Origin: a virus
DNA: 64,000 bases
IMG/VR virus record: IMGVR_UViG_3300045988_042432
Strand: one strand, 5' to 3'
A model generated the notes under the pieces. That model was not told where the DNA came from, searched no databases, and saw only the letters and a program-made list of their open reading frames with translations. This document shows positions 1 to 64,000 of this stretch, in pieces. The position numbers and the translations under genes were made by a program. Every line of letters starts with the position of its first letter. Within the stretch, counting starts at the first letter, position 1.

Positions 1-11
1 GTTATTAATAT

Positions 12-791
12 ATGGACGAACAAAATTTTAAATTTAATTATGTATTCCAGGGACAAGATTGTACCCTATCAACTGGAGTCTATAAGATTACTATCCAGAA
101 TCATGTTTACATCGGTAGTGCAGCAATCTCTTTTAGAAAACGGTGGAGACAACACCAGTTAGACTTTATTAGAGATATACACCACTCTAGGTTCGCGCAG
201 AACGCATTTAATAAATATGGCATTGCCACATTTGAGATAATGGAATTATGTCCTAGGGAACTATGCATAGAGAGGGAGCAATGGTGGATAGACACTTTGA
301 AACCAGACCTGAATATTCAAAAGATTGCTGATAGTGCTTTAGGAGTCAAGAGGACTGAGGAAACTAAGCGGAAATGTAGAGAGGCTCACTTGGGAAAGAG
401 GTTGTCTGAGGAAGCTATAGCTAAGAGAACAGCAAAGCAAGTTAAGACAATCTATCAATATGATTTAGATGGAAATCTAATCAAGGAATGGGATAGTGTT
501 AAACAAGCTGGAGAAGCTCTTGGAATTAATAGACCTTCTATTAGTAACTGTTTAAAAGGTAGATACAAGTCTGCTGGGGGATTCATTTGGAGGTATTCTG
601 TGGAAGAGGTTTCTCCTGTGAAGAAAACCAAGTCTATAGAACAATATGATTTGGATGGAAATTTAATTAAAGTATGGGACAGTATAAATTCTATTGAAAA
701 TGGGACTGATTACAAAAGGAAGACAATTTATGCTTGTGCAAATGGTCAAAATAGTACAGCGTATGGATATGTATGGAAGTATTGTAGATAA
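12..791 (+). CDS. GIY-YIG homing endonuclease with duplicated C-terminal DNA-binding modules
   Basis: N-terminal 'GVYKITIQNHVYIGSA' (GIY...YIG) followed by R and E core residues. Two C-terminal repeats, 'YQYDLDGNLIKEWDSV...GGFIWRY' and 'EQYDLDGNLIKVWDSI...YGYVWKY', look IENR1/NUMOD-like. The repeat is also visible in the DNA (about 455-497 vs 641-683). ATG start. Confidence 0.85.
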   Translation: MDEQNFKFNYVFQGQDCTLSTGVYKITIQNHVYIGSAAISFRKRWRQHQLDFIRDIHHSRFAQNAFNKYGIATFEIMELCPRELCIEREQWWIDTLKPDLNIQKIADSALGVKRTEETKRKCREAHLGKRLSEEAIAKRTAKQVKTIYQYDLDGNLIKEWDSVKQAGEALGINRPSISNCLKGRYKSAGGFIWRYSVEEVSPVKKTKSIEQYDLDGNLIKVWDSINSIENGTDYKRKTIYACANGQNSTAYGYVWKYCR

Positions 792-797
792 TAAACT

Positions 798-1976
798 ATG
801 CTTAATGTCAGAATTATTACTATAATGCCTAAGAAACTTACTACTGAAGAATGGATTAATAAAGCTAGAATTAAACATGGAGATAAATATGATTATTCTA
901 AATCTGTGTACACTGGAAGTAGAGATAGAATAATCATCACTTGTCCGAAACATGGCGACTTTACAGCTATATCCGGATTGCATATTTCTAGAGGGGATGG
1001 TTGTCCTGAGTGTGCTTCATTAGCTAAAAGTAGCAAGCTTTCATTATCTAATGAAGAATTTATTAACCGTTTACGTGACATGTTTGGGGATAATTATGAT
1101 TACTCTAAAGTCAAATATAATGGCACTAGAGGGTATGTTACCATAGTATGTCCTAAACATGGTGAATTTAAGGCCCGTGTTGGCACTCTATCGAGAGGTG
1201 TAGGATGTCTGAAATGTAAAGAGGAAGAAAGACTTAAAAAGTTTAATGACCTTTACATAAAGAAATTTAAGGAGTACTACCCAGATTTAGATTATAGTAA
1301 AACTGTATATACTGGGTGGGATACTAGAATAGTTATAACATGCCCCAAACACGGTGACTTTGAAGTCCTTCCTAACCACTTTCTTAGGTATAAAGGGTGT
1401 CCAAAATGCTCTGCTGAAAGTCATGCAAAGTATATGCAGAAGTCCTTAGATGACTTTCTAAAGGATGCCAGACGCATTCATGGCACACGTTATGATTATT
1501 CTAGAGTAGAGTACAACGATAGTCATACAAAGGTCTGTATTGTATGCCCTGAACATGGTGAATTTTGGCAGACTCCAAATAGCCATATACAAGGTAGTGG
1601 CTGCCCTAGCTGCTCAAGTTCAAAGGGCGAAGAAGAGGTATGTAACATTTTGTTAAGTAATGGAATTAAATTTATAAGGGAATACACTATCCAAGTGCCT
1701 AATGAGATTAACACCTCTGGACACGCTTATATTGATTTTTACTTACCAGAATATAATACCTTTGTGGAATATAATGGCATTCAACATTATAATCCTAAAA
1801 TGGCATTTGGCGGGTCTTTCAAATTTGAGCGACAACAAGCTCGTGACGAGTATGTTAGGCAATATTGTAAAGACAATAATATCAAATTAATAGAGATTCG
1901 TTATGATGAAGATGTGTGGGAAGTTTTGACCAGAGAACTTCTTGATAATCAAACAACAAACGAAGAATGCAAATAA
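798..1976 (+). CDS. Vsr-like (PD-(D/E)xK superfamily) endonuclease with four N-terminal zinc-ribbon repeats; probable free-standing homing endonuclease
   Basis: Four ~57-aa repeats of the pattern HG-x-YDYSK-x-Y...I-x-CP-x-HG-(D/E)-F...GCP-x-C. The C-terminal 'YIDFYLPEYNTFVEYNGIQHY...IKLIEIRY' resembles Vsr/EDxHD-type nuclease cores. The start may instead be the ATG at 825 (MPKKLTTEEW). Confidence 0.65.
   Translation: MLNVRIITIMPKKLTTEEWINKARIKHGDKYDYSKSVYTGSRDRIIITCPKHGDFTAISGLHISRGDGCPECASLAKSSKLSLSNEEFINRLRDMFGDNYDYSKVKYNGTRGYVTIVCPKHGEFKARVGTLSRGVGCLKCKEEERLKKFNDLYIKKFKEYYPDLDYSKTVYTGWDTRIVITCPKHGDFEVLPNHFLRYKGCPKCSAESHAKYMQKSLDDFLKDARRIHGTRYDYSRVEYNDSHTKVCIVCPEHGEFWQTPNSHIQGSGCPSCSSSKGEEEVCNILLSNGIKFIREYTIQVPNEINTSGHAYIDFYLPEYNTFVEYNGIQHYNPKMAFGGSFKFERQQARDEYVRQYCKDNNIKLIEIRYDEDVWEVLTRELLDNQTTNEECK
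840..1613 (+). repeat. Four tandem protein-level CxxH...CxxC zinc-ribbon repeats inside CDS 798..1976
   Basis: Repeat units end in CPKHGDF..GCPEC, CPKHGEF..GCLKC, CPKHGDF..GCPKC and CPEHGEF..GCPSC. Confidence 0.7.
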
Positions 1977-2746
1977 GTATTGACCAACTCATGAATGGTA
2001 AGGCTACTAGAATAGGTAAGAGAGCATATTTACCAACTGCTGCCTATGTAGAGCCTTTTATTGAAAGAATGTCCAAGTTTACTAAAGACTTTATAGTTGA
2101 AGTAGAATTGCCTAAACAGGTTACTAGGACAGTCGATGGAGATGTTAATGCAGATGATATTACATATAATCGTGTATTGATTCAAGCTGTAATGCCAGAG
2201 AGTTGCAGCTTTGACAATCATGATGAAGTTATTGGCATGGTTTATGGATTAGATGTTCGTAAGCCAGTAGCCAAGATTTATAGAGGAGCACTTAACAGAG
2301 CATGTACAAATCTCTGTGTATTTGACCCAGAATTTCTCCAAATGCAGCCGGTTAATCCTGAAGAAGCCTTGAATTATAAAGCTGTAGAGTATTTATTAAG
2401 TCAGACTTCTGATATAAAGCTGATGTTGGAGAATCTTCATAATACTACATGGAAAGCTGAAGACGATTTAGTAAGTTTAAACTTAGGCAAATGGCAAAGA
2501 AATGCTATGCATATGGTTTATAATGTAGGTTATGGAGATGTCAAGATAGGAACAGACCTTGTTACTAAGGCGTATAGTTCTATGTTTGAGGACCCAGATT
2601 CTTCATATTATATTGGAGTGGGTAATGAGGTGGATATGTTTACTGTGTACAATGCATTTACGCAGCTAATTAGTAATGACAAGGGTAAAGATTTGATGAA
2701 TAGAGCAGAGAAGACTCTATTACTAAGAAACATATTAAACTTCTAA
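1967..2746 (+). CDS. hypothetical protein, possibly DUF932-like
   Basis: 259-aa ORF, tightly packed, ATG start. 'YRGALNRACTNLCVF' resembles the G-x-x-R-x-x-C-x-N core I recall for DUF932 phage/plasmid proteins. Recognised from memory only. Confidence 0.45.
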   Translation: MQISIDQLMNGKATRIGKRAYLPTAAYVEPFIERMSKFTKDFIVEVELPKQVTRTVDGDVNADDITYNRVLIQAVMPESCSFDNHDEVIGMVYGLDVRKPVAKIYRGALNRACTNLCVFDPEFLQMQPVNPEEALNYKAVEYLLSQTSDIKLMLENLHNTTWKAEDDLVSLNLGKWQRNAMHMVYNVGYGDVKIGTDLVTKAYSSMFEDPDSSYYIGVGNEVDMFTVYNAFTQLISNDKGKDLMNRAEKTLLLRNILNF

Positions 2747-2749
2747 TTA

Positions 2750-4363
2750 ATGTTAGTAATTAAGAGAGACAAAAAAGTAGAACCTTTCGACGTTAATAAG
2801 ATTGATGCCGCAATTACTAAGGCATTTAACGCTGTTAACGAACCAATTGATTCTGATATTCTTCAGGATATTAAAGATGAGTTGTATATTAACAACATAG
2901 TTTCAGTTGAGGAGCTTCAAGACCAGTTAGAGAAAGCTCTTATGGCATGTGATTATTATGATGTTGCTAAGGCATTCATCTTGTACAGGCGTAAAAGGGC
3001 AGAGAGCAGGGCTTTAAATGAAAAGAAACAATTCATTAAAGACTATGCTAAAGCCAAGAATGCCGCAACTGGTAGTAAATACGATGCTAATGCTAATGTT
3101 ACCGAGAAGAACATTGTAACCTTAAATGGAGAATTGTTCAAAGGTGATGTTATTAAGGTAAATCGTGCAATTCTTACTGATAAAATCAGAGAGTTATATG
3201 GAGAGGAGCTAGCTAAGGAATATATCCGTATGCTGGAACAACATTTACTTTATAAGCATGATGAAACATCGATTATGCCCTACTGCGTGGCTATCACTAT
3301 GTATCCCTTTCTATTGGAGGGGTTACAGCCAATTGGAGGTTTGTCTGCCAGACCCAAGAACCTGGATTCTTTCTGTGGCATGTTCGTTAATCTGGTATTT
3401 GCGATTAGTTCTCAATTTGCAGGTGCAGTAGCAACTGGAGAGTTTCTAATGTACTTTGATTACTTTGCTCGTAAAGAGTGGGGTGATGATTACTGGAAAC
3501 GTCCAGAGGAAATGGTTGACAAACACAGAAATATTGACAAGACGTTAGAGCAGAAGTTCCAGCAGATTGTATATTCAATCAATCAGCCAGCAGCTGCTCG
3601 TAACTTCCAATCAGTATTCTGGAATATCAGTTATTTTGATAAGAACTACTTTGAAGGTATCTTTGGAGAGTTCTATTTCCCAGACGGTACACAACCTCAA
3701 TGGGAATCTCTTAGTTGGTTGCAGAAGAAATTTGCTAAATGGTTTAATGAGGAACGTACTAAGTGTATTCTTACATTCCCTGTTGAGACCATGGCGCTTC
3801 TAACTAACGGAGAGGATGTTGTTGATGAAGAGTATGCAGACTTTACAGCAGAGATGTATAGCAAAGGACACTCGTTCTTTACTTATATGTCCGATAGTCC
3901 TGATTCCTTATCTTCCTGTTGCAGACTTCGTAATGAGGTTACTGATAATCAATTCAGTTATTCTCTTGGAGCTGGTGGTATTGCTACTGGTAGTAAGTCA
4001 GTAATGACCTTAAATATCAATAGGCTAGTTCAGGATGCAGTTAATAATGGGTATGATATGATTGAGTATTTGCGTGAGAATGTGAAGAAAGTTCATAAGT
4101 TCCAAACAGCATATAATGAATTGCTTAAAGACTATTTAAAAGACGGGTTGCTTACTGTATATACAGCTGGATTCATTGATATGAAGAAGCAGTATTTGAC
4201 TATAGGTGTTAATGGAGTTATTGAGGCTGCGGAGTTCTTAGGAATCCCAGTTAATGATAATCCAACTTATAGAGAGTTTATGCAATCTATCCTTAAAACT
4301 ATCAGTGATGAAAATCGTAAAGCGAGAACTAAGGAGTTAATGTTTAACACAGAATTTGTGCCT
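2750..4363 (+). CDS. nrdD: anaerobic ribonucleoside-triphosphate reductase NrdD, exon 1
   Basis: N-terminal ATP-cone-like 'VIKRDKKVEPFDVNKI'. Class III RNR-like throughout. The reading frame loses NrdD character after '...MFNTEFVP' and reaches a stop at 4456. The conserved continuation 'AENLGVKHANWD' is found at 5325. Confidence 0.88.
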
Positions 4364-5324
4364 AAAACTTGTGGGCACGTTAAACCCAATCTAATTGACT
4401 TGGAACCACTACGTGAGAATCGTAGGCAACAGGGGGCAAGCGTAATGGCAGCCTGAACGACTAAACGAATGGGACTCTCATTGCTGAGAGTGTGCGATAG
4501 TCTGCACTACATGGTGACATGTAGAGGAAATCTGAAGTGATTTCCCACCTAGTACATTTGTTTTGTTGGTGGAAATGTAGTATCTTTGTGTATTAACTTT
4601 AATAGAAGGAACACTAACATGAAGAGAAGCAATTCACTAAAAGAAACTAAATGCACAGCTTGTGATGCTGAAGCATTCGCAAGATTCGAGGGAGTACCTT
4701 ACTGCAAGAAACACTATATGCAGATGTATCATAAGGGTAAGATTACCACAAGAACAATCTATGACCCTAATGAGTACATTTTACATGATGACTATGCTGA
4801 ATGCATTACTTATGATAAGGAAGGCAATGAGACAGCAAGAGTTAAAGTGAATTTAGATAAGGTAGAAGAGCTGAAACAGTATAAAGTATACATTCGTAAA
4901 CAGGGTGGAGATACTTGGTATGCTGCTATAAGCGTAAATGGTAAGAAGGTATTACTTCATAGATACTTAATGGGAGTACACGAAGGGGAGTATTCAATCA
5001 AATGTGTAGTTGACCATATAAATGGTGATAAACTAGACGATAGATTGGAGAATCTTAGAGTGTGTGAGCACAAGGATAACATGAAGAACATACGTAAGGG
5101 TGGTAAAGTAATTGGAGTTAACCAGTTAAGGAATGGCAAATGGGTAGCACGTATAATGCACAACTACCAAACCATCAACTTGGGAAACTACGATAATGAA
5201 CAAGACGCCATCATTGCTAGACTTACCAAAGAACTCGAATTATGTGGGGATTATGGTCCCAACAAGGACTTATATCATTTACTAGGTCACTGCTCCAATG
5301 CTAGGGAGCAGGCGTAACAGAAGG
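4364..5324 (+). mobile_element. group I intron (961 nt) interrupting nrdD, carrying an HNH homing endonuclease ORF
   Basis: A P1-like pairing joins the exon end gtgccT (4358-4363) to gggcac (4373-4378), with a U.G wobble at the proposed 5' splice site. The intron would end in G at 5324. Three perfect 7-bp hairpins lie at 4474-4491, 4507-4524 (GTGA loop) and 4526-4545. Splicing restores the conserved 'FVP|AENL' junction in frame. Confidence 0.75.
4619..5317 (+). CDS. HNH homing endonuclease with AP2-like DNA-binding domain (intron-encoded)
   Basis: 'VVDHINGDKLDDRLENLRVCEHKDNMKN' is an HNH motif. 'GVNQLRNGKWVARIMHNYQTINLGNYDNEQDAIIAR' is AP2-like. The first ATG is at 4619; the ORF track starts at a TTG at 4586. 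Confidence 0.85.
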   Translation: MKRSNSLKETKCTACDAEAFARFEGVPYCKKHYMQMYHKGKITTRTIYDPNEYILHDDYAECITYDKEGNETARVKVNLDKVEELKQYKVYIRKQGGDTWYAAISVNGKKVLLHRYLMGVHEGEYSIKCVVDHINGDKLDDRLENLRVCEHKDNMKNIRKGGKVIGVNQLRNGKWVARIMHNYQTINLGNYDNEQDAIIARLTKELELCGDYGPNKDLYHLLGHCSNAREQA

Positions 5325-5777
5325 GCAGAGAACCTTGGGGTTAAACATGCTAATTGGGACAGGAAAGCAGGTTATGTAGTTCCTAGAGATTGCTATAATA
5401 GCTATTTCTATGCTGTTGAAGACACATCTCTTACCGTACTTGACAAGTTCAAATTACATGGCAAGGAATATGTACAATACTTAGACGGAGGTAGTGCATT
5501 GCATATGAATCTCGATGAACATCTTAGTAAGGAACAGTATCGTAACTTGTTGAGAGTGGCAGCAGTCAATGGTACTAATTATTTCACATTTAATATTCCA
5601 AATACTATTTGTAATGATTGTGGACATATTGATAAAAGGTATCTCAAGGAATGTCCAAAATGTGGGAGTAAGAACGTTGATTATGCTACTAGAGTTATTG
5701 GTTATTTGAAACGTATTAGTAACTTCAGTCAGGCAAGACAGGAGGAAGCTAGTAGAAGATTTTACACTCATGCTTAA
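5325..5777 (+). CDS. nrdD: anaerobic ribonucleoside-triphosphate reductase NrdD, exon 2 (C-terminal Zn ribbon and glycyl-radical motif)
   Basis: 'CNDCGH...CPKCGS' is a zinc ribbon, followed by the glycyl-radical loop 'ATRVIGYLKR'. Confidence 0.85.
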   Translation, partial: AENLGVKHANWDRKAGYVVPRDCYNSYFYAVEDTSLTVLDKFKLHGKEYVQYLDGGSALHMNLDEHLSKEQYRNLLRVAAVNGTNYFTFNIPNTICNDCGHIDKRYLKECPKCGSKNVDYATRVIGYLKRISNFSQARQEEASRRFYTHA

Positions 5778-6351
5778 ATATGTAGGTTTCGATATAGTCT
5801 TCAGGGAAATTCCTGACGAGACTACACTAGCCATAAACATATCCAATTGTCCATGTCACTGCAACGGCTGTCATAGCTCTTACTTGGCAGGAGACGTTGG
5901 GGAAGTCCTGACTATTACTAGAATAGAGAAGCTTATTAATGAGAATAAGGGAATTACTGCCATTTGCTTTATGGGTGGCGATAACGACCCTAAGCTCATT
6001 AATCACTATGCTGGATTAGTAAGGACGTTAACTACCACTAAAACGGCTGATAAGTTTACTATTCATAAGGAAATTAGGTTTCCCAAAGTAACCATTCCTG
6101 CCGAAACAGAAATGGAATGGCAGCAAACAGTACCACTTGATATAAAGATTGGGTGGTATAGTGGTAGAGCTACATTGGCAGATGAAATTGATTTGTACAA
6201 TTTCGATTACATCAAGTTAGGACCTTACATAGAGGAATGTGGACCACTTGATAATCCAAATACCAATCAGAGATTATATAAAACGATAATGACTGATGAC
6301 GGTCCTAAATTAAAGGATATTACCTTTAGATTTTGGAATAGAGAACTATGA
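5770..6351 (+). CDS. nrdG: anaerobic RNR activating protein (radical SAM) NrdG
   Basis: 'NCPCHCNGCHS' contains the CxxxCxxC radical-SAM cluster motif. Start overlaps the nrdD stop. Confidence 0.85.
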   Translation: MLKYVGFDIVFREIPDETTLAINISNCPCHCNGCHSSYLAGDVGEVLTITRIEKLINENKGITAICFMGGDNDPKLINHYAGLVRTLTTTKTADKFTIHKEIRFPKVTIPAETEMEWQQTVPLDIKIGWYSGRATLADEIDLYNFDYIKLGPYIEECGPLDNPNTNQRLYKTIMTDDGPKLKDITFRFWNREL

Positions 6352-7712
6352 GTACAATAGCTTGGTCAGACGAACAGCTATATGCTATAGATAGAATGAT
6401 TAGGTTTTTAGATAGTCCAGATAGGATATTAGTTCTTACTGGCTATGCAGGAGTAGGTAAGACAGCTGTTATGAATGAATTTGTACAATATCTAGATAGT
6501 ACTAGAGGTTGTAGATTCTTTAAGTTGTGTGCTCCTACTCATAAAGCCAAAGCAGTACTTGAAATGGCTACTGGCTATAGAGCTACTACATTACATAAAC
6601 TGCTAGCACTTTCCCCTAAACTGGATATATTTAATTTAGACTATAAAGACTTGAAGTTCTATTCCGATGGTATGGGAGACATTCCAAACAAAGGACTAAT
6701 AATCATTGATGAGGCATCTATGGTTAGTGATGAACTTTATGATTTACTTGTAGACTATTGTGAAACACATCAGTGCAAAATCTTATTTATAGGGGATGTT
6801 GCACAGATTGCCCCAGTTAAGAACGGAGGTCTTAGTAAAGTGTTTAGTCATGAAAATGTTGTCCGTCTAACCAAGATATTTAGGCAAGACGAGAATACAG
6901 CATTAGCACCAATATTATTAACATTAAGAGAGAATCCTATATCTAAATTCGAAACTCGAATGGGAGAGAAGGGTTCTCTCATTTGTTATAATGACACTAA
7001 GCAGTTTATGGTTGATGCAGCTAATAAGATTAATCATGGAATAAAGCATAATGATGTAAATTATACTAAGCTGATAGCTTATACTAATAAGCGAGTTAAA
7101 GGATTCAATGATTGTATACGCAGAATACTATACAATGACAATGAACCTTATCATAAATTCGAGTTTCTAACTGGCTGTGAGAACTTTGAATATAATGGAG
7201 AAATGTTCTTTAACTCTTCAGACTATATAATTACAAGCATTAGAAGAACCACTAGGAATGTACCTCATTTTACTAGACTTCCAGGGTTCGAATTGGGATT
7301 ATATGATAGCGTTGATAGACGGCTATTAGACGTATTCATAATAGACCCAACAGACATAAATCCAGACTACCTGCAAACTTTGGCACAACAGATTGAGTCT
7401 ATAAGGCTAGATGCTATACAGGCGAAAAGGTGGGGTAATAGAACTAAATCTGGATATTTATGGGGTAAGTATTTTGACATGACTAAGTCCTTTGCAACCC
7501 CAGTACCACTGTTATTTGATAATAGAGTAATTAAGCCACAAACTTTTGATTATGGATACGCTATAACAGCACATAGGAGTCAAGGCAGCTCTTACAATAA
7601 TGTGTTTGTAGATACCGGTAATCTTAAGTTGGATAGAGACTTATTAGAACTACGACAGCTTCAATATGTATCTTTATCAAGAACTAAAACAGATGCTTAT
7701 GTATTGACTTAA
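6348..7712 (+). CDS. SF1 DNA helicase, Dda/RecD-like
   Basis: Walker A 'GYAGVGKT', Walker B 'LIIIDEASMV', and C-terminal 'YAITAHRSQGSSYNNVFV' and 'YVSLSRTK'. Confidence 0.85.
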   Translation: MSTIAWSDEQLYAIDRMIRFLDSPDRILVLTGYAGVGKTAVMNEFVQYLDSTRGCRFFKLCAPTHKAKAVLEMATGYRATTLHKLLALSPKLDIFNLDYKDLKFYSDGMGDIPNKGLIIIDEASMVSDELYDLLVDYCETHQCKILFIGDVAQIAPVKNGGLSKVFSHENVVRLTKIFRQDENTALAPILLTLRENPISKFETRMGEKGSLICYNDTKQFMVDAANKINHGIKHNDVNYTKLIAYTNKRVKGFNDCIRRILYNDNEPYHKFEFLTGCENFEYNGEMFFNSSDYIITSIRRTTRNVPHFTRLPGFELGLYDSVDRRLLDVFIIDPTDINPDYLQTLAQQIESIRLDAIQAKRWGNRTKSGYLWGKYFDMTKSFATPVPLLFDNRVIKPQTFDYGYAITAHRSQGSSYNNVFVDTGNLKLDRDLLELRQLQYVSLSRTKTDAYVLT

Positions 7713-7717
7713 TACCT

Positions 7718-8116
7718 ATGAATTACTCAGATTTTGTAAACGAAGCTCTATGTAGAGGATTTGAACATCCAGAACGATTATACATGGTAGCTTATAAACT
7801 AGACATGCCAGAAGTATACACTCTTTGTACAGAGGAAGAGAGCATATGGCCAGGAATATATGAATATCATATAAATGGTAAGATATTCTACATATTAACT
7901 GAACACGAGGCATGTAGAATCGTTGATAACTATCGTAGAATGTTAGCTAGCAAATTAGCTGACCAGTCGATAGATAATGCCATTACTAGAATCACTGATG
8001 AGGAAATGGCAGCAGCTTACTATAATGACATATTTGATGTATTTGATGTTGTTCAAGAAGTAGAGCTGGAACTAGATGGAATATTATTTCCTAAATACTA
8101 TATTGTTGAATGCTAA
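7718..8116 (+). CDS. hypothetical protein
   Basis: 132-aa ORF, same strand, tightly packed, ATG start. Confidence 0.55.
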   Translation: MNYSDFVNEALCRGFEHPERLYMVAYKLDMPEVYTLCTEEESIWPGIYEYHINGKIFYILTEHEACRIVDNYRRMLASKLADQSIDNAITRITDEEMAAAYYNDIFDVFDVVQEVELELDGILFPKYYIVEC

Positions 8117-8634
8117 CATTTAGGTATGTTTATGATAGCCAACGTCCTGATGCATTTAAGGACGCACTATCAACAATGAACGGTTACGTATTTAATTTTG
8201 AAACTTATGACGTGAATCATTATAAGGAACGTAAGAAGGCTTTCAAGATTAAAGGGAGCTGTAGTGCTAGAGAGAATCCTTTCTTGGCTGTATATGATGA
8301 TAACGATACATTAATCAAAGCTTTCTATACAGAAGCTGGTGAATGTAATGCAAATCATGTACATACTTGGCTGCAAGACTACTTTGCTACCAATGGTAAG
8401 AAGGGCTTTATGACTATCACCAAAGTGTTGGGAACCAATAACGTTAGAATTGAAGAAGGTCATAAGGAGTCTGGATATACTAAAGCATTTATAGAAGGTG
8501 CTCCTTTAGAACTTAATTCGAATGATAGATGGTTCAAGACATCTAATGTAATTGAGATTGACTGGGAGAATAAAAGATTCACAACTATAAACTCAATTTA
8601 TGCATTTACGTTCAATGAAAGTTCAAGTAATTAA
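8110..8634 (+). CDS. hypothetical protein
   Basis: 174-aa ORF whose start overlaps the upstream stop. Confidence 0.55.
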
Positions 8635-9151
8635 TCTATCGAATAACAAACTTCCCCAGTATGAAACTCCTATGTCAGCAGGTATGGATATACGTGCAGA
8701 CTTCAGTAGAGTAACAGTTGACAATCCTATTAAAGCTTATGGTGATTGCGAAGTTGTGTTTGCATCACCTAAAATGGACGGCAATAAAGTAACTATGCTG
8801 CGTCTTGACCCAGGAGCTAGAGCACTTATCCCGACTGGATTAAAGATTGCTCTCCCCACTACTGATTCAGATTGCGAGTTTATTTATGAGTGCCAAGTAA
8901 GACCTAGGAGTGGCTTAGCTTTAAAGAAGGGAATTACTGTATTAAATACACCTGGCACTGTAGATGCAGATTATAGGAATGAAATGCACGTTATTCTTAT
9001 TAATCAAGGACATGAAGCAGTATGGATTGAGGATAAAGAACGTATAGCTCAATTGGTATTCACAACTGTAGCTAAGGCTGAATGGGAAGAAGTTGCTAGA
9101 TTAGATGAAACAGAGCGTAAAGGTGGATTTGGGCATACCGGTGAGAAATGA
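8615..9151 (+). CDS. dut: dUTP diphosphatase (dUTPase)
   Basis: 'SAGMDIRA', '[12 protein letters not shown]', '[10 protein letters not shown]' and C-terminal 'RKGGFGHTG' are trimeric dUTPase motifs. The ATG at 8615 (MKVQV) is preferred over 8600. Confidence 0.9.
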
Positions 9152-9369
9152 TAAGTACAGTAGAAGTAATCGAGAAGAGTAAAGCCATATCCGATATAGG
9201 ATTGGAAATCCAGACACTTAATAATGCCTATGCTAATCATGCGAAGGCGATGAGTGAGACTATGGAGAAGATTAAGGAATTGAAAGCTAAACAGGATGAA
9301 TTGGCTAGAAACCTTATTCAAGAGTGTAATAAGCCTTTAACTGTAGATGATTTAGACACTGACGTATAA
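9148..9369 (+). CDS. hypothetical protein
   Basis: 73-aa ORF with an ATGA start/stop overlap with dut. Confidence 0.5.
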
Positions 9370-9380
9370 AACAACAAATT

Positions 9381-9539
9381 ATGAATTACGAAGAATTTGT
9401 AGAAACCATTGAGAAAGACGCTGAACAGTATGCTAAATCTTGCGTGTGTGATGCAGATGAACATGACGATGCAGTGGAAGCAATTGCCGCAGATTACATC
9501 GAAGGTGCAATGAGGGCTTTTGAAATCTTAAATGGATAA
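9381..9539 (+). CDS. hypothetical small acidic protein (52 aa; below the ORF-track cutoff)
   Basis: Manual translation gives MNYEEFVETIEKDAEQYAKSCVCDADEHDDAVEAIAADYIEGAMRAFEILNG. It fills an otherwise empty gap and overlaps the ligase start. Confidence 0.4.
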   Translation: MNYEEFVETIEKDAEQYAKSCVCDADEHDDAVEAIAADYIEGAMRAFEILNG

Positions 9540-10740
9540 ATTAGTAACTAAAGACAACAAGGGTAAAACTAGAGTAGTCGAGATTAGTTGCGAATGGGAT
9601 GATGCCCAACATGGCTTTGTTATAAGAAGAAAGACTTATCAGTATGGTGGCAAAGTAACTGTGCAGCCAGAGATATGGATATTCCAAGGCAAAGCCAAAA
9701 GGACTGTTGCAGAACAGGCTAAGTTAGAGTACAATTCTCATCTAAAGAAGTATACAGATAAGGGTTATAAGCTACTTCCATCCTCTGTTAACATAGAGGA
9801 TGCGAAGGCAGTTGCAGCATTTGTTGAAGAACACCTAGGTGAGGGTGTTACTGATTCAAATGGATTTAAGAAGCATATGAAAGCCAAGAAGTACGAGGAG
9901 GTAGCTACTAAGGTATTTGATAAAATCAAGTACTGGCTAGGTTCTCGTAAGATAGACGGTGTCAGATGTTCTTTCTATCTAAAGGACGGAGAGATAGTAT
10001 CTGCTAGTCGGGGAGGTGGCGATTATGACGCTTCTACAGTACACCTAAGAACACATCCCAAGATGATAGAGTTATTTAATAAGATGCCAGATTTGGTTCT
10101 CGATGGTGAACTTTACATTCACGGTCGAAGCTTGCAGTATATAAGTGGTACAGCAAGATTAGAATCTGGAGAATCCCGCTGCAATGAATTGGAATATTAC
10201 ATCTATGATACCATGGATGCTAATATGACAGCACAGGAAAGGTGGAATTATATATCTGACGAAATAGCTCCTATACTTGGAATTGTGGATTTTGACCCTA
10301 ATGCTAATTGGAATGAAGATGACCTGAAGGTTAGAATAGTTCCAGAAGAGGAAGTAGTAGGGTGGACTAACATTCAGAAGCTTCATGATAAATATGTCAG
10401 CGAAGGGTTTGAAGGTATAGTTATTAGAGACCCGGACAAACCATATAACTATGGAGGACGTACTAATGCCATGATTAAAGTCAAAATGTATCAAGACGAC
10501 GAGTTTGAGATTGTTGGCTATAGTGACGGATTACGTCCTGAAGATATGGTGTTCATATGTAAGACTCAGGCTGGTAAGGAATTTGAAGCCAAGCCTATGG
10601 GACCTAGAGAACTTAAGTATGAATATCTAGACAGAATGGATGAACTTATCGGTAAAATGGCTACTGTCAAGTATTTCTACTACTCTGACGATGGCAGACC
10701 ATTACAACCAGTACTTAAGTGCATCCGAGACTATGAATAA
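9532..10740 (+). CDS. ATP-dependent DNA ligase
   Basis: Motif I 'RKIDGVRC' (KxDG), 'LDGELY', 'EGIVIRD' and 'AMIKVK'. Confidence 0.9.
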   Translation: MDKLVTKDNKGKTRVVEISCEWDDAQHGFVIRRKTYQYGGKVTVQPEIWIFQGKAKRTVAEQAKLEYNSHLKKYTDKGYKLLPSSVNIEDAKAVAAFVEEHLGEGVTDSNGFKKHMKAKKYEEVATKVFDKIKYWLGSRKIDGVRCSFYLKDGEIVSASRGGGDYDASTVHLRTHPKMIELFNKMPDLVLDGELYIHGRSLQYISGTARLESGESRCNELEYYIYDTMDANMTAQERWNYISDEIAPILGIVDFDPNANWNEDDLKVRIVPEEEVVGWTNIQKLHDKYVSEGFEGIVIRDPDKPYNYGGRTNAMIKVKMYQDDEFEIVGYSDGLRPEDMVFICKTQAGKEFEAKPMGPRELKYEYLDRMDELIGKMATVKYFYYSDDGRPLQPVLKCIRDYE

Positions 10741-10742
10741 GT

Positions 10743-10994
10743 ATGAATTACATTGTAGTATATAGGCAGCAAGGCGAACCTAAAATGGAGTTCTTTAAAT
10801 ATCGCGACGAATCAGACGTTGCATATAAAAGAAGTACATTAATTAGGAATGAAGATGATGTGATTGATATTATGCGGAAGCATTATCAACCAGATGATGA
10901 TGTCTTTGTTATTAGAGAAACACTATTAAATGTAGATGATTTCTCTGATGCAGAGTTAATTAAAATACTATCTAACGCATTGATGTATCTGTGA
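10743..10994 (+). CDS. hypothetical protein
   Basis: 83-aa ORF, tightly packed. Confidence 0.5.
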   Translation: MNYIVVYRQQGEPKMEFFKYRDESDVAYKRSTLIRNEDDVIDIMRKHYQPDDDVFVIRETLLNVDDFSDAELIKILSNALMYL

Positions 10995-11188
10995 TTAACA
11001 AAACTTCAATATCTATAAGCGCTAAGGTGGCAGACTTATTGACTTCTCTGGTAGGGAACACTCTATCAGAGGAGGATAAAAGTCAGCTATATGAAACTGT
11101 ATTTGATTTCTATAGAGACCTTCTTAGAGGTTATGACAGTGAGACTATTAATGAAATTCAAGAACAATTAAAAGGTGTAATATGGTAA
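10991..11188 (+). CDS. hypothetical protein
   Basis: 65-aa ORF with a GTG start that overlaps the upstream TGA. Confidence 0.4.
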   Translation: MINKTSISISAKVADLLTSLVGNTLSEEDKSQLYETVFDFYRDLLRGYDSETINEIQEQLKGVIW

Positions 11189-11484
11189 AAGGGAACTTTA
11201 TAGAAGTAGTAAATTCATTGGAAGCTATCAACTCCAGATGTTTCAAATTGTCTGAAATGGGAATTGATATTGCTGACAGTGATATAGTCAGTAATGCTGA
11301 ATGTATAGCCATGGCTATATTTAAAGAGAACTATACTGACGAAGGCATAGACTGGATTATGTGGTGGGTTTACGAGAAAGCCGGAGACCCGGATATAAAA
11401 GCCTATGACGAAGAGGGTAAAGAAATTATAAGCACATTGGATGAGCTTTACGAATATGTTGAATCATCCTACAAGATTGTTTAA
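11182..11484 (+). CDS. hypothetical protein
   Basis: 100-aa ORF with an overlapping start. Confidence 0.5.
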   Translation: MVKGNFIEVVNSLEAINSRCFKLSEMGIDIADSDIVSNAECIAMAIFKENYTDEGIDWIMWWVYEKAGDPDIKAYDEEGKEIISTLDELYEYVESSYKIV

Positions 11485-11501
11485 TTTTAATTTATAAGAT
11501 T

Positions 11502-11705
11502 ATGAACGAGACATTTGACTTTGGAGAAGCTCTATCTATGATGAGAGCAGGTATGACAGTTATCAACTTAAGTAAGAGACGTTACAGAATGAAGGAAGGC
11601 AATATCATCTGTCTTCCTATATCTGGTTCTAACCAGTACTACGTTGTTACTAAGTGGTTTCCTGATGCCGTTTTAAGTCAAGATTGGAGTCTAGCTGAAG
11701 ATTAG
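11502..11705 (+). CDS. small DUF2829-like protein (Tad2-like fold candidate)
   Basis: N-terminal 'FDFGEALSMMRAGMTV' and C-terminal 'WFPDAVLSQDWSLAE' match the two conserved ends I recall for DUF2829. The middle is shorter than is typical. Confidence 0.45.
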   Translation: MNETFDFGEALSMMRAGMTVINLSKRRYRMKEGNIICLPISGSNQYYVVTKWFPDAVLSQDWSLAED

Positions 11706-11732
11706 CTGTAAGCAATTATTGACTAGTTTTGA

Positions 11733-13121
11733 ATGCAATTAAATCAATCACCTAAAATCAATATTAACTATTGTGCTAAGATTGTGGAAATCCACGATTT
11801 TACACCACACCCAAACCCTAAGTGCGAGCGTCTTAAATGTGCTCATATAGACGGATATACTATTTCGGTTAGTAAAGATACAGAACCTGGAATGTATGTG
11901 TATTTCCCTATAGGATGTGCTATTGACTATTCTTTCTTGTCAGCTAATAACCAGTTCAGACATATTGAGCTGAATGCTGACAAGGAAGCAGCACCTGGGT
12001 ATTTCGAAGATAACGGAAGAGTGAAGATTATTAAGTTGCAGGGCCATGTTTCAGAAGGATTTATTATGTCTATAGAGTCCATTACTAAATGGATAAGCTC
12101 TCTTGGACATACCGAAGCTGTAACTGGAATAGATGCCGGCACTGAATTTGATAGGGTAGGAAACCTGTTTATTTGTAAGAAGTACGTATTAAAGAATAGA
12201 ACTTCTGGCTCCAGCAATAAAACTAGAACTGGTAAACAGCCTAAAGGGTTGAGCAAGTTAGTTGACAATCAGTTTAGATTCCACTACGATACTATTCTTA
12301 TTAAGAAGTGTCCATGGATAATTAAGCCAAACGACATTATTGGTATTACTAGTAAAGTTCATGGCACGTCTGGAATATCAGCAGATGTGTTATGCAAAAG
12401 GCAATTGAAGTGGAAAGACAAGGTGGCTGGCTGGCTTACCTATGTACCTGACACTGCATACGACTATCTGTGGTCCTCTAGAAAGGTTGTAAAGAACCAA
12501 TATTATAATAAGGAAGTTAGTGAGGGTTACTATGGCTGTGATGTGTGGGGAGAAGCTCATAAAGTATTACAGCCATTTTTAACTAAAGGATTAACTCTTT
12601 ATTATGAAATTATAGGCTGGCTTCCTACTGGAGGAGCAATTCAGTCAATGGGAGGTAAAGCTTATGATTATGGTTACGATATGCCGATATGGGACCCTAC
12701 TACTCAAACTACTCCATATAAGTATAATGTGCATTTTGGTATCAGAGTGTACCGTATTACTTATACTAATCCTGACGGAATAGTGTATGAATTTAGTGCT
12801 AGACAAGTGCAACAATGGTGTAAAGATAAGGGCCTCACTCCGGTAACAGAACTGTATTATGGATATGCGAAGGATTTATATCCGGATATATCTGTATCTG
12901 AACACTGGAATGAGAATTTCATACAAAGATTAGCCGAGGACAAGAATTTCTTCATGGAAGAACTATCTCCGGAGTGTCACAATGATGTGCCACATGAAGG
13001 TATAGTAATTCGTATAGAAGACGGTCTGTCTGGGGCATATAAGTTAAAATGTAATAGATTCTTATTTGCAGAATCTAAAGCATTAGATAAAGGTGAAGTT
13101 GATATAGAATCTGACCAATGA
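11733..13121 (+). CDS. RNA ligase, Rnl5/DRB0094-like (N-terminal OB-like domain plus nucleotidyltransferase domain)
   Basis: N-terminal 'KIVEIHDFTPHPNPKCERLKCAHIDGYTI'. Motif I 'SKVHGTSG' (compare T4 Rnl2 KIHGTN), motif III 'LYYEIIGW', motif IV 'EGIVIRIE', motif V 'YKLKCNRF'. Confidence 0.8.
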   Translation: MQLNQSPKININYCAKIVEIHDFTPHPNPKCERLKCAHIDGYTISVSKDTEPGMYVYFPIGCAIDYSFLSANNQFRHIELNADKEAAPGYFEDNGRVKIIKLQGHVSEGFIMSIESITKWISSLGHTEAVTGIDAGTEFDRVGNLFICKKYVLKNRTSGSSNKTRTGKQPKGLSKLVDNQFRFHYDTILIKKCPWIIKPNDIIGITSKVHGTSGISADVLCKRQLKWKDKVAGWLTYVPDTAYDYLWSSRKVVKNQYYNKEVSEGYYGCDVWGEAHKVLQPFLTKGLTLYYEIIGWLPTGGAIQSMGGKAYDYGYDMPIWDPTTQTTPYKYNVHFGIRVYRITYTNPDGIVYEFSARQVQQWCKDKGLTPVTELYYGYAKDLYPDISVSEHWNENFIQRLAEDKNFFMEELSPECHNDVPHEGIVIRIEDGLSGAYKLKCNRFLFAESKALDKGEVDIESDQ

Positions 13122-13492
13122 ACAGGTATATTATAACTTGCATTAATGATTTCGAAACATATAGTGGATATGCTGCATACGCAGAGAGCTTGTTCGATGA
13201 AGACATGAACAATGCAGCTGATGCATATGCTTTCGGAATCGCAGTTGGTATAGTTCCAGATTCGTTTATAGTTACTACAGAAGGTTATGAATATCATAAC
13301 ATGACTGAAGAAGCTATAAGACAGGTAGTTGATAGTATCGAGTGGGAAGATTACTACAACTATAAAATTACTCCTTATGAAGGAACAGATGAAGAATTTG
13401 ATAAACTCATATTAATATATGATGGAAGACTTAGACAAAGAAATTCGGACTCTAGAGTCGATGAAGGAGAAATTGAACCAGTTCAAGGCTGA
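13118..13492 (+). CDS. hypothetical acidic protein
   Basis: 124-aa ORF with an ATGA overlap with the RNA ligase stop. Confidence 0.5.
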   Translation: MNRYIITCINDFETYSGYAAYAESLFDEDMNNAADAYAFGIAVGIVPDSFIVTTEGYEYHNMTEEAIRQVVDSIEWEDYYNYKITPYEGTDEEFDKLILIYDGRLRQRNSDSRVDEGEIEPVQG

Positions 13493-13811
13493 GTTCGCTA
13501 AAGAAATATTTAAGAAGGCAGATGAAGGAGCTATCTCTAAGGAGGTAGCTCTTGACCTGCTGACTGTCTATGATTTATTACCAGTAGCTCCTTGGATAGA
13601 ACTTCCTGCTTTCCTGGAAAGCTATGATTACTTTGACAGATATTCAACAATCAAGTATATGGACTACTTAGACATAGCCGATTTCAAGGATGAAGATGGT
13701 AATGTATCACAGTATGCCCAATTTCCTGACCTAACGTGGGATGAAGCTATTAATGAACTATATGAGTTCGTTAAAGAGAAGCAAGTAATCGGTTGTGTGT
13801 ATGACTGGTAA
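13419..13811 (+). CDS. hypothetical protein (coiled-coil-like N-terminus)
   Basis: 130-aa ORF that overlaps the upstream ORF by 74 nt. The true start may be an internal ATG at 13461. Confidence 0.5.
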   Translation: MMEDLDKEIRTLESMKEKLNQFKAEFAKEIFKKADEGAISKEVALDLLTVYDLLPVAPWIELPAFLESYDYFDRYSTIKYMDYLDIADFKDEDGNVSQYAQFPDLTWDEAINELYEFVKEKQVIGCVYDW

Positions 13812-13830
13812 ATTGTTATAATATTAGAGA

Positions 13831-14091
13831 ATGGATAATCTGTCACTATTAGCAAACCTTCCAAACCATGTTAATGGTAAGCATCTAAATGTGTATAGGT
13901 GGTTAGATGGATGTGGTTGGTCTATTGATGTGGATGGGCATCACTTCGAGAATCATAGTTTTAATCTTTTAGTACATGAAGTTTTAGAATACTTTAGTTG
14001 TTACGAACGTAGCAACGAACGTAGTGGCTATAGTCTAAAAGGAAGCAGAGAGAAGATTATTCAGAAAGTTGAATCAGATTATTTTTATTAA
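13831..14091 (+). CDS. hypothetical protein
   Basis: 86-aa ORF. Confidence 0.5.
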   Translation: MDNLSLLANLPNHVNGKHLNVYRWLDGCGWSIDVDGHHFENHSFNLLVHEVLEYFSCYERSNERSGYSLKGSREKIIQKVESDYFY

Positions 14092-14867
14092 TGGAAGATT
14101 TTAAATTTTATGAAGTAGGCGGTAAGATTAGAGATGAACTCCTAGGTCTTACCAATAAGGATGTTGATTATGTTGCTGTGCCCAGTGAGGAGTTACTGCG
14201 TAATATAGAGGAAGCACAATGTTTGGTGGACGGAATCTATCCAAATACTACTAATGCAGTCTTCACTATGTTAGAAAGCCATTTGAGGGAAGAAGGCTTT
14301 GAAATCTTCTTAGTAACTCCAGATTGCTATACTATACGTGCTAAGTTCCCAGAAGGATACAAGTATCAAGGTGTGGCAGACTTCGTAATGGCTAGAAAGG
14401 AAGTAGGATATGTCCCAGGCACTAGAACTCCCATAGTAGAACCAGGTAACTTGTATGATGATTTATCACGCAGAGATTTCACTATTAATGCTATGGCTAA
14501 AGACCCTGATACTGGAGAAATCATTGACTACTTTTATGGTAAGCATGATATAACGAATGCTTTGATAAGAACTCCCCTCGACCCTGTAACAACATTCGAT
14601 GATGACCCTCTTAGGATACTTAGAGCCATTAGGTTTGCGGTTACTAAGAGATTCACTATATGGCAGGAGACTTGGCAAGCTATGGTGTTCTACGATTATG
14701 ATGCTAAGATGTCAGTAGTGTCAGAGGAGAGAATTAGAGAGGAACTGATTAAGTGTTTTAAATGTAACACTATTAGAACCTTAACATACCTTGACTACCT
14801 TCCAAGACTTAGAGATTATATCTTTACTAAAACTAATCTATGGCTTAAGCCAACTAACGAGAAATAA
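14091..14867 (+). CDS. tRNA nucleotidyltransferase (CCA-adding)/poly(A) polymerase family, head-neck only
   Basis: 'GGKIRDELLGLTNKDVDYV' (GGxVRDxLLG...DxD), 'RRDFTINAMA' and 'DDPLRILRAIRFA'. At 258 aa it lacks the usual body and tail domains. Confidence 0.85.
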   Translation: MEDFKFYEVGGKIRDELLGLTNKDVDYVAVPSEELLRNIEEAQCLVDGIYPNTTNAVFTMLESHLREEGFEIFLVTPDCYTIRAKFPEGYKYQGVADFVMARKEVGYVPGTRTPIVEPGNLYDDLSRRDFTINAMAKDPDTGEIIDYFYGKHDITNALIRTPLDPVTTFDDDPLRILRAIRFAVTKRFTIWQETWQAMVFYDYDAKMSVVSEERIREELIKCFKCNTIRTLTYLDYLPRLRDYIFTKTNLWLKPTNEK

Positions 14868-15166
14868 TGGAATTTAGACTTGCATCTGTTTATTATGGGC
14901 TTATGAATAAGAACGACGATAAAGCCAAAGAGTGGTTAGACTTAGTATCTGTTCATGCGAGTAAAATGGAGGATAATAAAAATGATTTACTACCTAGAGT
15001 CTATATTGAAGTCGACTCTTTAGAGGAGCTTCAATCCTTAATAGAAGAATTATCCATAGGATATCGTCAACTCTCGAATGATGAGTACAGGTTCGAGATG
15101 CTCGACAGCATTGTAATAGATTTTCAATTCAAAGTTATAACGCTTTATGATTATTATTTAGAATGA
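14867..15166 (+). CDS. hypothetical protein
   Basis: 99-aa ORF with a start/stop overlap. Confidence 0.5.
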   Translation: MEFRLASVYYGLMNKNDDKAKEWLDLVSVHASKMEDNKNDLLPRVYIEVDSLEELQSLIEELSIGYRQLSNDEYRFEMLDSIVIDFQFKVITLYDYYLE

Positions 15167-15561
15167 GCAGTTATTTATCATTTTACTTAGTGCCTAGGGC
15201 ACATCCGGAGGAGAAGTTACTACTTCAATCATTTAGTAGGTCTAATGAGGTATATCAGAGATTCTCTGACAATCTCAATATAGCATATGCTGGTAATGAG
15301 GAGAAGTATACTAAACTCACTATTAGTGATGTTGAATCAGTAATTCAAGACATTGATGCTGACATTACTAAGGCGGAAACAAGACATACAGAATATGAGA
15401 AATTCTGTTATGGTAATCCCGAATCTATAGAGGAGATAATATCCACTAAAGAGTATATACGAGATTTGCAAAGCACAAGAGATTATATATCGTTCATACG
15501 GGACGTTTTAACTGATTTAGATTATAGTGGATTCAGTGATGTCTTATGTAATATTGATTAA
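15163..15561 (+). CDS. hypothetical protein
   Basis: 132-aa ORF with a start/stop overlap. Confidence 0.5.
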   Translation: MSSYLSFYLVPRAHPEEKLLLQSFSRSNEVYQRFSDNLNIAYAGNEEKYTKLTISDVESVIQDIDADITKAETRHTEYEKFCYGNPESIEEIISTKEYIRDLQSTRDYISFIRDVLTDLDYSGFSDVLCNID

Positions 15562-15746
15562 TGGAAACACTTGATATTCCAGAACATATATCTAATAGGA
15601 AGGATTCTACAACTATAACTATTAGAATATGTAGAAGAGAGATATTACAGTTGTTACAAGATGTAATAACTAACAATAACTTATTTCATTTGAAACGTAA
15701 ATGGAACAAACTAATGATAAAGGAGCCCTCTGCCAGCGAAAGCTAA
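15561..15746 (+). CDS. questionable small ORF
   Basis: 61-aa ORF with a TAATG overlap. Its 3' end overlaps the Pnkp-frame N-terminus, which starts at 15701. Confidence 0.3.
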   Translation: METLDIPEHISNRKDSTTITIRICRREILQLLQDVITNNNLFHLKRKWNKLMIKEPSASES

Positions 15747-16654
15747 TTATATGCAGAGGGCTCCAGTGACAGGGGTCGGGAAAATCTACTTGGGCTAAAC
15801 AATGGTGTCACGAAGACCCGGAGCACAGAGTAAGATTTAACAATGATGATATTCGTAACATGTTAGGTGATTACTGGGTTCCTAATAGGGAGAAGCTAGT
15901 TACTGAAGCTAAAGCTAATATGATAACGTTTGCTTTGATTAAAGGTTACGATGTAGTAGTTGATAATATGAATCTGAATCCCAAAGAGGATGAATGGATT
16001 AGAACTCTATGTGCCAATATAGAGAAGGACAAGGGAATACATGTTGATATAGAGTATAAGGACTTTTGGACTCCTGTTGAAGAATGTATTCGCCGTGATG
16101 CTATGAGACCTAATCCTATTGGAGAGAAGGTTATTAGGCAAACTTGGAGACGTTATAAGGACTTCATAATCCATGAAGAAATTATGACAGCCAAAGCTAA
16201 GTCATTAGTTCAAGATACTAACCTACCAGCAGCAATCATTGTAGATATGGATGCAACTGTATGTTTGAATACTAGTGGCCGTCCCTTCTACGGAGAAGGT
16301 GCAGCTGAAGGTATGCTTACTGATGAGCCTATTACTCCTGTCATTGAGCTTATTAGAAACTTCTGTGATAATTATCCTGCTAAGTTAATAATTCTAACTG
16401 GTAGAGAGGATACTCCTGAAGTTCGTAAAGCTACGGAACAGTGGTTAGAGAACAATTGGTTGCATCCTGACATACTTCTCATGCGTCCTGCTAAGAGCTT
16501 TACTGCTGGTCCTATATGTAAGAAGAAACTGTATGAGGACAATATCAAAGGCAAGTTCTATATACCTTTCGTACTTGAAGACAATTGTAAGTGTGTGGAG
16601 ATGTGGAGAAATGAAGGCTTGATTTGTCTACAACCGAATGAGGGTAAGTTCTAA
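15701..16654 (+). CDS. pnkp: polynucleotide 5'-kinase/3'-phosphatase (T4 Pnkp-like), interrupted by an in-frame TGA at 15767-15769
   Basis: Manual translation of the frame upstream of the tracked ORF gives MEQTNDKGALCQRKLIICRGLQ*QGSGKSTWAKQWCHEDPEHRVRFNNDDIRNM... The Walker A 'GSGKST' and the 'NDD' equivalent of T4 Pnk D35 both lie before the first downstream ATG (15860). HAD phosphatase motifs 'IIVDMDATV' and 'LTGRED' follow. Confidence 0.75.
15722..15764 (+). other. perfect 12-bp GC-rich inverted repeat (hairpin) ending 2 nt before the in-frame TGA of pnkp
   Basis: GGAGCCCTCTGC (15722-15733) and GCAGAGGGCTCC (15753-15764) are exact reverse complements, separated by a 19-nt loop. No T-run follows. 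Confidence 0.85.
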
Positions 16655-16830
16655 TGGCAATACTTGTAGGACAACTGATTGAAATTCTCCAAAGGTATGA
16701 CCGAGACAGAGAAGTAACTATACATACTCTTAAAGGAGAAACTGTCGAAGTTAACGGATACTTCGTACAAAGAGATTTAAACGACAATGCATTTTATTTG
16801 ACAGATTTAGATGTAGTTCCAAATGACTGA
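16654..16830 (+). CDS. hypothetical small protein (58 aa; below the ORF-track cutoff)
   Basis: Manual translation gives MAILVGQLIEILQRYDRDREVTIHTLKGETVEVNGYFVQRDLNDNAFYLTDLDVVPND. TAATG overlap with pnkp. It fills the gap. Confidence 0.4.
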   Translation: MAILVGQLIEILQRYDRDREVTIHTLKGETVEVNGYFVQRDLNDNAFYLTDLDVVPND

Positions 16831-17137
16831 TTTAGAGAAACGATTTCTAAAGAACACTGATGACACTGGTAGGTTTATATATCAATCATTAGTGACTGGT
16901 AGGAAATACTATGTTGAACCAATTGGAGGACATTCAGATTGGGGAGATATCAATCCCGCTACTAAGAAGGTAGAGGGAGATTATGGTGAGAAGTATAAGG
17001 GCAGTGTAAGTGAGAAGGAATCAATGATTACACCAGAGAATGGATTTGTACTTATTGAAACCTTAGAACCTGGAGTATCACCATTATCAGTAATTGAAGA
17101 AAGGGATAAGCGATATGAACAAATGGCTAAGAAGTAA
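16823..17137 (+). CDS. hypothetical protein
   Basis: 104-aa ORF. Confidence 0.5.
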   Translation: MTDLEKRFLKNTDDTGRFIYQSLVTGRKYYVEPIGGHSDWGDINPATKKVEGDYGEKYKGSVSEKESMITPENGFVLIETLEPGVSPLSVIEERDKRYEQMAKK

Positions 17138-17327
17138 TTTCGATGATTCTACTATACGCAATTTGCTTGCTATGGTAGCACCTTGGATGTTAATAGGAAT
17201 GATAGTTGGGCTTGTAGCTCTGTTTACATGTCCTGTTTTAATGGCAGAATGTTTCTGTTTAGCTCTGTTCTTCATTACCATAGACAGGTATTACGAAATT
17301 AAAGACGAGAAGAATGGTAATAGATAA
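17115..17327 (+). CDS. small membrane protein
   Basis: Two hydrophobic segments, 'LLAMVAPWMLIGMIVGLVALF' and 'CFCLALFFITI'. The ATG at 17115 is used; the track start at 17094 is a TTG. Confidence 0.45.
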   Translation: MNKWLRSNFDDSTIRNLLAMVAPWMLIGMIVGLVALFTCPVLMAECFCLALFFITIDRYYEIKDEKNGNR

Positions 17328-17937
17328 TTTTGACCAAATACTAGACATTCTGGAATTTAATAATTCAGATGAGTTCTATTTCTTGCAAATTATACAACGC
17401 AAGAAAGACGGCTGTGTTACTGATACTGGTAATAACGGATATAGGACCGTTAAAACTTACTATATATTCAGTAGGGAACAGCTAGAGCGCAAAAGAGCTA
17501 AAATTACTGAATTGTGCCAGAGTAATCATGCAAGAGCATACATTACCTTGAATAGACGTAATGCTGAAGAAGTGGCATGTACTGCTATACAAAAGTATGC
17601 CAAACTAATCCAAGAAGGCAACTGCTATCAAGGATATCGCATTTGGGATTCATCTTGTGGGCATACTAGAGCTAGAGGCTACAAGCCACTATGGGTTGTG
17701 GATGTTGATAGTAAGGACGAGAACTATCTTAACACAATCATAGAAATTGTTAATAGTTGTAGAGGTGCACAAGACATCAAAGTTAAACATGTAATTCCAA
17801 CTGCACATGGTTATCATCTTATAACGATAGGGTTCGATACTAATCAGTTCGCTCAACAGTTAGCTATTAGGAATCTGGATTCTATAGATATACAGAAAGA
17901 TAACCCAACGTTGCTGTATTTCGATACAGCTGATTAA
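17314..17937 (+). CDS. hypothetical protein, possible minimal archaeo-eukaryotic primase (AEP)-like fold
   Basis: 'LWVVDVDSKDE' (hhhDhD) lies about 35 aa before 'PTAHGYHLITIG' (S/T-G/A-x-G-x-H). Motif-level resemblance only. Confidence 0.3.
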   Translation: MVIDNFDQILDILEFNNSDEFYFLQIIQRKKDGCVTDTGNNGYRTVKTYYIFSREQLERKRAKITELCQSNHARAYITLNRRNAEEVACTAIQKYAKLIQEGNCYQGYRIWDSSCGHTRARGYKPLWVVDVDSKDENYLNTIIEIVNSCRGAQDIKVKHVIPTAHGYHLITIGFDTNQFAQQLAIRNLDSIDIQKDNPTLLYFDTAD

Positions 17938-17997
17938 GACTCGGTGACGAGGTCTGTGGACAGATTACTTATTATTAATTCTAACAGCTATTAATTA

Positions 17998-18222
17998 ATG
18001 AGTAATTTACCAGCTGGAGCAGAACGTGACCCATTTGCTCCTTATAATGTAGAAGAGAAAGTCTTCAAAGTTGACATAAATGCTAAGGGATTAGCATGGT
18101 ATGAATATTACGGACATTTGGATATAGATGAAGCCATAGAAGCTATTAAGAGCAGAATACAAGCCGCACTTAGTAGCTTAGGAGATGTTGATATTAGTAC
18201 TGTTGATATTGAGGTTTCATGA
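17998..18222 (+). CDS. hypothetical protein
   Basis: 74-aa ORF preceded by a 60-nt AT-rich spacer. Confidence 0.5.
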   Translation: MSNLPAGAERDPFAPYNVEEKVFKVDINAKGLAWYEYYGHLDIDEAIEAIKSRIQAALSSLGDVDISTVDIEVS

Positions 18223-20357
18223 TATATCTAGTCAGTAATCAAAGGTCACTATTTGAAACTGACGCTTATAAGGAATTATCTCTATCTGATGCTATAGACA
18301 TGATTATGCCACATAGTTGGGTAGAATATGATTCAGAAACTGCTGGTTTAGACCCCTATACAAAACCATTACTGTGTACTCAGTATGGTTTAGGGGAAGA
18401 CCAAATAGTTGTTGACAATGTAACTATTCCAATTGAGAAGCTTAAATGTGTCCTTGAAGACCCTACTAAGACTTTCTTAGGTTGGAATATTGCATTTGAT
18501 TTAAGGTTTCTATATCACCATAAAATAGTTCCTTATAATGTATGGGATGGAATGATTGCTGAGAAGTTACTCTATCTTGGCTATCCTCCCCAGTTTCATA
18601 GTCTTTCTTTAAAAGCAGCAGCTGATAACTATCTTGGTATAGATATTGATAAAACTGTTCGAGGGCAGATTATCACTCAAGGATTAACCATACCAGTGGT
18701 ACAATATGCTGCTGGTGATGTTATGTATCTTACTAAGATTAAAGAGAAGCAAGATGCAGAATTAGAGAAGAAGGAATTAACTAAAGCTGCCGAATTTGAA
18801 ATGAAGTTTACCCCAGTAATTGCCTATATGGAATATTGTGGAGCTAAACTTGACCCAGTAAAATGGAAGCAGAAAATGATTCGAGATAAGGAGGAAGTTA
18901 ATAAAGCAGAAGCTAAGCTTAACGAGTGGGTTGAAAATTATTATAATGAACATAAATCTTCTGAAGGCTATATTAAAGCCTGCACAGAGGAAGTGGACAT
19001 TATGCATGAGAATCAACTATTTGACAAAGTAGGCCCTCATATGGGACAAATAAAGAGGGTTTGTAATCCACAAACTGGGCTAATTCATTATGAATATGAC
19101 AAACCTTTCCCATATGTTACCAAGAATCTACAAGGCGATTTGTTCAGTGGATTTGATGCTTCAGCTAAGTGTAACATTAACTGGTCTAGTAGTCAACAAG
19201 TAGTTCCACTATTTGAAATGTTGGGACTTAATTGTACTACCATTGATGCTAAAACTAAGCAGAAGAAGAAATCTGCTGATATTAAGTTGATAAAGCCACA
19301 AGCACATAAGTGTAGTATAGTTCCTCTTTATGTAGAATATAAGAAGGCTAAAATTCTAGTTGATACCTTTGGACAGAAGTTCATAGATAAAATTAATCCA
19401 GTAAGTGGTAGGATTCATCCAGACTATTTTCAATTAGGAGCTGATACTGGGCGGTTATCCGCTACTAACCCGTCTTTAATGAATTTGCCGCATGACCCAT
19501 TTACTAGGTCGTGTTTCATTTCTGATACTGGGTATAAATGGATTAGTTGTGATTATAAAGGACAGGAGTCTTTCTTAATGGCATCTATTGCCAATGATAA
19601 GGCGATGTTGGAAGAGCTTATCTATGGTAGTGGTGACTTACACAGTCTAACTGCCAGAATAGTATTTACAGACATCCCCGATGACACTCCACTATCTGAA
19701 GTTAAAGCTAAATATAAACCTCTTAGAGATGCTGCTAAAGGGTATGAATTTTGTTTTAATTATGGTGGAGATTGGAACACTTTAATGAAGAATTATGGTC
19801 TTACTAAGGCAAGAGCTCAAGAAGTATATAATAACTATATGTCTGGTTTCTCTGGACTAAAGAGATATCAGGAGTTTAGGAGAGAAGATGTCCTTGATAA
19901 GGGATATATCCTTCTTAATCCTATTACTAAGCATAAGGCATTTATATATGACTGGGACAATCTGTGTAAAATCGACGGTGAACTTGGGTCTCCTGAAGCT
20001 AAGTATATGCTAGGGCGTAGTGGGGACAATTATTATAAAACAAGCTCACAGCATTTGAGAAGAAGGTTATCTGATTCCATGAAGCAATCTATTAACTATC
20101 CGATACAACATGCTGGTTCTATGTGTTTCAAGTTGTCTGCAATTAAGTTCTTCAATTGGCTAAGGAAGAACAATCTGCTATTTATAGTTAAATATTGTGT
20201 TCCCGTACATGATGAACATAATGTTGAAGCACCGGATGATATTGCTGAAGAAGTAGGTAATGTACTAGTTAAATGTATGGAAAGTGGAGGCGAACCATTT
20301 TGTGTACGTGCTCATTTAGGTGCTGATATATCAATTGAAGACCATTGGGTACATTAA
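18219..20357 (+). CDS. family A DNA polymerase with 3'-5' exonuclease domain
   Basis: Exo I 'EYDSETAGL', motif A 'ISCDYKGQESF', motif B 'RDAAKGYEFCFNYGG', motif C 'VPVHDEHNVE'. Confidence 0.9.
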   Translation: MIYLVSNQRSLFETDAYKELSLSDAIDMIMPHSWVEYDSETAGLDPYTKPLLCTQYGLGEDQIVVDNVTIPIEKLKCVLEDPTKTFLGWNIAFDLRFLYHHKIVPYNVWDGMIAEKLLYLGYPPQFHSLSLKAAADNYLGIDIDKTVRGQIITQGLTIPVVQYAAGDVMYLTKIKEKQDAELEKKELTKAAEFEMKFTPVIAYMEYCGAKLDPVKWKQKMIRDKEEVNKAEAKLNEWVENYYNEHKSSEGYIKACTEEVDIMHENQLFDKVGPHMGQIKRVCNPQTGLIHYEYDKPFPYVTKNLQGDLFSGFDASAKCNINWSSSQQVVPLFEMLGLNCTTIDAKTKQKKKSADIKLIKPQAHKCSIVPLYVEYKKAKILVDTFGQKFIDKINPVSGRIHPDYFQLGADTGRLSATNPSLMNLPHDPFTRSCFISDTGYKWISCDYKGQESFLMASIANDKAMLEELIYGSGDLHSLTARIVFTDIPDDTPLSEVKAKYKPLRDAAKGYEFCFNYGGDWNTLMKNYGLTKARAQEVYNNYMSGFSGLKRYQEFRREDVLDKGYILLNPITKHKAFIYDWDNLCKIDGELGSPEAKYMLGRSGDNYYKTSSQHLRRRLSDSMKQSINYPIQHAGSMCFKLSAIKFFNWLRKNNLLFIVKYCVPVHDEHNVEAPDDIAEEVGNVLVKCMESGGEPFCVRAHLGADISIEDHWVH

Positions 20358-20358
20358 T

Positions 20359-20829
20359 ATGATTGAAGTTGAAAGAAAGTATTTAGTGAAAAACAATAGC
20401 TATAAGATGCAGGCTCAAAGAGCAGGATTGATAGTCCAGGGTTATCTTGGAGACAATCCTCTCTCTGAAACTAGGATAGCTATTAGGGACAATCATGGTT
20501 GGCTATTTATTAAAGCTAAGGGAACCCTTAGTCGTTTTGAATGGCAACAAGAAATCCCATTGTATGAAGCACAGGAGCTTCTAAAGTTCTGTCCTAATAT
20601 TATCCGTAAGGTACGCTACATAGTATATCACATGGGTAACAAATGGGAAATTGATGAGTTCTTAGGAGAGAATGAAGGGTTAGTAATTGCCGAGTGTGAG
20701 TTATCACAGGCAACTCTCAACCCTCCTCTGCCTGATTTTGTAGGAGAAGAGGTTACAGAAGATACTAAGTATTATAACTATAACCTCGCGTCTAACCCTT
20801 ATATGAACTGGGACGATGACTCTGAATGA
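20359..20829 (+). CDS. CYTH-domain protein (triphosphate tunnel metalloenzyme family)
   Basis: 'MIEVERKYLV' (ExExK), 'IVQGYL', 'RIAIRD', 'FIKAKG', 'WEIDEFLGENEGLVIAECE' and 'EEVTEDTKYYNYNLA'. The ATG at 20359 lies just after the polymerase stop. Confidence 0.8.
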   Translation: MIEVERKYLVKNNSYKMQAQRAGLIVQGYLGDNPLSETRIAIRDNHGWLFIKAKGTLSRFEWQQEIPLYEAQELLKFCPNIIRKVRYIVYHMGNKWEIDEFLGENEGLVIAECELSQATLNPPLPDFVGEEVTEDTKYYNYNLASNPYMNWDDDSE

Positions 20830-21226
20830 TTTAGAGAATACAATGGTTGTTCAGATGAGAAATCAACAACTGTATCTAGTAATCACTGATTGCTTACCGC
20901 CTAATGCTTCTGAGAATAAAGACATTGTATTCTTGAGCCGGGGTGGCTATATGCAAGGTACATCATATACTTTTAATATGCTCATGAATACTGATAATGA
21001 ACTTTATCGGGAATGGGACATAATGAAGGTATTTAAGAGAGTGTACAGTAACTTTGACCAAAATCACAGAGCACCTTACAGTTTAAAACATCTTGATAGT
21101 ATGCTCGACCTAGTATGTATATGGGATAGAGAGAAAGATGCCTGTCAAGAGGAGGAGATAGTCAATGATAATGACTTTGTCTCCGAACAAGATGAATATA
21201 GTTCTAAAGAAGTAAAATTCTATTAA
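20816..21226 (+). CDS. hypothetical protein
   Basis: 136-aa ORF. Confidence 0.5.
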   Translation: MTLNDLENTMVVQMRNQQLYLVITDCLPPNASENKDIVFLSRGGYMQGTSYTFNMLMNTDNELYREWDIMKVFKRVYSNFDQNHRAPYSLKHLDSMLDLVCIWDREKDACQEEEIVNDNDFVSEQDEYSSKEVKFY

Positions 21227-21438
21227 TGGCTTATTTCGTTGAAGCTGATGACGGGTTTGCAATTAATTTAGACGCAGTTGCTTACTTCAATGATGAATTT
21301 GTAAGGTTTGTTAACGATTGGAAGATGGAGATAAGTACCAAAACTTATCATCTACTAAGAGATTATGTTCATTGCAAATCTAAAGAAGTAGAATTAAAGC
21401 TTAATGCGCCTAATCAAACCGAAAGTAGAACTTATTAA
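21226..21438 (+). CDS. hypothetical protein
   Basis: 70-aa ORF with a TAATG overlap. Confidence 0.45.
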   Translation: MAYFVEADDGFAINLDAVAYFNDEFVRFVNDWKMEISTKTYHLLRDYVHCKSKEVELKLNAPNQTESRTY

Positions 21439-22318
21439 CCAGGAACCAGGTGTTGAAGGTCTATTCAAACACATGGAACTGTGTGCAAGGACTTGTTATA
21501 AGTCTGAAGACAAGATAACAGAAGACAGTGCTAAGAAGTTTATTAATAATGTCATTATAGCTAGAGGACATACTGCTATGCTAGAGCATGGTACTGTATA
21601 TCTCATGATTGATTGCTCTGGAAGGCTGCTTGATGTTGCAAATAAGTATGTCAACAACAAGTATTCCGAATGGACCTTACATCTTGATGGAGTGCATTAT
21701 TGTATCACGACCAACTATAGAGTGTTACTCCAAAATGGTTGGCTTGAGGACTTGCAATACTTGTGTGAACCTACAGAATATCACGTTAAACGTGTCACTG
21801 TAAGGTTTATATGTGATATGGGAGTTGCTAGAGAGTTCTGTAGACACAGACTATTTAGCTTCGCTCAAGAAAGTACTAGGTATTGCAATTACTCTAAGGC
21901 TAAGTTTGGTAAGGAATTAAATTGTATAATACCGTGCTGGTATAAGAATATGTTCGAGGGTAATTCATATAATATAGAACTATGTCATACTTATGATTTA
22001 ACTATATCTGAAGGATTGTCTCGAACTGAAGCTGCATGGATACAAGCTATGTGTGAGGCAGAAAGTACATATTTCGGATTGTTGACAGAGGGCGAGCCTG
22101 CTCAACAAGCTAGAAATGTACTACCTTTAGCATTAAAGACAGAATTAATAATGACTGGCACTGTTGAACAATGGATAGAGTTCTTGAAATTGAGATGTGC
22201 AAATGATGCTCATCCGCAGGCAAGAGAACTTGCAATTGAATTACGAGATAGATTACTGTTGGATGACTATATAGATATTGATGCAGAAGGGAATCTACAA
22301 GTATCGAACAGATACTAG
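21404..22318 (+). CDS. thyX: flavin-dependent thymidylate synthase ThyX
   Basis: ThyX signature '[14 protein letters not shown]' (RHRxxSxxxxSxRY) and a C-terminal 'LRC...AHPQ' region. Confidence 0.9.
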
Positions 22319-22613
22319 GAGATATAAGCGAGAACTTCATAAGGAAGAGGCAAAACTCCTAGACTACAAGATGCACTTAGTTATCAGATTTGTATTATTC
22401 TTAAAGTATCTAATCACATTCAGAATGCAGGATGCCAAAGACGCACTAGACATGGACAAGGAATTGTCGAAAGAGGAAGAAGCATTGCTAAGGAAACATC
22501 TTGCTAACTTTCTAAGAAGAGAACCGTATGTTAGACCTTACCCTAAGATAGGTCGTAATGCCCCTTGTCCATGTGGCAGTGGCAAGAAATATAAACATTG
22601 TTGTGGAAGATGA
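22281..22613 (+). CDS. SEC-C motif protein
   Basis: C-terminal '[19 protein letters not shown]' is a SEC-C metal-binding motif. The start is uncertain; ATGs at 22281, 22371 and 22425 are all possible. Confidence 0.5.
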
Positions 22614-23209
22614 CAGATAAGTTTAAATTTGACCCAGAGCATACGTTCTTTACGTCAGATACACATTTTGGTCATGCTAACATTATCAATCTGTGCAATC
22701 GTCCATTTAAGGATGTAAACCATATGAATGATATGTTAGTTGAGAACTGGAATAGTGTGGTTACTGACGATGATACAGTCTTCCATTTGGGAGATTTTGC
22801 TCTAGGTGGTAGTGCAGTATGGAGTAATGTTTTGTCTCGTCTAAAAGGCAAGATTTACCTCATATTGGGAAACCATGACAGGAAGAACATAAGACAAGGT
22901 TACATGGGTAAGTTTGAGATAGTGGTCCCCCAAATGCAGATTTCGATAGAGACTCGTAGTATATACTTAAATCACTATCCGTTTCTGTGTTATGGTGGAA
23001 TATATCGTAAACCAGAGGATGCCGTATGGCAGCTATTTGGACATGTACATTCAGGCCCAAATAGTGCTGGAGCTGATGCAGCTAGACTGCCTTATTTACT
23101 TCCGACTCAGTATGATGTAGGAGTTGATAATAATAATTACACTCCTGTATCTTATGCTCAAGTTAAATGTATAATTAATAAGCAAGTGAATGAAGCGCAG
23201 GAATCTTAG
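22610..23209 (+). CDS. calcineurin-like metallophosphoesterase
   Basis: '[10 protein letters not shown]', 'HLGDF', 'LGNHD' and 'GHVHSG'. The ATG at 22610 overlaps the upstream TGA. Confidence 0.8.
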
Positions 23210-23399
23210 TGGGATATTCATCTTCGATAAGTTAGAAGGAGAGGAGAAGCCTACTCCTACTTGTCTCGAAGATTGCACTCCAGAGACTAGACTTAAATGG
23301 CTAGAGGGACTGGAGAAAGGAGCTCTCATAAATTGCATAGAGCATTTGTGTGAGACTATCAACGAATTTAGTGAATTGTTGGACATTTATAAAGAATAA
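23190..23399 (+). CDS. hypothetical protein
   Basis: 69-aa ORF. Confidence 0.45.
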   Translation: MKRRNLSGIFIFDKLEGEEKPTPTCLEDCTPETRLKWLEGLEKGALINCIEHLCETINEFSELLDIYKE

Positions 23400-23404
23400 G
23401 CATT

Positions 23405-23812
23405 ATGGCTAAAATTATTAGTAGCAAAAAGAAGTATGTTCCAGTTAAGGACTTAAAGGTGTATCCTAGTAATAAGGAAACTATTGAAGTAATTCCCGAT
23501 GATGGATTCAATGGAGCTCATCGTTACCGTGCCCAAATGTGTGCTGGTTTTGTTAATGGCAAAACCAAGTATGTGGATGCTACTGACACAATTCAGTTTG
23601 TCCACAAGCACGAAGACGGTACAGTAACTCCAGGGTGGCAATCAGAACAACTTGCCCTTATCCTGCTTGACAGAGTAAAGAAGTTGAATGAGAAGTTCCC
23701 TTGTGAGCAAAATGCTAAACAAGTTGCTGCTCTAGAAGCTTACCTTGACGCTTGTAAGGAGAGAATTGATGACAGGCTTAACCGTAACGTAATGGGAGAC
23801 TTGAAGGAATGA
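23405..23812 (+). CDS. hypothetical protein
   Basis: 135-aa ORF. Confidence 0.55.
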   Translation: MAKIISSKKKYVPVKDLKVYPSNKETIEVIPDDGFNGAHRYRAQMCAGFVNGKTKYVDATDTIQFVHKHEDGTVTPGWQSEQLALILLDRVKKLNEKFPCEQNAKQVAALEAYLDACKERIDDRLNRNVMGDLKE

Positions 23813-24021
23813 AAGTTGAAGTGAATAGAAATGACGAAATGCCAAAAGCAGGAGACCTAGTAATAGACGAGCTTGGAAATATTGGCATCCTAATGCACAA
23901 TGGTTATATTTGGCTTCTTAAGCATTCAGGAAAGCCTGTAGACGTTCCAACCCTAGTAAGTTACACTGATTCCGACAAATTGTACAAGTTTGAGGGAACT
24001 GTGACTCTTAGTAATGATTAA
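23809..24021 (+). CDS. hypothetical protein
   Basis: 70-aa ORF with an overlapping start. Confidence 0.45.
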   Translation: MKVEVNRNDEMPKAGDLVIDELGNIGILMHNGYIWLLKHSGKPVDVPTLVSYTDSDKLYKFEGTVTLSND

Positions 24022-24241
24022 GACTTATTACTATGCAATAGATAAAGATGGGCAGGGTTGGTATTACGACAACCCGCCTATCTTTGACGGTGAAAGCTGG
24101 AATGTGGACCCTACGTATGACTGCTTAGAATGTATGGGAGCTGTTAATGATTTACATCCTGCAAATCTATTTAGCTTTCCAATTCCGGAAGATATGACGT
24201 ATGAAGATGAACCTATAAAATTTGAAATATGTCTAAAGTAG
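24014..24241 (+). CDS. small paralog family member 1
   Basis: 'TYYYAIDKDGQGWYYDNPP...ESWN...EPIKFEICLK'. Similar to the ORFs at 24497, 24748 and 25002. Confidence 0.5.
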   Translation: MIKTYYYAIDKDGQGWYYDNPPIFDGESWNVDPTYDCLECMGAVNDLHPANLFSFPIPEDMTYEDEPIKFEICLK

Positions 24242-24516
24242 TTACAGTTCACGGGCATACTCTAGAATTAGATATGGGGCCTTCTTGTCCAAATCCTGGG
24301 ATAAGAAGACAGCTGGACGCTAAAGGTGAGCCTTACATGTGCACATCTGACCTGACCACTTGGATAGGGATAGACGGGGATTGGTATCGTATATACAAAC
24401 CTAGTATAACCTTAGAGTGGCCTGGTATTTTAGAACTGGCTGAAACTGAAGACGAGTTATTAGATTATTTAGAGGACGTATCTGAATTTACTAGAAATGA
24501 GAAAGGAAATAACTAA
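24229..24516 (+). CDS. hypothetical protein
   Basis: 95-aa ORF. Confidence 0.45.
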   Translation: MSKVVTVHGHTLELDMGPSCPNPGIRRQLDAKGEPYMCTSDLTTWIGIDGDWYRIYKPSITLEWPGILELAETEDELLDYLEDVSEFTRNEKGNN

Positions 24517-24751
24517 CCCAGTGGGTAAGTGGTGGGTAGTCGCCAATAGATGTGGAGACCTTCATGTAACCGATGGTGACATGCCGGAGAAAGCTGGCAG
24601 CGGTTGGCAAGGAATGAATAACGACTATGAGTGGACTTCTGCCACAGATGATGTATTTAAAGACTGTGTTATTCCAGCTACTACATTTGATAAAGGCCCA
24701 CTACAATTTGAGATTGATGAACAGTTAAACACAACTTGGTATAAAGAATGA
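24497..24751 (+). CDS. small paralog family member 2
   Basis: 'GKWWVVANRCGDLH...GWQG...GPLQFEIDEQ'. Confidence 0.45.
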   Translation: MRKEITNPVGKWWVVANRCGDLHVTDGDMPEKAGSGWQGMNNDYEWTSATDDVFKDCVIPATTFDKGPLQFEIDEQLNTTWYKE

Positions 24752-24999
24752 AACGATTTTGGTGTTGTAGAGACTTAGAAGGAGCTGCTAACGAGGAAGT
24801 ATTTCTGTTTGTTGGAGAAGAACCACCAATTATGGACGATGATGGTGAGTGGGTAGACCCAAGAAAAGAAGGTCTGTTTTGGTCGGAAGAAGACTTCAAT
24901 TTTGACTTCGATAAACTTCTAGGAACCGTTAAGTTCCCTGAGTTAAATAAAGGTGAACGGATTGAGATGAATCTTCAGTTTGAATTTGGAATTAAGTAA
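24748..24999 (+). CDS. small paralog family member 3
   Basis: 'RFWCCRDLEG...GEWVDP...GERIEMNLQFEF'. Confidence 0.45.
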   Translation: MKRFWCCRDLEGAANEEVFLFVGEEPPIMDDDGEWVDPRKEGLFWSEEDFNFDFDKLLGTVKFPELNKGERIEMNLQFEFGIK

Positions 25000-25001
25000 C
25001 T

Positions 25002-25244
25002 ATGCGTTATTGGTATTGTATAGACAACAACGGCAATAAGTGGCTTTACGAAGGGTCAGTGGCTCCAGTTAAATATGATGATGAATGGAATACTTCTGAT
25101 GAAGAGACAGATGACTCTACTTGGATAGGAGAGTTCGATTTAAGAGCTACCTATGGTGTAGGTTTTGTTGAATCACTTCCAGATATTGCTAATGGTGAGA
25201 TGACTGAAATACGGATTAAATATACAGCCGAGAAATGCGAATAG
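25002..25244 (+). CDS. small paralog family member 4
   Basis: 'RYWYCIDNNGNKWLYEG...DEWN...GEMTEIRIKY'. Confidence 0.5.
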   Translation: MRYWYCIDNNGNKWLYEGSVAPVKYDDEWNTSDEETDDSTWIGEFDLRATYGVGFVESLPDIANGEMTEIRIKYTAEKCE

Positions 25245-25939
25245 GAGTTACATCTGATTTACACGGAGTACTTCCCGCAGTTGAAGAATGTGATATATTT
25301 CTCATCTGTGGAGATATCATGCCGTTAAATATACAACTAAACATGCCTAAATCTAGGCTATGGCTTCAAAATACGTTTATTCCATGGGCTAATGGGTTAC
25401 CATGTAAACATGTAGTATTCATAGCTGGTAATCATGACTTCTGGTTTGAAAGAAATGGAGGTTTGGAACCAGATATGTACAACATGTTTCATAAGCCTAC
25501 TGACGGCAAATTGGTGTATCTACATAATAAGTCTTGGGAATATGAGCATGAAATCGAGCCAGGAGTATTCAAGAAGTTTAAAATCTTCGGAACTCCCTAC
25601 TGTAAGCAATTTGGTAATTGGGCGTTCATGAGAGAGCCTGAACGCCTGGAAGCTAAGTATGCTCATATGCCTAGTGATTGTGATATTCTTATATCTCACG
25701 ATGCTCCTAGACTACTTGGGCTAGGTGAGATACATGAAGGAGCGTGGGCAGGAGAAGATGCGGGTAATACATGGTTAGCCGATGAAATCATGCGTAAACA
25801 ACCTAAACATTGTTTCTGCGGACACATTCACAGTGGATGTCATGGAATACAGGAATTTAATGGCATGAAGTTCTCTAACGTATCGTTAGTAAATGAAGAT
25901 TATGTAGTTTCTTACAAACCTCTATATTTGAATGTTTAA
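25235..25939 (+). CDS. calcineurin-like metallophosphoesterase (second copy, different subfamily)
   Basis: 'GVTSDLHG', 'ICGDI', 'AGNHDFW', 'ISHDAP' and 'CGHIHSG'. Confidence 0.8.
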   Translation: MRIGVTSDLHGVLPAVEECDIFLICGDIMPLNIQLNMPKSRLWLQNTFIPWANGLPCKHVVFIAGNHDFWFERNGGLEPDMYNMFHKPTDGKLVYLHNKSWEYEHEIEPGVFKKFKIFGTPYCKQFGNWAFMREPERLEAKYAHMPSDCDILISHDAPRLLGLGEIHEGAWAGEDAGNTWLADEIMRKQPKHCFCGHIHSGCHGIQEFNGMKFSNVSLVNEDYVVSYKPLYLNV

Positions 25940-26171
25940 AAGGATGCCAACTGAAAAGGTAGTTTATACATCTGGCGGCTCTAGCCTATTAACTGCTATA
26001 GCCATAGTATTTGTAATTCTTAAATTAACAGGAACAACTGCTGTTGCAACATGGTCATGGTGGTGGGTACTTGCTCCATTATGGCTGCCAGTAGTCTTCG
26101 CTATAGGTATTGTATTAGTGTTACTTCTAATACTGCTAATAGTTGCCGCAATAGCAGCGTGTTCTAAATAA
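25932..26171 (+). CDS. small membrane protein
   Basis: Hydrophobic segments 'LLTAIAIVFVILKL' and 'WWWVLAPLWLPVVFAIGIVLVLLLILLIVAAIAAC'. Confidence 0.5.
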   Translation: MFKRMPTEKVVYTSGGSSLLTAIAIVFVILKLTGTTAVATWSWWWVLAPLWLPVVFAIGIVLVLLLILLIVAAIAACSK

Positions 26172-26174
26172 AGT

Positions 26175-26753
26175 ATGGATAAGATTTTATTAATTGTAGA
26201 CCCACAGGTGGATTTCATCAGTGGGTCTTTAGCTGTGGAAGGAGCTAAGGAGAAGATAGATGCTCTTGCTAGTGCATTACAGAACGGTGAAATTGACTGT
26301 GACTATGTAATGGTTACTAAGGACTTTCACCCATCTAACCACTGCTCCTTTAAAGAGAACGGAGGCCAATGGCCTCCACATTGTGTTAAAGGTACTACTG
26401 GTAGTTGTATATATGCCCCACTATGGAGTGTAATATGCAACTACGCCTATCGTAAAGATACAGACATCTTTATTAAAGGAGATAGTCCTGACAAAGAAGA
26501 GTATAGTATCTTTGATAATCTAGAAAGTCTTTCTGTTATATCAGACATATTACTTGATTTTGAGTCTGACCCAGACAATGAGATTAGAGTAGTTGGTATA
26601 GCTGGTGATTATTGTGTGCATGAAACTATATGTGACTTGATAGCTATGGGCTATAAAGATAACATTGTAGTAGACACTAAGTATATTGCATCCATAGATG
26701 GTGGAGATAAACTTGCTAATTTAATTAAAAACTGTGGTTTAAAATGGGATTAA
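26175..26753 (+). CDS. pncA: nicotinamidase (isochorismatase family), PncA-like
   Basis: 'LLIVDPQVDF' (catalytic Asp), 'DFHPSNHCSF' (metal site D-x-H-x-x-x-H-x-S-F) and 'GIAGDYCV' (nucleophile Cys). Confidence 0.85.
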   Translation: MDKILLIVDPQVDFISGSLAVEGAKEKIDALASALQNGEIDCDYVMVTKDFHPSNHCSFKENGGQWPPHCVKGTTGSCIYAPLWSVICNYAYRKDTDIFIKGDSPDKEEYSIFDNLESLSVISDILLDFESDPDNEIRVVGIAGDYCVHETICDLIAMGYKDNIVVDTKYIASIDGGDKLANLIKNCGLKWD

Positions 26754-27040
26754 TTTATTCAGTATCGGTTTTGTTCTTCACATTCATGATATTTAGAATG
26801 TATCTAAAGAAGGACATTAGACCCTATATGACAAGTAGAGTGGTTACTTTACTCACAATTCTAGGGTTGTTGCCTTATGTAAATACGGTAATTATAATTG
26901 CAACTCTCGGTGATGCTGTTGTTAAATTCAATGAATACAGGAATCTTACTAAGCAAGAGAGGACAGACAGAATGATAGAATCATTGCAGCTCATTGACTT
27001 AGCAATGGAGAGATTAATTGATAAATTTAAAGAGAAATGA
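26744..27040 (+). CDS. small membrane protein
   Basis: Two hydrophobic helices, then a charged helical tail. Overlaps pncA and pncB at both ends. Confidence 0.5.
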   Translation: MGLIYSVSVLFFTFMIFRMYLKKDIRPYMTSRVVTLLTILGLLPYVNTVIIIATLGDAVVKFNEYRNLTKQERTDRMIESLQLIDLAMERLIDKFKEK

Positions 27041-28200
27041 TAGTAAAATCCATTCTTGATACGGATTTGTATAAATTTACAACTTCGTATGCTTACATGA
27101 AACTATTTCCTCAAGCTAGAGGAACATTTGAGTTCTTTGACCGTGACTTGACAGAGTATCCAGAAGACTTTGTTCAGAAGGTGTACTTGGAGTTAAGTAA
27201 TCTTGGAATGTTACGTCTTACCAATAGTGAACTTGATTATATGACTTCTAACTGTAGATTTGTTCCACAAGTCTACTGGGAATGGTTATATTCTTTCAGG
27301 TTTAACTCTGGCAAAGTGCAAGTATGGCTTGATGACAAGAAACATCTTCATATTACTGTTACTGATTATCTGTACAAAGTAACACTATATGAAGTTCCTA
27401 TTCTAGCCATTATATCTGAACTACGTAATCGTGTATTAGGTAACAACTGTGACATGTCAGAAGTCATTAAGAAGCTTGAACCTAAGTTAAGGTTGTCGAA
27501 TGTTGCAGGAATAAAATTCTCTGAATTTGGTACCAGAAGACGGTTCAGTTATAATGTACAGGATGAGGTAGTATCTGCAATTAAGGAAGGTTCTATCTAT
27601 TGTACTGGCACTTCTAACTGCTATCTGGCTATGAAATATGAAATGCCTATGATGGGAACTCATCCGCATGAGTGGTTCATGTTCCACGGTGCTATGTATG
27701 GCTATAAACAGGCTAATTACATGGCTCTTGAGAATTGGGTAAATGTGTATGACGGTGATTTGGGAATAGCATTGTCTGACACATATACTTCTGAAGTGTT
27801 CATGAAGAACCTGTCTCGCAAGCAAGCTAAATTGTTTGACGGAGTAAGATGTGACTCTGGCGATGAGTTTAAGTTCATAAACAGTATGATTGCTCGTTAT
27901 AAAGAACTTGGAGTAGACCCTACTACTAAGACTATAGTATTCAGTAATGCTTTGGACTTTGACAAATGCCAGGACATTATGGAGTATTGTGGAAGTAGAA
28001 TCAGGTGTTCGTTTGGAATAGGCACTAATCTCACTAATGATACTGGGTTTAAGCCGGCTAATATAGTGATGAAGCTTATTAGCTGTCAAATGAATGCTAA
28101 TCAACCTGTTTATGGATGCGTGAAGCTGTCTGATGATGCCGGTAAACATACTGGAGAAAATAAAGAAGTTAATGCTTGTTTAGTTGAATTAGGATTATGA
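27037..28200 (+). CDS. pncB: nicotinate phosphoribosyltransferase, PncB-like
   Basis: Collinear with E. coli PncB as I recall it: 'ILDTDLYKFT', 'EFGTRRRFS', 'GTSNCYLA', 'MGTHPHEWF', 'LGIALSDTY', 'VRCDSGD', 'IVFSNALD', 'FGIGTNLT' and 'VKLSDDAGK'. Confidence 0.9.
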   Translation: MIVKSILDTDLYKFTTSYAYMKLFPQARGTFEFFDRDLTEYPEDFVQKVYLELSNLGMLRLTNSELDYMTSNCRFVPQVYWEWLYSFRFNSGKVQVWLDDKKHLHITVTDYLYKVTLYEVPILAIISELRNRVLGNNCDMSEVIKKLEPKLRLSNVAGIKFSEFGTRRRFSYNVQDEVVSAIKEGSIYCTGTSNCYLAMKYEMPMMGTHPHEWFMFHGAMYGYKQANYMALENWVNVYDGDLGIALSDTYTSEVFMKNLSRKQAKLFDGVRCDSGDEFKFINSMIARYKELGVDPTTKTIVFSNALDFDKCQDIMEYCGSRIRCSFGIGTNLTNDTGFKPANIVMKLISCQMNANQPVYGCVKLSDDAGKHTGENKEVNACLVELGL

Positions 28201-29159
28201 GTGAACTAAATTATGAACACGTATTTAACGTATTAGTTGATAAAACAGCTGAATACGTTACTTCTAACAACCTTAAAGCAATGGTATTGGGCATCAGTGG
28301 AGGAATTGACTCCACTGTTGTCGCTGCTATCTGCCATGAGGTTAGTAAGAAGACTGGTATTCCTCTTATAGGAAGAAGTCTTCCTATTAAGAATAAAAGT
28401 GATGAGTTCGCTACTTCTGTACATGTAGGAGAAGCCTTCTGTAATGAATTTAGTGTTTACAGACTTGAACGTTCCTATCGTGCAGCTTTGTTTGATGCCT
28501 GTGCTGATGCAGGTGATGTCAATATGGCTAATTCTTACTATCTCGATGAACTAGAAGAAATGCCTAGTAGAACTCCTATTGCTAATGGTAATCTTCAAGC
28601 TAGGTGCAGAATGATGTATCTATATGATATAGCTAGTCGCCATAAAGGATTAGTAATGAGTACAGATAATCAAACTGAATATCAGCTTGGATTCTGGACT
28701 ATTCATGGTGATGTAGGTGATTTTGACCCAATTCAAGACCTATGGAAGACAGAAGTTTATGAGTTAGCTAAGTGGATTAGTAATCGCTATAAAAACATTG
28801 AACACCACCATACTATAATGACTGGTGCTGGAAGTAAATCTGATGCTATAGAGTTATCTATAGCTCTTACTCCTACGGACGGTCTTGGCATTAGTAACAG
28901 TGACTTAGAGCAAATTGGAGCTAAGAGTTACGATGAGGTTGATGATATACTCTCTAGATATATTCCATTTAAGGAGTATCGACAGAAGCATGGAGAACCA
29001 CTTCATCCACATGATGAAATAGCAGAATCTGATTGCTGGTCACAATTATGTGTTAGGCATGGAGAAGATGTAGTCAATAAGGTTTGGAGCCGACATTTAG
29101 CTTCCGAATTTAAACGTAAGAAAGCTCCAATTTATATATCTAGGGAATTATATGAATGA
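28197..29159 (+). CDS. nadE: NH3-dependent NAD+ synthetase, NadE-like
   Basis: PP-loop 'GISGGIDSTVVAA'. At 320 aa there is no glutaminase domain. Confidence 0.88.
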   Translation: MSELNYEHVFNVLVDKTAEYVTSNNLKAMVLGISGGIDSTVVAAICHEVSKKTGIPLIGRSLPIKNKSDEFATSVHVGEAFCNEFSVYRLERSYRAALFDACADAGDVNMANSYYLDELEEMPSRTPIANGNLQARCRMMYLYDIASRHKGLVMSTDNQTEYQLGFWTIHGDVGDFDPIQDLWKTEVYELAKWISNRYKNIEHHHTIMTGAGSKSDAIELSIALTPTDGLGISNSDLEQIGAKSYDEVDDILSRYIPFKEYRQKHGEPLHPHDEIAESDCWSQLCVRHGEDVVNKVWSRHLASEFKRKKAPIYISRELYE

Positions 29160-30255
29160 TTTAGAGAGAAGGGTTCACACAGCTATTAAAGAGTGTTATG
29201 ATGTAGTCATAGCCCCAACTTACGGGTTAGGTTCTGCATTAGCCGCTGTATTTATGAAGATACATGGAAGAGCTCCACATAGGGCGACTTTTAGAACAGA
29301 TTATTATGCAGTAGACTTACCAGAAGGACGAGAATGGTCAGATGCAGAATCTAAAGGAAAGATTAAATCTATTTCCGGAAGTAAATCTATAGACTATTGG
29401 GCAACTCAACACAACCTTTTAAAGTTGTTTCCAGATGCAGTTCATATAAGGTGGGGAGATGATTACTTCTTATTTACTGATGAGTATATTATAGACCTTC
29501 AGGACCTAGAAATTCTAATGTTGAATACTGATGATATTCCAAAAGAAATAGTAGATTGCTTGGTATATAAAGAGGCTAAAGCTACTATGGAATACGTAAC
29601 CTACAGTAATCAAGGATTCAGAACCACACTAATGAAAGTAAAAGAACAAGATTGTGATATACAATCTAATTATAATGATGACTTACCACATCAACAAATA
29701 ACCGATATGATAAATTCCAAGGAAAGTGGAATTGCCATACTACACGGAGTTCCTGGTTGCGGTAAGACTAGTTATATTAGAAAGCTAATAGCCGACAATC
29801 CAGGTAAGAAGTTTGTGTTCTTAGACGCTTCTACGTTTCAATACATTGGGGATGCTTCATTTATTGAACTTCTTACTAATAAGAGAGATTCAGTGTTTGT
29901 AGTAGAAGACTGCGAGGACTTATTAGTAAGTAGGGACACTAAAGGAAATCACAGAATATCCTCTTTACTAAACCTGTCAGACGGTATACTTGGAGACTCT
30001 TTAAACCTTAAGTTCATATGTACCTTTAATGCTGATATTAGTAGTATTGATAAAGCATTATTACGTAAAGGAAGATTGAAAGTTAAATATGAATTTGGTA
30101 AACTTACCAAAGATAAAGCTACTGCCTTAGCTGTTAAACTTGGTAAGACTGAACCTGTAACTGAAGACATGGCATTGTGTGATGTCTATAACTTAGGCAC
30201 AGACAATGGTGGTGAACAAATTGAAAGTGATAGACCTAAAATTGGATTTAGATGA
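29152..30255 (+). CDS. AAA+ ATPase with unknown N-terminal domain
   Basis: Walker A 'HGVPGCGKTS', Walker B 'VFVVEDCEDL', 'FICTFNA' and 'ALLRKGRLKV' (classical AAA clade second region of homology). Confidence 0.8.
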   Translation: MNDLERRVHTAIKECYDVVIAPTYGLGSALAAVFMKIHGRAPHRATFRTDYYAVDLPEGREWSDAESKGKIKSISGSKSIDYWATQHNLLKLFPDAVHIRWGDDYFLFTDEYIIDLQDLEILMLNTDDIPKEIVDCLVYKEAKATMEYVTYSNQGFRTTLMKVKEQDCDIQSNYNDDLPHQQITDMINSKESGIAILHGVPGCGKTSYIRKLIADNPGKKFVFLDASTFQYIGDASFIELLTNKRDSVFVVEDCEDLLVSRDTKGNHRISSLLNLSDGILGDSLNLKFICTFNADISSIDKALLRKGRLKVKYEFGKLTKDKATALAVKLGKTEPVTEDMALCDVYNLGTDNGGEQIESDRPKIGFR

Positions 30256-30509
30256 AAATGAAATTGTATTATGGAGCCTTGGCCTTGCTTTGGCTCCTTT
30301 CTAGTTGTACTCCCAGTGATAATGTAACTGACAACCATGACAAGGTTGGAACTTGTCGTAATGGTCATATCAGAGCTCTTACTTTGAATGGTCATACATA
30401 TTACTGGCAAAATCATTGGTTTGCACATGCAGGAGACTGTAAGAAGTGTAAGCATGAACTTGATAGTATAGTTAAAGCAGCAGTTAAGGAGGCAATGCAA
30501 TGCGAGTAG
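30252..30509 (+). CDS. small lipoprotein
   Basis: Signal peptide 'MKMKLYYGALALLWLLSS|C' with the lipobox L-S-S-C. The mature part is Cys/His-rich. Confidence 0.6.
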   Translation: MKMKLYYGALALLWLLSSCTPSDNVTDNHDKVGTCRNGHIRALTLNGHTYYWQNHWFAHAGDCKKCKHELDSIVKAAVKEAMQCE

Positions 30510-31075
30510 GATTATTCTTTGGCTCATTTGACCCTCCCCATATCGGGCATGTAAATGTGGTAATGGGAGCCATTAACTCCAATCAGGTGGATAGAGTGTT
30601 AGTGATTCCTGCTTATCAAAACTTATGGAAGGAGAATAGCTCTAAATTTTCATATAGGTATGCTATGAGTTGTATGCAATTCGACACTTTGCCTTTTGTA
30701 CATGTAAGTGATGTAGAGAAAGACTTAGCAGGTCCTGCTTATCCCAGAGGTATACCTACATACGTTGTACTGGAGGAATTAAAGTCTAGAATGCCAGAGG
30801 ATGAATTAGTAATTATTACTACTCCAGAAACCTATAAGGATATTCCTGAATGGCATAAAGGGTCTGTAATATTGTGTGACTATAAATTCCTCATGGTGGT
30901 AAGTGGAGAGGAGACCCCACAAGACCTTCCGGAGAATGTACATGTTGTATACGTTCCGCAAATAACAATATGCTCTACTTGCATTCGCAATAGAGTAAAG
31001 CTTGGAATATACATCCAGCCATTTGTAAGAGATACTGTAGAAGCATTCATTGACCAATATAGATTATATGTATAA
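30500..31075 (+). CDS. nadD: nicotinate/nicotinamide mononucleotide adenylyltransferase, NadD-like
   Basis: 'GLFFGSFDPPHIGH' (the GxFxPxHxGH motif) and C-terminal 'ICSTCIRNRV' (ISSTxIR-like). Confidence 0.85.
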   Translation: MRVGLFFGSFDPPHIGHVNVVMGAINSNQVDRVLVIPAYQNLWKENSSKFSYRYAMSCMQFDTLPFVHVSDVEKDLAGPAYPRGIPTYVVLEELKSRMPEDELVIITTPETYKDIPEWHKGSVILCDYKFLMVVSGEETPQDLPENVHVVYVPQITICSTCIRNRVKLGIYIQPFVRDTVEAFIDQYRLYV

Positions 31076-31103
31076 AAGCTGGATTAACTGAAGAATTTTA
31101 CTA

Positions 31104-31658
31104 ATGAAGAATTATCCTATTACAATTGAAACAGGTGAACATGCTGGGGAGACAGTCTGGGTTCACCGTAGTATAGCCGTTGCAGGATTTATATTTTGTA
31201 AAATTAACGATGAATGGTGTGTTCTTGCTAATCAAAGAGGTGAAGGAGCACCAGACTTTCAAGGATATTGGAACTGTCCTTGCGGCTATTTGGACTTTGA
31301 TGAGACATTAGCAGAAGCTTGCTCTAGGGAAATCTACGAGGAAACTGGAGTTAAGATTGAACCTAGTGCTCTTTATATGTGTAGCGTTAACGATGACCCG
31401 AAAGACTCTAACAGACAGAATGTTACTATGAGGTTCATGGCTGTAGTAGACGAGAGTCATATTGGAATTTCTACTAATGCTATCAAAGGACAGCTAGGCG
31501 GAGAGGAGAATGAGGTAAAGGCTATCATGTGGGTTAAAATATCTGACCTTGATAATTACCAGTGGGCGTTTAATCATAGACATCTCATTGAAGGCATCTT
31601 TTATACTTATGTAGATTATGAAGAAGTAGAAGGTTTAGACGATTTATTTGCTGAATGA
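31104..31658 (+). CDS. Nudix hydrolase
   Basis: Perfect Nudix box 'GYLDFDETLAEACSREIYEETGV' (Gx5Ex7REUxEExGU). Confidence 0.9.
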   Translation: MKNYPITIETGEHAGETVWVHRSIAVAGFIFCKINDEWCVLANQRGEGAPDFQGYWNCPCGYLDFDETLAEACSREIYEETGVKIEPSALYMCSVNDDPKDSNRQNVTMRFMAVVDESHIGISTNAIKGQLGGEENEVKAIMWVKISDLDNYQWAFNHRHLIEGIFYTYVDYEEVEGLDDLFAE

Positions 31659-32200
31659 CATACTTCATTAGTGGACACAGAGACATAACTCCTGAAGAAT
31701 TTGAGAAGTTCTACGTTCCAGCAATTGTTGATGTGATAGATACATGCAACGATAATTACGATGACTGTGAATTTGTAGTCGGAGATTGTAGGGGTTGTGA
31801 TGAAATGGCAGCTAATTTCATAGCAAACTACATTAAGGAGAATACAGATGATACAGAGTGTCCTCCATGTATTTTGTGCATTTATCATATGTTCTCTGAA
31901 CCTAGGTTTAGAGTAGGCGTAGCTGGACAAGACGGTTGTTATCATGTTGACATGGTAGATGAGCTCAATGCAGACTTATGCGAGGATGATGACCCATATA
32001 CCATAGATGATTGTCCTATTGTACATTATGTAGGTGGATTTGAGACAGATAGAGACCGTGATTCTGCTATGACCAATGTTTCAAGTGAGGATATTGCCTT
32101 TATAAGAAGCAAATCTAAATGGGATTCTGGTACAGCAGAGAATATATTACGTAGGCACACTATGAAATATCTAAACCCTAGTTTTTATGGACAACAGTAA
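31655..32200 (+). CDS. SLOG-superfamily (DUF2493/YspA-like) protein candidate
   Basis: 'YFISGHRDITPEEF', 'FVVGDCRGCDEMAANF' and 'RDRDSAMTNVSSEDIAFI...SGTAENILR' follow the GxRd / G-x-x-G-x-D-x-x-A / RN..M...AF..SrGT pattern recalled for DUF2493. Confidence 0.45.
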   Translation: MTYFISGHRDITPEEFEKFYVPAIVDVIDTCNDNYDDCEFVVGDCRGCDEMAANFIANYIKENTDDTECPPCILCIYHMFSEPRFRVGVAGQDGCYHVDMVDELNADLCEDDDPYTIDDCPIVHYVGGFETDRDRDSAMTNVSSEDIAFIRSKSKWDSGTAENILRRHTMKYLNPSFYGQQ

Positions 32201-32432
32201 AGATTGGGGTGAGTTCCTGGAGGGCATTAAGGCTGCACAACAGGCAACTGAAGCTCAAAAGGAAGCTAATGAGCAACATGAAAAGTATGAAAGATTGAGA
32301 TTTGAATTTACATTAGCATTAATCAATAACAATGACCTCTTACATGAGAGGTCATTTAAAGAGATATGTCAATTAGGAGTTGAATTAACAGATGAATTTA
32401 TGAAACATGAATCTGAAAAAGGGAAAGTTTAA
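32187..32432 (+). CDS. hypothetical protein
   Basis: 81-aa ORF with an overlapping start. Confidence 0.45.
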   Translation: MDNSKDWGEFLEGIKAAQQATEAQKEANEQHEKYERLRFEFTLALINNNDLLHERSFKEICQLGVELTDEFMKHESEKGKV

Positions 32433-33144
32433 AATTGTTGAGGGAACAAGAGTTAGAATGGTTTCTTCAAAAGATACTCATATAGTCGAAGGAGCTTACG
32501 GTACTGTAGTCAGTCCTGGTATAAGAGAGTCGGAAGTGCGTTGGGATAGTATGTTAGCAATTAGAGCAGATTATAGATACAGAAATGAACTAGAAGATGC
32601 TCTCATCATTCCAGTTTATAATGACTTATTGGACCCTTCTGGAAACTTCCAAATTTGGACTCCTGAACCTATTGCGCGAATATACCTTGACGATTGTATC
32701 AAGTATATAGGAGAGGATACAAAAGACCTCAAATATGGTGATTTGCTTTGTGTATATTCTATGACTTTATCAGAGCATTCATTGTATGCAATACAGTTAA
32801 GTAATTACAAACTACACAAATTGGACACCAGTGTCTGTGCATTAGAAGGAAAGGGATATGCTTTAGCTAAAGACACTAAGGTCAAAGTAGTCCTAGACTC
32901 CGCTTATACAGAAGTTGGACAAACTGGTAAAATTTATCGTACTGATTACAGGTCAGCGCTGCCCTATGAAGTTATTATAGATAAGGGTGATTGTGTTTGG
33001 GTTGCTGGATGTACCATACAGAATGTTGATACTGAAGTGTACATAGAAGAGTATTCAGCAGATGTTGAGAATGAAGTATCACCAGACGAGGATATACTAG
33101 AGAACGGATTCTCCAGACAAGTAACATTTTATGAAAAGGATTAA
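32407..33144 (+). CDS. hypothetical protein
   Basis: 245-aa ORF. Confidence 0.55.
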   Translation: MNLKKGKFKIVEGTRVRMVSSKDTHIVEGAYGTVVSPGIRESEVRWDSMLAIRADYRYRNELEDALIIPVYNDLLDPSGNFQIWTPEPIARIYLDDCIKYIGEDTKDLKYGDLLCVYSMTLSEHSLYAIQLSNYKLHKLDTSVCALEGKGYALAKDTKVKVVLDSAYTEVGQTGKIYRTDYRSALPYEVIIDKGDCVWVAGCTIQNVDTEVYIEEYSADVENEVSPDEDILENGFSRQVTFYEKD

Positions 33145-34036
33145 CAAATATTTATTTCTAGACGTAGACGGGGTTCTCAATAGTGTCTCATGGTACAGAG
33201 CAGAATGGAATAAGGACCATGTGTATCCTCAAGGTGACTTTGACCCTAAGTGTGTTGAAATTGTAAACAGAATAGTCAAAGAGACTGGCTGCAAGGTAGT
33301 AGTCAGCTCCTCTTGGAGAGCTGAAATTAATTTGCAATCAATCTTTGACAAAGCTGGTTTAAAGTTCAAGATACATAGTATTACTCCGTTTGGAGTCCAT
33401 AGAGGTTGTGAAATAAGGGATTGGTTAGCATCCGAAACCGAACCTTATGTTTATGCTATATTGGATGATGACAGAAGTATGCTTGCAGAACAGAGGAAGT
33501 ACTTCATTAAGACTAACACAGTTACGGGTATTACTGATGAAGACGCAAGACATGTAATTAACATTTTAAATAGAAATGATATGTGGAATGATAAATTAAA
33601 CTCCTTAATTATGGAGTCTATGAAGAATCACGACGCTGTTCGGACTACAGTCCTCCGTGCAATTAAGACGGAATTTAGCAACTATGCAACTGCTAAGAAT
33701 GCTAAACCTCTTGACAATGCTGCTGAAATAGCCATTATTAAGAAGTTACGTGACCAACGTATTGATAATGCCGAACAGTATCGTATGGCAGGTCGTCAGG
33801 ATTTATATGATAATGAAATGGCAGAATCTCTTATCTTGAATGAGTTTCTGCCCGAGGTCCCTGATGATAAAGTACTTGCTTTAGGGTTAGTAGAAGTCTG
33901 TGCATTACAAGGATGTGAAGACGGGCCTAAGATTCCTAAGAGCAAAATGGGAATCATTATCAAAGAGCTTAAAGCTATGTTCCCTGCCGCAGATGGTAAA
34001 CAGATTGCTGATTTAGTAAAATCTTGTGTAGTATAA
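33131..34036 (+). CDS. HAD-like phosphatase fused to a YqeY/GatB C-terminal-like domain
   Basis: HAD motifs 'FLDVDGVLNS', 'VVVSSSWR' and 'AILDDD'. The C-terminal half, 'VRTTVLRAIKTEFSNY...EIAIIKKLRDQRIDNAEQYRMAGRQDLYDNEMAESLILNEFLPE', matches the YqeY pattern. Confidence 0.7.
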   Translation: MKRINKYLFLDVDGVLNSVSWYRAEWNKDHVYPQGDFDPKCVEIVNRIVKETGCKVVVSSSWRAEINLQSIFDKAGLKFKIHSITPFGVHRGCEIRDWLASETEPYVYAILDDDRSMLAEQRKYFIKTNTVTGITDEDARHVINILNRNDMWNDKLNSLIMESMKNHDAVRTTVLRAIKTEFSNYATAKNAKPLDNAAEIAIIKKLRDQRIDNAEQYRMAGRQDLYDNEMAESLILNEFLPEVPDDKVLALGLVEVCALQGCEDGPKIPKSKMGIIIKELKAMFPAADGKQIADLVKSCVV

Positions 34037-34037
34037 T

Positions 34038-34289
34038 ATGACACTAAAAGAAATTGTAACCTTACCTTATCCAGCTAAGATATCACATGCTATAGCTGGT
34101 GTACTTTATTATCAAATAATAGCTGGTGATAAAGCTATTGTCTTTCCAATAGACATGAATGACAGAGACGATGTAGGAACTACTACGTTTCTAGCAGAGT
34201 ATCCGAAACCTATCACATTAATGAGATACATTCGTAAAGCAATTGACTCTGGTGAGTTAGTAATAGCTACTACTGATGCCGAAGTATAA
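34038..34289 (+). CDS. hypothetical protein
   Basis: 83-aa ORF. Confidence 0.45.
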   Translation: MTLKEIVTLPYPAKISHAIAGVLYYQIIAGDKAIVFPIDMNDRDDVGTTTFLAEYPKPITLMRYIRKAIDSGELVIATTDAEV

Positions 34290-34458
34290 TGTAAGTATCG
34301 ATAGACAGCTTAGATGTCGTCTATGCTTTGACATAAAAGTTGAAGCCGACAGCGAAGACGAAGCTTGGGAAAAGGCTTACGATACAGTAGACCTAGGAGA
34401 TTTAGAAGTGAGAGATTGTGAGTATAGCGACGATGAAATAACCCTTCTAGAAGAATGA
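34276..34458 (+). CDS. hypothetical protein
   Basis: 60-aa acidic ORF. Confidence 0.4.
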   Translation: MPKYNVSIDRQLRCRLCFDIKVEADSEDEAWEKAYDTVDLGDLEVRDCEYSDDEITLLEE

Positions 34459-35171
34459 TTATAGGTATAGTTGGTAAGAAGCAAAGCGGTAAGGATACAG
34501 TTTGTAATATCATTCGGTATATAAGTTGGCTTAAATCTTCCAAACTATGGGGAGAAGTAACTCTGAATGCTAAACACTTTGAAGCTGTCTGTGAAAGTGA
34601 GGATATTGCTCCTATACTTAGTATATGGGAGAAACATCCATGGGCAGAGAAGCTGAAACAGTGTGCATCCATTATACTAGGATGTCATGTGTCAAGCTTT
34701 GAGACAGAGAGTATCAAAGAATCATTTACACATATTCCAATTAGTAATAGTGAAGGAGAACCTATGACTCATAGAGAGTTCCTACAAGTACTAGGTACTG
34801 AAGTGGGAAGAACTATTGACCCTAACCTATGGGTTAAATCTATGATGTCTGACTATGATAAAGGATTTAAGAGTTATCCTACTTATGGTACTGATGAATA
34901 TGGCAATACTGCGTTTGTACACATGAATACAGTAGAGCCTTGTTGGATTATGCCAGATACTAGGTTTCTAAATGAAGTCCAAGCTATCAAAGATAGGAAA
35001 GGAATTGTCATTAAGGTAAACAGAGATACCGGATTACTAGATAATCATATTTCAGAACATGCTTTGGATGATTATAATGACTATGACTACGTCATTGATA
35101 ATAACGGAACTCTTGGTGAGTTAATTGTCAAAGTAGCAACTATGATGGAGACCTTAGGGGTGCTTCAATAA
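34455..35171 (+). CDS. P-loop kinase, phage dNMP kinase-like
   Basis: 'IIGIVGKKQSGKDTV' resembles the T4 gp1-type 'GxxRSGKDT' P-loop. Confidence 0.6.
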   Translation: MIIGIVGKKQSGKDTVCNIIRYISWLKSSKLWGEVTLNAKHFEAVCESEDIAPILSIWEKHPWAEKLKQCASIILGCHVSSFETESIKESFTHIPISNSEGEPMTHREFLQVLGTEVGRTIDPNLWVKSMMSDYDKGFKSYPTYGTDEYGNTAFVHMNTVEPCWIMPDTRFLNEVQAIKDRKGIVIKVNRDTGLLDNHISEHALDDYNDYDYVIDNNGTLGELIVKVATMMETLGVLQ

Positions 35172-35177
35172 ACAATA

Positions 35178-35228
35178 ATGGCCTGTATGGTGGAGTGTAA
35201 TGCTCTACTGTACAGGCCATTTTTTTTT
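35178..35228. terminator. hairpin plus T-run terminator between convergent gene arms
   Basis: ATGGCCTGTA (35178-35187) pairs with TACAGGCCAT (35211-35220), followed by a run of 9 T. On the minus strand the same stem is followed by TTATTGTTT. Confidence 0.75.
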
Positions 35229-35233
35229 GATTA

Positions 35234-38200
35234 TTACTCTGTATCTTCTTTAACTGTGTCAGCTGCTAATTTAGCTATATTCTTTAGTTCAGTAGTAGCT
35301 CCCTTGAAAGTTCTACCGAATCCTGTAGTTCCCATAAAGTATTGAGATAGAGTCTTATCTCCAAATGCAAATTCATAGGTATTATTGAACACCGTGCTAA
35401 GATATCCAATAGATACAGGTTCCGAATTATTAACTAAGCTCAACATAGTGTTGATAGGAGTTACATCGCCAAATGAATTGGTAAATCCTCTCTGGAATAG
35501 ACTAAACACTGTATCTTCCATAGCCCTAGACATAGTAGGATTTAATGGGTCTCTATCTTCCTCTCTGGCTTCAGCCCACAACCTTATTAGATACTGACCT
35601 AGAGCTCCTAATAACAACCACAGCATTAAGTCATGTCCTAATCTCTTTAAATTAGATTTCTTGACACCAGTATCTTCGTTCCATATGTTGTCTCTGACTC
35701 CTTTAAGCCCTCCGGATTTAAATTCCCTCCAGGCATCTTTAAGGGTGTAAAAGATTCCCTCTAGGTATCTGTCAGCCCAAGTTTCTACCGGCACTCCTGT
35801 ATTCTCTGTAGTTACTATAGTTTTAGTTTCTCCATTATCGTCTACTATATCCTTGTACCATAGGAGGTCTCCATTATCATTTTTAGCCTGAACTCTACCT
35901 GCCAGTCCATAGTTCTTTGGTTCTAGTAAATAAGCATTCCTGGTTGCGGACAAGAATGTTTTAAATTGACCAAGCAACGCTCCCATAAAGGTCTTCTCGG
36001 CCTGCATTCTTCCGTCATGGTCATAATAACCATAAACTAAATCTGATAAAGTTTTAATAGCAAGTACTTCGTCCTGTGTATAAGCAAATGGTAATGCATC
36101 ACCTTCTTTTAGATTCAGACCTTCAGTTTCATTGAAAGATTTCATCATAGATAGATACAGACCTCTTTGCTTATTGTAGTCTGGATTACTCTTATTGCCA
36201 GAAGCATAAGCAGCTAACCGCTTGTCTTTCTTCCAATCATACTTTAATCCATCCTTAGTCATTTCTATAGCATCCCAAGTCCCATCATGTAGACTTTGAG
36301 CTATAAACATGGTCATTCTATTATAGTAATCCGGTGCTGTAGTAAACCAATAAGTATACCTGGATAGATTAGACAATCCTGACTTGTTACTTACTAACCT
36401 CTGTGACAATTTATTCATATCAAAATCAGCGAGTCTCATTCTAGCATTAAGAGCCTCTATCTTAGTGACTCTTGATAAAAAGTCAGGCCCGTCTTTCATG
36501 ATAATAGCTCCAGCCTGTAGTAATTCCTTATAAGTAAATTTCTCTCCAGTGTAATACATTTTACTAAAGGCCATTGCAGAGTTCTTCCACATTCCGTCAA
36601 ATACATCTCTGACTGCACCAGTAACATTAAATGCCAACAGTCCGAAGGATGCTAATCTCTTAATAGGACCCACAGCTTGATATAGCTGTTTACCTTCCTC
36701 ACTAATAATGGACTGGTTAAATACTGCAATTTTAAGGTAATTATCCATTGTCTCATTAAACACTGTTAAATCAACACCAGTTTCTTTAGCATAGTTAAGA
36801 GCTAATAGTTTAATTGCTTTAATTGCCGGGAGCACATCATCAAAGGCATCTTTGCGTTCTGCGGCGAACACATAGCTAGTTACTAATGATTCCAAATTAC
36901 GTTCCCAGAAATCAGAATTGTATTGTGCTAGTAATGCCTGTCTAGCATCTTCACTAGATTCAGAAATGTTAAACCTATTATACATTTCATATCTAGTAAT
37001 CATGTCAGACTTAGCTGTGTATTCTTCCTCCGAATATGCATCATTCTCTTCCCTATTCCAGAAGTCTTTAAACTTCATGGTAACATCTTTAGTTTCTTGG
37101 CTAGCCCATTTAGCAATTCCCATTTGCAATATCTTATTATTGGTCTGTTGCAATGGTACCCAGAACCATTTGTCTTGTTTCTTTAATTGTGCCACTTCTG
37201 GGTCAGATTCTGACTTGCCTTCCAGATTAAATCTGTACTTGTTGATATCCCATAATATCTTCTTCAGGAATCTTCTTTCTTCGGATGATAGTGGAGTATT
37301 ATTATCGTAAGGATTAGCAAACAGCATTTGCTCATTTAGAGACCCGTCTGGATTTCTTCTAAACATATTATCATATATTTTAGTCTGGTCTCCTATTACT
37401 AAATTTCTGGCGTTTGAGTATCCCTTGTCCTTCCATAAGGCTTTAACGTAGTCGTTAAAGAATGGATAGTAATATTCTTCAGTCTTCCTAGTAACTCCGT
37501 CAAATGCCTTTCTTACTAATTTAACAGCTTGTCTAATATTATTCTCTGGAATTAGTTCAGGGTTAGTATCCATACCTCCTGATAATGGAGCTCCTTTACG
37601 AGTATATCTTCCCATCTTCTCCGGCTGTGTAAATGGAATATCTCTATAATAAAGCATCGCTCCTAGAACTGCTTTATAGAATCTTTCTATACCAGTATTA
37701 GAGTTCTCTTTCATTATATCCTCCACTGATGCTTTCTCAAGGATAGTTGGGAATGAAGTATACAACGTTTTGGCTATATCTTCTAACCTGTCGGCTGTAG
37801 CAGCTTTATCGTTTGCATTTATGTCAAATAATACCTTACGTACTTTAGTGTTTAATTCTTGCTGGGTTCTAGGAGTAGCATCTGGTCTACTCATAAGTGC
37901 TAAGAACTCTCCTTTTAAAACCTCAAGCTCATCCATAAATGTAACTTGATTAAGTCTATTAGTCACTCCAGTCTCCTTTGCTAATAAGTTGAACGTCTCT
38001 CTTATACTTCTCATATTAGCTATAGTAGCTGTAGATGTATCTGCATTTAAGACCTTAAATGTTCCAATCCTAAACACATCTCCAAAGACTTCTGGCATCT
38101 CATTAATAGCTGCCATAATCTTCATCAACTCTATATTACCACTAGTGGCTCTTAATAGCCAAGGGTTATTCATGGCATATGCGTCTTTCTCATAATCTCC

Positions 38201-39805
38201 TAACATAGTAGTTCCTAAAGACAGTGGTATGATAGTATTTAAATCATGTTTACTAAGTGCCACAAAATCCACCTGCTTAGTAATAACATTATGAATAGCT
38301 ATAATTCCCAGCTGTTTAAGATTCTCCATATCAACCACTTCCCAACCAGGGTCGTTTACATACTTCTGAAATGTGCTCACCACAAAAGCTGTAGTCTTAA
38401 ACCCTGAAGGTGGTACGATTTGGTCTAAAGGTTTATAACCCTTTAAAGCCTTGTCCAAATCATATATAAATGCCTGTCTCTTCTCTGCAAAGATTCTATC
38501 CCTTTTCTTCAAGTATTCTTCAACCTTTTGTCTAAGTTCCTCATTAACAGCTTTATCAGCTGTATCTTTAATATAGATAGGTTTACTATGATTGTAATAA
38601 TCACTAAAGTACCACCTTCCTTCTGAAGGATGTGGTGAATCATGTACTTGAGTTTGAATAAACGAATCTACGTCTATTCTATCCATTCTACTCTGTAATT
38701 TAGGATTGGGAATAAACTTTGATAAAGTGTTAAGCACTCCGTCCTTAATAGGATGTCCTACAGTCTCGTCAGTAATCCTTACAGGTATTATGTTACTAAT
38801 ATTTGAATAATATTCTCCTACTCCCCAAGCTAATCTATTAACAGCTGAAGATGTGTCTTTCTTCCTGTCTTGTACTGCCTCAAACTGAACGTCTGTTAAA
38901 GGACCCTCATCTAGGCCTTCTATTTTCATTGGAATTATATTAAGTTCCATATTTCTTACTGGGATTCCCTTAGAAGCTAGCATCTGCCTATAGAATCCCA
39001 ATTGATAGTCATATTTAGATGCTTTAGCCGCATCCCAGTCGTTAGAAATTTTAGTAGAACTTTTAAATAAATACAAATGAGGTTGTCCTTCTTCATCTAC
39101 AACTATTAAGTCTATAGAACCTACTAGTTTAAGTCCGTCGTTTGTGTTAGCATCAACCAGAAATTGAGACATTATTTTAGCACCTTTACCATGAGCTCTA
39201 TATAGCTCACTTTTAAGTGTTTCTAAATTATCATACAATGATTTAATAACAGCTTCGTTGTATTGCATTCCATATTTCTTAGTCAGGGCTTCTAAGTCAT
39301 AATGCCCTGCAAAGTAGTCTCCAATCATAGAATGTATATCAATACCAGTTTCAGCTATTCTATCCCACATCTCTAACGTTTGGTCTACTCTAGCATGTGC
39401 TTCTTCTCTACTAATCTTCTCCTTATCCATTAATTCAGTAACAGTTCTGCCTCTCCAATTAGTAACATTAAAGGGCTGAATTAATGCGCCTTCACCGTCA
39501 CCAGACCTTCCTTTCTCTAAGAAATCTGTAACGGACATATTACCGTCAGAAGCAGTATAACTTATATCTCCCCCAGTTAAATCTACTCCGTCTTCTCTAA
39601 GTCTAGCTTCACTTCTGATACCTCTTAGTTTAGCTACTATTTCAGCTTGCTTAGTGTCCTGACTAAGTACGATATCAGATATAAGACCATATTCTATCTG
39701 ATTCTTATGTGCTATCAAGAAGTCAAATAGGTCTGCATAGTTGTTATTACCCTCCCCAAATTGTACTACTTGACCATTTATATTTAAACTATATGAACAA
39801 GCCAT
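35234..39805 (-). CDS. giant virion/ejected protein (1523 aa) with an N-terminal RecB-like nuclease motif set and a C-terminal hydrophobic helix
   Basis: ATG at 39805 (TAATG overlap with the upstream gene; the track start is a TTG). 'GSIDLIVVDEEGQPHLYLFKSS' then 'YDYQLGFYRQM'. A hydrophobic helix, 'LMLWLLLGALGQYLIRLW', lies near the C-terminus. Confidence 0.8.
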   Translation of the reverse strand: MACSYSLNINGQVVQFGEGNNNYADLFDFLIAHKNQIEYGLISDIVLSQDTKQAEIVAKLRGIRSEARLREDGVDLTGGDISYTASDGNMSVTDFLEKGRSGDGEGALIQPFNVTNWRGRTVTELMDKEKISREEAHARVDQTLEMWDRIAETGIDIHSMIGDYFAGHYDLEALTKKYGMQYNEAVIKSLYDNLETLKSELYRAHGKGAKIMSQFLVDANTNDGLKLVGSIDLIVVDEEGQPHLYLFKSSTKISNDWDAAKASKYDYQLGFYRQMLASKGIPVRNMELNIIPMKIEGLDEGPLTDVQFEAVQDRKKDTSSAVNRLAWGVGEYYSNISNIIPVRITDETVGHPIKDGVLNTLSKFIPNPKLQSRMDRIDVDSFIQTQVHDSPHPSEGRWYFSDYYNHSKPIYIKDTADKAVNEELRQKVEEYLKKRDRIFAEKRQAFIYDLDKALKGYKPLDQIVPPSGFKTTAFVVSTFQKYVNDPGWEVVDMENLKQLGIIAIHNVITKQVDFVALSKHDLNTIIPLSLGTTMLGDYEKDAYAMNNPWLLRATSGNIELMKIMAAINEMPEVFGDVFRIGTFKVLNADTSTATIANMRSIRETFNLLAKETGVTNRLNQVTFMDELEVLKGEFLALMSRPDATPRTQQELNTKVRKVLFDINANDKAATADRLEDIAKTLYTSFPTILEKASVEDIMKENSNTGIERFYKAVLGAMLYYRDIPFTQPEKMGRYTRKGAPLSGGMDTNPELIPENNIRQAVKLVRKAFDGVTRKTEEYYYPFFNDYVKALWKDKGYSNARNLVIGDQTKIYDNMFRRNPDGSLNEQMLFANPYDNNTPLSSEERRFLKKILWDINKYRFNLEGKSESDPEVAQLKKQDKWFWVPLQQTNNKILQMGIAKWASQETKDVTMKFKDFWNREENDAYSEEEYTAKSDMITRYEMYNRFNISESSEDARQALLAQYNSDFWERNLESLVTSYVFAAERKDAFDDVLPAIKAIKLLALNYAKETGVDLTVFNETMDNYLKIAVFNQSIISEEGKQLYQAVGPIKRLASFGLLAFNVTGAVRDVFDGMWKNSAMAFSKMYYTGEKFTYKELLQAGAIIMKDGPDFLSRVTKIEALNARMRLADFDMNKLSQRLVSNKSGLSNLSRYTYWFTTAPDYYNRMTMFIAQSLHDGTWDAIEMTKDGLKYDWKKDKRLAAYASGNKSNPDYNKQRGLYLSMMKSFNETEGLNLKEGDALPFAYTQDEVLAIKTLSDLVYGYYDHDGRMQAEKTFMGALLGQFKTFLSATRNAYLLEPKNYGLAGRVQAKNDNGDLLWYKDIVDDNGETKTIVTTENTGVPVETWADRYLEGIFYTLKDAWREFKSGGLKGVRDNIWNEDTGVKKSNLKRLGHDLMLWLLLGALGQYLIRLWAEAREEDRDPLNPTMSRAMEDTVFSLFQRGFTNSFGDVTPINTMLSLVNNSEPVSIGYLSTVFNNTYEFAFGDKTLSQYFMGTTGFGRTFKGATTELKNIAKLAADTVKEDTE

Positions 39806-42219
39806 TAGCAATTCTCCTTTAAGTTACCACTCTTTATTAATTTCTGAATTAAATTAGTTATAGTACGGGATTCAGAAGCTAAGTTCATATCAAAACCTGC
39901 TGCTAAATCGTTGTTAATAAGTGCACTACCAAATTCAGACATAATATTATCTATAGACATATTAAGAAGTCTTCCTAACTTCTCATTCTTAATATCATCA
40001 CTAGTTTGGAATGTCTTTTGAGTCTTCTCTTTAAATATTCTCCCCATTTCCTCTAGTGAAGCTTCTTTACCTTCAAACCAAGGCTCTGCGATTCTAGCGA
40101 AGTAATTACCAAACTCTGTAACAAATATCTCCTCATTCAAGTCAGGAACAGCTCTAGTATCTCCTATCATCCTAAATGCTTCTAGTTTATCATCATAGTT
40201 CGCCAGAGACTCCACCTGTTCAACTAGCCCATAGTAAAGACCTGGATTAGTCCTCTTCATAGAACCCATAATTAAATGTGCAAACTCATGCAGTGAATCA
40301 GCTGTAGTAGCTCTGTCTACATTTAGATAGACTTCTCCATTATAAATAAATGCATTAGTTCTTCCAGCATTAGGAATCACTCCTCTGAATTTAGAAGCTA
40401 TCTCTCTAGCAGTAACTACGTTAACATTAATGCCATAGTTCTTACTAAGGTGATTGGCTATCTCTACCATTTCACTTTTAAATGACCTGGGTACTTTCTT
40501 GTGAACTGGTACACTTCTTTCTGATTCTAGCTTTCTGAATGAGTATTTGTCCCCATTTGCCCCAGTTACTTCATATACAGATTCGGTAGCATTCTGAATT
40601 GTATTTAAAGCTTCTGTCATTAATTGCAGCTCATAGTCTAGTTTGTCTTGAGTTAGCATACTAGGTACTTTACTGTTATATAGAGAAGCATGAATGTCTG
40701 GGTCTCTTAATTGATTCTTTAATAAGAAGAAAGTCTCCAATTTCTCTTGAGTGTTAAGTATAGATTCTATATTAAGTCCCTGCTCTTTAAGTATGCCAAT
40801 TAGTTTCTTATATTGGGGCTTCTTATTAAGCTCTGATATGAAGTTGTTAAAAGTAATACTCTTAACTAAATCCTTATCATTGTATAGCTTTATGTTATCA
40901 TTTAGTTCTATATCCAAAACGGAGAATCTGTCTCCAATTTGTAAAGATTGATGACTTTGTATTGCTAAACTTCCATTTTTGAGTTTACTAGTAACCGATT
41001 TCAAATCTATAGGTCTGTCTAATAGTTTATTGGCAATACTTCTAGCATATTTGAGATTATCTACTCCTGCTCCTTTCAGCCCGTCTGAAGTTGTAACAAT
41101 CCTACTGTCTATATAATATCTGTCATTATATTTAGCGATGTTATAACCCCCTACAGTTTCAATAGGCTCTATTAACTCTCCAGAGTATTCTGTGTTAACT
41201 ATAGTCTTGTCAAACTCCGGCTGCTTAAACGTATTTCTTAATAATATTCCCCCATCACTTATAAATGCAATGTCTAAGAACTTCTCATTGTCAATTTTAT
41301 TATTCAAGTCTTGTATAGTAGATACTATAGATTCATCAGACAGTTCTCCGTAGCTATAAGCATCCATAAAGTCTTGCATATCTTTCTTAGATATACGTAA
41401 GTAGTTCCCAGATACTTCTGCTCTATCTACTAGTGCTTGAACTGTAATATCTGAATAAGAAGGAATTTCAGTAGTAGGAGTACCTATTATTTGATTAAAC
41501 AGCTCATTAAATTTACTAACAAGCCCATTCTTATATAATGCATCATTGAAAGTAGCACTAGTATAGAAGTAATTCACAAAAGCAGGTATAACATTACCAT
41601 GAATACTATTGGTGTTAAAGTTATACCCTATATATTTCATGATAGTCTGCACTCTAGATGAAGTATCATTACTTGCAGCTAGCATTTTTAACGCAGACTC
41701 TATATTCTTGTTTACTTCCTGAACTTGTTCTTTAGGAGCCTTATCTAATACTGTATTCACATATCTTTGCTTTAGATAGGTCTCTATATATTCTTCTTTA
41801 GGCTTAATAACTGCCAAACTGCCACTAGTGTCTCTAAATATACCATAATTGGTATTCCAAGCAAGGCTAAATCTAGCATTAGTGAGTAGTATATTATTCC
41901 TATTTAAGTCCTCACCTTCCCCTTGCAACTTGTCTACTAAGTAGGTAATATTTGGAGTTGGGAACTCATTTTTAATTGTATTTAAATTATAATTACCAAT
42001 TGGTAATCCGTCCTTGCCAAGATTCTTGGAATCCAAAGCTGTAATAGGAAATCCTCCTGAATTTACTGCATTAATAAAATCATTATAACTCTCTACATTT
42101 CCCATTAATGCTCCTATTGCATCTTCTAAAGACATTTCACTAACGTCAGGAACCTCTAGCTTAAATAAGCTAGGGGCTCCCTCGTTAGAATGTACTAAAA
42201 ATTCTACTGTACAACTCAT
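39805..42219 (-). CDS. virion-associated protein (804 aa) with HExxH zincin motif
   Basis: 'SLHEFAHLIMGS' (HExxH encoded at 40276-40290) in the C-terminal third. Confidence 0.8.
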   Translation of the reverse strand: MSCTVEFLVHSNEGAPSLFKLEVPDVSEMSLEDAIGALMGNVESYNDFINAVNSGGFPITALDSKNLGKDGLPIGNYNLNTIKNEFPTPNITYLVDKLQGEGEDLNRNNILLTNARFSLAWNTNYGIFRDTSGSLAVIKPKEEYIETYLKQRYVNTVLDKAPKEQVQEVNKNIESALKMLAASNDTSSRVQTIMKYIGYNFNTNSIHGNVIPAFVNYFYTSATFNDALYKNGLVSKFNELFNQIIGTPTTEIPSYSDITVQALVDRAEVSGNYLRISKKDMQDFMDAYSYGELSDESIVSTIQDLNNKIDNEKFLDIAFISDGGILLRNTFKQPEFDKTIVNTEYSGELIEPIETVGGYNIAKYNDRYYIDSRIVTTSDGLKGAGVDNLKYARSIANKLLDRPIDLKSVTSKLKNGSLAIQSHQSLQIGDRFSVLDIELNDNIKLYNDKDLVKSITFNNFISELNKKPQYKKLIGILKEQGLNIESILNTQEKLETFFLLKNQLRDPDIHASLYNSKVPSMLTQDKLDYELQLMTEALNTIQNATESVYEVTGANGDKYSFRKLESERSVPVHKKVPRSFKSEMVEIANHLSKNYGINVNVVTAREIASKFRGVIPNAGRTNAFIYNGEVYLNVDRATTADSLHEFAHLIMGSMKRTNPGLYYGLVEQVESLANYDDKLEAFRMIGDTRAVPDLNEEIFVTEFGNYFARIAEPWFEGKEASLEEMGRIFKEKTQKTFQTSDDIKNEKLGRLLNMSIDNIMSEFGSALINNDLAAGFDMNLASESRTITNLIQKLIKSGNLKENC

Positions 42220-42220
42220 G

Positions 42221-45200
42221 TTAACAATTAATTCTTATTTGTATAGTATTACGCTCCATTAAGCTCTTAATCTTATTAACTATATTCTCCATAGAATCAT
42301 TCCTATTAAGGACTAACTCTTTCATTTTAGCATTCTGATTTGGAGTTCTAATAACGAAGTAATCATCATATAGTCTTCGCATGTCTACATTACTTGGGTC
42401 TGGGATGTCATTTACTTCATAGTAGTCTTCTCCGTCCCTTTCATATAGTTCAAGACGACCTGTTTCTTCATTTCTCATTCTAATATACTTATCTCTAGCT
42501 CTACCCTTAGCACTTTCACTAATAATAGGAGCCATTCTAATGAGTGCATCTTCTAATGAGAATGTGTCCATGTTAACATCCAAATCATAGTCTGATTGTC
42601 CTACATACTTTTGATACTCTATTAGTAAGTCACTAACATCAGTCTTATCAAATGTGTTCAGTAAAGTAGTAAGTCTGTCAGCACCGTACTTATTCTTATT
42701 AACAACTAAGTTATATAAGAAGAACCAGTCAGTAAGAGGTAATCCTTGCAGATTAATTCTCTTCAGTGCTGCAAAATCTTTCTGGTATCTACTGAACATT
42801 GCTTGGTCTGATTCAGTTCTTACGTTCATCATATCAATAGGTAATTTCATATATGTAGTATTACCTCTAGTAAATGGGTCAGTACGTCTGTTCCTACTTA
42901 ATCCTTGCACAAACTGGTTGATTAATAAGGAGCGAACCCTCTTATCTCCAACCATTCCGTTATGAAGTTCCGGAATAACTGTTCTTTCCATCCAGAGTTT
43001 AAAGTTAGCAATTCCATCATTAGTAGCCAAACTAAATACCTCGCCTCCTTCTTTAATATCATGCAGAGTCATATCATTTCCGATATACTTCTGACCCTCA
43101 TCCATTCTGAAGGTAATGTTGCGTTTAGCCAGCCAGCCAGTGATTAGTACATCGTCTACATGCTCACCGAGTGCATTTAATTGCTCTTTAGTAACAGCTC
43201 TACCATATGTAGGATTCTCTTTAATAAGAGCTTCTCTATAGGAATTTACTAGATTAAATTTAGTACTGATATTTACATCAGTTGTATCAGTAAGGTTATA
43301 TACTTCGAACAATGCCTTAAAGTGAGGAATTTTATCAATCATGTCGAATATATTCCAAGTTCCCTTTATTAGATTATAGTAAGCTATGGTTGACTTCTTA
43401 TAACCAGAGTTCATTGGGTCAAGGAATTTCCTCATACTAAATCCTCCATTAGTAATACCTTGTGCAACAGCATCGTTGACTACAGCTCTTACTTGCTCTT
43501 CGGATAGATAAGGCTTATCATTCAGGATGTTCTTAATAACTACTTCCGAGTTATAACCTTTCTCATATTTGTCATCTTTATATAGTTGCTCTCTGCTAGT
43601 AATTGCAGATTCATATGTATTTAACCTGGACATCTTACCTCCTAAATCTGTAGGCATACCTTGATTTAGTCCGTAGAATCTTCCTAACAGTTCTGTCTCT
43701 CTAGCATTTCTATTTACCTTCTTAAATTCGGCAAATCTGTCCATGTCCAACCTATTTTTCATCTTCTGTAGGTACTTATATTCTTCCAAGAATCTGTGTT
43801 CTCTATAAGATACAGCTGGGAATATATCATCAATAGAATCACCTTCTGCAAACCTATCTTTGATAGCTTGAATCCAATTACCTCTCTTATCGAACGCTTC
43901 CTCTCCAGAGTCAAGTAGTTTCTCTTGCACTCTTTTGAAGAAGTTACCTAAAGAAGTAGAATCGAAGTAGTTTCTAATATTAGGGCCTTCTTCCAATGCT
44001 CTAACTACAGAGTCTACTGATGCATGGTCATGATATTCATCAAATACATTTACCTTCATTAAGTCATTTACAGTTTGTACTGTCGGGCTTGTCATGAATT
44101 TAGCGATATCATTAAAACTGAATCCTAACATAATCATATGTAAGTACATACCAGCTAGATTAGGACCTGCATTAATTTTAGAAAGAATCAACTCTTTAGC
44201 ATTATCAGTAGCAGCTGACAGTAATGCAGAAATTACTAATGACTGGTCTGGTTGCATACCTAATTGCTCTTGAACTACTCTAGCTACATCCTCCGGTGAC
44301 AATTGCTGTTCTACAGCTCTGACTATTAAATTTCTCCAATAATCTTTCTTAACTGCCAAATCATCGAAGTTAACGTTGGCCATTATGTTTCTTAGAGTAG
44401 GTACTGTTATAGGTTTACCATTCTCACTTAACATTGTTTGAATGCCTTCAAATCTAGTGGAGAAAAACATGTTGTCTAACCAATCCTGGTCTCCATTTCT
44501 AACGCCTTCATTGAAATAGTAACAGTTGGCAAAGAATACTTTCTCACCTACAGCTGCAATACCAATTACCTGTTTACCGTCCATATTCTGCATCTGCATT
44601 ACCCATTTGGATGAGGGTGATGTCATGGTAATCTTATTAGCTTCTTGTCCAGATGCTGATTCCTTAGCTGCCCTTTGTGGGTCTCCCATTTCAATAGGAG
44701 AATAAGCCTGGTTCATATTCTTCAAATTCTGGATAATATTGCTAATTTTAGATGATACAGAGTTTCTAAATGCAGGAAGTAAGTTGCTTCTTCTAATCTT
44801 CTGTCTACCATTTCTAGCTTTCTTTCCATTCTCATCAAATTCTTCAGTCATATACATAGTATGATTGTTAATTCTATTAAGAATGAAATTAGCATTATCG
44901 GTGTCAACTTCACCTGAATATGTTAATATTCTAGCATCATCAATAGCGTTAAGCATCTCTGCTATTACTGAAACAGACTCTGGATTATAGAAGTTCTCCT
45001 TGTTAAGTTGGTTTAGATAGTTAGTAATGTCTACTCCACCGCTTCCGTATGCGTATAACTTACCATTAGGAGTAGGTAGCATTTCGGATGCTTTGAGTGA
45101 CTCGATACTATTAAAATTAAAATATGGAGACCAGCCTACATAATGTCCGCTGGTATCAAAATCATAACCCATAATATAAGCCTTGTCAATATCATAGTCA

Positions 45201-48200
45201 GAACCCTGCAACCATGTCTGCCAGTGAGATACATGTACCACATTCTTATCAGAATCATTAAATGCAACAGCTTTCATCTTCATAAATGACTGCATTGTCT
45301 GTGCAGGAATACGAGCTACTGTAAATTCAAGTGATTTCTGGAATGATACAAACTTCTTCTTGGCATCTATAATCTTCTGATTCTTCTCTATTCCGTCTAA
45401 TTGATAAGCCAACCTAGATACGCTAAACTCTTCTCCTTCGTTCTCTTTATAAGTATCAAATAGTAATTTAAGCAATCTATCATTTCTTTCAGAACCTGCT
45501 TCAATTACTTGTTGCATCATTTCCTTATTCTTAGTGTATTGGTTAATTTTGACAGAATCGAAGCTGTCCATTCCGTAAATGTCAATTACACTGTCAGGAG
45601 TTTTAGCTACTAATACTTCTTCAGTAGTGTTATTACCTAATGCATTGTAAGATGTTACTACTTCATGATACTCTCCACTTTCATCATAGAATCCAGCCTC
45701 GTACATCTTCTCACCATTTTCATCTACCCTCATAACACTATTACCAACTCTAACGAAATCAGATTCAGTAAGTGCTTTATTAACTGATAGATGTTCCATT
45801 AAGGAAGGAGTTTCTCCGAGTGCAACATACACATGTTTACCATTAGCTCTAGTAAACATCATATCATACCATTTAATTTTAGGAGCGTGATATTTATCAT
45901 ACCTATTAACGAAGAACTGATATCCTTGTGTAAGTACATCATTAATACTATCATTAGGTCCTAAGTTAAACTGGTCTACATATAGTTTACTAATAGAAAG
46001 TTCAGCAGGATTACTAACTAAATTCTGAATAGGAATAGCAATATCTCCATTGCCTAAATCCCTAATATAGCCATTGGCTGCATATTTATCACTGAATGCG
46101 ACTGGGTCTGCTAAGTACTCTGCTTTCTGAATACCAGTTACAGGCATATATCCGTTGTCCAGTAACGTAAATGTTGCTTGTATTTGTGCTTGTATTTCAG
46201 AATCTAAAGCTTTAGGAAGTTTACCTCCGTCATACTTAGTTCTTTCACTGAATGACCTTTGTATAGCTGGCATATCAAATATGCTATGTCTCATACCGGT
46301 CATATCTTCCCAATAAATCTCTGCTGGCTTTAAGTCTGTAGGTCTAGTAATATCAGTATAAAATTGAGAGAAATTAGCTTTTACTAAGTTGTATGTATCA
46401 AAATCATTTACATACACTGGTACGTAACTGCCCTCTATACTCCAACCTCTATCAGCTAGATATTGGTCTACAGTCATTAAAGAATTGGCTTGATTCTTAG
46501 CTTGTGCAGACACAGCTTTGTCATAATTATCCTGTGCTTTAGCTATCTCTACACCTTCTCCGTCTCCATTTTGCGCTTTCTCAAGTTCTGTCAGAGTTCT
46601 CTTAACAGCCAAATCAAGAGCTATTTGCTTGTCTAATGCATTTTGGCTAATTCTAGCCACTACTGATGCTACTTCTTGAATAGGCAATTTGATTCTGTCT
46701 CCAGGAAGTAATCTATCTATAGTAGATGCTGGCTGTGCCTCTATTTTAGCTTGCTCGCTTTGTAAATATTCATCGGGAGTCATTCCTTGTTCGGAAGCAA
46801 TCCTGTAAATATCATCATATTTATAATTAGTACCTCCTATGCGGAATTGTTGTACTATATTATATGCGGGAGCCATAACTGCACCCATACCTGGGAACTT
46901 CCTCTTAATAGCAGTTTTATTAATATTAGATGTAAACGAAGATAAAGTTTTACCAAAGATAGAAGGGTCACTGTACGGTATTTTATATACATCAGTTCCA
47001 TGAGAATTATTATTCTTTCTATCTAATGCAAACTCTGCTTTAGCTTTCTCAATAATAGTCTTAGCAGTACCAAGTTCATCTCCGTCCTTATTAAGCTCCT
47101 TAATAATAGCTTTACCTACTATCTCATAAATATCAGATTTAACATCGGGATTGTCAGTAGGTTTAATCCCAACTAATGTATACACTGCATCTCTAATGCC
47201 ACCTATTGATGATAATGCCACTCTACCTAAGTCCTTGTATGCCATTTTAGCCATACTGTGAGTGAATCCCATGGCTTCCAATGCAGATATTACCTGTGAG
47301 AACTCTGTCATTGTGGATTGATGTTCTGGGTCAGTTACTACATGGTCTGCATCCATTTGAATACCAAGACCTTCAGTATTAAACTCCATTTCCATTAAAG
47401 GACTGTTATTAAACCAAGAACTATCCCCGTTTATATTTTGGGCTCCCACTTTAATTGCAGACTTGTTAACCAAGTAAGCAATCATTTTATGTTTGAGCGG
47501 TTGAATAGTATTACGTTGAGAAGGTATCTCTCCATTAGGTCTATACCAACCTACATTGTTAGCATAATTAGCAGTAACGGCTAAAGAAGCATCACTGTAA
47601 GCAAGTTCTCCATTTCTAAGAGATTCACTATACACTCCACCTAGTGCTGCATGTAGTTCAAATAATGAATTAATAGGAACATTTAACTGAACCATTACAT
47701 TAGCGTCTCCTACAGCTTTAACTGGATTACCATATTCATTAACTGCTTGAGTTCTAATATTATATAATCCGTCACCTACTCTATCAAGACCTAATATCTC
47801 ATAATGATTGTTACCGTCCCTGTAGAATATTCTTTCACCACCAGTAACATCTTTAAGCTCCATAGTGTTTCCGAATATGTTCTTAGTAAGGTCTATTCCT
47901 TCATAAGCTCTGTCGAACTGGTTTGTAGACTGATTCCATTTGAAATCAGACATCTTTCTAAACATATTATATAGACTAATGTCAGATTTCATAGAGTTTC
48001 TCATCCTTTCGTTATATGTAGAGAATGTAGCAAATTTCAACAAAGAAGCAGTACCATAATCCCCATTAAAGTCATGCCCAATAGGCTTTTTATCATCACC
48101 TACAGCAGAATCCTGTAATGAGAAGTTCTCTAAATAAGACATAATAGGATTACAGAACGCAGAACCGTCATGTGCATCTACAGTAGATGTCTCACCTTTA

Positions 48201-51200
48201 AAGTTGTACACAAATGCTGCAACGTCGCTCATAATAGCCAATCTGTATGTCTTAGGAATACCTAGCAAGCTGTTTTGTTGGAAATACTGTAGTGTACCTG
48301 GTATAATTACATTTCTCTTTAATTCTGCAAGTTCTCTAGAAGATTGCTCTAACTCTATACCATTAAATGACACAGGATTAACTTTACCATATTTAGCTTT
48401 ATTAGGATGTGCTATACTACTACCTGTAGTGACTAGTCGCAAGTTCTCTGAAGTTAGAAAGTCAGCTAAGAAGTACCTTTCGAGAATAGGATTTAGAGTA
48501 ATATCTTCATCATTTCTTAACCATGTACTATCTAAGTCAGACAACCTACTAAGTACCTTGTCTCCTTGCTTAGCTAGTATTAATTCTTGAGTATCATTGT
48601 TTATCCATGATGCCTTATCAGTAGGAATAAGAGTATTTAATGCCTTATTTAAAACAGAGTTTACTCTACCGTTAGCGTATCTAAGAGGGAATGTCATATT
48701 ATTATCAATCATATCTTTGACAAACTTCTTCTTCTCTCTCAAGAACATTTTATTATATACATCTTCCTTAGCATATAACTCATTAGCATTAAAATTCAAT
48801 AAAGCGTTTGGAGACAGTCCGCCTTTCTTGTTTCCATTTAGGACAAACGAACCTCCCTTATTAACATGTACATTATCAATATTAGGGACTCCATTTCGAT
48901 AAGACATATCACCGTATTCTCCTTTAGTAGTTACTGACAATATTGCTTGAAAGTCTTTAAATGTCATTTTATCTACTAAGTCAATAGGTTCCTTAGGCTG
49001 TAATTCTGTTAATATATAGTTATTAATTGCATCAATTTCCATATAATCTCCAGCCTGCAATGCCGCATCAGCTAATGCTTGTTGTTTAGCAACTTCTTCT
49101 GCCAATTTAGCATTATGTGCTTCTATTTTAGCATTCTCTGCATCCACTGCTGCTTGCTTACCAACTATGCTATTATAAGCATCTGTTAGTCCATTCTCTT
49201 GTAGTCTCTGTAGGAATGTATCGAGACTTCCTCTATATACATTTCTATAGTCATTAAGCACATTATTAAATGTGTTCTTATAGTAAGAACCAACAGTAGA
49301 CCTAATAGCTTTGTTTAAATCGGAAATTGATGAATTAAGTAAGTCAATAGTAAACTCTTCTCCATTCTCGTCAACAAGTTTGATTCCGTCGGCAGTTAAG
49401 GTCCACATTACGAATGTTCCCTTATCAGAATATACAGTAGGTTGAACATTAATAGTCTTAGATTGTCCTTTGTCAACCTTCCTTAATAGATTAGCATAGA
49501 AGTCATATAATATTGAAGAATATCCAATCTCTGCTACAGAGAAACTAGTAGCACTCTTCTTAACTCCAGTTCTACTAACAACATCGGTTTTAATTGATGT
49601 ACCTCTAAGCATACCTGGATTTAATCCAAATAATGTATTCTTTAAAGAAGAGTTCGGATTCTCTATAATGGTTCTTGTGACGTATCTTCTAGTCAATCCA
49701 GCTAAATTAGCAATCCTACTATTAGGAATATTATTACCTTCAGCGTTCTTAATAACAGATTTAAATATTTCTCCAGTTACTATTTGCTCTGCTGCTACTA
49801 AATCATTCAAAGTGTTAATTAAAGCACCATCAATAGCTTTTAATGAGTTAGATGACTTGTCGTAGTAGAATCTAGCTTCTGGACTATCCTCATCAACTTT
49901 ATCAGTATAATATTTAAGGGTCTTAATAAATGAATACAGGTCTAGGTTGTCTGGATTGTTAGTCTCGAACTCATTATATACTGTATTTACAAATGCAGAA
50001 CTATTAGCTAGAGACATTAAGTTCTCTGTTAGATATTTTAGATTGTCTGCTTCTTTTACATTCTTAAATGCCGCCAGTAAATCTATGTTGCCATTTAGGA
50101 ATCTAGTATTAATGAAATCATCCATAAACTCTACTAAAGATACATATAGTCTCTCCTGTGGAGTTATAGTTTGAGGGTTATTCTCTTCATAGATTGCTTT
50201 TAGTGTAGTAAATGAAGGCTCTTTTAATATAGTATCTAATGAACCATATTTAACCTTATCAGAAGGACTTAACTCAAGTTTCTTTTGACCTTTACTACCA
50301 ATAGCAGCCCTATTATATATAAGAGTAATAGTGTCGCCATTATAAGGTAATTTAAATGAGATGTCTCCCAGAGTAGCGTTATGTACTTCTACTCCCCACT
50401 TGTCAAGTAGTTCTTGTCTGTTGCCACGTAATTCATTACTAATATCAATATCATTCTCTCTCTGGATTTTACGTCTGTTGACATTAGTTTGTTTAATTTC
50501 CATAGAATCTAGGTCATTTGTGTCTTGATTCATGGCATACTGAATATACTTAGCATTATTAGTTCTATCTACAACTCCAGATATTGAATCAAGCAAATCA
50601 TAAGTGGTTATAGCTTTGGATTGCTTGTAATCGTTATTAATAATGTTATATAGAGAGTTAGCTCTGCTATCATTATAGAACTTCTCATAAATAGATTTAA
50701 ATACATTCAAATCATTTATTTGAAATATTCTAGAACCTCCCCCATTGTTAATAATTTCTTCAAGAATCCTCTTCAAGTAATAATTAGGAGCTGAATGGAA
50801 GTTAATAACTAATTCTTGCAGTCTGTCTCCAAAATATAGAAAGTTCGCTTCGTCTTTAAGCTTATTCATTGAATGCAAGAACTGTTTAAGTGTAAGGTAA
50901 TTGTCCCTTATTTGCTCTCCAGTGGTAAAGTTAAGCACAGGAGTTTGCTCAATAAGTAACCTAGACACATTACCTATTTCAGATATTGCATCCACATTCT
51001 CATTAGTTCTCCAGGTTTTAACCATGTTAGAACCAGCTCTAAATTGATATTTATTAACTGATACGGGAATCTCTATTCCAATATATCCTTTGTTCTTAAT
51101 CTCCATATTCTTTCCGAATAGATTCTTAAGAATAGTATCAAAATTACCATTTGACAGTACAGCCCAAGCATTAAACGCATCAATCAGCATTTGATTCTTA

Positions 51201-51985
51201 TACAGGTCTCCGAACTTCTGCTTTCTTGAGACATATGCATTGTCTAGTTTAGACCTAGGCATGTCCTTAAACAACTCATCAGCTAGTCTAAGAACTTTCT
51301 GCATACCTTCCACATCTGGAGTTCCATCTGTATAGATAGAGTTAGGCATATTGAAATCTGTAGTAATTCCATCTTCTTCATTAGTCACTTTAATATAATC
51401 GACTAAGTTCTTGAACATAGTATTCTTATATTTAGCAATATATATGTTCAAATCATCAGTAGTCTTGATTAATTTACCATCAGTAAAATTAACTAAAGAC
51501 GATTCAATTATATTATATCTGAATTGATTTAGCATGTACTCTTTTACTACTGTAGCAGAGCCATACGTATCATTCAAAGACGGAGTAAGTATTCTCTTCT
51601 CCGAGTTGGAAACCTCATTATTGATATTCTCTGGAGCATCCGGAATGATAAGGTCTTTATCAGCTACTTCAATTGTAGTTGCTTCAGGAGAAAGTCCAAA
51701 ATTCTGACCTAGAGGTTGTGCATATTCAGCTAACAGCTGTTCTTTCTGTGTATCTTTAAGTATTCTTGATGTTTTAATATAATCTTCAAAAACCTTAGAA
51801 AGCGAGACATACTCTGCCTCGCTTTCTAGGTTGAATAGGTTAGTACCTTTCAAGTTAGTAAAGAAATGCTGAACAAAGTCTGTAGTAGACAACGGTTCAG
51901 CCTTTCTAAACTTAAGTACTGTTCCTCTAAGGACACTTTCGGCATCAATCCTATGTAGTCCTATGTCAAAGTTAGTACATGCCAT
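42221..51985 (-). CDS. giant protein (3254 aa), probable crAss-type virion-packaged two-barrel RNA polymerase
   Basis: 'WLQGSDYDIDKAYIMG' contains DYDID (DxDxD, encoded at 45185-45199). The size and its position in the giant-gene block are typical of Crassvirales. Confidence 0.7.
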   Translation of the reverse strand: MACTNFDIGLHRIDAESVLRGTVLKFRKAEPLSTTDFVQHFFTNLKGTNLFNLESEAEYVSLSKVFEDYIKTSRILKDTQKEQLLAEYAQPLGQNFGLSPEATTIEVADKDLIIPDAPENINNEVSNSEKRILTPSLNDTYGSATVVKEYMLNQFRYNIIESSLVNFTDGKLIKTTDDLNIYIAKYKNTMFKNLVDYIKVTNEEDGITTDFNMPNSIYTDGTPDVEGMQKVLRLADELFKDMPRSKLDNAYVSRKQKFGDLYKNQMLIDAFNAWAVLSNGNFDTILKNLFGKNMEIKNKGYIGIEIPVSVNKYQFRAGSNMVKTWRTNENVDAISEIGNVSRLLIEQTPVLNFTTGEQIRDNYLTLKQFLHSMNKLKDEANFLYFGDRLQELVINFHSAPNYYLKRILEEIINNGGGSRIFQINDLNVFKSIYEKFYNDSRANSLYNIINNDYKQSKAITTYDLLDSISGVVDRTNNAKYIQYAMNQDTNDLDSMEIKQTNVNRRKIQRENDIDISNELRGNRQELLDKWGVEVHNATLGDISFKLPYNGDTITLIYNRAAIGSKGQKKLELSPSDKVKYGSLDTILKEPSFTTLKAIYEENNPQTITPQERLYVSLVEFMDDFINTRFLNGNIDLLAAFKNVKEADNLKYLTENLMSLANSSAFVNTVYNEFETNNPDNLDLYSFIKTLKYYTDKVDEDSPEARFYYDKSSNSLKAIDGALINTLNDLVAAEQIVTGEIFKSVIKNAEGNNIPNSRIANLAGLTRRYVTRTIIENPNSSLKNTLFGLNPGMLRGTSIKTDVVSRTGVKKSATSFSVAEIGYSSILYDFYANLLRKVDKGQSKTINVQPTVYSDKGTFVMWTLTADGIKLVDENGEEFTIDLLNSSISDLNKAIRSTVGSYYKNTFNNVLNDYRNVYRGSLDTFLQRLQENGLTDAYNSIVGKQAAVDAENAKIEAHNAKLAEEVAKQQALADAALQAGDYMEIDAINNYILTELQPKEPIDLVDKMTFKDFQAILSVTTKGEYGDMSYRNGVPNIDNVHVNKGGSFVLNGNKKGGLSPNALLNFNANELYAKEDVYNKMFLREKKKFVKDMIDNNMTFPLRYANGRVNSVLNKALNTLIPTDKASWINNDTQELILAKQGDKVLSRLSDLDSTWLRNDEDITLNPILERYFLADFLTSENLRLVTTGSSIAHPNKAKYGKVNPVSFNGIELEQSSRELAELKRNVIIPGTLQYFQQNSLLGIPKTYRLAIMSDVAAFVYNFKGETSTVDAHDGSAFCNPIMSYLENFSLQDSAVGDDKKPIGHDFNGDYGTASLLKFATFSTYNERMRNSMKSDISLYNMFRKMSDFKWNQSTNQFDRAYEGIDLTKNIFGNTMELKDVTGGERIFYRDGNNHYEILGLDRVGDGLYNIRTQAVNEYGNPVKAVGDANVMVQLNVPINSLFELHAALGGVYSESLRNGELAYSDASLAVTANYANNVGWYRPNGEIPSQRNTIQPLKHKMIAYLVNKSAIKVGAQNINGDSSWFNNSPLMEMEFNTEGLGIQMDADHVVTDPEHQSTMTEFSQVISALEAMGFTHSMAKMAYKDLGRVALSSIGGIRDAVYTLVGIKPTDNPDVKSDIYEIVGKAIIKELNKDGDELGTAKTIIEKAKAEFALDRKNNNSHGTDVYKIPYSDPSIFGKTLSSFTSNINKTAIKRKFPGMGAVMAPAYNIVQQFRIGGTNYKYDDIYRIASEQGMTPDEYLQSEQAKIEAQPASTIDRLLPGDRIKLPIQEVASVVARISQNALDKQIALDLAVKRTLTELEKAQNGDGEGVEIAKAQDNYDKAVSAQAKNQANSLMTVDQYLADRGWSIEGSYVPVYVNDFDTYNLVKANFSQFYTDITRPTDLKPAEIYWEDMTGMRHSIFDMPAIQRSFSERTKYDGGKLPKALDSEIQAQIQATFTLLDNGYMPVTGIQKAEYLADPVAFSDKYAANGYIRDLGNGDIAIPIQNLVSNPAELSISKLYVDQFNLGPNDSINDVLTQGYQFFVNRYDKYHAPKIKWYDMMFTRANGKHVYVALGETPSLMEHLSVNKALTESDFVRVGNSVMRVDENGEKMYEAGFYDESGEYHEVVTSYNALGNNTTEEVLVAKTPDSVIDIYGMDSFDSVKINQYTKNKEMMQQVIEAGSERNDRLLKLLFDTYKENEGEEFSVSRLAYQLDGIEKNQKIIDAKKKFVSFQKSLEFTVARIPAQTMQSFMKMKAVAFNDSDKNVVHVSHWQTWLQGSDYDIDKAYIMGYDFDTSGHYVGWSPYFNFNSIESLKASEMLPTPNGKLYAYGSGGVDITNYLNQLNKENFYNPESVSVIAEMLNAIDDARILTYSGEVDTDNANFILNRINNHTMYMTEEFDENGKKARNGRQKIRRSNLLPAFRNSVSSKISNIIQNLKNMNQAYSPIEMGDPQRAAKESASGQEANKITMTSPSSKWVMQMQNMDGKQVIGIAAVGEKVFFANCYYFNEGVRNGDQDWLDNMFFSTRFEGIQTMLSENGKPITVPTLRNIMANVNFDDLAVKKDYWRNLIVRAVEQQLSPEDVARVVQEQLGMQPDQSLVISALLSAATDNAKELILSKINAGPNLAGMYLHMIMLGFSFNDIAKFMTSPTVQTVNDLMKVNVFDEYHDHASVDSVVRALEEGPNIRNYFDSTSLGNFFKRVQEKLLDSGEEAFDKRGNWIQAIKDRFAEGDSIDDIFPAVSYREHRFLEEYKYLQKMKNRLDMDRFAEFKKVNRNARETELLGRFYGLNQGMPTDLGGKMSRLNTYESAITSREQLYKDDKYEKGYNSEVVIKNILNDKPYLSEEQVRAVVNDAVAQGITNGGFSMRKFLDPMNSGYKKSTIAYYNLIKGTWNIFDMIDKIPHFKALFEVYNLTDTTDVNISTKFNLVNSYREALIKENPTYGRAVTKEQLNALGEHVDDVLITGWLAKRNITFRMDEGQKYIGNDMTLHDIKEGGEVFSLATNDGIANFKLWMERTVIPELHNGMVGDKRVRSLLINQFVQGLSRNRRTDPFTRGNTTYMKLPIDMMNVRTESDQAMFSRYQKDFAALKRINLQGLPLTDWFFLYNLVVNKNKYGADRLTTLLNTFDKTDVSDLLIEYQKYVGQSDYDLDVNMDTFSLEDALIRMAPIISESAKGRARDKYIRMRNEETGRLELYERDGEDYYEVNDIPDPSNVDMRRLYDDYFVIRTPNQNAKMKELVLNRNDSMENIVNKIKSLMERNTIQIRINC

Positions 51986-51990
51986 TATTC

Positions 51991-54900
51991 TTATATATTT
52001 AATTTACAGTTCTGACTATCAATTATTTGCTTATTATTAGCAAGACTGTTAATATATTCCATAACATCTAATATGTCAGGGTCGTCAAGTTGCTCATCAG
52101 TCAAGTAACCTTCGAAGTGATTGTCCACTAATCTTATCTTATCAAGAAGTGCATCAGCAGCTTCCGGAGTAAGAGAGGTAGTAGCTCTCAATTCTTGGAT
52201 AACAGTCATGATTTCGGTCTCCCTAAGATTCTCATGGTCTCCAATGGTATCTTCGAATATCTTGAGTTTCTGTTCTCTATTAGGGTCAAATGGAACTTCA
52301 TACATCACTGTATCAACTATATTAACTTCACTTCCAATAATGCTTCCTTTAATTGTTTGTCCACCTTGCAAATATACTGTAAAATCTTGTAAATTACCAC
52401 TACTATAATCAACATTTTGAATACCCGTAGTATCAATCTCTCCGTCTTTAGTTTTGGGTAGTACAGACGGACTCTTAACATTTATTTCCTGTAATAGAGT
52501 ATGTACCTTATTAATGACTGGCATGTTGTTAACATCAACAGTCATATCTAGATGAATTACAGGGTCGTTATTAATTAATAGCTGTCTGTTATTTATGTCA
52601 TTAGTAAGACTAGTATTTACCTTAGTTGCTACTCCTTTTAATATTTCATCTAATGCAATATCACCTTTCTCTAGATATTCATTGCGTGCATCATTAAGGA
52701 TTTGGTCTATTGAGGTATAGCCAGTGAAAGCACTGGATACTCCATTAGCAATTAACGTAATGTTATTATCAAACTCTGACTGTCTGTTATGTGGAACTCC
52801 TTTATTAAATTGTCTCTCTGATAATACAGTAGGGTCAATGGTTATTTCAAAGTTAGGACTTTCTATAGCAGTATCAATATAGAATTGATTGTCATTATTT
52901 CTAGTTGGATAGAAATCAGAAGGTCTACTATCATGTGAAGTCGGAGTTCTAGGAGTATAATATATTCCATTTATAAATGGAGCATATGTAGTAGTTGCAG
53001 CTCCTTCTTTAATAGTTGGAGTACCATGGAATATCACATTAAACATGTTATTTAGTACAGAGAAGTAGTTATCTCTACCTGCATCTCTAACTGCCCTAAC
53101 TATATTAAATGATAACTCCTCTAACCTAGTTTCCTTCATTTTACCGTCTCTAGCCTTAGCTCGGAATACATAACTTTCATCTGATTTCTTACCAGCGGAG
53201 AATAGTTTGTAAACTGATGATAATAATCCAACCATTTTGAATGAACCACCCATTCCACCTATATTAGATGCTGCATGTTTATAAGTATTCTTACCGTCAG
53301 TCAATTCTATGGCTCCGTCGTCAGCTATTAACTGTGCTAAGATATTGTCCATATCTCTGCCGTTAGTAGCTATGGTGAAGTTCGGATTACCTGGTAATGA
53401 AATATACTCTTCTAATATACTAAATAGATTATCCAATATAGATAGTTGAGCTTGAGCTACTTTAGGGTCTATGTAAACACCGTATGTAAGAGTTCTAGGA
53501 ACTTTACCGTTAGAGTCAAATGTTTGCCATTCATTTCTACTTAAATTTATAGGTCTTACTACCATACCAGGAGCATTAGTCTTGATAGCATCTGCGTATG
53601 TAAGTCTAAACATAAATCCATTATAAATAGAAGAATCCCAAGGAACTCTCTTCTGTCCATCCACAGTAGATTGGTCGATTAGTCTATTAAACTCATTAAC
53701 TTCAGAAGTACCTCTAACATCATCAAGGTTATTAGCCTGTCTGTAAGTGTCATAAGCCTTAATGAAGTTCTTTAATCCAGACCTGTAATTCCACATACTT
53801 ACTAGCATTCTAGCAGCAGTAGTATTACTTCCAAATGTTCCTAAATATTCCTTTACTTGATTCTTGTCTAATTTAGTTTTACCGTCATCAGCAGTATGAA
53901 CTAAATCATTAAAAGACAGTCTAAAGTAATTATCAATAAAGGTTCCATTGGAATTAGCTACTATCATTCTTATAAGTGGTGGTACCGTCTTAGCTACTTC
54001 AGCTTGAGCATCCTTATCACTAAGACCTCTAGATTTAGCTTCATCTAGCGCGGCTTTACGCTTCTTCTGCATTCTTAGATACATCTCTGCAAGATTAGAT
54101 TCAGTTACTTTCTCTCCGTCAATTTTAAGATGTTTGTTAGAAGTGGCAAATACTACACCTTTACCTCTTACAGACTTATCTACCATAGCTACTCCACCAT
54201 GTCCTGCATAAAGATACATCGGACTAATAATGGCATTAGGAAATGCTTCTCTAACCTTATCCAAGTTCCAAGTTTGGTCTGGAACTTTCTTAAGTCTAGT
54301 CGCAGCAGAGAATGATATATCACTTTCATCAATTCCAAGATATTTAACAGTACTAGGATTATCTAAGATTTCCTTCTGCATATTCTTATACCACTTCTTG
54401 TACTTATTAATTCTAGCAGCAATATCAGCATCTTTGCCGTTACTATTGTTCCATTTCTGCCAAGTGTCAGGATTGGTTAATTTACCTATAGTGAATTGTA
54501 AATCATTACCTTTCTCCATAGGTATTCTATATACTATATTGAACGCAACAGGTTCTACTTTAGTAGAGTCATAACCCTGTTTGTCTCTAGCTTTATCAGT
54601 GCCTTCTTCGTTAGTATCATCTTTCCTGATTTCTAGATTGAACGTACCATTATTCCAAACTTCTGCACCCAATCCAGCTAAGTATTTATAACCATTGTCG
54701 CTTAGTTTCTGAATGAAGTCAGCATCAAACTTCTCGCCAAATGTCAAGTAGTTTCTAACGTCTACTAACATATCCTTGGCAGGTTGTAATGTATTAGTAT
54801 CATACTCTACATTACTTCTAGTGAAGACATTCAAATCATCAACTACATCATTCCTTACCACTCTAGTAAATTTACCATCGGAAGTTTCTGCCATACCATA

Positions 54901-57900
54901 TCTCATATACCAGCCGTATGCTCTAATTCCAGAAAGAGGTTCACTTAGTAATAATTCATCTATAACAGATTCTTCTCCTTTACCCTCTATATCTGCTAAG
55001 AACTCATTTTCAAGCTCATTAGTGCCAGTCATAGTTCTACTAGGTGGTATAAATGTAGGAGCTTGCACTTCCTTAGATTTCTCTTTAGTTGTAGGAGTAG
55101 GCTCTGGTATATCAGTAGATTTTACTGGCTCCGGAGCTTCTTCTGGATTAACTGGAGCAGGTTCAGGTATAGGTGGCTCCTGTGCTTTCCTAGAAGGAGT
55201 ATATCCCTCTAATTCGGCATTAAATGCAGCCATTCTAATTACCTTGAATCTATCTATCACAGCAGAAGGGTCAGAAGTAGTAGATGTATATTCATCTTGA
55301 CGTAAATTAGCTTCTTTGATAATAGTTCCCATGTTGCTATTAATAAAATAAGCTCCGTCCTTAGAACGAGACATCATAGTATAAAATGACTTCATATAAT
55401 CAATAAGTCCAGAGACTGTATTTGTATTATACTTACTGAAGTTTACATCAATTATAGCATGTTTAAACTCAGAACCTTGAACTGATTTAGGAGTACGCAT
55501 AATAATCCTACTATCTGCCATATTGGTTAGCATTTTGTAAGTAGGAGTATTCTCATCATCATACACATATCCGACTTCTCCGTCCCTTTCTAGTATTTGT
55601 CTAACGTCGTCTTCGGTAATAGCAGTGACAAATTTACTTCCATTAAGGATATTGTCTCCGTCTTGATAATAATGTAACTCCATCATGTTACTTATTGTAT
55701 CTTTGACATTATTAACAGCATTAGCTTGACTCTCTGAATCAGCCATTTGTTCTGGAGTAAATGTCAACACACTCAAAGCCGCATTTACCGTAGTATTATT
55801 ATCATTCTGTTGAGTATTAGTAATACGTAAGCTAATATCCAGCTTAGGAGTTCTGACCATTAAAGATTCAGATGACTTAACATTATAGACACTGATGGTA
55901 GGATTCTCATATCCATTCTGATTTAAGTCTCCTAGTGGAACAATAGTTACATTGTTCTTATGTGCCCAATTAGACAAATGTTGCATATAAAGGCTATTTA
56001 CCCAGGTAGCCTCATCAATAAATACAAGCCTCGGAGTTTGAACATCGTTATACTCTATATCTTCATTGATAATGGCAGCTCTATAAGATTCCATTACTGT
56101 TCCACCAGGCGATGTAATGGGGCCAAGTTCTTCTATTGTGAACTGCTTAGACTCCTTATTATTATGTAATATATCATTAGACAGCTCTGCATAATTAGAT
56201 TCTCCCAATACATGACTCATTAAATCCTCTATAGTAAACGCTTTGCCTTCACTTCCTAAAGAAGACACTAGATTATCTACTTGCTGTTTAGTTGGACCTA
56301 CTTTCCATATCTCTGCATCAGGATAGTACTTCTTAACAATGTTCTGAATTAACTTAGCAATAACAGCTGTTTTACCAGCACCACCAATACCGTCTACCAT
56401 TACAGTATTCCAGTATCGTATTAACTCACTACCATAAGTTCCTTTAGGAGTATCTATATTATTAACAGCAGCATTCATTATATCCGGATTAACTGCCATA
56501 GCTGTAGCCAAATATGCAGCATATTCTTGTGAATATAAAGGGGCATAATTAGCATCTGTCTCAACAAGGGATTCTCTTAAGTAATAATCAAAATCTGACT
56601 TCTTAAAAGCTATCATTGCATGTAATAGCATATAAACATCATAATCCTCTAAAGATTTAGTCTCCGGGCTAAATTTGGTGTTTCTTTGCTCTACCAAATT
56701 ATTAATGTTGAATTGATTTCTTACATCAGAGAATAGGTCCTTCAATATAACTTGTGGAGAATCTCCAGTAGTTTGCACTATCTCCTGGAAGTTGTCATAT
56801 AGCTTGTTCTGTAATGAACTAAGTTCCTTAGAGATAAGCGGATTGTCATAGCTAACATTGTCAATATCATCAAGAGTAGGGGTTGGCATAGTATCTATAT
56901 CTTTAAATAGCTGCATGCCTTTATACTTAAGTTCTTTTAGGAACTGGTATCTATCCTTACCCTTTAATATATTAGCTGTCAATTTAGATATTTGTTGACC
57001 TGTTCTACCATGTTTGCTAAATTGATTAACAGCATTCATTCTAGACAATTCTTTCAAGAATGTAAGTTGCCTAGTTATTAATGCCAACTCCTCTTTCATG
57101 ATTGCAGCTATATCACCTCTAATGATTCCATACTTCTCTTCTTTTGGGAAGTAGGTTTCTAGGAAGTAATTCATAGTAGCATTGTGCCCAAATGGATTAT
57201 TGATGTCTAAATCAGTAGTAGAACTGGCATCAATAACAGCACTAAGCATGTCTATGATTTTGAATGCTTGGTCTATTTCCTTCTCCTTATTACCGTCCAA
57301 TACGTAGTCAGATACAGAAGGGGCGTTCTCTAGTCTTCTATTCTCATCTCTTAGTAAGTCAAAGATAGTGAGTTTGCTTCCATATACAGTATTAGTAAGT
57401 TGGTCAAGGAAATCATATACTGGACTAGTTTTGATTTGTAAAACATCCTTCCTTAATTGAGCTATAGTAGCATTAGTAGGATTAGACATTACAAGACTTT
57501 CCATATCCTTAGCTGCTTGTACAAATGTCTTCTCGAAATTATTTATTCTCTCTTCGACTTTCTCCATTACTACAGGAGCGTCTTCCGAAGGGTACACGTC
57601 CCCATTGTTGTCCATGAAGTCTAAAGTGTCATAAACAAGTCTCTTTCTATGTACATCAGAATGAAGAATATTATGAATATTGTCTATAACAGTATCCAAA
57701 TTATTACCGTCTATGTCTTTTAATGTTTCTAATAAGGCATCATATATAGGATGTGGTATTCTGTTCCCGTCTATATCTAAAACTGGTACATCATTTGCAA
57801 TAGCTTTTAATACTACATCAAATGCTGCTTCATTAGAGATTTTGTCTCCAAGTACACTTAATAGAATCTCCTTGGTATCAGCATCCATAAATCCAAACTG

Positions 57901-60894
57901 CATAGCTTGTTGTATTACAGCTTGCACTCTTCCGATTACTTCTAGATTCTGAACTTCAATAGCTTGACGTCTTAGGTCTGCGTCAACTTCAGACTCACCT
58001 TCAATAGGAGAGAATCTTTCTCTTACGAACTTCTTGTTTAGTACTGGTCTAATATTCTTGTCTCTTCCTAATTTAGAAATAAGTACCTGTTCAGCATCAG
58101 CACCTTCTGGCACATCTAACTTGTCAACAGTGGCTCTTAAATCGATTAGATTATTATATGCCCATGCTTTGAACTTATAATAATCATCGTAAGTTACTGT
58201 GCCTTCTTCAAGTTTAGTAGAGAAATCTTTATTAAGCTTCTTAAATATACCATAGGCTGTATCAAGAGCTTGCATCTTGTCTTGCTGTTTATAAGATGCA
58301 TAATCAGACTCGTAACCTTTAACTTGTTCAGGAGCCATATCTTGGAATCTTTGTCCTGATTTAAACTCAACAAAATCCCTAAATGTTGGTGCATAGAAGA
58401 ATGCATTTACACTATTATCAATAGCGAACAGCATTTGACCAGTATAGTATTCAGAGAATGTTCCGTCTAGGAATTTCTGTTTCTTCAAATCAAGGTCAGC
58501 CTTCTCTTGTCTTAGCCTTTGTAAGTCGTCAGCATAAGTAGTACTCTTCTTACTTTCTGTTCCAGTGTCTTGTGTATTAGACTCTAATGCGGCTATCTTT
58601 CTACGAACTTCTACAATGTCAGAAACTAAACTATTAAAATCTTGAAGCATTTTGCCATTATATCCATTCTCTATAGCTCTACCGAACTTCTGCCCGTCTG
58701 ATACTTCAAAGCTAGCTAGAGCTTTCATCCTAATGTCCCCCATTACCATTTTGTCAAGGAGCTGTTCATCAGAGAAGTTTAATCCCTCTTGATTAATAAC
58801 AGCGTCAAGATGCTGTAGGTAATTCTTAGTCATGGTATAGACTGCTTCGTTTTGATTGTCACTAGGAGTAGTAGGAGAGGTCCATATAGTACCTTGGTCT
58901 GTATCTTCTGTCTTAGTAGCAGACAGATTCTTATTGCCAAGCTTGCCCTTTTTCCGCATGTCATTTAATTCTTCCATTAACTCGCTAGTTCTGCCATTTC
59001 TAATAAGGTAGATAAGTTCTTGGTTAGTTTGTTCATTAGTGGCCTTCCTATTCTGTGCAATATCTACACCATAGAAGATAGCACCACCAAGAGCTCCTCC
59101 GAAGAAGTTCATACCATATCTTTCAGCTGCATTCTCCCAAGCATCAAGTTTCTGTTTACTCTTAGTGTAACCCATTTCTTGAGCCCAGTTAAATGTAGCT
59201 TTCGATAGGTCAACTACTAATTCTTCAGACATTTCTTCCAGACCTTCACCTATGGCCTTACCTACGAATCCTGTAGTATGATTTCTAATGTCAGACCAAT
59301 AATTAGAAGAGTATTGTTTAGCAGTATTAAACATTTTAGCCAGCTTGTTAGGCTTAGGCATGTTACTAGTAGCAAGTTGACCCAATCCCTTATTAATTTC
59401 TCCAGTTACTTGTGAGATAGCCTTTCTGTAAGTGAGAGCGTCTCCTTTAAGCTCTGGGAAGAATAATTCACCAAGTCCAGTTCTATCAACTGCATACATG
59501 CCAGCTACTGCTCCCCATGCTATAGCTGCTGCTTCTGCTCTATCAGCTCCTTGCTCTATAGCATCTTCAAAAGTCTCAAGACCTTGCATCATAGCCATAT
59601 AACCTAGAGCTGTATTAGCTGCCATTCTGTTATTTCTTTTAAGAATAGTCTCAAACGCTTTTGTACCTTTAAGCCTATTCATCTCATACAAGCTGCCTAT
59701 GGCTCCTTTATATTTATCAGGATTAGAAGCCAGTAATCTAGTTGATTCCAAATCAGCAGCTTGCATTGCAGCTTTGTACTTCTTATCTGTACCTAGTAAT
59801 GCATTCATGCCTTTGAAGATAGTTCTTTGCTGTCCCCACTGTAATGCCACATCGGTTACTAAATCAAAGAAATTCTCTGCTGACATCAATTTACCTTGAG
59901 AGTATTCTGATTTAGAGCCTTTAAATGTTCTACCTATACCTTGTATTAGATTAGCTGTAGGCGTATCTTCGTTCAGTCCTAGAGTAGATTTATAAATAGT
60001 GGGTAGTATATCCATTAACTGAGCACCAATCATAGCTCCTCCATATACCAAATTCACATAAGGTACAAATAAAGGTGCTAGTGAAGTCACTGTCTTCATA
60101 ACAGTACCAGTAACAGACTTATCAAGTCCGTCAGAATCAAAGAAGTCATATTTATTAGCAGCAGAACCGTCTACTGTGAAACTGTCAAACATAGATTTAA
60201 ACTTACGACCATAAGCTTCTCTTCCGGCTAGTGTCTCATAGTAGTAGGTTCCTTCGTCATTGTATTTAAGGTCACCTTTACTATGCTTAACTATTCTGCC
60301 AGAGTATGGGTCTTTATGCTCTCCGTCTGAATCCCATTGGGCAAGTACTAAAGGTTCTGAAAGTGATTTCAAGAAACCTAATGGGCTGCCAAATAGAACA
60401 TTATCATTAGGAGTATAGTCTTCGTACTTACCAGTTTCGTAGTTAAATACCTTCTGTGTTTGTGCTAGTTCTGATGCTGTCCATTCTCTATTATCTGTGC
60501 GTCCTATTTGTGACACACCAGTCTTCAATCTATCAGGATTAAGTACCCTTCTAACATTAAAATTAATAGGTTTATCCTCTGCATCATTAGGTTTTAATTG
60601 AGAATATGGGTCCCAATCAACGTCCTCCATGATTGTATCCTCGAATTGGTCATTGGCAAACTTTTGATAAGTAAATGCAGCACTATCATACTTTTGGTTA
60701 AATGCTACTTCATTAAACTTACCATTCTCATCCTTAAACATTTCTTGGACAAACTTACTATTCCTGTAAGTATTCTTATCTAGTAATCCAGTATTATCAG
60801 CTGTTAATCCTACATCTCTAAAATTGTCCATAGTAAATGAAGGATTCTCTAATTGAGCTACAAACCAATCATTAGGTTTCTTTATATCATTCAT
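51991..60894 (-). CDS. giant protein (2967 aa), putative ejected/cargo protein with embedded SF1 helicase-like module
   Basis: Hydrophobic Gly/Ala-rich segments in the N-terminal third. Walker A 'DGIGGAGKT', Walker B 'LVFIDEATWV', 'VQGSEFKHAIIDV' and 'YTMMSRSKDGAY'. Pro/Glu-rich linker 'PPIPEPAPVNPEEAPEPV...PEPTPTT'. Confidence 0.8.
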   Translation of the reverse strand: MNDIKKPNDWFVAQLENPSFTMDNFRDVGLTADNTGLLDKNTYRNSKFVQEMFKDENGKFNEVAFNQKYDSAAFTYQKFANDQFEDTIMEDVDWDPYSQLKPNDAEDKPINFNVRRVLNPDRLKTGVSQIGRTDNREWTASELAQTQKVFNYETGKYEDYTPNDNVLFGSPLGFLKSLSEPLVLAQWDSDGEHKDPYSGRIVKHSKGDLKYNDEGTYYYETLAGREAYGRKFKSMFDSFTVDGSAANKYDFFDSDGLDKSVTGTVMKTVTSLAPLFVPYVNLVYGGAMIGAQLMDILPTIYKSTLGLNEDTPTANLIQGIGRTFKGSKSEYSQGKLMSAENFFDLVTDVALQWGQQRTIFKGMNALLGTDKKYKAAMQAADLESTRLLASNPDKYKGAIGSLYEMNRLKGTKAFETILKRNNRMAANTALGYMAMMQGLETFEDAIEQGADRAEAAAIAWGAVAGMYAVDRTGLGELFFPELKGDALTYRKAISQVTGEINKGLGQLATSNMPKPNKLAKMFNTAKQYSSNYWSDIRNHTTGFVGKAIGEGLEEMSEELVVDLSKATFNWAQEMGYTKSKQKLDAWENAAERYGMNFFGGALGGAIFYGVDIAQNRKATNEQTNQELIYLIRNGRTSELMEELNDMRKKGKLGNKNLSATKTEDTDQGTIWTSPTTPSDNQNEAVYTMTKNYLQHLDAVINQEGLNFSDEQLLDKMVMGDIRMKALASFEVSDGQKFGRAIENGYNGKMLQDFNSLVSDIVEVRRKIAALESNTQDTGTESKKSTTYADDLQRLRQEKADLDLKKQKFLDGTFSEYYTGQMLFAIDNSVNAFFYAPTFRDFVEFKSGQRFQDMAPEQVKGYESDYASYKQQDKMQALDTAYGIFKKLNKDFSTKLEEGTVTYDDYYKFKAWAYNNLIDLRATVDKLDVPEGADAEQVLISKLGRDKNIRPVLNKKFVRERFSPIEGESEVDADLRRQAIEVQNLEVIGRVQAVIQQAMQFGFMDADTKEILLSVLGDKISNEAAFDVVLKAIANDVPVLDIDGNRIPHPIYDALLETLKDIDGNNLDTVIDNIHNILHSDVHRKRLVYDTLDFMDNNGDVYPSEDAPVVMEKVEERINNFEKTFVQAAKDMESLVMSNPTNATIAQLRKDVLQIKTSPVYDFLDQLTNTVYGSKLTIFDLLRDENRRLENAPSVSDYVLDGNKEKEIDQAFKIIDMLSAVIDASSTTDLDINNPFGHNATMNYFLETYFPKEEKYGIIRGDIAAIMKEELALITRQLTFLKELSRMNAVNQFSKHGRTGQQISKLTANILKGKDRYQFLKELKYKGMQLFKDIDTMPTPTLDDIDNVSYDNPLISKELSSLQNKLYDNFQEIVQTTGDSPQVILKDLFSDVRNQFNINNLVEQRNTKFSPETKSLEDYDVYMLLHAMIAFKKSDFDYYLRESLVETDANYAPLYSQEYAAYLATAMAVNPDIMNAAVNNIDTPKGTYGSELIRYWNTVMVDGIGGAGKTAVIAKLIQNIVKKYYPDAEIWKVGPTKQQVDNLVSSLGSEGKAFTIEDLMSHVLGESNYAELSNDILHNNKESKQFTIEELGPITSPGGTVMESYRAAIINEDIEYNDVQTPRLVFIDEATWVNSLYMQHLSNWAHKNNVTIVPLGDLNQNGYENPTISVYNVKSSESLMVRTPKLDISLRITNTQQNDNNTTVNAALSVLTFTPEQMADSESQANAVNNVKDTISNMMELHYYQDGDNILNGSKFVTAITEDDVRQILERDGEVGYVYDDENTPTYKMLTNMADSRIIMRTPKSVQGSEFKHAIIDVNFSKYNTNTVSGLIDYMKSFYTMMSRSKDGAYFINSNMGTIIKEANLRQDEYTSTTSDPSAVIDRFKVIRMAAFNAELEGYTPSRKAQEPPIPEPAPVNPEEAPEPVKSTDIPEPTPTTKEKSKEVQAPTFIPPSRTMTGTNELENEFLADIEGKGEESVIDELLLSEPLSGIRAYGWYMRYGMAETSDGKFTRVVRNDVVDDLNVFTRSNVEYDTNTLQPAKDMLVDVRNYLTFGEKFDADFIQKLSDNGYKYLAGLGAEVWNNGTFNLEIRKDDTNEEGTDKARDKQGYDSTKVEPVAFNIVYRIPMEKGNDLQFTIGKLTNPDTWQKWNNSNGKDADIAARINKYKKWYKNMQKEILDNPSTVKYLGIDESDISFSAATRLKKVPDQTWNLDKVREAFPNAIISPMYLYAGHGGVAMVDKSVRGKGVVFATSNKHLKIDGEKVTESNLAEMYLRMQKKRKAALDEAKSRGLSDKDAQAEVAKTVPPLIRMIVANSNGTFIDNYFRLSFNDLVHTADDGKTKLDKNQVKEYLGTFGSNTTAARMLVSMWNYRSGLKNFIKAYDTYRQANNLDDVRGTSEVNEFNRLIDQSTVDGQKRVPWDSSIYNGFMFRLTYADAIKTNAPGMVVRPINLSRNEWQTFDSNGKVPRTLTYGVYIDPKVAQAQLSILDNLFSILEEYISLPGNPNFTIATNGRDMDNILAQLIADDGAIELTDGKNTYKHAASNIGGMGGSFKMVGLLSSVYKLFSAGKKSDESYVFRAKARDGKMKETRLEELSFNIVRAVRDAGRDNYFSVLNNMFNVIFHGTPTIKEGAATTTYAPFINGIYYTPRTPTSHDSRPSDFYPTRNNDNQFYIDTAIESPNFEITIDPTVLSERQFNKGVPHNRQSEFDNNITLIANGVSSAFTGYTSIDQILNDARNEYLEKGDIALDEILKGVATKVNTSLTNDINNRQLLINNDPVIHLDMTVDVNNMPVINKVHTLLQEINVKSPSVLPKTKDGEIDTTGIQNVDYSSGNLQDFTVYLQGGQTIKGSIIGSEVNIVDTVMYEVPFDPNREQKLKIFEDTIGDHENLRETEIMTVIQELRATTSLTPEAADALLDKIRLVDNHFEGYLTDEQLDDPDILDVMEYINSLANNKQIIDSQNCKLNI

Positions 60895-60895
60895 A

Positions 60896-62728
60896 TCAAT
60901 TATTTAATATTTTAGATGTACTTGGAGTCATAAATGAGTCTAATTTAGCTGCTCTAGCTGCCCTTCCCTTTAGGATTGTCATATCTCCCCAGTCAGCAGG
61001 TACAGTAGGATTCTCGCCAGCGACGTTAAGAGCTAATCCAGCACTCTCTCTTAGTGGCATATAAGCAACTGTTCTATATATGTCATCATAAGGTTTCATT
61101 CCAAGTGTTCCTTTAAATAAGTTCTCTATATCATCAGGGTCAACATTAGGCATACTTCTGATATTAGTCATATAACCTTCCCCTGCCCTATCTACATCAA
61201 TTGCACCTTTCTTGCTGCCAAACCATGGGTCTTCCCCGCTAGCATATACGTTAGTCATTAAGAAAGGACGGAATTTAGATTTGTCCCAAACTAGTCTTCC
61301 GTTAGCATCTTGCACCATATATCCTTCTAAGTCATGCTTCATAAGTATGCTCTGCACTTCATCAGCACTTATATTAGCTCCTCTGGATTCTATTTCTTTT
61401 TGAGCTTCGATGAATCTAGGCATAAGTTCAAAGTCTGGAGCTATACTGCCGTTTTGGTCATATGTGTATGGTAGAACTGCCCTTGCAAGTTGAGTTCCGT
61501 CATACAGCACCTGCCCAAATTTAGAAGAATCGACTTTCTGATTGCCTAAATGAATGCTATTACTGTCAACAATACCTCCAATTCCAGACATTAGTAATGA
61601 CTCTAATGAGCCTTTAGCAACTAAGTTACCGTCTTGTCCTTGTGGTGTACCATAAAATACAGCATCCGCTTCCATTTGGTAACCTTGTCCGGGATTAAGT
61701 ATGTATTTACCAGCATCTCCATTCTCCCCCATGTAATAAGACATAATAGGTTTAATCTGCATAGTCTTATTAGATTTAGAGCCAGATTCAGATGCTCCCT
61801 CTGTGGCATTCTTATCATAATCTACTTTAATAGAATAGTCAGAATCAATTCCAGATGAAATCATACCAGCCAGTAATTCATATGCACCTTTAGTAGGGTC
61901 CAATCCAGACAATGCAGCCTTACCTCTTAGTAAAGCCTTTGCATTATTAGGCATGGTAGACAGCAAGTAAGTAAGAGCTACTCTAGCCTTCTTTGATTGG
62001 TCAGTATTACTTTCTGTAATTTTATACACTCCGTCCTGTCCAGTAGCTAGTAATTCGTCTATTCCCTCCTTTATATCTTTACCTTTCTTAGTTTTAAAGA
62101 ACTCTTTAGAAGTGCTATCCTTACCTATTTTACCAATGAGGTCCCATACTGTCTTATTAATACTATCCATGCTGACTCCATTAGCAATTACAGTTGATAT
62201 ATTATTAGCATATGGTAATTTATTAGCTCGTAGGTCAGCCAGGTCAGCATTAGTAAGAACTCTATCACCTTGCTCTAGAGTTGCTTTAGTAGTAATTCCG
62301 TCCTCTCCCATTACATAATATCTGCCGTCAGTAGTAATCGCCATTTCACCAAAGGAGCCATTCTTCTGTGACTCTGCTATAGCATCTTTTAGTTGAGTTT
62401 TGCCCTCTCTAAGTCTTGCCATTAGTTGAAGAGTTCTTCTATAAGCTGTGGCAGTTTGATTTGGATTGAATGGGTTGTTCTGACTACTGAATAGATTACC
62501 TATTTCTTCAGCCACTGCATCAGTGTCGCTAATAAGACCCTCTTTATACAGAGCAGTAATCAATGATTTATCTATACCTCCTATTGTATTCTTATCTGCT
62601 TCTGCATTGCTGCTCATTGCTCCTTCAACATAGGGAGCCGTAGGTTGCGGTTGAGGAACGTTAGTATAGCTAACAAAGGCGGGAATACCCCCGCCCTGTA
62701 GCTTCTGTATTTTATTTATTATTTCCAT
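60896..62728 (-). CDS. virion block protein of unknown function (610 aa)
   Basis: Long ORF in the minus-strand operon; only 1 nt separates its stop (60896) from the start of the next gene downstream (60894). Confidence 0.7.
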   Translation of the reverse strand: MEIINKIQKLQGGGIPAFVSYTNVPQPQPTAPYVEGAMSSNAEADKNTIGGIDKSLITALYKEGLISDTDAVAEEIGNLFSSQNNPFNPNQTATAYRRTLQLMARLREGKTQLKDAIAESQKNGSFGEMAITTDGRYYVMGEDGITTKATLEQGDRVLTNADLADLRANKLPYANNISTVIANGVSMDSINKTVWDLIGKIGKDSTSKEFFKTKKGKDIKEGIDELLATGQDGVYKITESNTDQSKKARVALTYLLSTMPNNAKALLRGKAALSGLDPTKGAYELLAGMISSGIDSDYSIKVDYDKNATEGASESGSKSNKTMQIKPIMSYYMGENGDAGKYILNPGQGYQMEADAVFYGTPQGQDGNLVAKGSLESLLMSGIGGIVDSNSIHLGNQKVDSSKFGQVLYDGTQLARAVLPYTYDQNGSIAPDFELMPRFIEAQKEIESRGANISADEVQSILMKHDLEGYMVQDANGRLVWDKSKFRPFLMTNVYASGEDPWFGSKKGAIDVDRAGEGYMTNIRSMPNVDPDDIENLFKGTLGMKPYDDIYRTVAYMPLRESAGLALNVAGENPTVPADWGDMTILKGRAARAAKLDSFMTPSTSKILNN

Positions 62729-63999
62729 GACATTCCTTTCTTAATTAGTTCAGAAGTTAATGAAGACATATGTTTAATCATATCAGCATGTTGCTTCTTC
62801 GCTGCCATTATGTCTTTATGGAATTGCTTATTATCTGCTAGCATTCTTCTGTTGAAATCCTTAGCTCTTTGAATTATAATCCTTTCCTGGGCTGTCAACC
62901 TTCCACCCTTAGCATAAGTATATGGGGTATTAGGAGAAGGAGTAGTTCTTTGGAACATCCAAGGCATTCCAACATTATTTCTAGAATAATTAAGCATATC
63001 TGTATTGTACTGTCTTAATAATTGTTGCTGTTTAGCTGTATTCCCAGCTTGAACTGCTGCATCATATTGTGGCTGCATTGTAGATAGTAACCCCTGCCTA
63101 TAAGATTCAGCATCGTATTGTTTACGAGCTGCTCTATTCTGTCTGAATTGATTTTCAATACCAGATAGGTAAGGATTAATAACTTGCTGATAATTAGCTG
63201 TAGTCTTAGCAGAATCAATTTGCGCCTTAGCAGCATCAATTTGTAGCATTGAAGCTCTATTTCTATTGGCAACATCAGTTCTTCTAGCTTTAGCAGCATC
63301 CGACTCTTGTTGAGCCATCATTCTTGTCTTATAGAACATATCAGCATCAGCCATATCTCCTTGGAATCTTATATCACCAGCTTTGTTCTGTGCTTCTAAT
63401 TCTCCAGCAAGCTGAAGCGATGCATCAGAAGTTCTAGGTCTAGCGGCAAGAGATGTCAAATTAGAAGCTTGCCTATCAGCAGATGCTTTAGCAAAGTAGT
63501 TACCAGTAATGGGTACAGTGTTCTCATATGTATCTATTAGCAATGGTTTTAGTCCAGCTTTGTACTGTTCAGCTGCCTTGTTATTAGTTGCCAATCCTCC
63601 AACCATTCTGCCTAATGCTATCACATCCTCTGGCAATACACTAAAACCTCCTAAACCTTTCTTTTCACCTCCAGCTGCTCCGCGTACAGTACCGTCTCCG
63701 GCAGCTTTCTGTGACCTTTTAGCATCTCTAATTTGCTTCTTAGTAGGATTACTACCCATAGCTGGAACTGGAGATTCTAGTTTAGTTGGCATAGCTGGTT
63801 GTGGATTTCCACTAGTAATACCTGCTGCCTTAGCTTTAGGCATAAAGTTTAGCATTCCAGTATTTAAGTTCTTAATAACATCAATATTATCATTAACTCC
63901 AGCTCTAACTTTAGCTAGATTATCAGCACTGATATTGTTAGTTCCTAGATGTCTTAACCAAGTTTGGTCTCCTGCATATCCGTCAGCAGTCCATTGAGT
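62719..63999 (-). CDS. virion block protein, 5'-partial (open to the window edge)
   Basis: The track lists 378 aa from the ATG at 63855. The same frame stays open upstream to the window end (TQWTADGYAGDQTWLRHLGTNNISADNLAKVRAGVNDNIDVIKNLNTG-MLNF...), so the true start may lie beyond 64000. Confidence 0.6.
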   Translation of the reverse strand, partial: TQWTADGYAGDQTWLRHLGTNNISADNLAKVRAGVNDNIDVIKNLNTGMLNFMPKAKAAGITSGNPQPAMPTKLESPVPAMGSNPTKKQIRDAKRSQKAAGDGTVRGAAGGEKKGLGGFSVLPEDVIALGRMVGGLATNNKAAEQYKAGLKPLLIDTYENTVPITGNYFAKASADRQASNLTSLAARPRTSDASLQLAGELEAQNKAGDIRFQGDMADADMFYKTRMMAQQESDAAKARRTDVANRNRASMLQIDAAKAQIDSAKTTANYQQVINPYLSGIENQFRQNRAARKQYDAESYRQGLLSTMQPQYDAAVQAGNTAKQQQLLRQYNTDMLNYSRNNVGMPWMFQRTTPSPNTPYTYAKGGRLTAQERIIIQRAKDFNRRMLADNKQFHKDIMAAKKQHADMIKHMSSLTSELIKKGMSWK

Positions 64000-64000
64000 A

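Follow-up and report, generated by a model that had tools for sequence, protein, structure and literature searches.

Why should a bacteriophage carry its own set of enzymes for making NAD+? This question is raised by a block of genes on the plus strand (26175-31658) of a 64,000-nucleotide stretch of viral DNA (IMG/VR record IMGVR_UViG_3300045988_042432), called here the window, which belongs to a crAss-like phage (Crassvirales) of a lineage from the human gut. The block encodes a PncA-like protein, PncB, an NH3-type NadE, a NadD-like enzyme, and a canonical Nudix protein, all with intact catalytic motifs. An earlier note had read it as a complete route from nicotinamide to NAD+, joined by a Nudix hydrolase and directed against host defences that cleave NAD+. 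In this work, we find that interpretation partly supported: the pathway assignment is solid, and the counter-defence role plausible. The NAD+ salvage cluster is real and conserved in a lineage of crAss-like gut phages, and such clusters had already been noted in gut phages.

The Locus and Its Genomic Context

Within this phage of gut Bacteroidales, the module occupies the accessory end of the arm that serves replication and nucleotide metabolism. The neighborhood is described as conflict-related on account of its tRNA-repair genes (RNA ligase, PNKP, a CCA-type nucleotidyltransferase, and HAD_SAK_2). The DNA ligase of the phage is of the ATP-dependent type, and no obvious phage-specific NAD+ consumer was found among the annotated genes. 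The features are collected in Table 1; all motifs, the gene order, and the overlaps named in the earlier note were found where it had placed them.

Table 1. Features of the NAD block and its surroundings (positions in the window).
Feature	Position	Strand	Length	Predicted reaction or remark
Calcineurin-like metallophosphoesterase	25235-25939	+	234 aa	Pfam Metallophos, E 5e-10
tm79, small membrane protein (predicted)	25932-26171	+		ORF between phosphoesterase and pncA; Pfam match sub-threshold
pncA-like nicotinamidase	26175-26753	+	192 aa	nicotinamide -> nicotinic acid + NH3 (predicted)
orf98, small membrane protein (predicted)	26744-27040	+	98 aa	without family match; not core
pncB, nicotinate phosphoribosyltransferase	27037-28200	+	387 aa	NA + PRPP (+ATP) -> NaMN (predicted)
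nadE, NH3-dependent NAD+ synthetase	28197-29159	+	320 aa	NaAD + ATP + NH3 -> NAD+ (predicted)
AAA+ ATPase, classic clade	29152-30255	+	367 aa	Pfam AAA, E 4e-11
orf85, lipoprotein-like N-terminus	30252-30509	+	85 aa	without family match
nadD-like nicotinate-mononucleotide adenylyltransferase	30500-31075	+	191 aa	NaMN + ATP -> NaAD (predicted)
Nudix hydrolase, probably ADP-ribose pyrophosphatase	31104-31658	+	184 aa	ADPR -> AMP + ribose-5-P (predicted)
orf181, SLOG-superfamily (YspA/YAcAr-like)	31655-32200	+		homologues; weak profile and fold matches
Hairpin with T-run	35177-35221	.		20-bp stem, 8 G-C pairs, then T8

Along the block, start codons overlap the preceding stops by 10, 4, 4, 8, 4, and 10 nt, in this order. 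The overlaps that the earlier note described from pncA to nadD are therefore present, but it omitted the three non-NAD ORFs that lie within (orf98, the AAA ATPase, and orf85), and overlapping is a genome-wide property rather than a peculiarity of this block, since the block is enclosed in a tight array of 26 genes (22598-35171) and 32 of the 55 plus-strand junctions in the window overlap in the same way. The array ends at the strong hairpin, where it meets convergent giant genes of the minus strand and where the GC skew switches sign.

No link to NAD was found for any of the three inserted ORFs. The AAA ATPase, whose PDB matches are Afg2, Bcs1, and Rpt-type ATPases, is a lineage-specific insert without a known NAD role; its gene is missing from most related clusters, and a homologue lies elsewhere inside the cluster in three of them (L076, L089, and L093). 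The orf85 gene accompanies it in close relatives and in L015 and stands alone in L040, and orf98 is restricted to close relatives and some sub-lineages. Upstream of pncA, tm79 is kept in many related loci.

Identity of the Four NAD+ Synthesis Enzymes

The PncA-like protein, which includes TKDFHPSNHCSF, exceeds the gathering score of Pfam Isochorismatase (38.4 bits, threshold 27; E 1.7e-9). Every match above E 1e-5 in a sequence search of the PDB is a nicotinamidase, with yeast Pnc1 (2h0r, E 1e-21) and the Leishmania alpha/beta-hydrolase-like protein 3r2j at the top, and alignment with Pnc1 shows conservation of the triad D9/K101/C147 and of the metal ligands D50/H52/H69. Homologues of pncA occur in 70+ related loci. 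PncB passes the NCBIfam cut-offs of both TIGR01514 (413 bits, cut-off 269.55) and NF003704 (443, cut-off 379), profiles that make it an NAPRTase and not a Nampt. It matches the Porphyromonas gingivalis NAPRTase 2im5 with 390 bits, GTHPHEW motif included, and shares 66% identity with the PncB of a Bacteroides chromosome. The phage protein is Bacteroidota-like.

NadE scores 135 bits against TIGR00552 (cut-off 63.65) and E 1e-37 against Pfam NAD_synthase, and it carries the SGGIDS P-loop; profile searches found no glutaminase domain in its 320 aa. A segment of its gene, at about 28400-29000, is hypervariable among otherwise near-identical genomes. In the NadD-like protein, GSFDPPHIGH and ICSTCIR align with both signature motifs of solved NadD structures. 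The protein exceeds the gathering score of Pfam CTP_transf_like, and its top NCBIfam and PDB matches are all NadD (E 1e-26 and 2.6e-14, respectively); its identity across sub-lineages is only 29-48%. PncA and the NadD-like enzyme both stay under their NCBIfam equivalog cut-offs, the former with nicotinamidase NF008623 as its best match, the latter with 85 bits (cut-off 112.45).

Profile searches and aligned motifs thus agree with the four identities proposed in the earlier note, and all the families to which it pointed (Isochorismatase, NAPRTase, NAD_synthase, CTP_transf_like, and NUDIX) were matched. Taken together, the four enzymes very probably span every step from nicotinamide through nicotinic acid, NaMN, and NaAD to NAD+. 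The set is coherent, as NadE needs a supply of NaAD and PncA needs nicotinamide as an input to be useful; because the cluster contains pncA, the route would begin at nicotinamide.

Conservation and Accessory Status

A co-occurrence search, which the earlier note had suggested, was run in IMG/VR on the 81 loci that encode a PncB relative (56-100% identity). All five genes (pncA, pncB, nadE, nadD, and nudix) lie within 10 kb in 70 of them; the grouping is clearly not due to chance. The genes share one strand and appear in at least four orders: pncA-pncB-nadE-nadD-nudix; nudix-pncA-pncB-nadE-nadD; pncA-nudix-pncB-nadE-nadD; and pncA-pncB-AAA-nadE-SLOG-nadD-nudix. Such persistence across rearrangements argues for a functional module that would include the Nudix gene.

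The 66% identical chromosomal pncB of Bacteroides sits alone among cobalamin genes, with no partner NAD genes within 6 kb on the one contig examined, whereas the phage genes are gathered in one cluster; this suggests assembly in the phage rather than capture as a whole. The module is accessory, since it is missing from cr111_1 (Steigviridae), the closest named relative (PolA 47% identical), where no homologues of block genes were found in the 42-kb region around PolA, and since three near-identical genomes (L006, L019, and L024) show clean deletions in pncB/nadE. Going by these deletions, phages can do without it, at least in some settings, a point that weighs against the role proposed below. 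No PncB was found among named crAss-like records.

Proposed Role of the Module

In the mechanism that we propose, PncA would deamidate nicotinamide to nicotinate, PncB would join nicotinate and PRPP into NaMN, the NadD-like enzyme would adenylate NaMN to NaAD, and the ammonia-dependent NadE would amidate NaAD to NAD+. The Nudix protein most likely converts ADP-ribose to AMP plus ribose-5-phosphate, which would clear the second product of NAD+ cleavage and could send its carbon back toward PRPP; as no PRPP synthetase was found in the block or among the annotated plus-strand ORFs, that last step would be left to the host. In effect, the replicating phage would rebuild NAD+ from its cleavage products or from gut niacin. 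The most likely selective reason would be the upkeep of NAD+ when NADase-type abortive-infection defences of the host deplete it, a role analogous to that of NARP1-3, performed via the deamidated branch.

Precedents exist: NARP1/2 as well as NARP3 bring NAD+ back in the face of NADase defences, NAD+ falls when the crAss-like phage DAC15 infects B. thetaiotaomicron, and anti-Thoeris genes are frequent in gut phages. We consider it fairly probable that the phage carries the block as a module for NAD+ salvage, which most likely counters host NAD+ depletion; that counter-defence is its main role seems to us an evenly balanced proposition.

A possible but lesser candidate is a general auxiliary metabolic module, unrelated to NADase defences, which keeps up or increases the NAD(P) available to phage nucleotide and host energy metabolism, for example after host transcription shut-off or in the presence of gut niacin. 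The block indeed lies among genes of nucleotide metabolism (NrdD, dUTPase, ThyX, which uses NADPH, and a dNMP kinase), papers on gut phages class such genes as auxiliary metabolic ones, expression of the host pncA-pncB1-nadE operon is raised by the jumbo phage PA5oct in ordinary infection, and the host has a PncB of its own. Nevertheless, PncA and an ADPR-type Nudix enzyme correspond to the two products of NAD+ cleavage and not to vitamin uptake, an accessory and repeatedly deleted module fits conditional anti-defence genes better than core metabolism, and all phage NAD+ pathways tested to date counter NAD+ depletion.

Against the favored reading, the four-step route is dearer than NARP2 in ATP and in steps, and the module duplicates host enzymes, of which PncB at least is present in Bacteroides; given this cost and duplication, it may merely sustain flux after host shut-off.

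The Nudix Hydrolase and Neighboring Genes

As the earlier note had described, the Nudix gene follows after a gap of 28 nt and encodes a canonical Nudix box (G61-V83), in which E67, R75, E76, E79, and E80 are invariant (Pfam NUDIX, E 2e-13). The enzyme looks to be of the ADP-ribose type, as had been proposed. Its best Foldseek match is the NrtR Nudix domain with bound ADPR (3gz8, E 1.8e-10), Francisella NadM-Nudix follows with E 1.4e-8, and the top NCBIfam match is the Nudix half of NadM-Nudix. Moreover, the near-invariant P99 stands 16 residues past the box, the marker position of ADPRases, and the protein lacks the NADH-pyrophosphatase motif SQPWPFPxS. NUDT15 and NudC are also fold matches, at E ~1e-8, and the E-values of ADPR-type and other Nudix enzymes lie only some two orders of magnitude apart; the sequence-level matches are otherwise generic.

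These generic matches would also suit a pathway of four genes only, with the Nudix, SLOG, and metallophosphoesterase proteins independent of it and the Nudix enzyme acting on RNA caps (NAD-RNA decapping, RppH-like), damaged nucleotides, or other dinucleotides. A 53% identical Nudix homologue adjoins a CCA-adding enzyme in a T4-like phage without NAD genes, so the family is not dedicated to NAD salvage, and the SLOG homologue of a 209-kb phage does not adjoin NAD synthesis genes. We regard this reading as unlikely: the Nudix gene, unlike those for SLOG and the phosphoesterase, remains adjacent to the four NAD genes across at least four gene orders, in line with the association drawn in the earlier note; the NrtR and NadM-Nudix matches, P99, and the missing NADH-pyrophosphatase motif speak against it as well.

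The orf181 product is a common companion of the cluster (59 of 81 loci), not a universal one. Among its 379 homologues one is named YspA, and 7 of 47 family members give weak Pfam YAcAr matches; its AF2 model (pLDDT 89.6) has LOG, DprA, and ThsA-SLOG as top Foldseek matches, all weak (E 0.06-0.5), along with viral YspA/DUF2493 proteins. The metallophosphoesterase gene is often upstream of pncA, and its synteny is kept in most related loci, the rearranged L091 among them. It is improbable that the module chiefly removes inhibitory or signaling molecules, with nicotinamide cleared by PncA and ADPR-derived signals (for example, the cyclic ADPR isomers of Thoeris) degraded or sequestered by the products of the Nudix, SLOG, and phosphoesterase genes. 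In favor of this reading, the SLOG fold is that of the 3'cADPR-binding sensor domain of ThsA, the phosphoesterase resembles the cyclic-nucleotide phosphodiesterase-like MPPED2 (PDB, E 5e-9) and the PADLOC candidate PDC-S10 (E 1.4e-38), and phage enzymes that degrade cADPR signals to feed NAD+ synthesis are known, but the conserved PncB, NadD, and NadE would be left unexplained, and SLOG and the phosphoesterase are only weakly assigned and missing from several cluster types.

Comparison with Known Systems

The salvage module that we favor is less novel than the earlier note implied. Its label of a third route is obsolete, because NARP3 (the PnuC transporter with NadR), a phage NAD+ restoration pathway that defeats Sir2-HerA, has been published (Sci Adv 2026, PMC13464706), and complete Preiss-Handler clusters of gut phages had been reported in silico. 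NARP3 imports nicotinamide riboside and has no component homologous to the block (PMC13464706). The gut 'NAD-jumbo phages' (for example Kuafu_71, pncB-nadD-nadE), described by bioinformatics only (Li et al., Microbiome 2024, PMC11662467), likewise encode clustered pncB/nadD/nadE, have predicted Bacteroidota hosts, and carry a proposed role in NAD+ supply or counter-defence. In contrast, the phage studied here is crAss-like and not jumbo (117 kb in a near-identical GenBank record), and its block adds pncA and a constantly associated Nudix gene. An anti-NAD-depletion role was previously suggested for phage pncB/nadD/nadE; no experimental test of it was found in the literature searched. The four functions (K08281, K00763, K00969, and K01916) were also reported together for viral contigs from the human gut (Theranostics 2025, PMC11780533), a likeness at the KEGG level; such contigs were enriched in healthy controls, where crAss-like viruses were likewise commoner. 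That report is an annotation-level statement, without motif checks or analysis of phage lineage, Nudix, gene order, or counter-defence.

Among the experimentally known routes, NARP2 (Nampt with Nmnat) and NadV/NatV of Vibrio phage KVP40 also convert nicotinamide and PRPP to NAD+. Theirs are amidated routes of two steps via NMN, whereas the block would take four, passing through nicotinate, NaMN, and NaAD, and depends on NadE; its phosphoribosyltransferase is of the NAPRTase type, where NARP2 has the Nampt type. NARP1 (Adps with Namat) and NARP1-AP similarly use NAD+ cleavage products and recruit accessory enzymes for ADPR derivatives to the operon. In NARP1, ADPR is pyrophosphorylated and condensed directly with nicotinamide; the block would hydrolyse it instead of reusing it intact, and Pfam/NCBIfam-type profiles found no PRPP-synthetase-like or Namat-like protein in it. 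The bacterial nicotinamide salvage pathway I (PncA-PncB-NadD-NadE), with the NrtR/NadM-Nudix regulons, employs the same enzymes and chemistry; the phage NadE has a single domain, depends on ammonia, and contains a hypervariable segment. Finally, KVP40 NatV and bacterial NadM-Nudix join an adenylyltransferase to an ADPR-type Nudix enzyme, a parallel to the adjacency of nadD and nudix in the block.

Organization of the gene block

Eight plus-strand genes abut one another between positions 26175 and 31658 of the window in the ORF list (Table). They include every gene named for this block in the earlier note, and the motif strings quoted there (DFHPSNHCSF, GSFDPPHIGH, ICSTCIR, and SGGIDS) are all found in the block ORFs; however, three non-NAD ORFs lying inside the block (orf98, an AAA ATPase gene, and orf85) went unmentioned. 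The overlaps between start codons and preceding stop codons from pncA to nadD, taken as a sign of translational coupling, are real (10, 4, 4, 8, 4, and 10 nt), but they are not specific to the block, as 32 of the 55 plus-strand junctions overlap. The ORF list also confirms the spacer described upstream of the Nudix gene.

The block is part of a 26-gene run (22598-35171) whose junction gaps are all at most 30 nt and which is followed by a hairpin. A sigma-70 promoter scan of the 20-36 kb region predicted 56 sites, close to the chance expectation of 58, with a model that does not cover Bacteroidales or crAss promoters, and a tRNA scan found none. Stop-codon recoding after position 22318 was ruled out, the gap being an ordinary SEC-C motif ORF (22278-22613). 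A 220-aa antisense ORF (27487-28149, minus strand) lies entirely within pncB and is probably spurious, given the strong plus-strand coding signal and GC skew.

Positions of the block genes, adjacent features, and deletions in related genomes (window coordinates)
Feature	Position	Strand	Remark
Metallophosphoesterase gene	25235-25939	+	A short way 5' of pncA
pncA-like	26175-26753	+	
orf98	26744-27040	+	
pncB	27037-28200	+	
nadE	28197-29159	+	
AAA ATPase gene	29152-30255	+	Classic-clade AAA+
orf85	30252-30509	+	
nadD-like	30500-31075	+	
Nudix gene	31104-31658	+	28-nt spacer separates it from the nadD-like gene
orf181	31655-32200	+	4-nt overlap with the Nudix gene stop
Hairpin and T-run	35177-35221		Strong; 3' end of the 26-gene run; GC skew switches sign there
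Giant ORFs (1525, 804, 3254, and 2967 aa)	35234-60894	-	
Putative deletion, locus L006	28136-28498		363 nt missing
Putative deletion, locus L019	27866-28128		263 nt missing
Putative deletion, locus L024	27224-28601		1378 nt missing

The four predicted NAD+ synthesis enzymes and the Nudix protein

The assignment of four block ORFs to NAD+ synthesis was supported by Pfam and NCBIfam searches, which return matches to the expected families for all of them, the PncA-like and NadD-like proteins falling below the equivalog cut-offs. PncB scores 413 bits against TIGR01514 (cut-off 269.55) and 443 bits against NF003704 (cut-off 379), both NCBIfam models, and aligns at 390 bits with the nicotinate phosphoribosyltransferase (NAPRTase) structure 2im5 from Porphyromonas gingivalis, with GTHPHEW conserved; its predicted identity as a NAPRTase, of the PncB type rather than Nampt, is unambiguous by these matches. 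NadE reaches 135 bits against TIGR00552 (cut-off 63.65) and contains the SGGIDS ATP-pyrophosphatase loop. Its nearest solved structures come from Campylobacter and Helicobacter and, since it consists of a single domain, it would be ammonia-dependent. The PncA-like protein is above the Pfam isochorismatase threshold but below the NCBIfam equivalog cut-off (74 vs. 174 bits); its strong PDB matches are nicotinamidases without exception, and in an alignment to yeast Pnc1 the triad D9/K101/C147 and the metal site D50/H52/H69 are kept. The NadD-like protein passes Pfam CTP_transf_like and scores 85 bits against an equivalog cut-off of 112.45, its top matches among both models and structures are all NadD, and GSFDPPHIGH and ICSTCIR align with the signature motifs (H/T)xGH and ISxTxxR. 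It is a probable NaMN adenylyltransferase and the fastest-evolving member of the set (29-48% identity across sub-lineages). The enzyme set is chemically coherent, because the substrate of NadE requires NaAD synthesis and PncA is useful only with nicotinamide input.

The Nudix box GX5EX7REUXEEXGU is intact in the fifth protein (G61-V83), and E67, R75, E76, E79, and E80 are invariant among 42 homologues, whose source annotations are mixed. A near-invariant proline, P99, lies 16 residues past the box, and a proline downstream of the Nudix box is a marker of ADP-ribose (ADPR) diphosphatases (PMC5389931). Among NCBIfam models, the protein matches best the Nudix portion of the NadM-Nudix enzymes, which are ADPR pyrophosphatases, and the top fold match of the AlphaFold model (pLDDT 84) is the NrtR Nudix domain with ADP-ribose (3gz8, E 1.8e-10). 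Other fold matches include the Francisella (1.4e-8) and Synechocystis NadM-Nudix proteins, at about 1e-8 to 2e-7, as well as NUDT15 and NudC, which fall in the same range (about 1e-8 to 5e-8). A NudC-type NADH pyrophosphatase was ruled out, as the motif SQPWPFPxS (SQPWPFPQS) is missing. Profile, residue, and fold matches point to a probable ADPR pyrophosphatase. The protein also weakly matches the PADLOC candidate PDC-S07.

Phage lineage and genome setting

PolA (18219-20357) aligns over 100% of its length with its counterparts in Crassvirales, being 47% identical to that of cr111_1 (Steigviridae), the closest named relative, 45% to that of IAS virus, and 41% to that of crAss001. The layout is likewise that of crAss-like phages, with a replication arm converging on giant genes of the opposite strand. 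On PolA and layout, the window is assigned to Crassvirales, with capsid and terminase genes lying outside it. Over the block, the window shares 93% identity with MT835470.1, a record of 117,447 bp from human faeces that carries no annotation, and related IMG/VR contigs among the matches listed are mostly 60-190 kb long. The giant minus-strand ORFs occupy the position of the RNA-polymerase subunit genes in cr111_1; they gave no tblastn match to those genes and, for the ORFs searched against PHROGs, no match there, so that their putative identity is suggested by position.

The plus-strand arm encodes NrdD, dUTPase, a Dda-like helicase, an ATP-dependent DNA ligase, RNA ligase, PNKP, a CCA-type nucleotidyltransferase, ThyX, and dNMP kinase. 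A CYTH-domain protein is encoded at 20320-20829. The NrdD gene is split into a 568-aa N-terminal piece (2750-4456, plus strand), an HNH endonuclease ORF (4586-5317), and a 159-aa segment (5298-5777) aligning with the C-terminal part of the NrdD profile (positions 415-560 of 562), an arrangement suggestive of an inserted homing endonuclease or intron. Further homing-type endonucleases are located at 12-791 (NUMOD1) and 798-1976 (HNH). An RNA ligase, a nucleotidyltransferase with a CCA/poly(A)-polymerase head, a PNKP-type phosphatase, and a HAD_SAK_2 and YqeY fusion (11733-13121, 14091-14867, 15860-16654, and 33131-34036, plus strand) form a probable tRNA/RNA-repair set.

Between PolA and the end of the arm there are about 4.4 kb in cr111_1 and about 14.8 kb in the window, and no homologues of the block genes occur in that stretch of cr111_1, which makes the NAD cluster part of an accessory expansion where the replication arm ends. 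A PncB scan of a species-representative genome collection returned one locus, in a Bacteroides MAG, with a PncB of 66% identity; its gene sits among cobalamin biosynthesis genes, and the 6 kb around it hold no relative of pncA, nadE, nadD, or the Nudix gene. Since this pncB stands without partner genes, the phage cluster looks assembled from host-like genes rather than acquired whole. Bacteroidota is the probable host phylum; the Bacteroides locus shows a chromosomal PncB homologue and is insufficient for naming the host.

Conservation, gene order, and deletion variants

An initial PncB scan of IMG/VR returned 25 loci, and a profile scan yielded 405 viral stretches encoding a PncB relative, the best 80 of which were examined. 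The co-occurrence that the earlier note proposed to look for in phage genomes was found: the four NAD genes and the Nudix gene lie together within 10 kb in 70 of the 81 IMG/VR loci examined, and an orf181 homologue is also present in 59 of the 81. Loci outside the 70 are mostly short contigs or deletion variants.

The NAD genes are always on one strand, and their order is variable. The window has pncA-pncB-nadE-nadD-nudix, while nudix-pncA-pncB-nadE-nadD occurs in loci L082-L084, pncA-nudix-pncB-nadE-nadD in L086, L087, and L091, and pncA-pncB-AAA-nadE-SLOG-nadD-nudix in L093. Because the Nudix gene remains with the four enzymes despite this reordering, its linkage is more than inherited synteny. 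Homologues of the Nudix protein and of orf181 also occur elsewhere without NAD genes, so these families are not dedicated to the NAD module.

Three genomes that are otherwise 94-99% identical (L006, L019, and L024) have putative clean internal deletions (Table), which would disable pncB in all three and nadE as well in two; another locus, L010, is without nadD, Nudix, and orf181. The middle of nadE (~28400-29000) has 57-83% DNA identity in IMG/VR genomes whose flanks exceed 93%, as does a second segment at ~33000-33200 (57-83% vs. flanks >93%), and the nadE protein identity is 73-90% where adjacent genes are 98-100% identical. Both segments look like allele-replacement hot spots.

PncB is rare among 50,697 phage records, being found in three faecal "Bacteriophage sp." records, the huge phages LR756500/501/503/511, Atu_ph07, Phosso, and Mcat17. 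The record CAKLQH020000008.1 ("Acinetobacter phage MD-2021a", L029) was ruled out as a pncB phage, as it is a mislabelled contig of ordinary chromosomal DNA from a bacterium (glmS, glmU, ribH, nusB, phoBR, and others). Partial versions of the NAD module are present in jumbo phages: LR756501 (735 kb; L027) has pncB, nadE, and pncA within 8 kb, and in Agrobacterium phage Atu_ph07 (L030) a 6-kb stretch includes pncB, a gene annotated as ADP-ribose pyrophosphatase, and one for a "hypothetical protein" that is PncA-like.

Neighbouring and inserted genes

Of 379 homologues of the product of orf181, the gene 3' of the Nudix gene, one bears the name YspA; 7 of 47 homologues match Pfam YAcAr (PF10686) weakly (best E 0.0015). 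Its model (pLDDT 89.6) gives LOG, DprA, and ThsA-SLOG as the best Foldseek matches, all weak (E 0.06-0.5), viral YspA/DUF2493 proteins are among the fold matches, and a sequence search of the PDB gave no match. It carries a Cys/Asp-rich insertion of ~40 residues, which is missing from most homologues. On homologues and fold, the protein is classed as a candidate member of the SLOG superfamily. The metallophosphoesterase on the other side of the cluster aligns along its whole length with PDC-S10, a "phage defence candidate" in PADLOC (E 1.4e-38), and also matches the cyclic-nucleotide-phosphodiesterase-like MPPED2 (E 5e-9). This gene and the orf181 homologue are frequent with the cluster, and neither is universal. 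A second metallophosphoesterase is encoded at 22598-23209. The small ORFs at 23809-25244 were considered as a paralogous family, which is unsupported (all-against-all blastp E 0.04-0.5 only).

A PADLOC scan of the AAA and SLOG proteins returned nothing meaningful. The AAA ATPase was ruled out as a member of the NAD pathway, since most clusters are without it, though it recurs in a few: a 47-49% identical homologue lies between pncB and nadE in the divergent loci L076, L089, and L093, whereas in the window the gene lies between nadE and nadD.

Proposed pathway and biological role

NADase defences release nicotinamide and ADP-ribose. From family chemistry, PncA would convert nicotinamide to nicotinate, PncB would form NaMN at the expense of PRPP and ATP, the NadD-like enzyme would produce NaAD, and NadE would complete NAD+ with the consumption of ATP and ammonia, while the Nudix protein may hydrolyze ADPR to AMP and ribose-5-P. 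A PRPP synthetase is missing from the annotated ORFs, and if ribose-5-P is recycled into PRPP, the host would have to supply that step.

The biological role that we infer is the restoration of NAD+ against NADase defences, as is known for the phage NAD+ reconstitution pathways NARP1 (Adps/Namat), NARP2 (Nampt/Nmnat), and NARP3 (PnuC and NadR; PMC13464706). NAD+ has been found to drop in Bacteroides thetaiotaomicron infected with the crAss-like phage DAC15, and anti-Thoeris genes are common in gut phages. The tRNA-repair genes, which have counter-defence functions, share the arm with the NAD cluster, and the window contains no obvious phage consumer of NAD+, because the ligase is ATP-dependent. 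These four points support the analogy with the NARPs, and the accessory status of the cluster, seen in the putative deletions and in its absence from the examined region of cr111_1, lends further indirect support to a counter-defence role. The five-gene set may then represent a true crAss-like counter-defence pathway ("NARP4"), acting through the deamidated branch after NAD+ cleavage by host NADases, with the Nudix protein as an integral part (ADPR clearance and ribose-5-P return) and with the SLOG protein and metallophosphoesterase perhaps adding signal sequestration or degradation. We hold this full reading tentatively, at less than even confidence.

The chief alternative, which we judge less likely, is that the cluster supports metabolism in general. 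The host owns at least PncB, and another phage merely upregulates the host pncA-pncB1-nadE operon, both of which speak for such a role.

Should the counter-defence reading be true, it would give Crassvirales their first assigned anti-defence mechanism, and no NARP before it would have required four or more enzymes. Crass-like phages are among the most abundant human gut viruses, and to our knowledge none has yet been credited with a counter-defence mechanism. The cluster is compact and conserved, and since its predicted chemistry handles both NADase products, recycling nicotinamide and disposing of ADP-ribose, it could be cloned directly as a candidate fourth route of NAD+ reconstitution, running through the deamidated branch, for which the putative natural deletion variants offer ready-made controls. 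If the role were confirmed, phages would be seen to counter NAD+ depletion via a longer deamidated pathway too, phage fitness would be tied to the availability of niacin, nicotinamide, and ammonia in the gut, and new parts would become available for Bacteroides phage engineering. If the cluster is merely an auxiliary metabolic module, it still shows that scattered host-like genes were brought together by a non-jumbo phage into an entire cofactor pathway of four steps.

Comparison with known systems

Searches of Pfam, NCBIfam, and PHROGs found neither a PRPP-synthetase-like Adps nor a Namat, the components of NARP1, among the block proteins. NARP2 and the KVP40 NadV-NatV pair combine a Nampt-type enzyme with an NMN adenylyltransferase and do not need NadE, whereas the block encodes a NAPRTase equivalog and NadE; its PncB matches the PHROG Nampt family weakly (E 3e-11) and over part of the protein only. 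Neither PnuC nor a NadR kinase domain, which would indicate NARP3, was found in the block, where NadR models match just the N-terminal ~40 residues of the NadD-like enzyme (E > 1e-4). The module is a bacterial four-step salvage pathway transferred into a phage, and it would be NARP-like in its working, yet it falls outside NARP1, 2, and 3.

Related clusters have been described. Li et al. 2024 (PMC11662467) reported 174 "NAD-jumbo phages", among them a phage of Bacteroidota with a pncB-nadD-nadE cluster; those genomes exceed 200 kb, whereas here the predicted pathway is likewise complete but the near-identical record MT835470.1 is 117,447 bp long. A 2025 gut-virome study (PMC11780533) co-reported pncA/pncB, nadD, and nadE on gut viral contigs, a 2026 paper on Xanthomonas phage X1 suggested such genes as a possible counter to NAD+ depletion, and Iyer et al. 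2021 framed phage NAD+ synthesis and Nudix processing of ADPR as conflict adaptations. In our literature searches, we found no test of the pathway and no description of it from Crassvirales, nor any mention of the constantly associated Nudix gene, of the rearranged gene orders, or of deletion variants.

The sequence features described in the earlier note are confirmed, and its interpretation is supported in part: it holds for the predicted pathway enzymes, which belong to a conserved five-gene set, but less so for novelty. No published test of the counter-defence role was found, but Preiss-Handler phage clusters and the suggested role are already in print. After NARP1-3 the finding is unsurprising, yet it is a clean, testable candidate in crAss-like phages. 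Phage-encoded Preiss-Handler NAD+ clusters are an already known type, to which the present case adds modest value through its lineage of abundant non-jumbo gut phages, a predicted route that is complete starting at nicotinamide, and an architecture of five genes.
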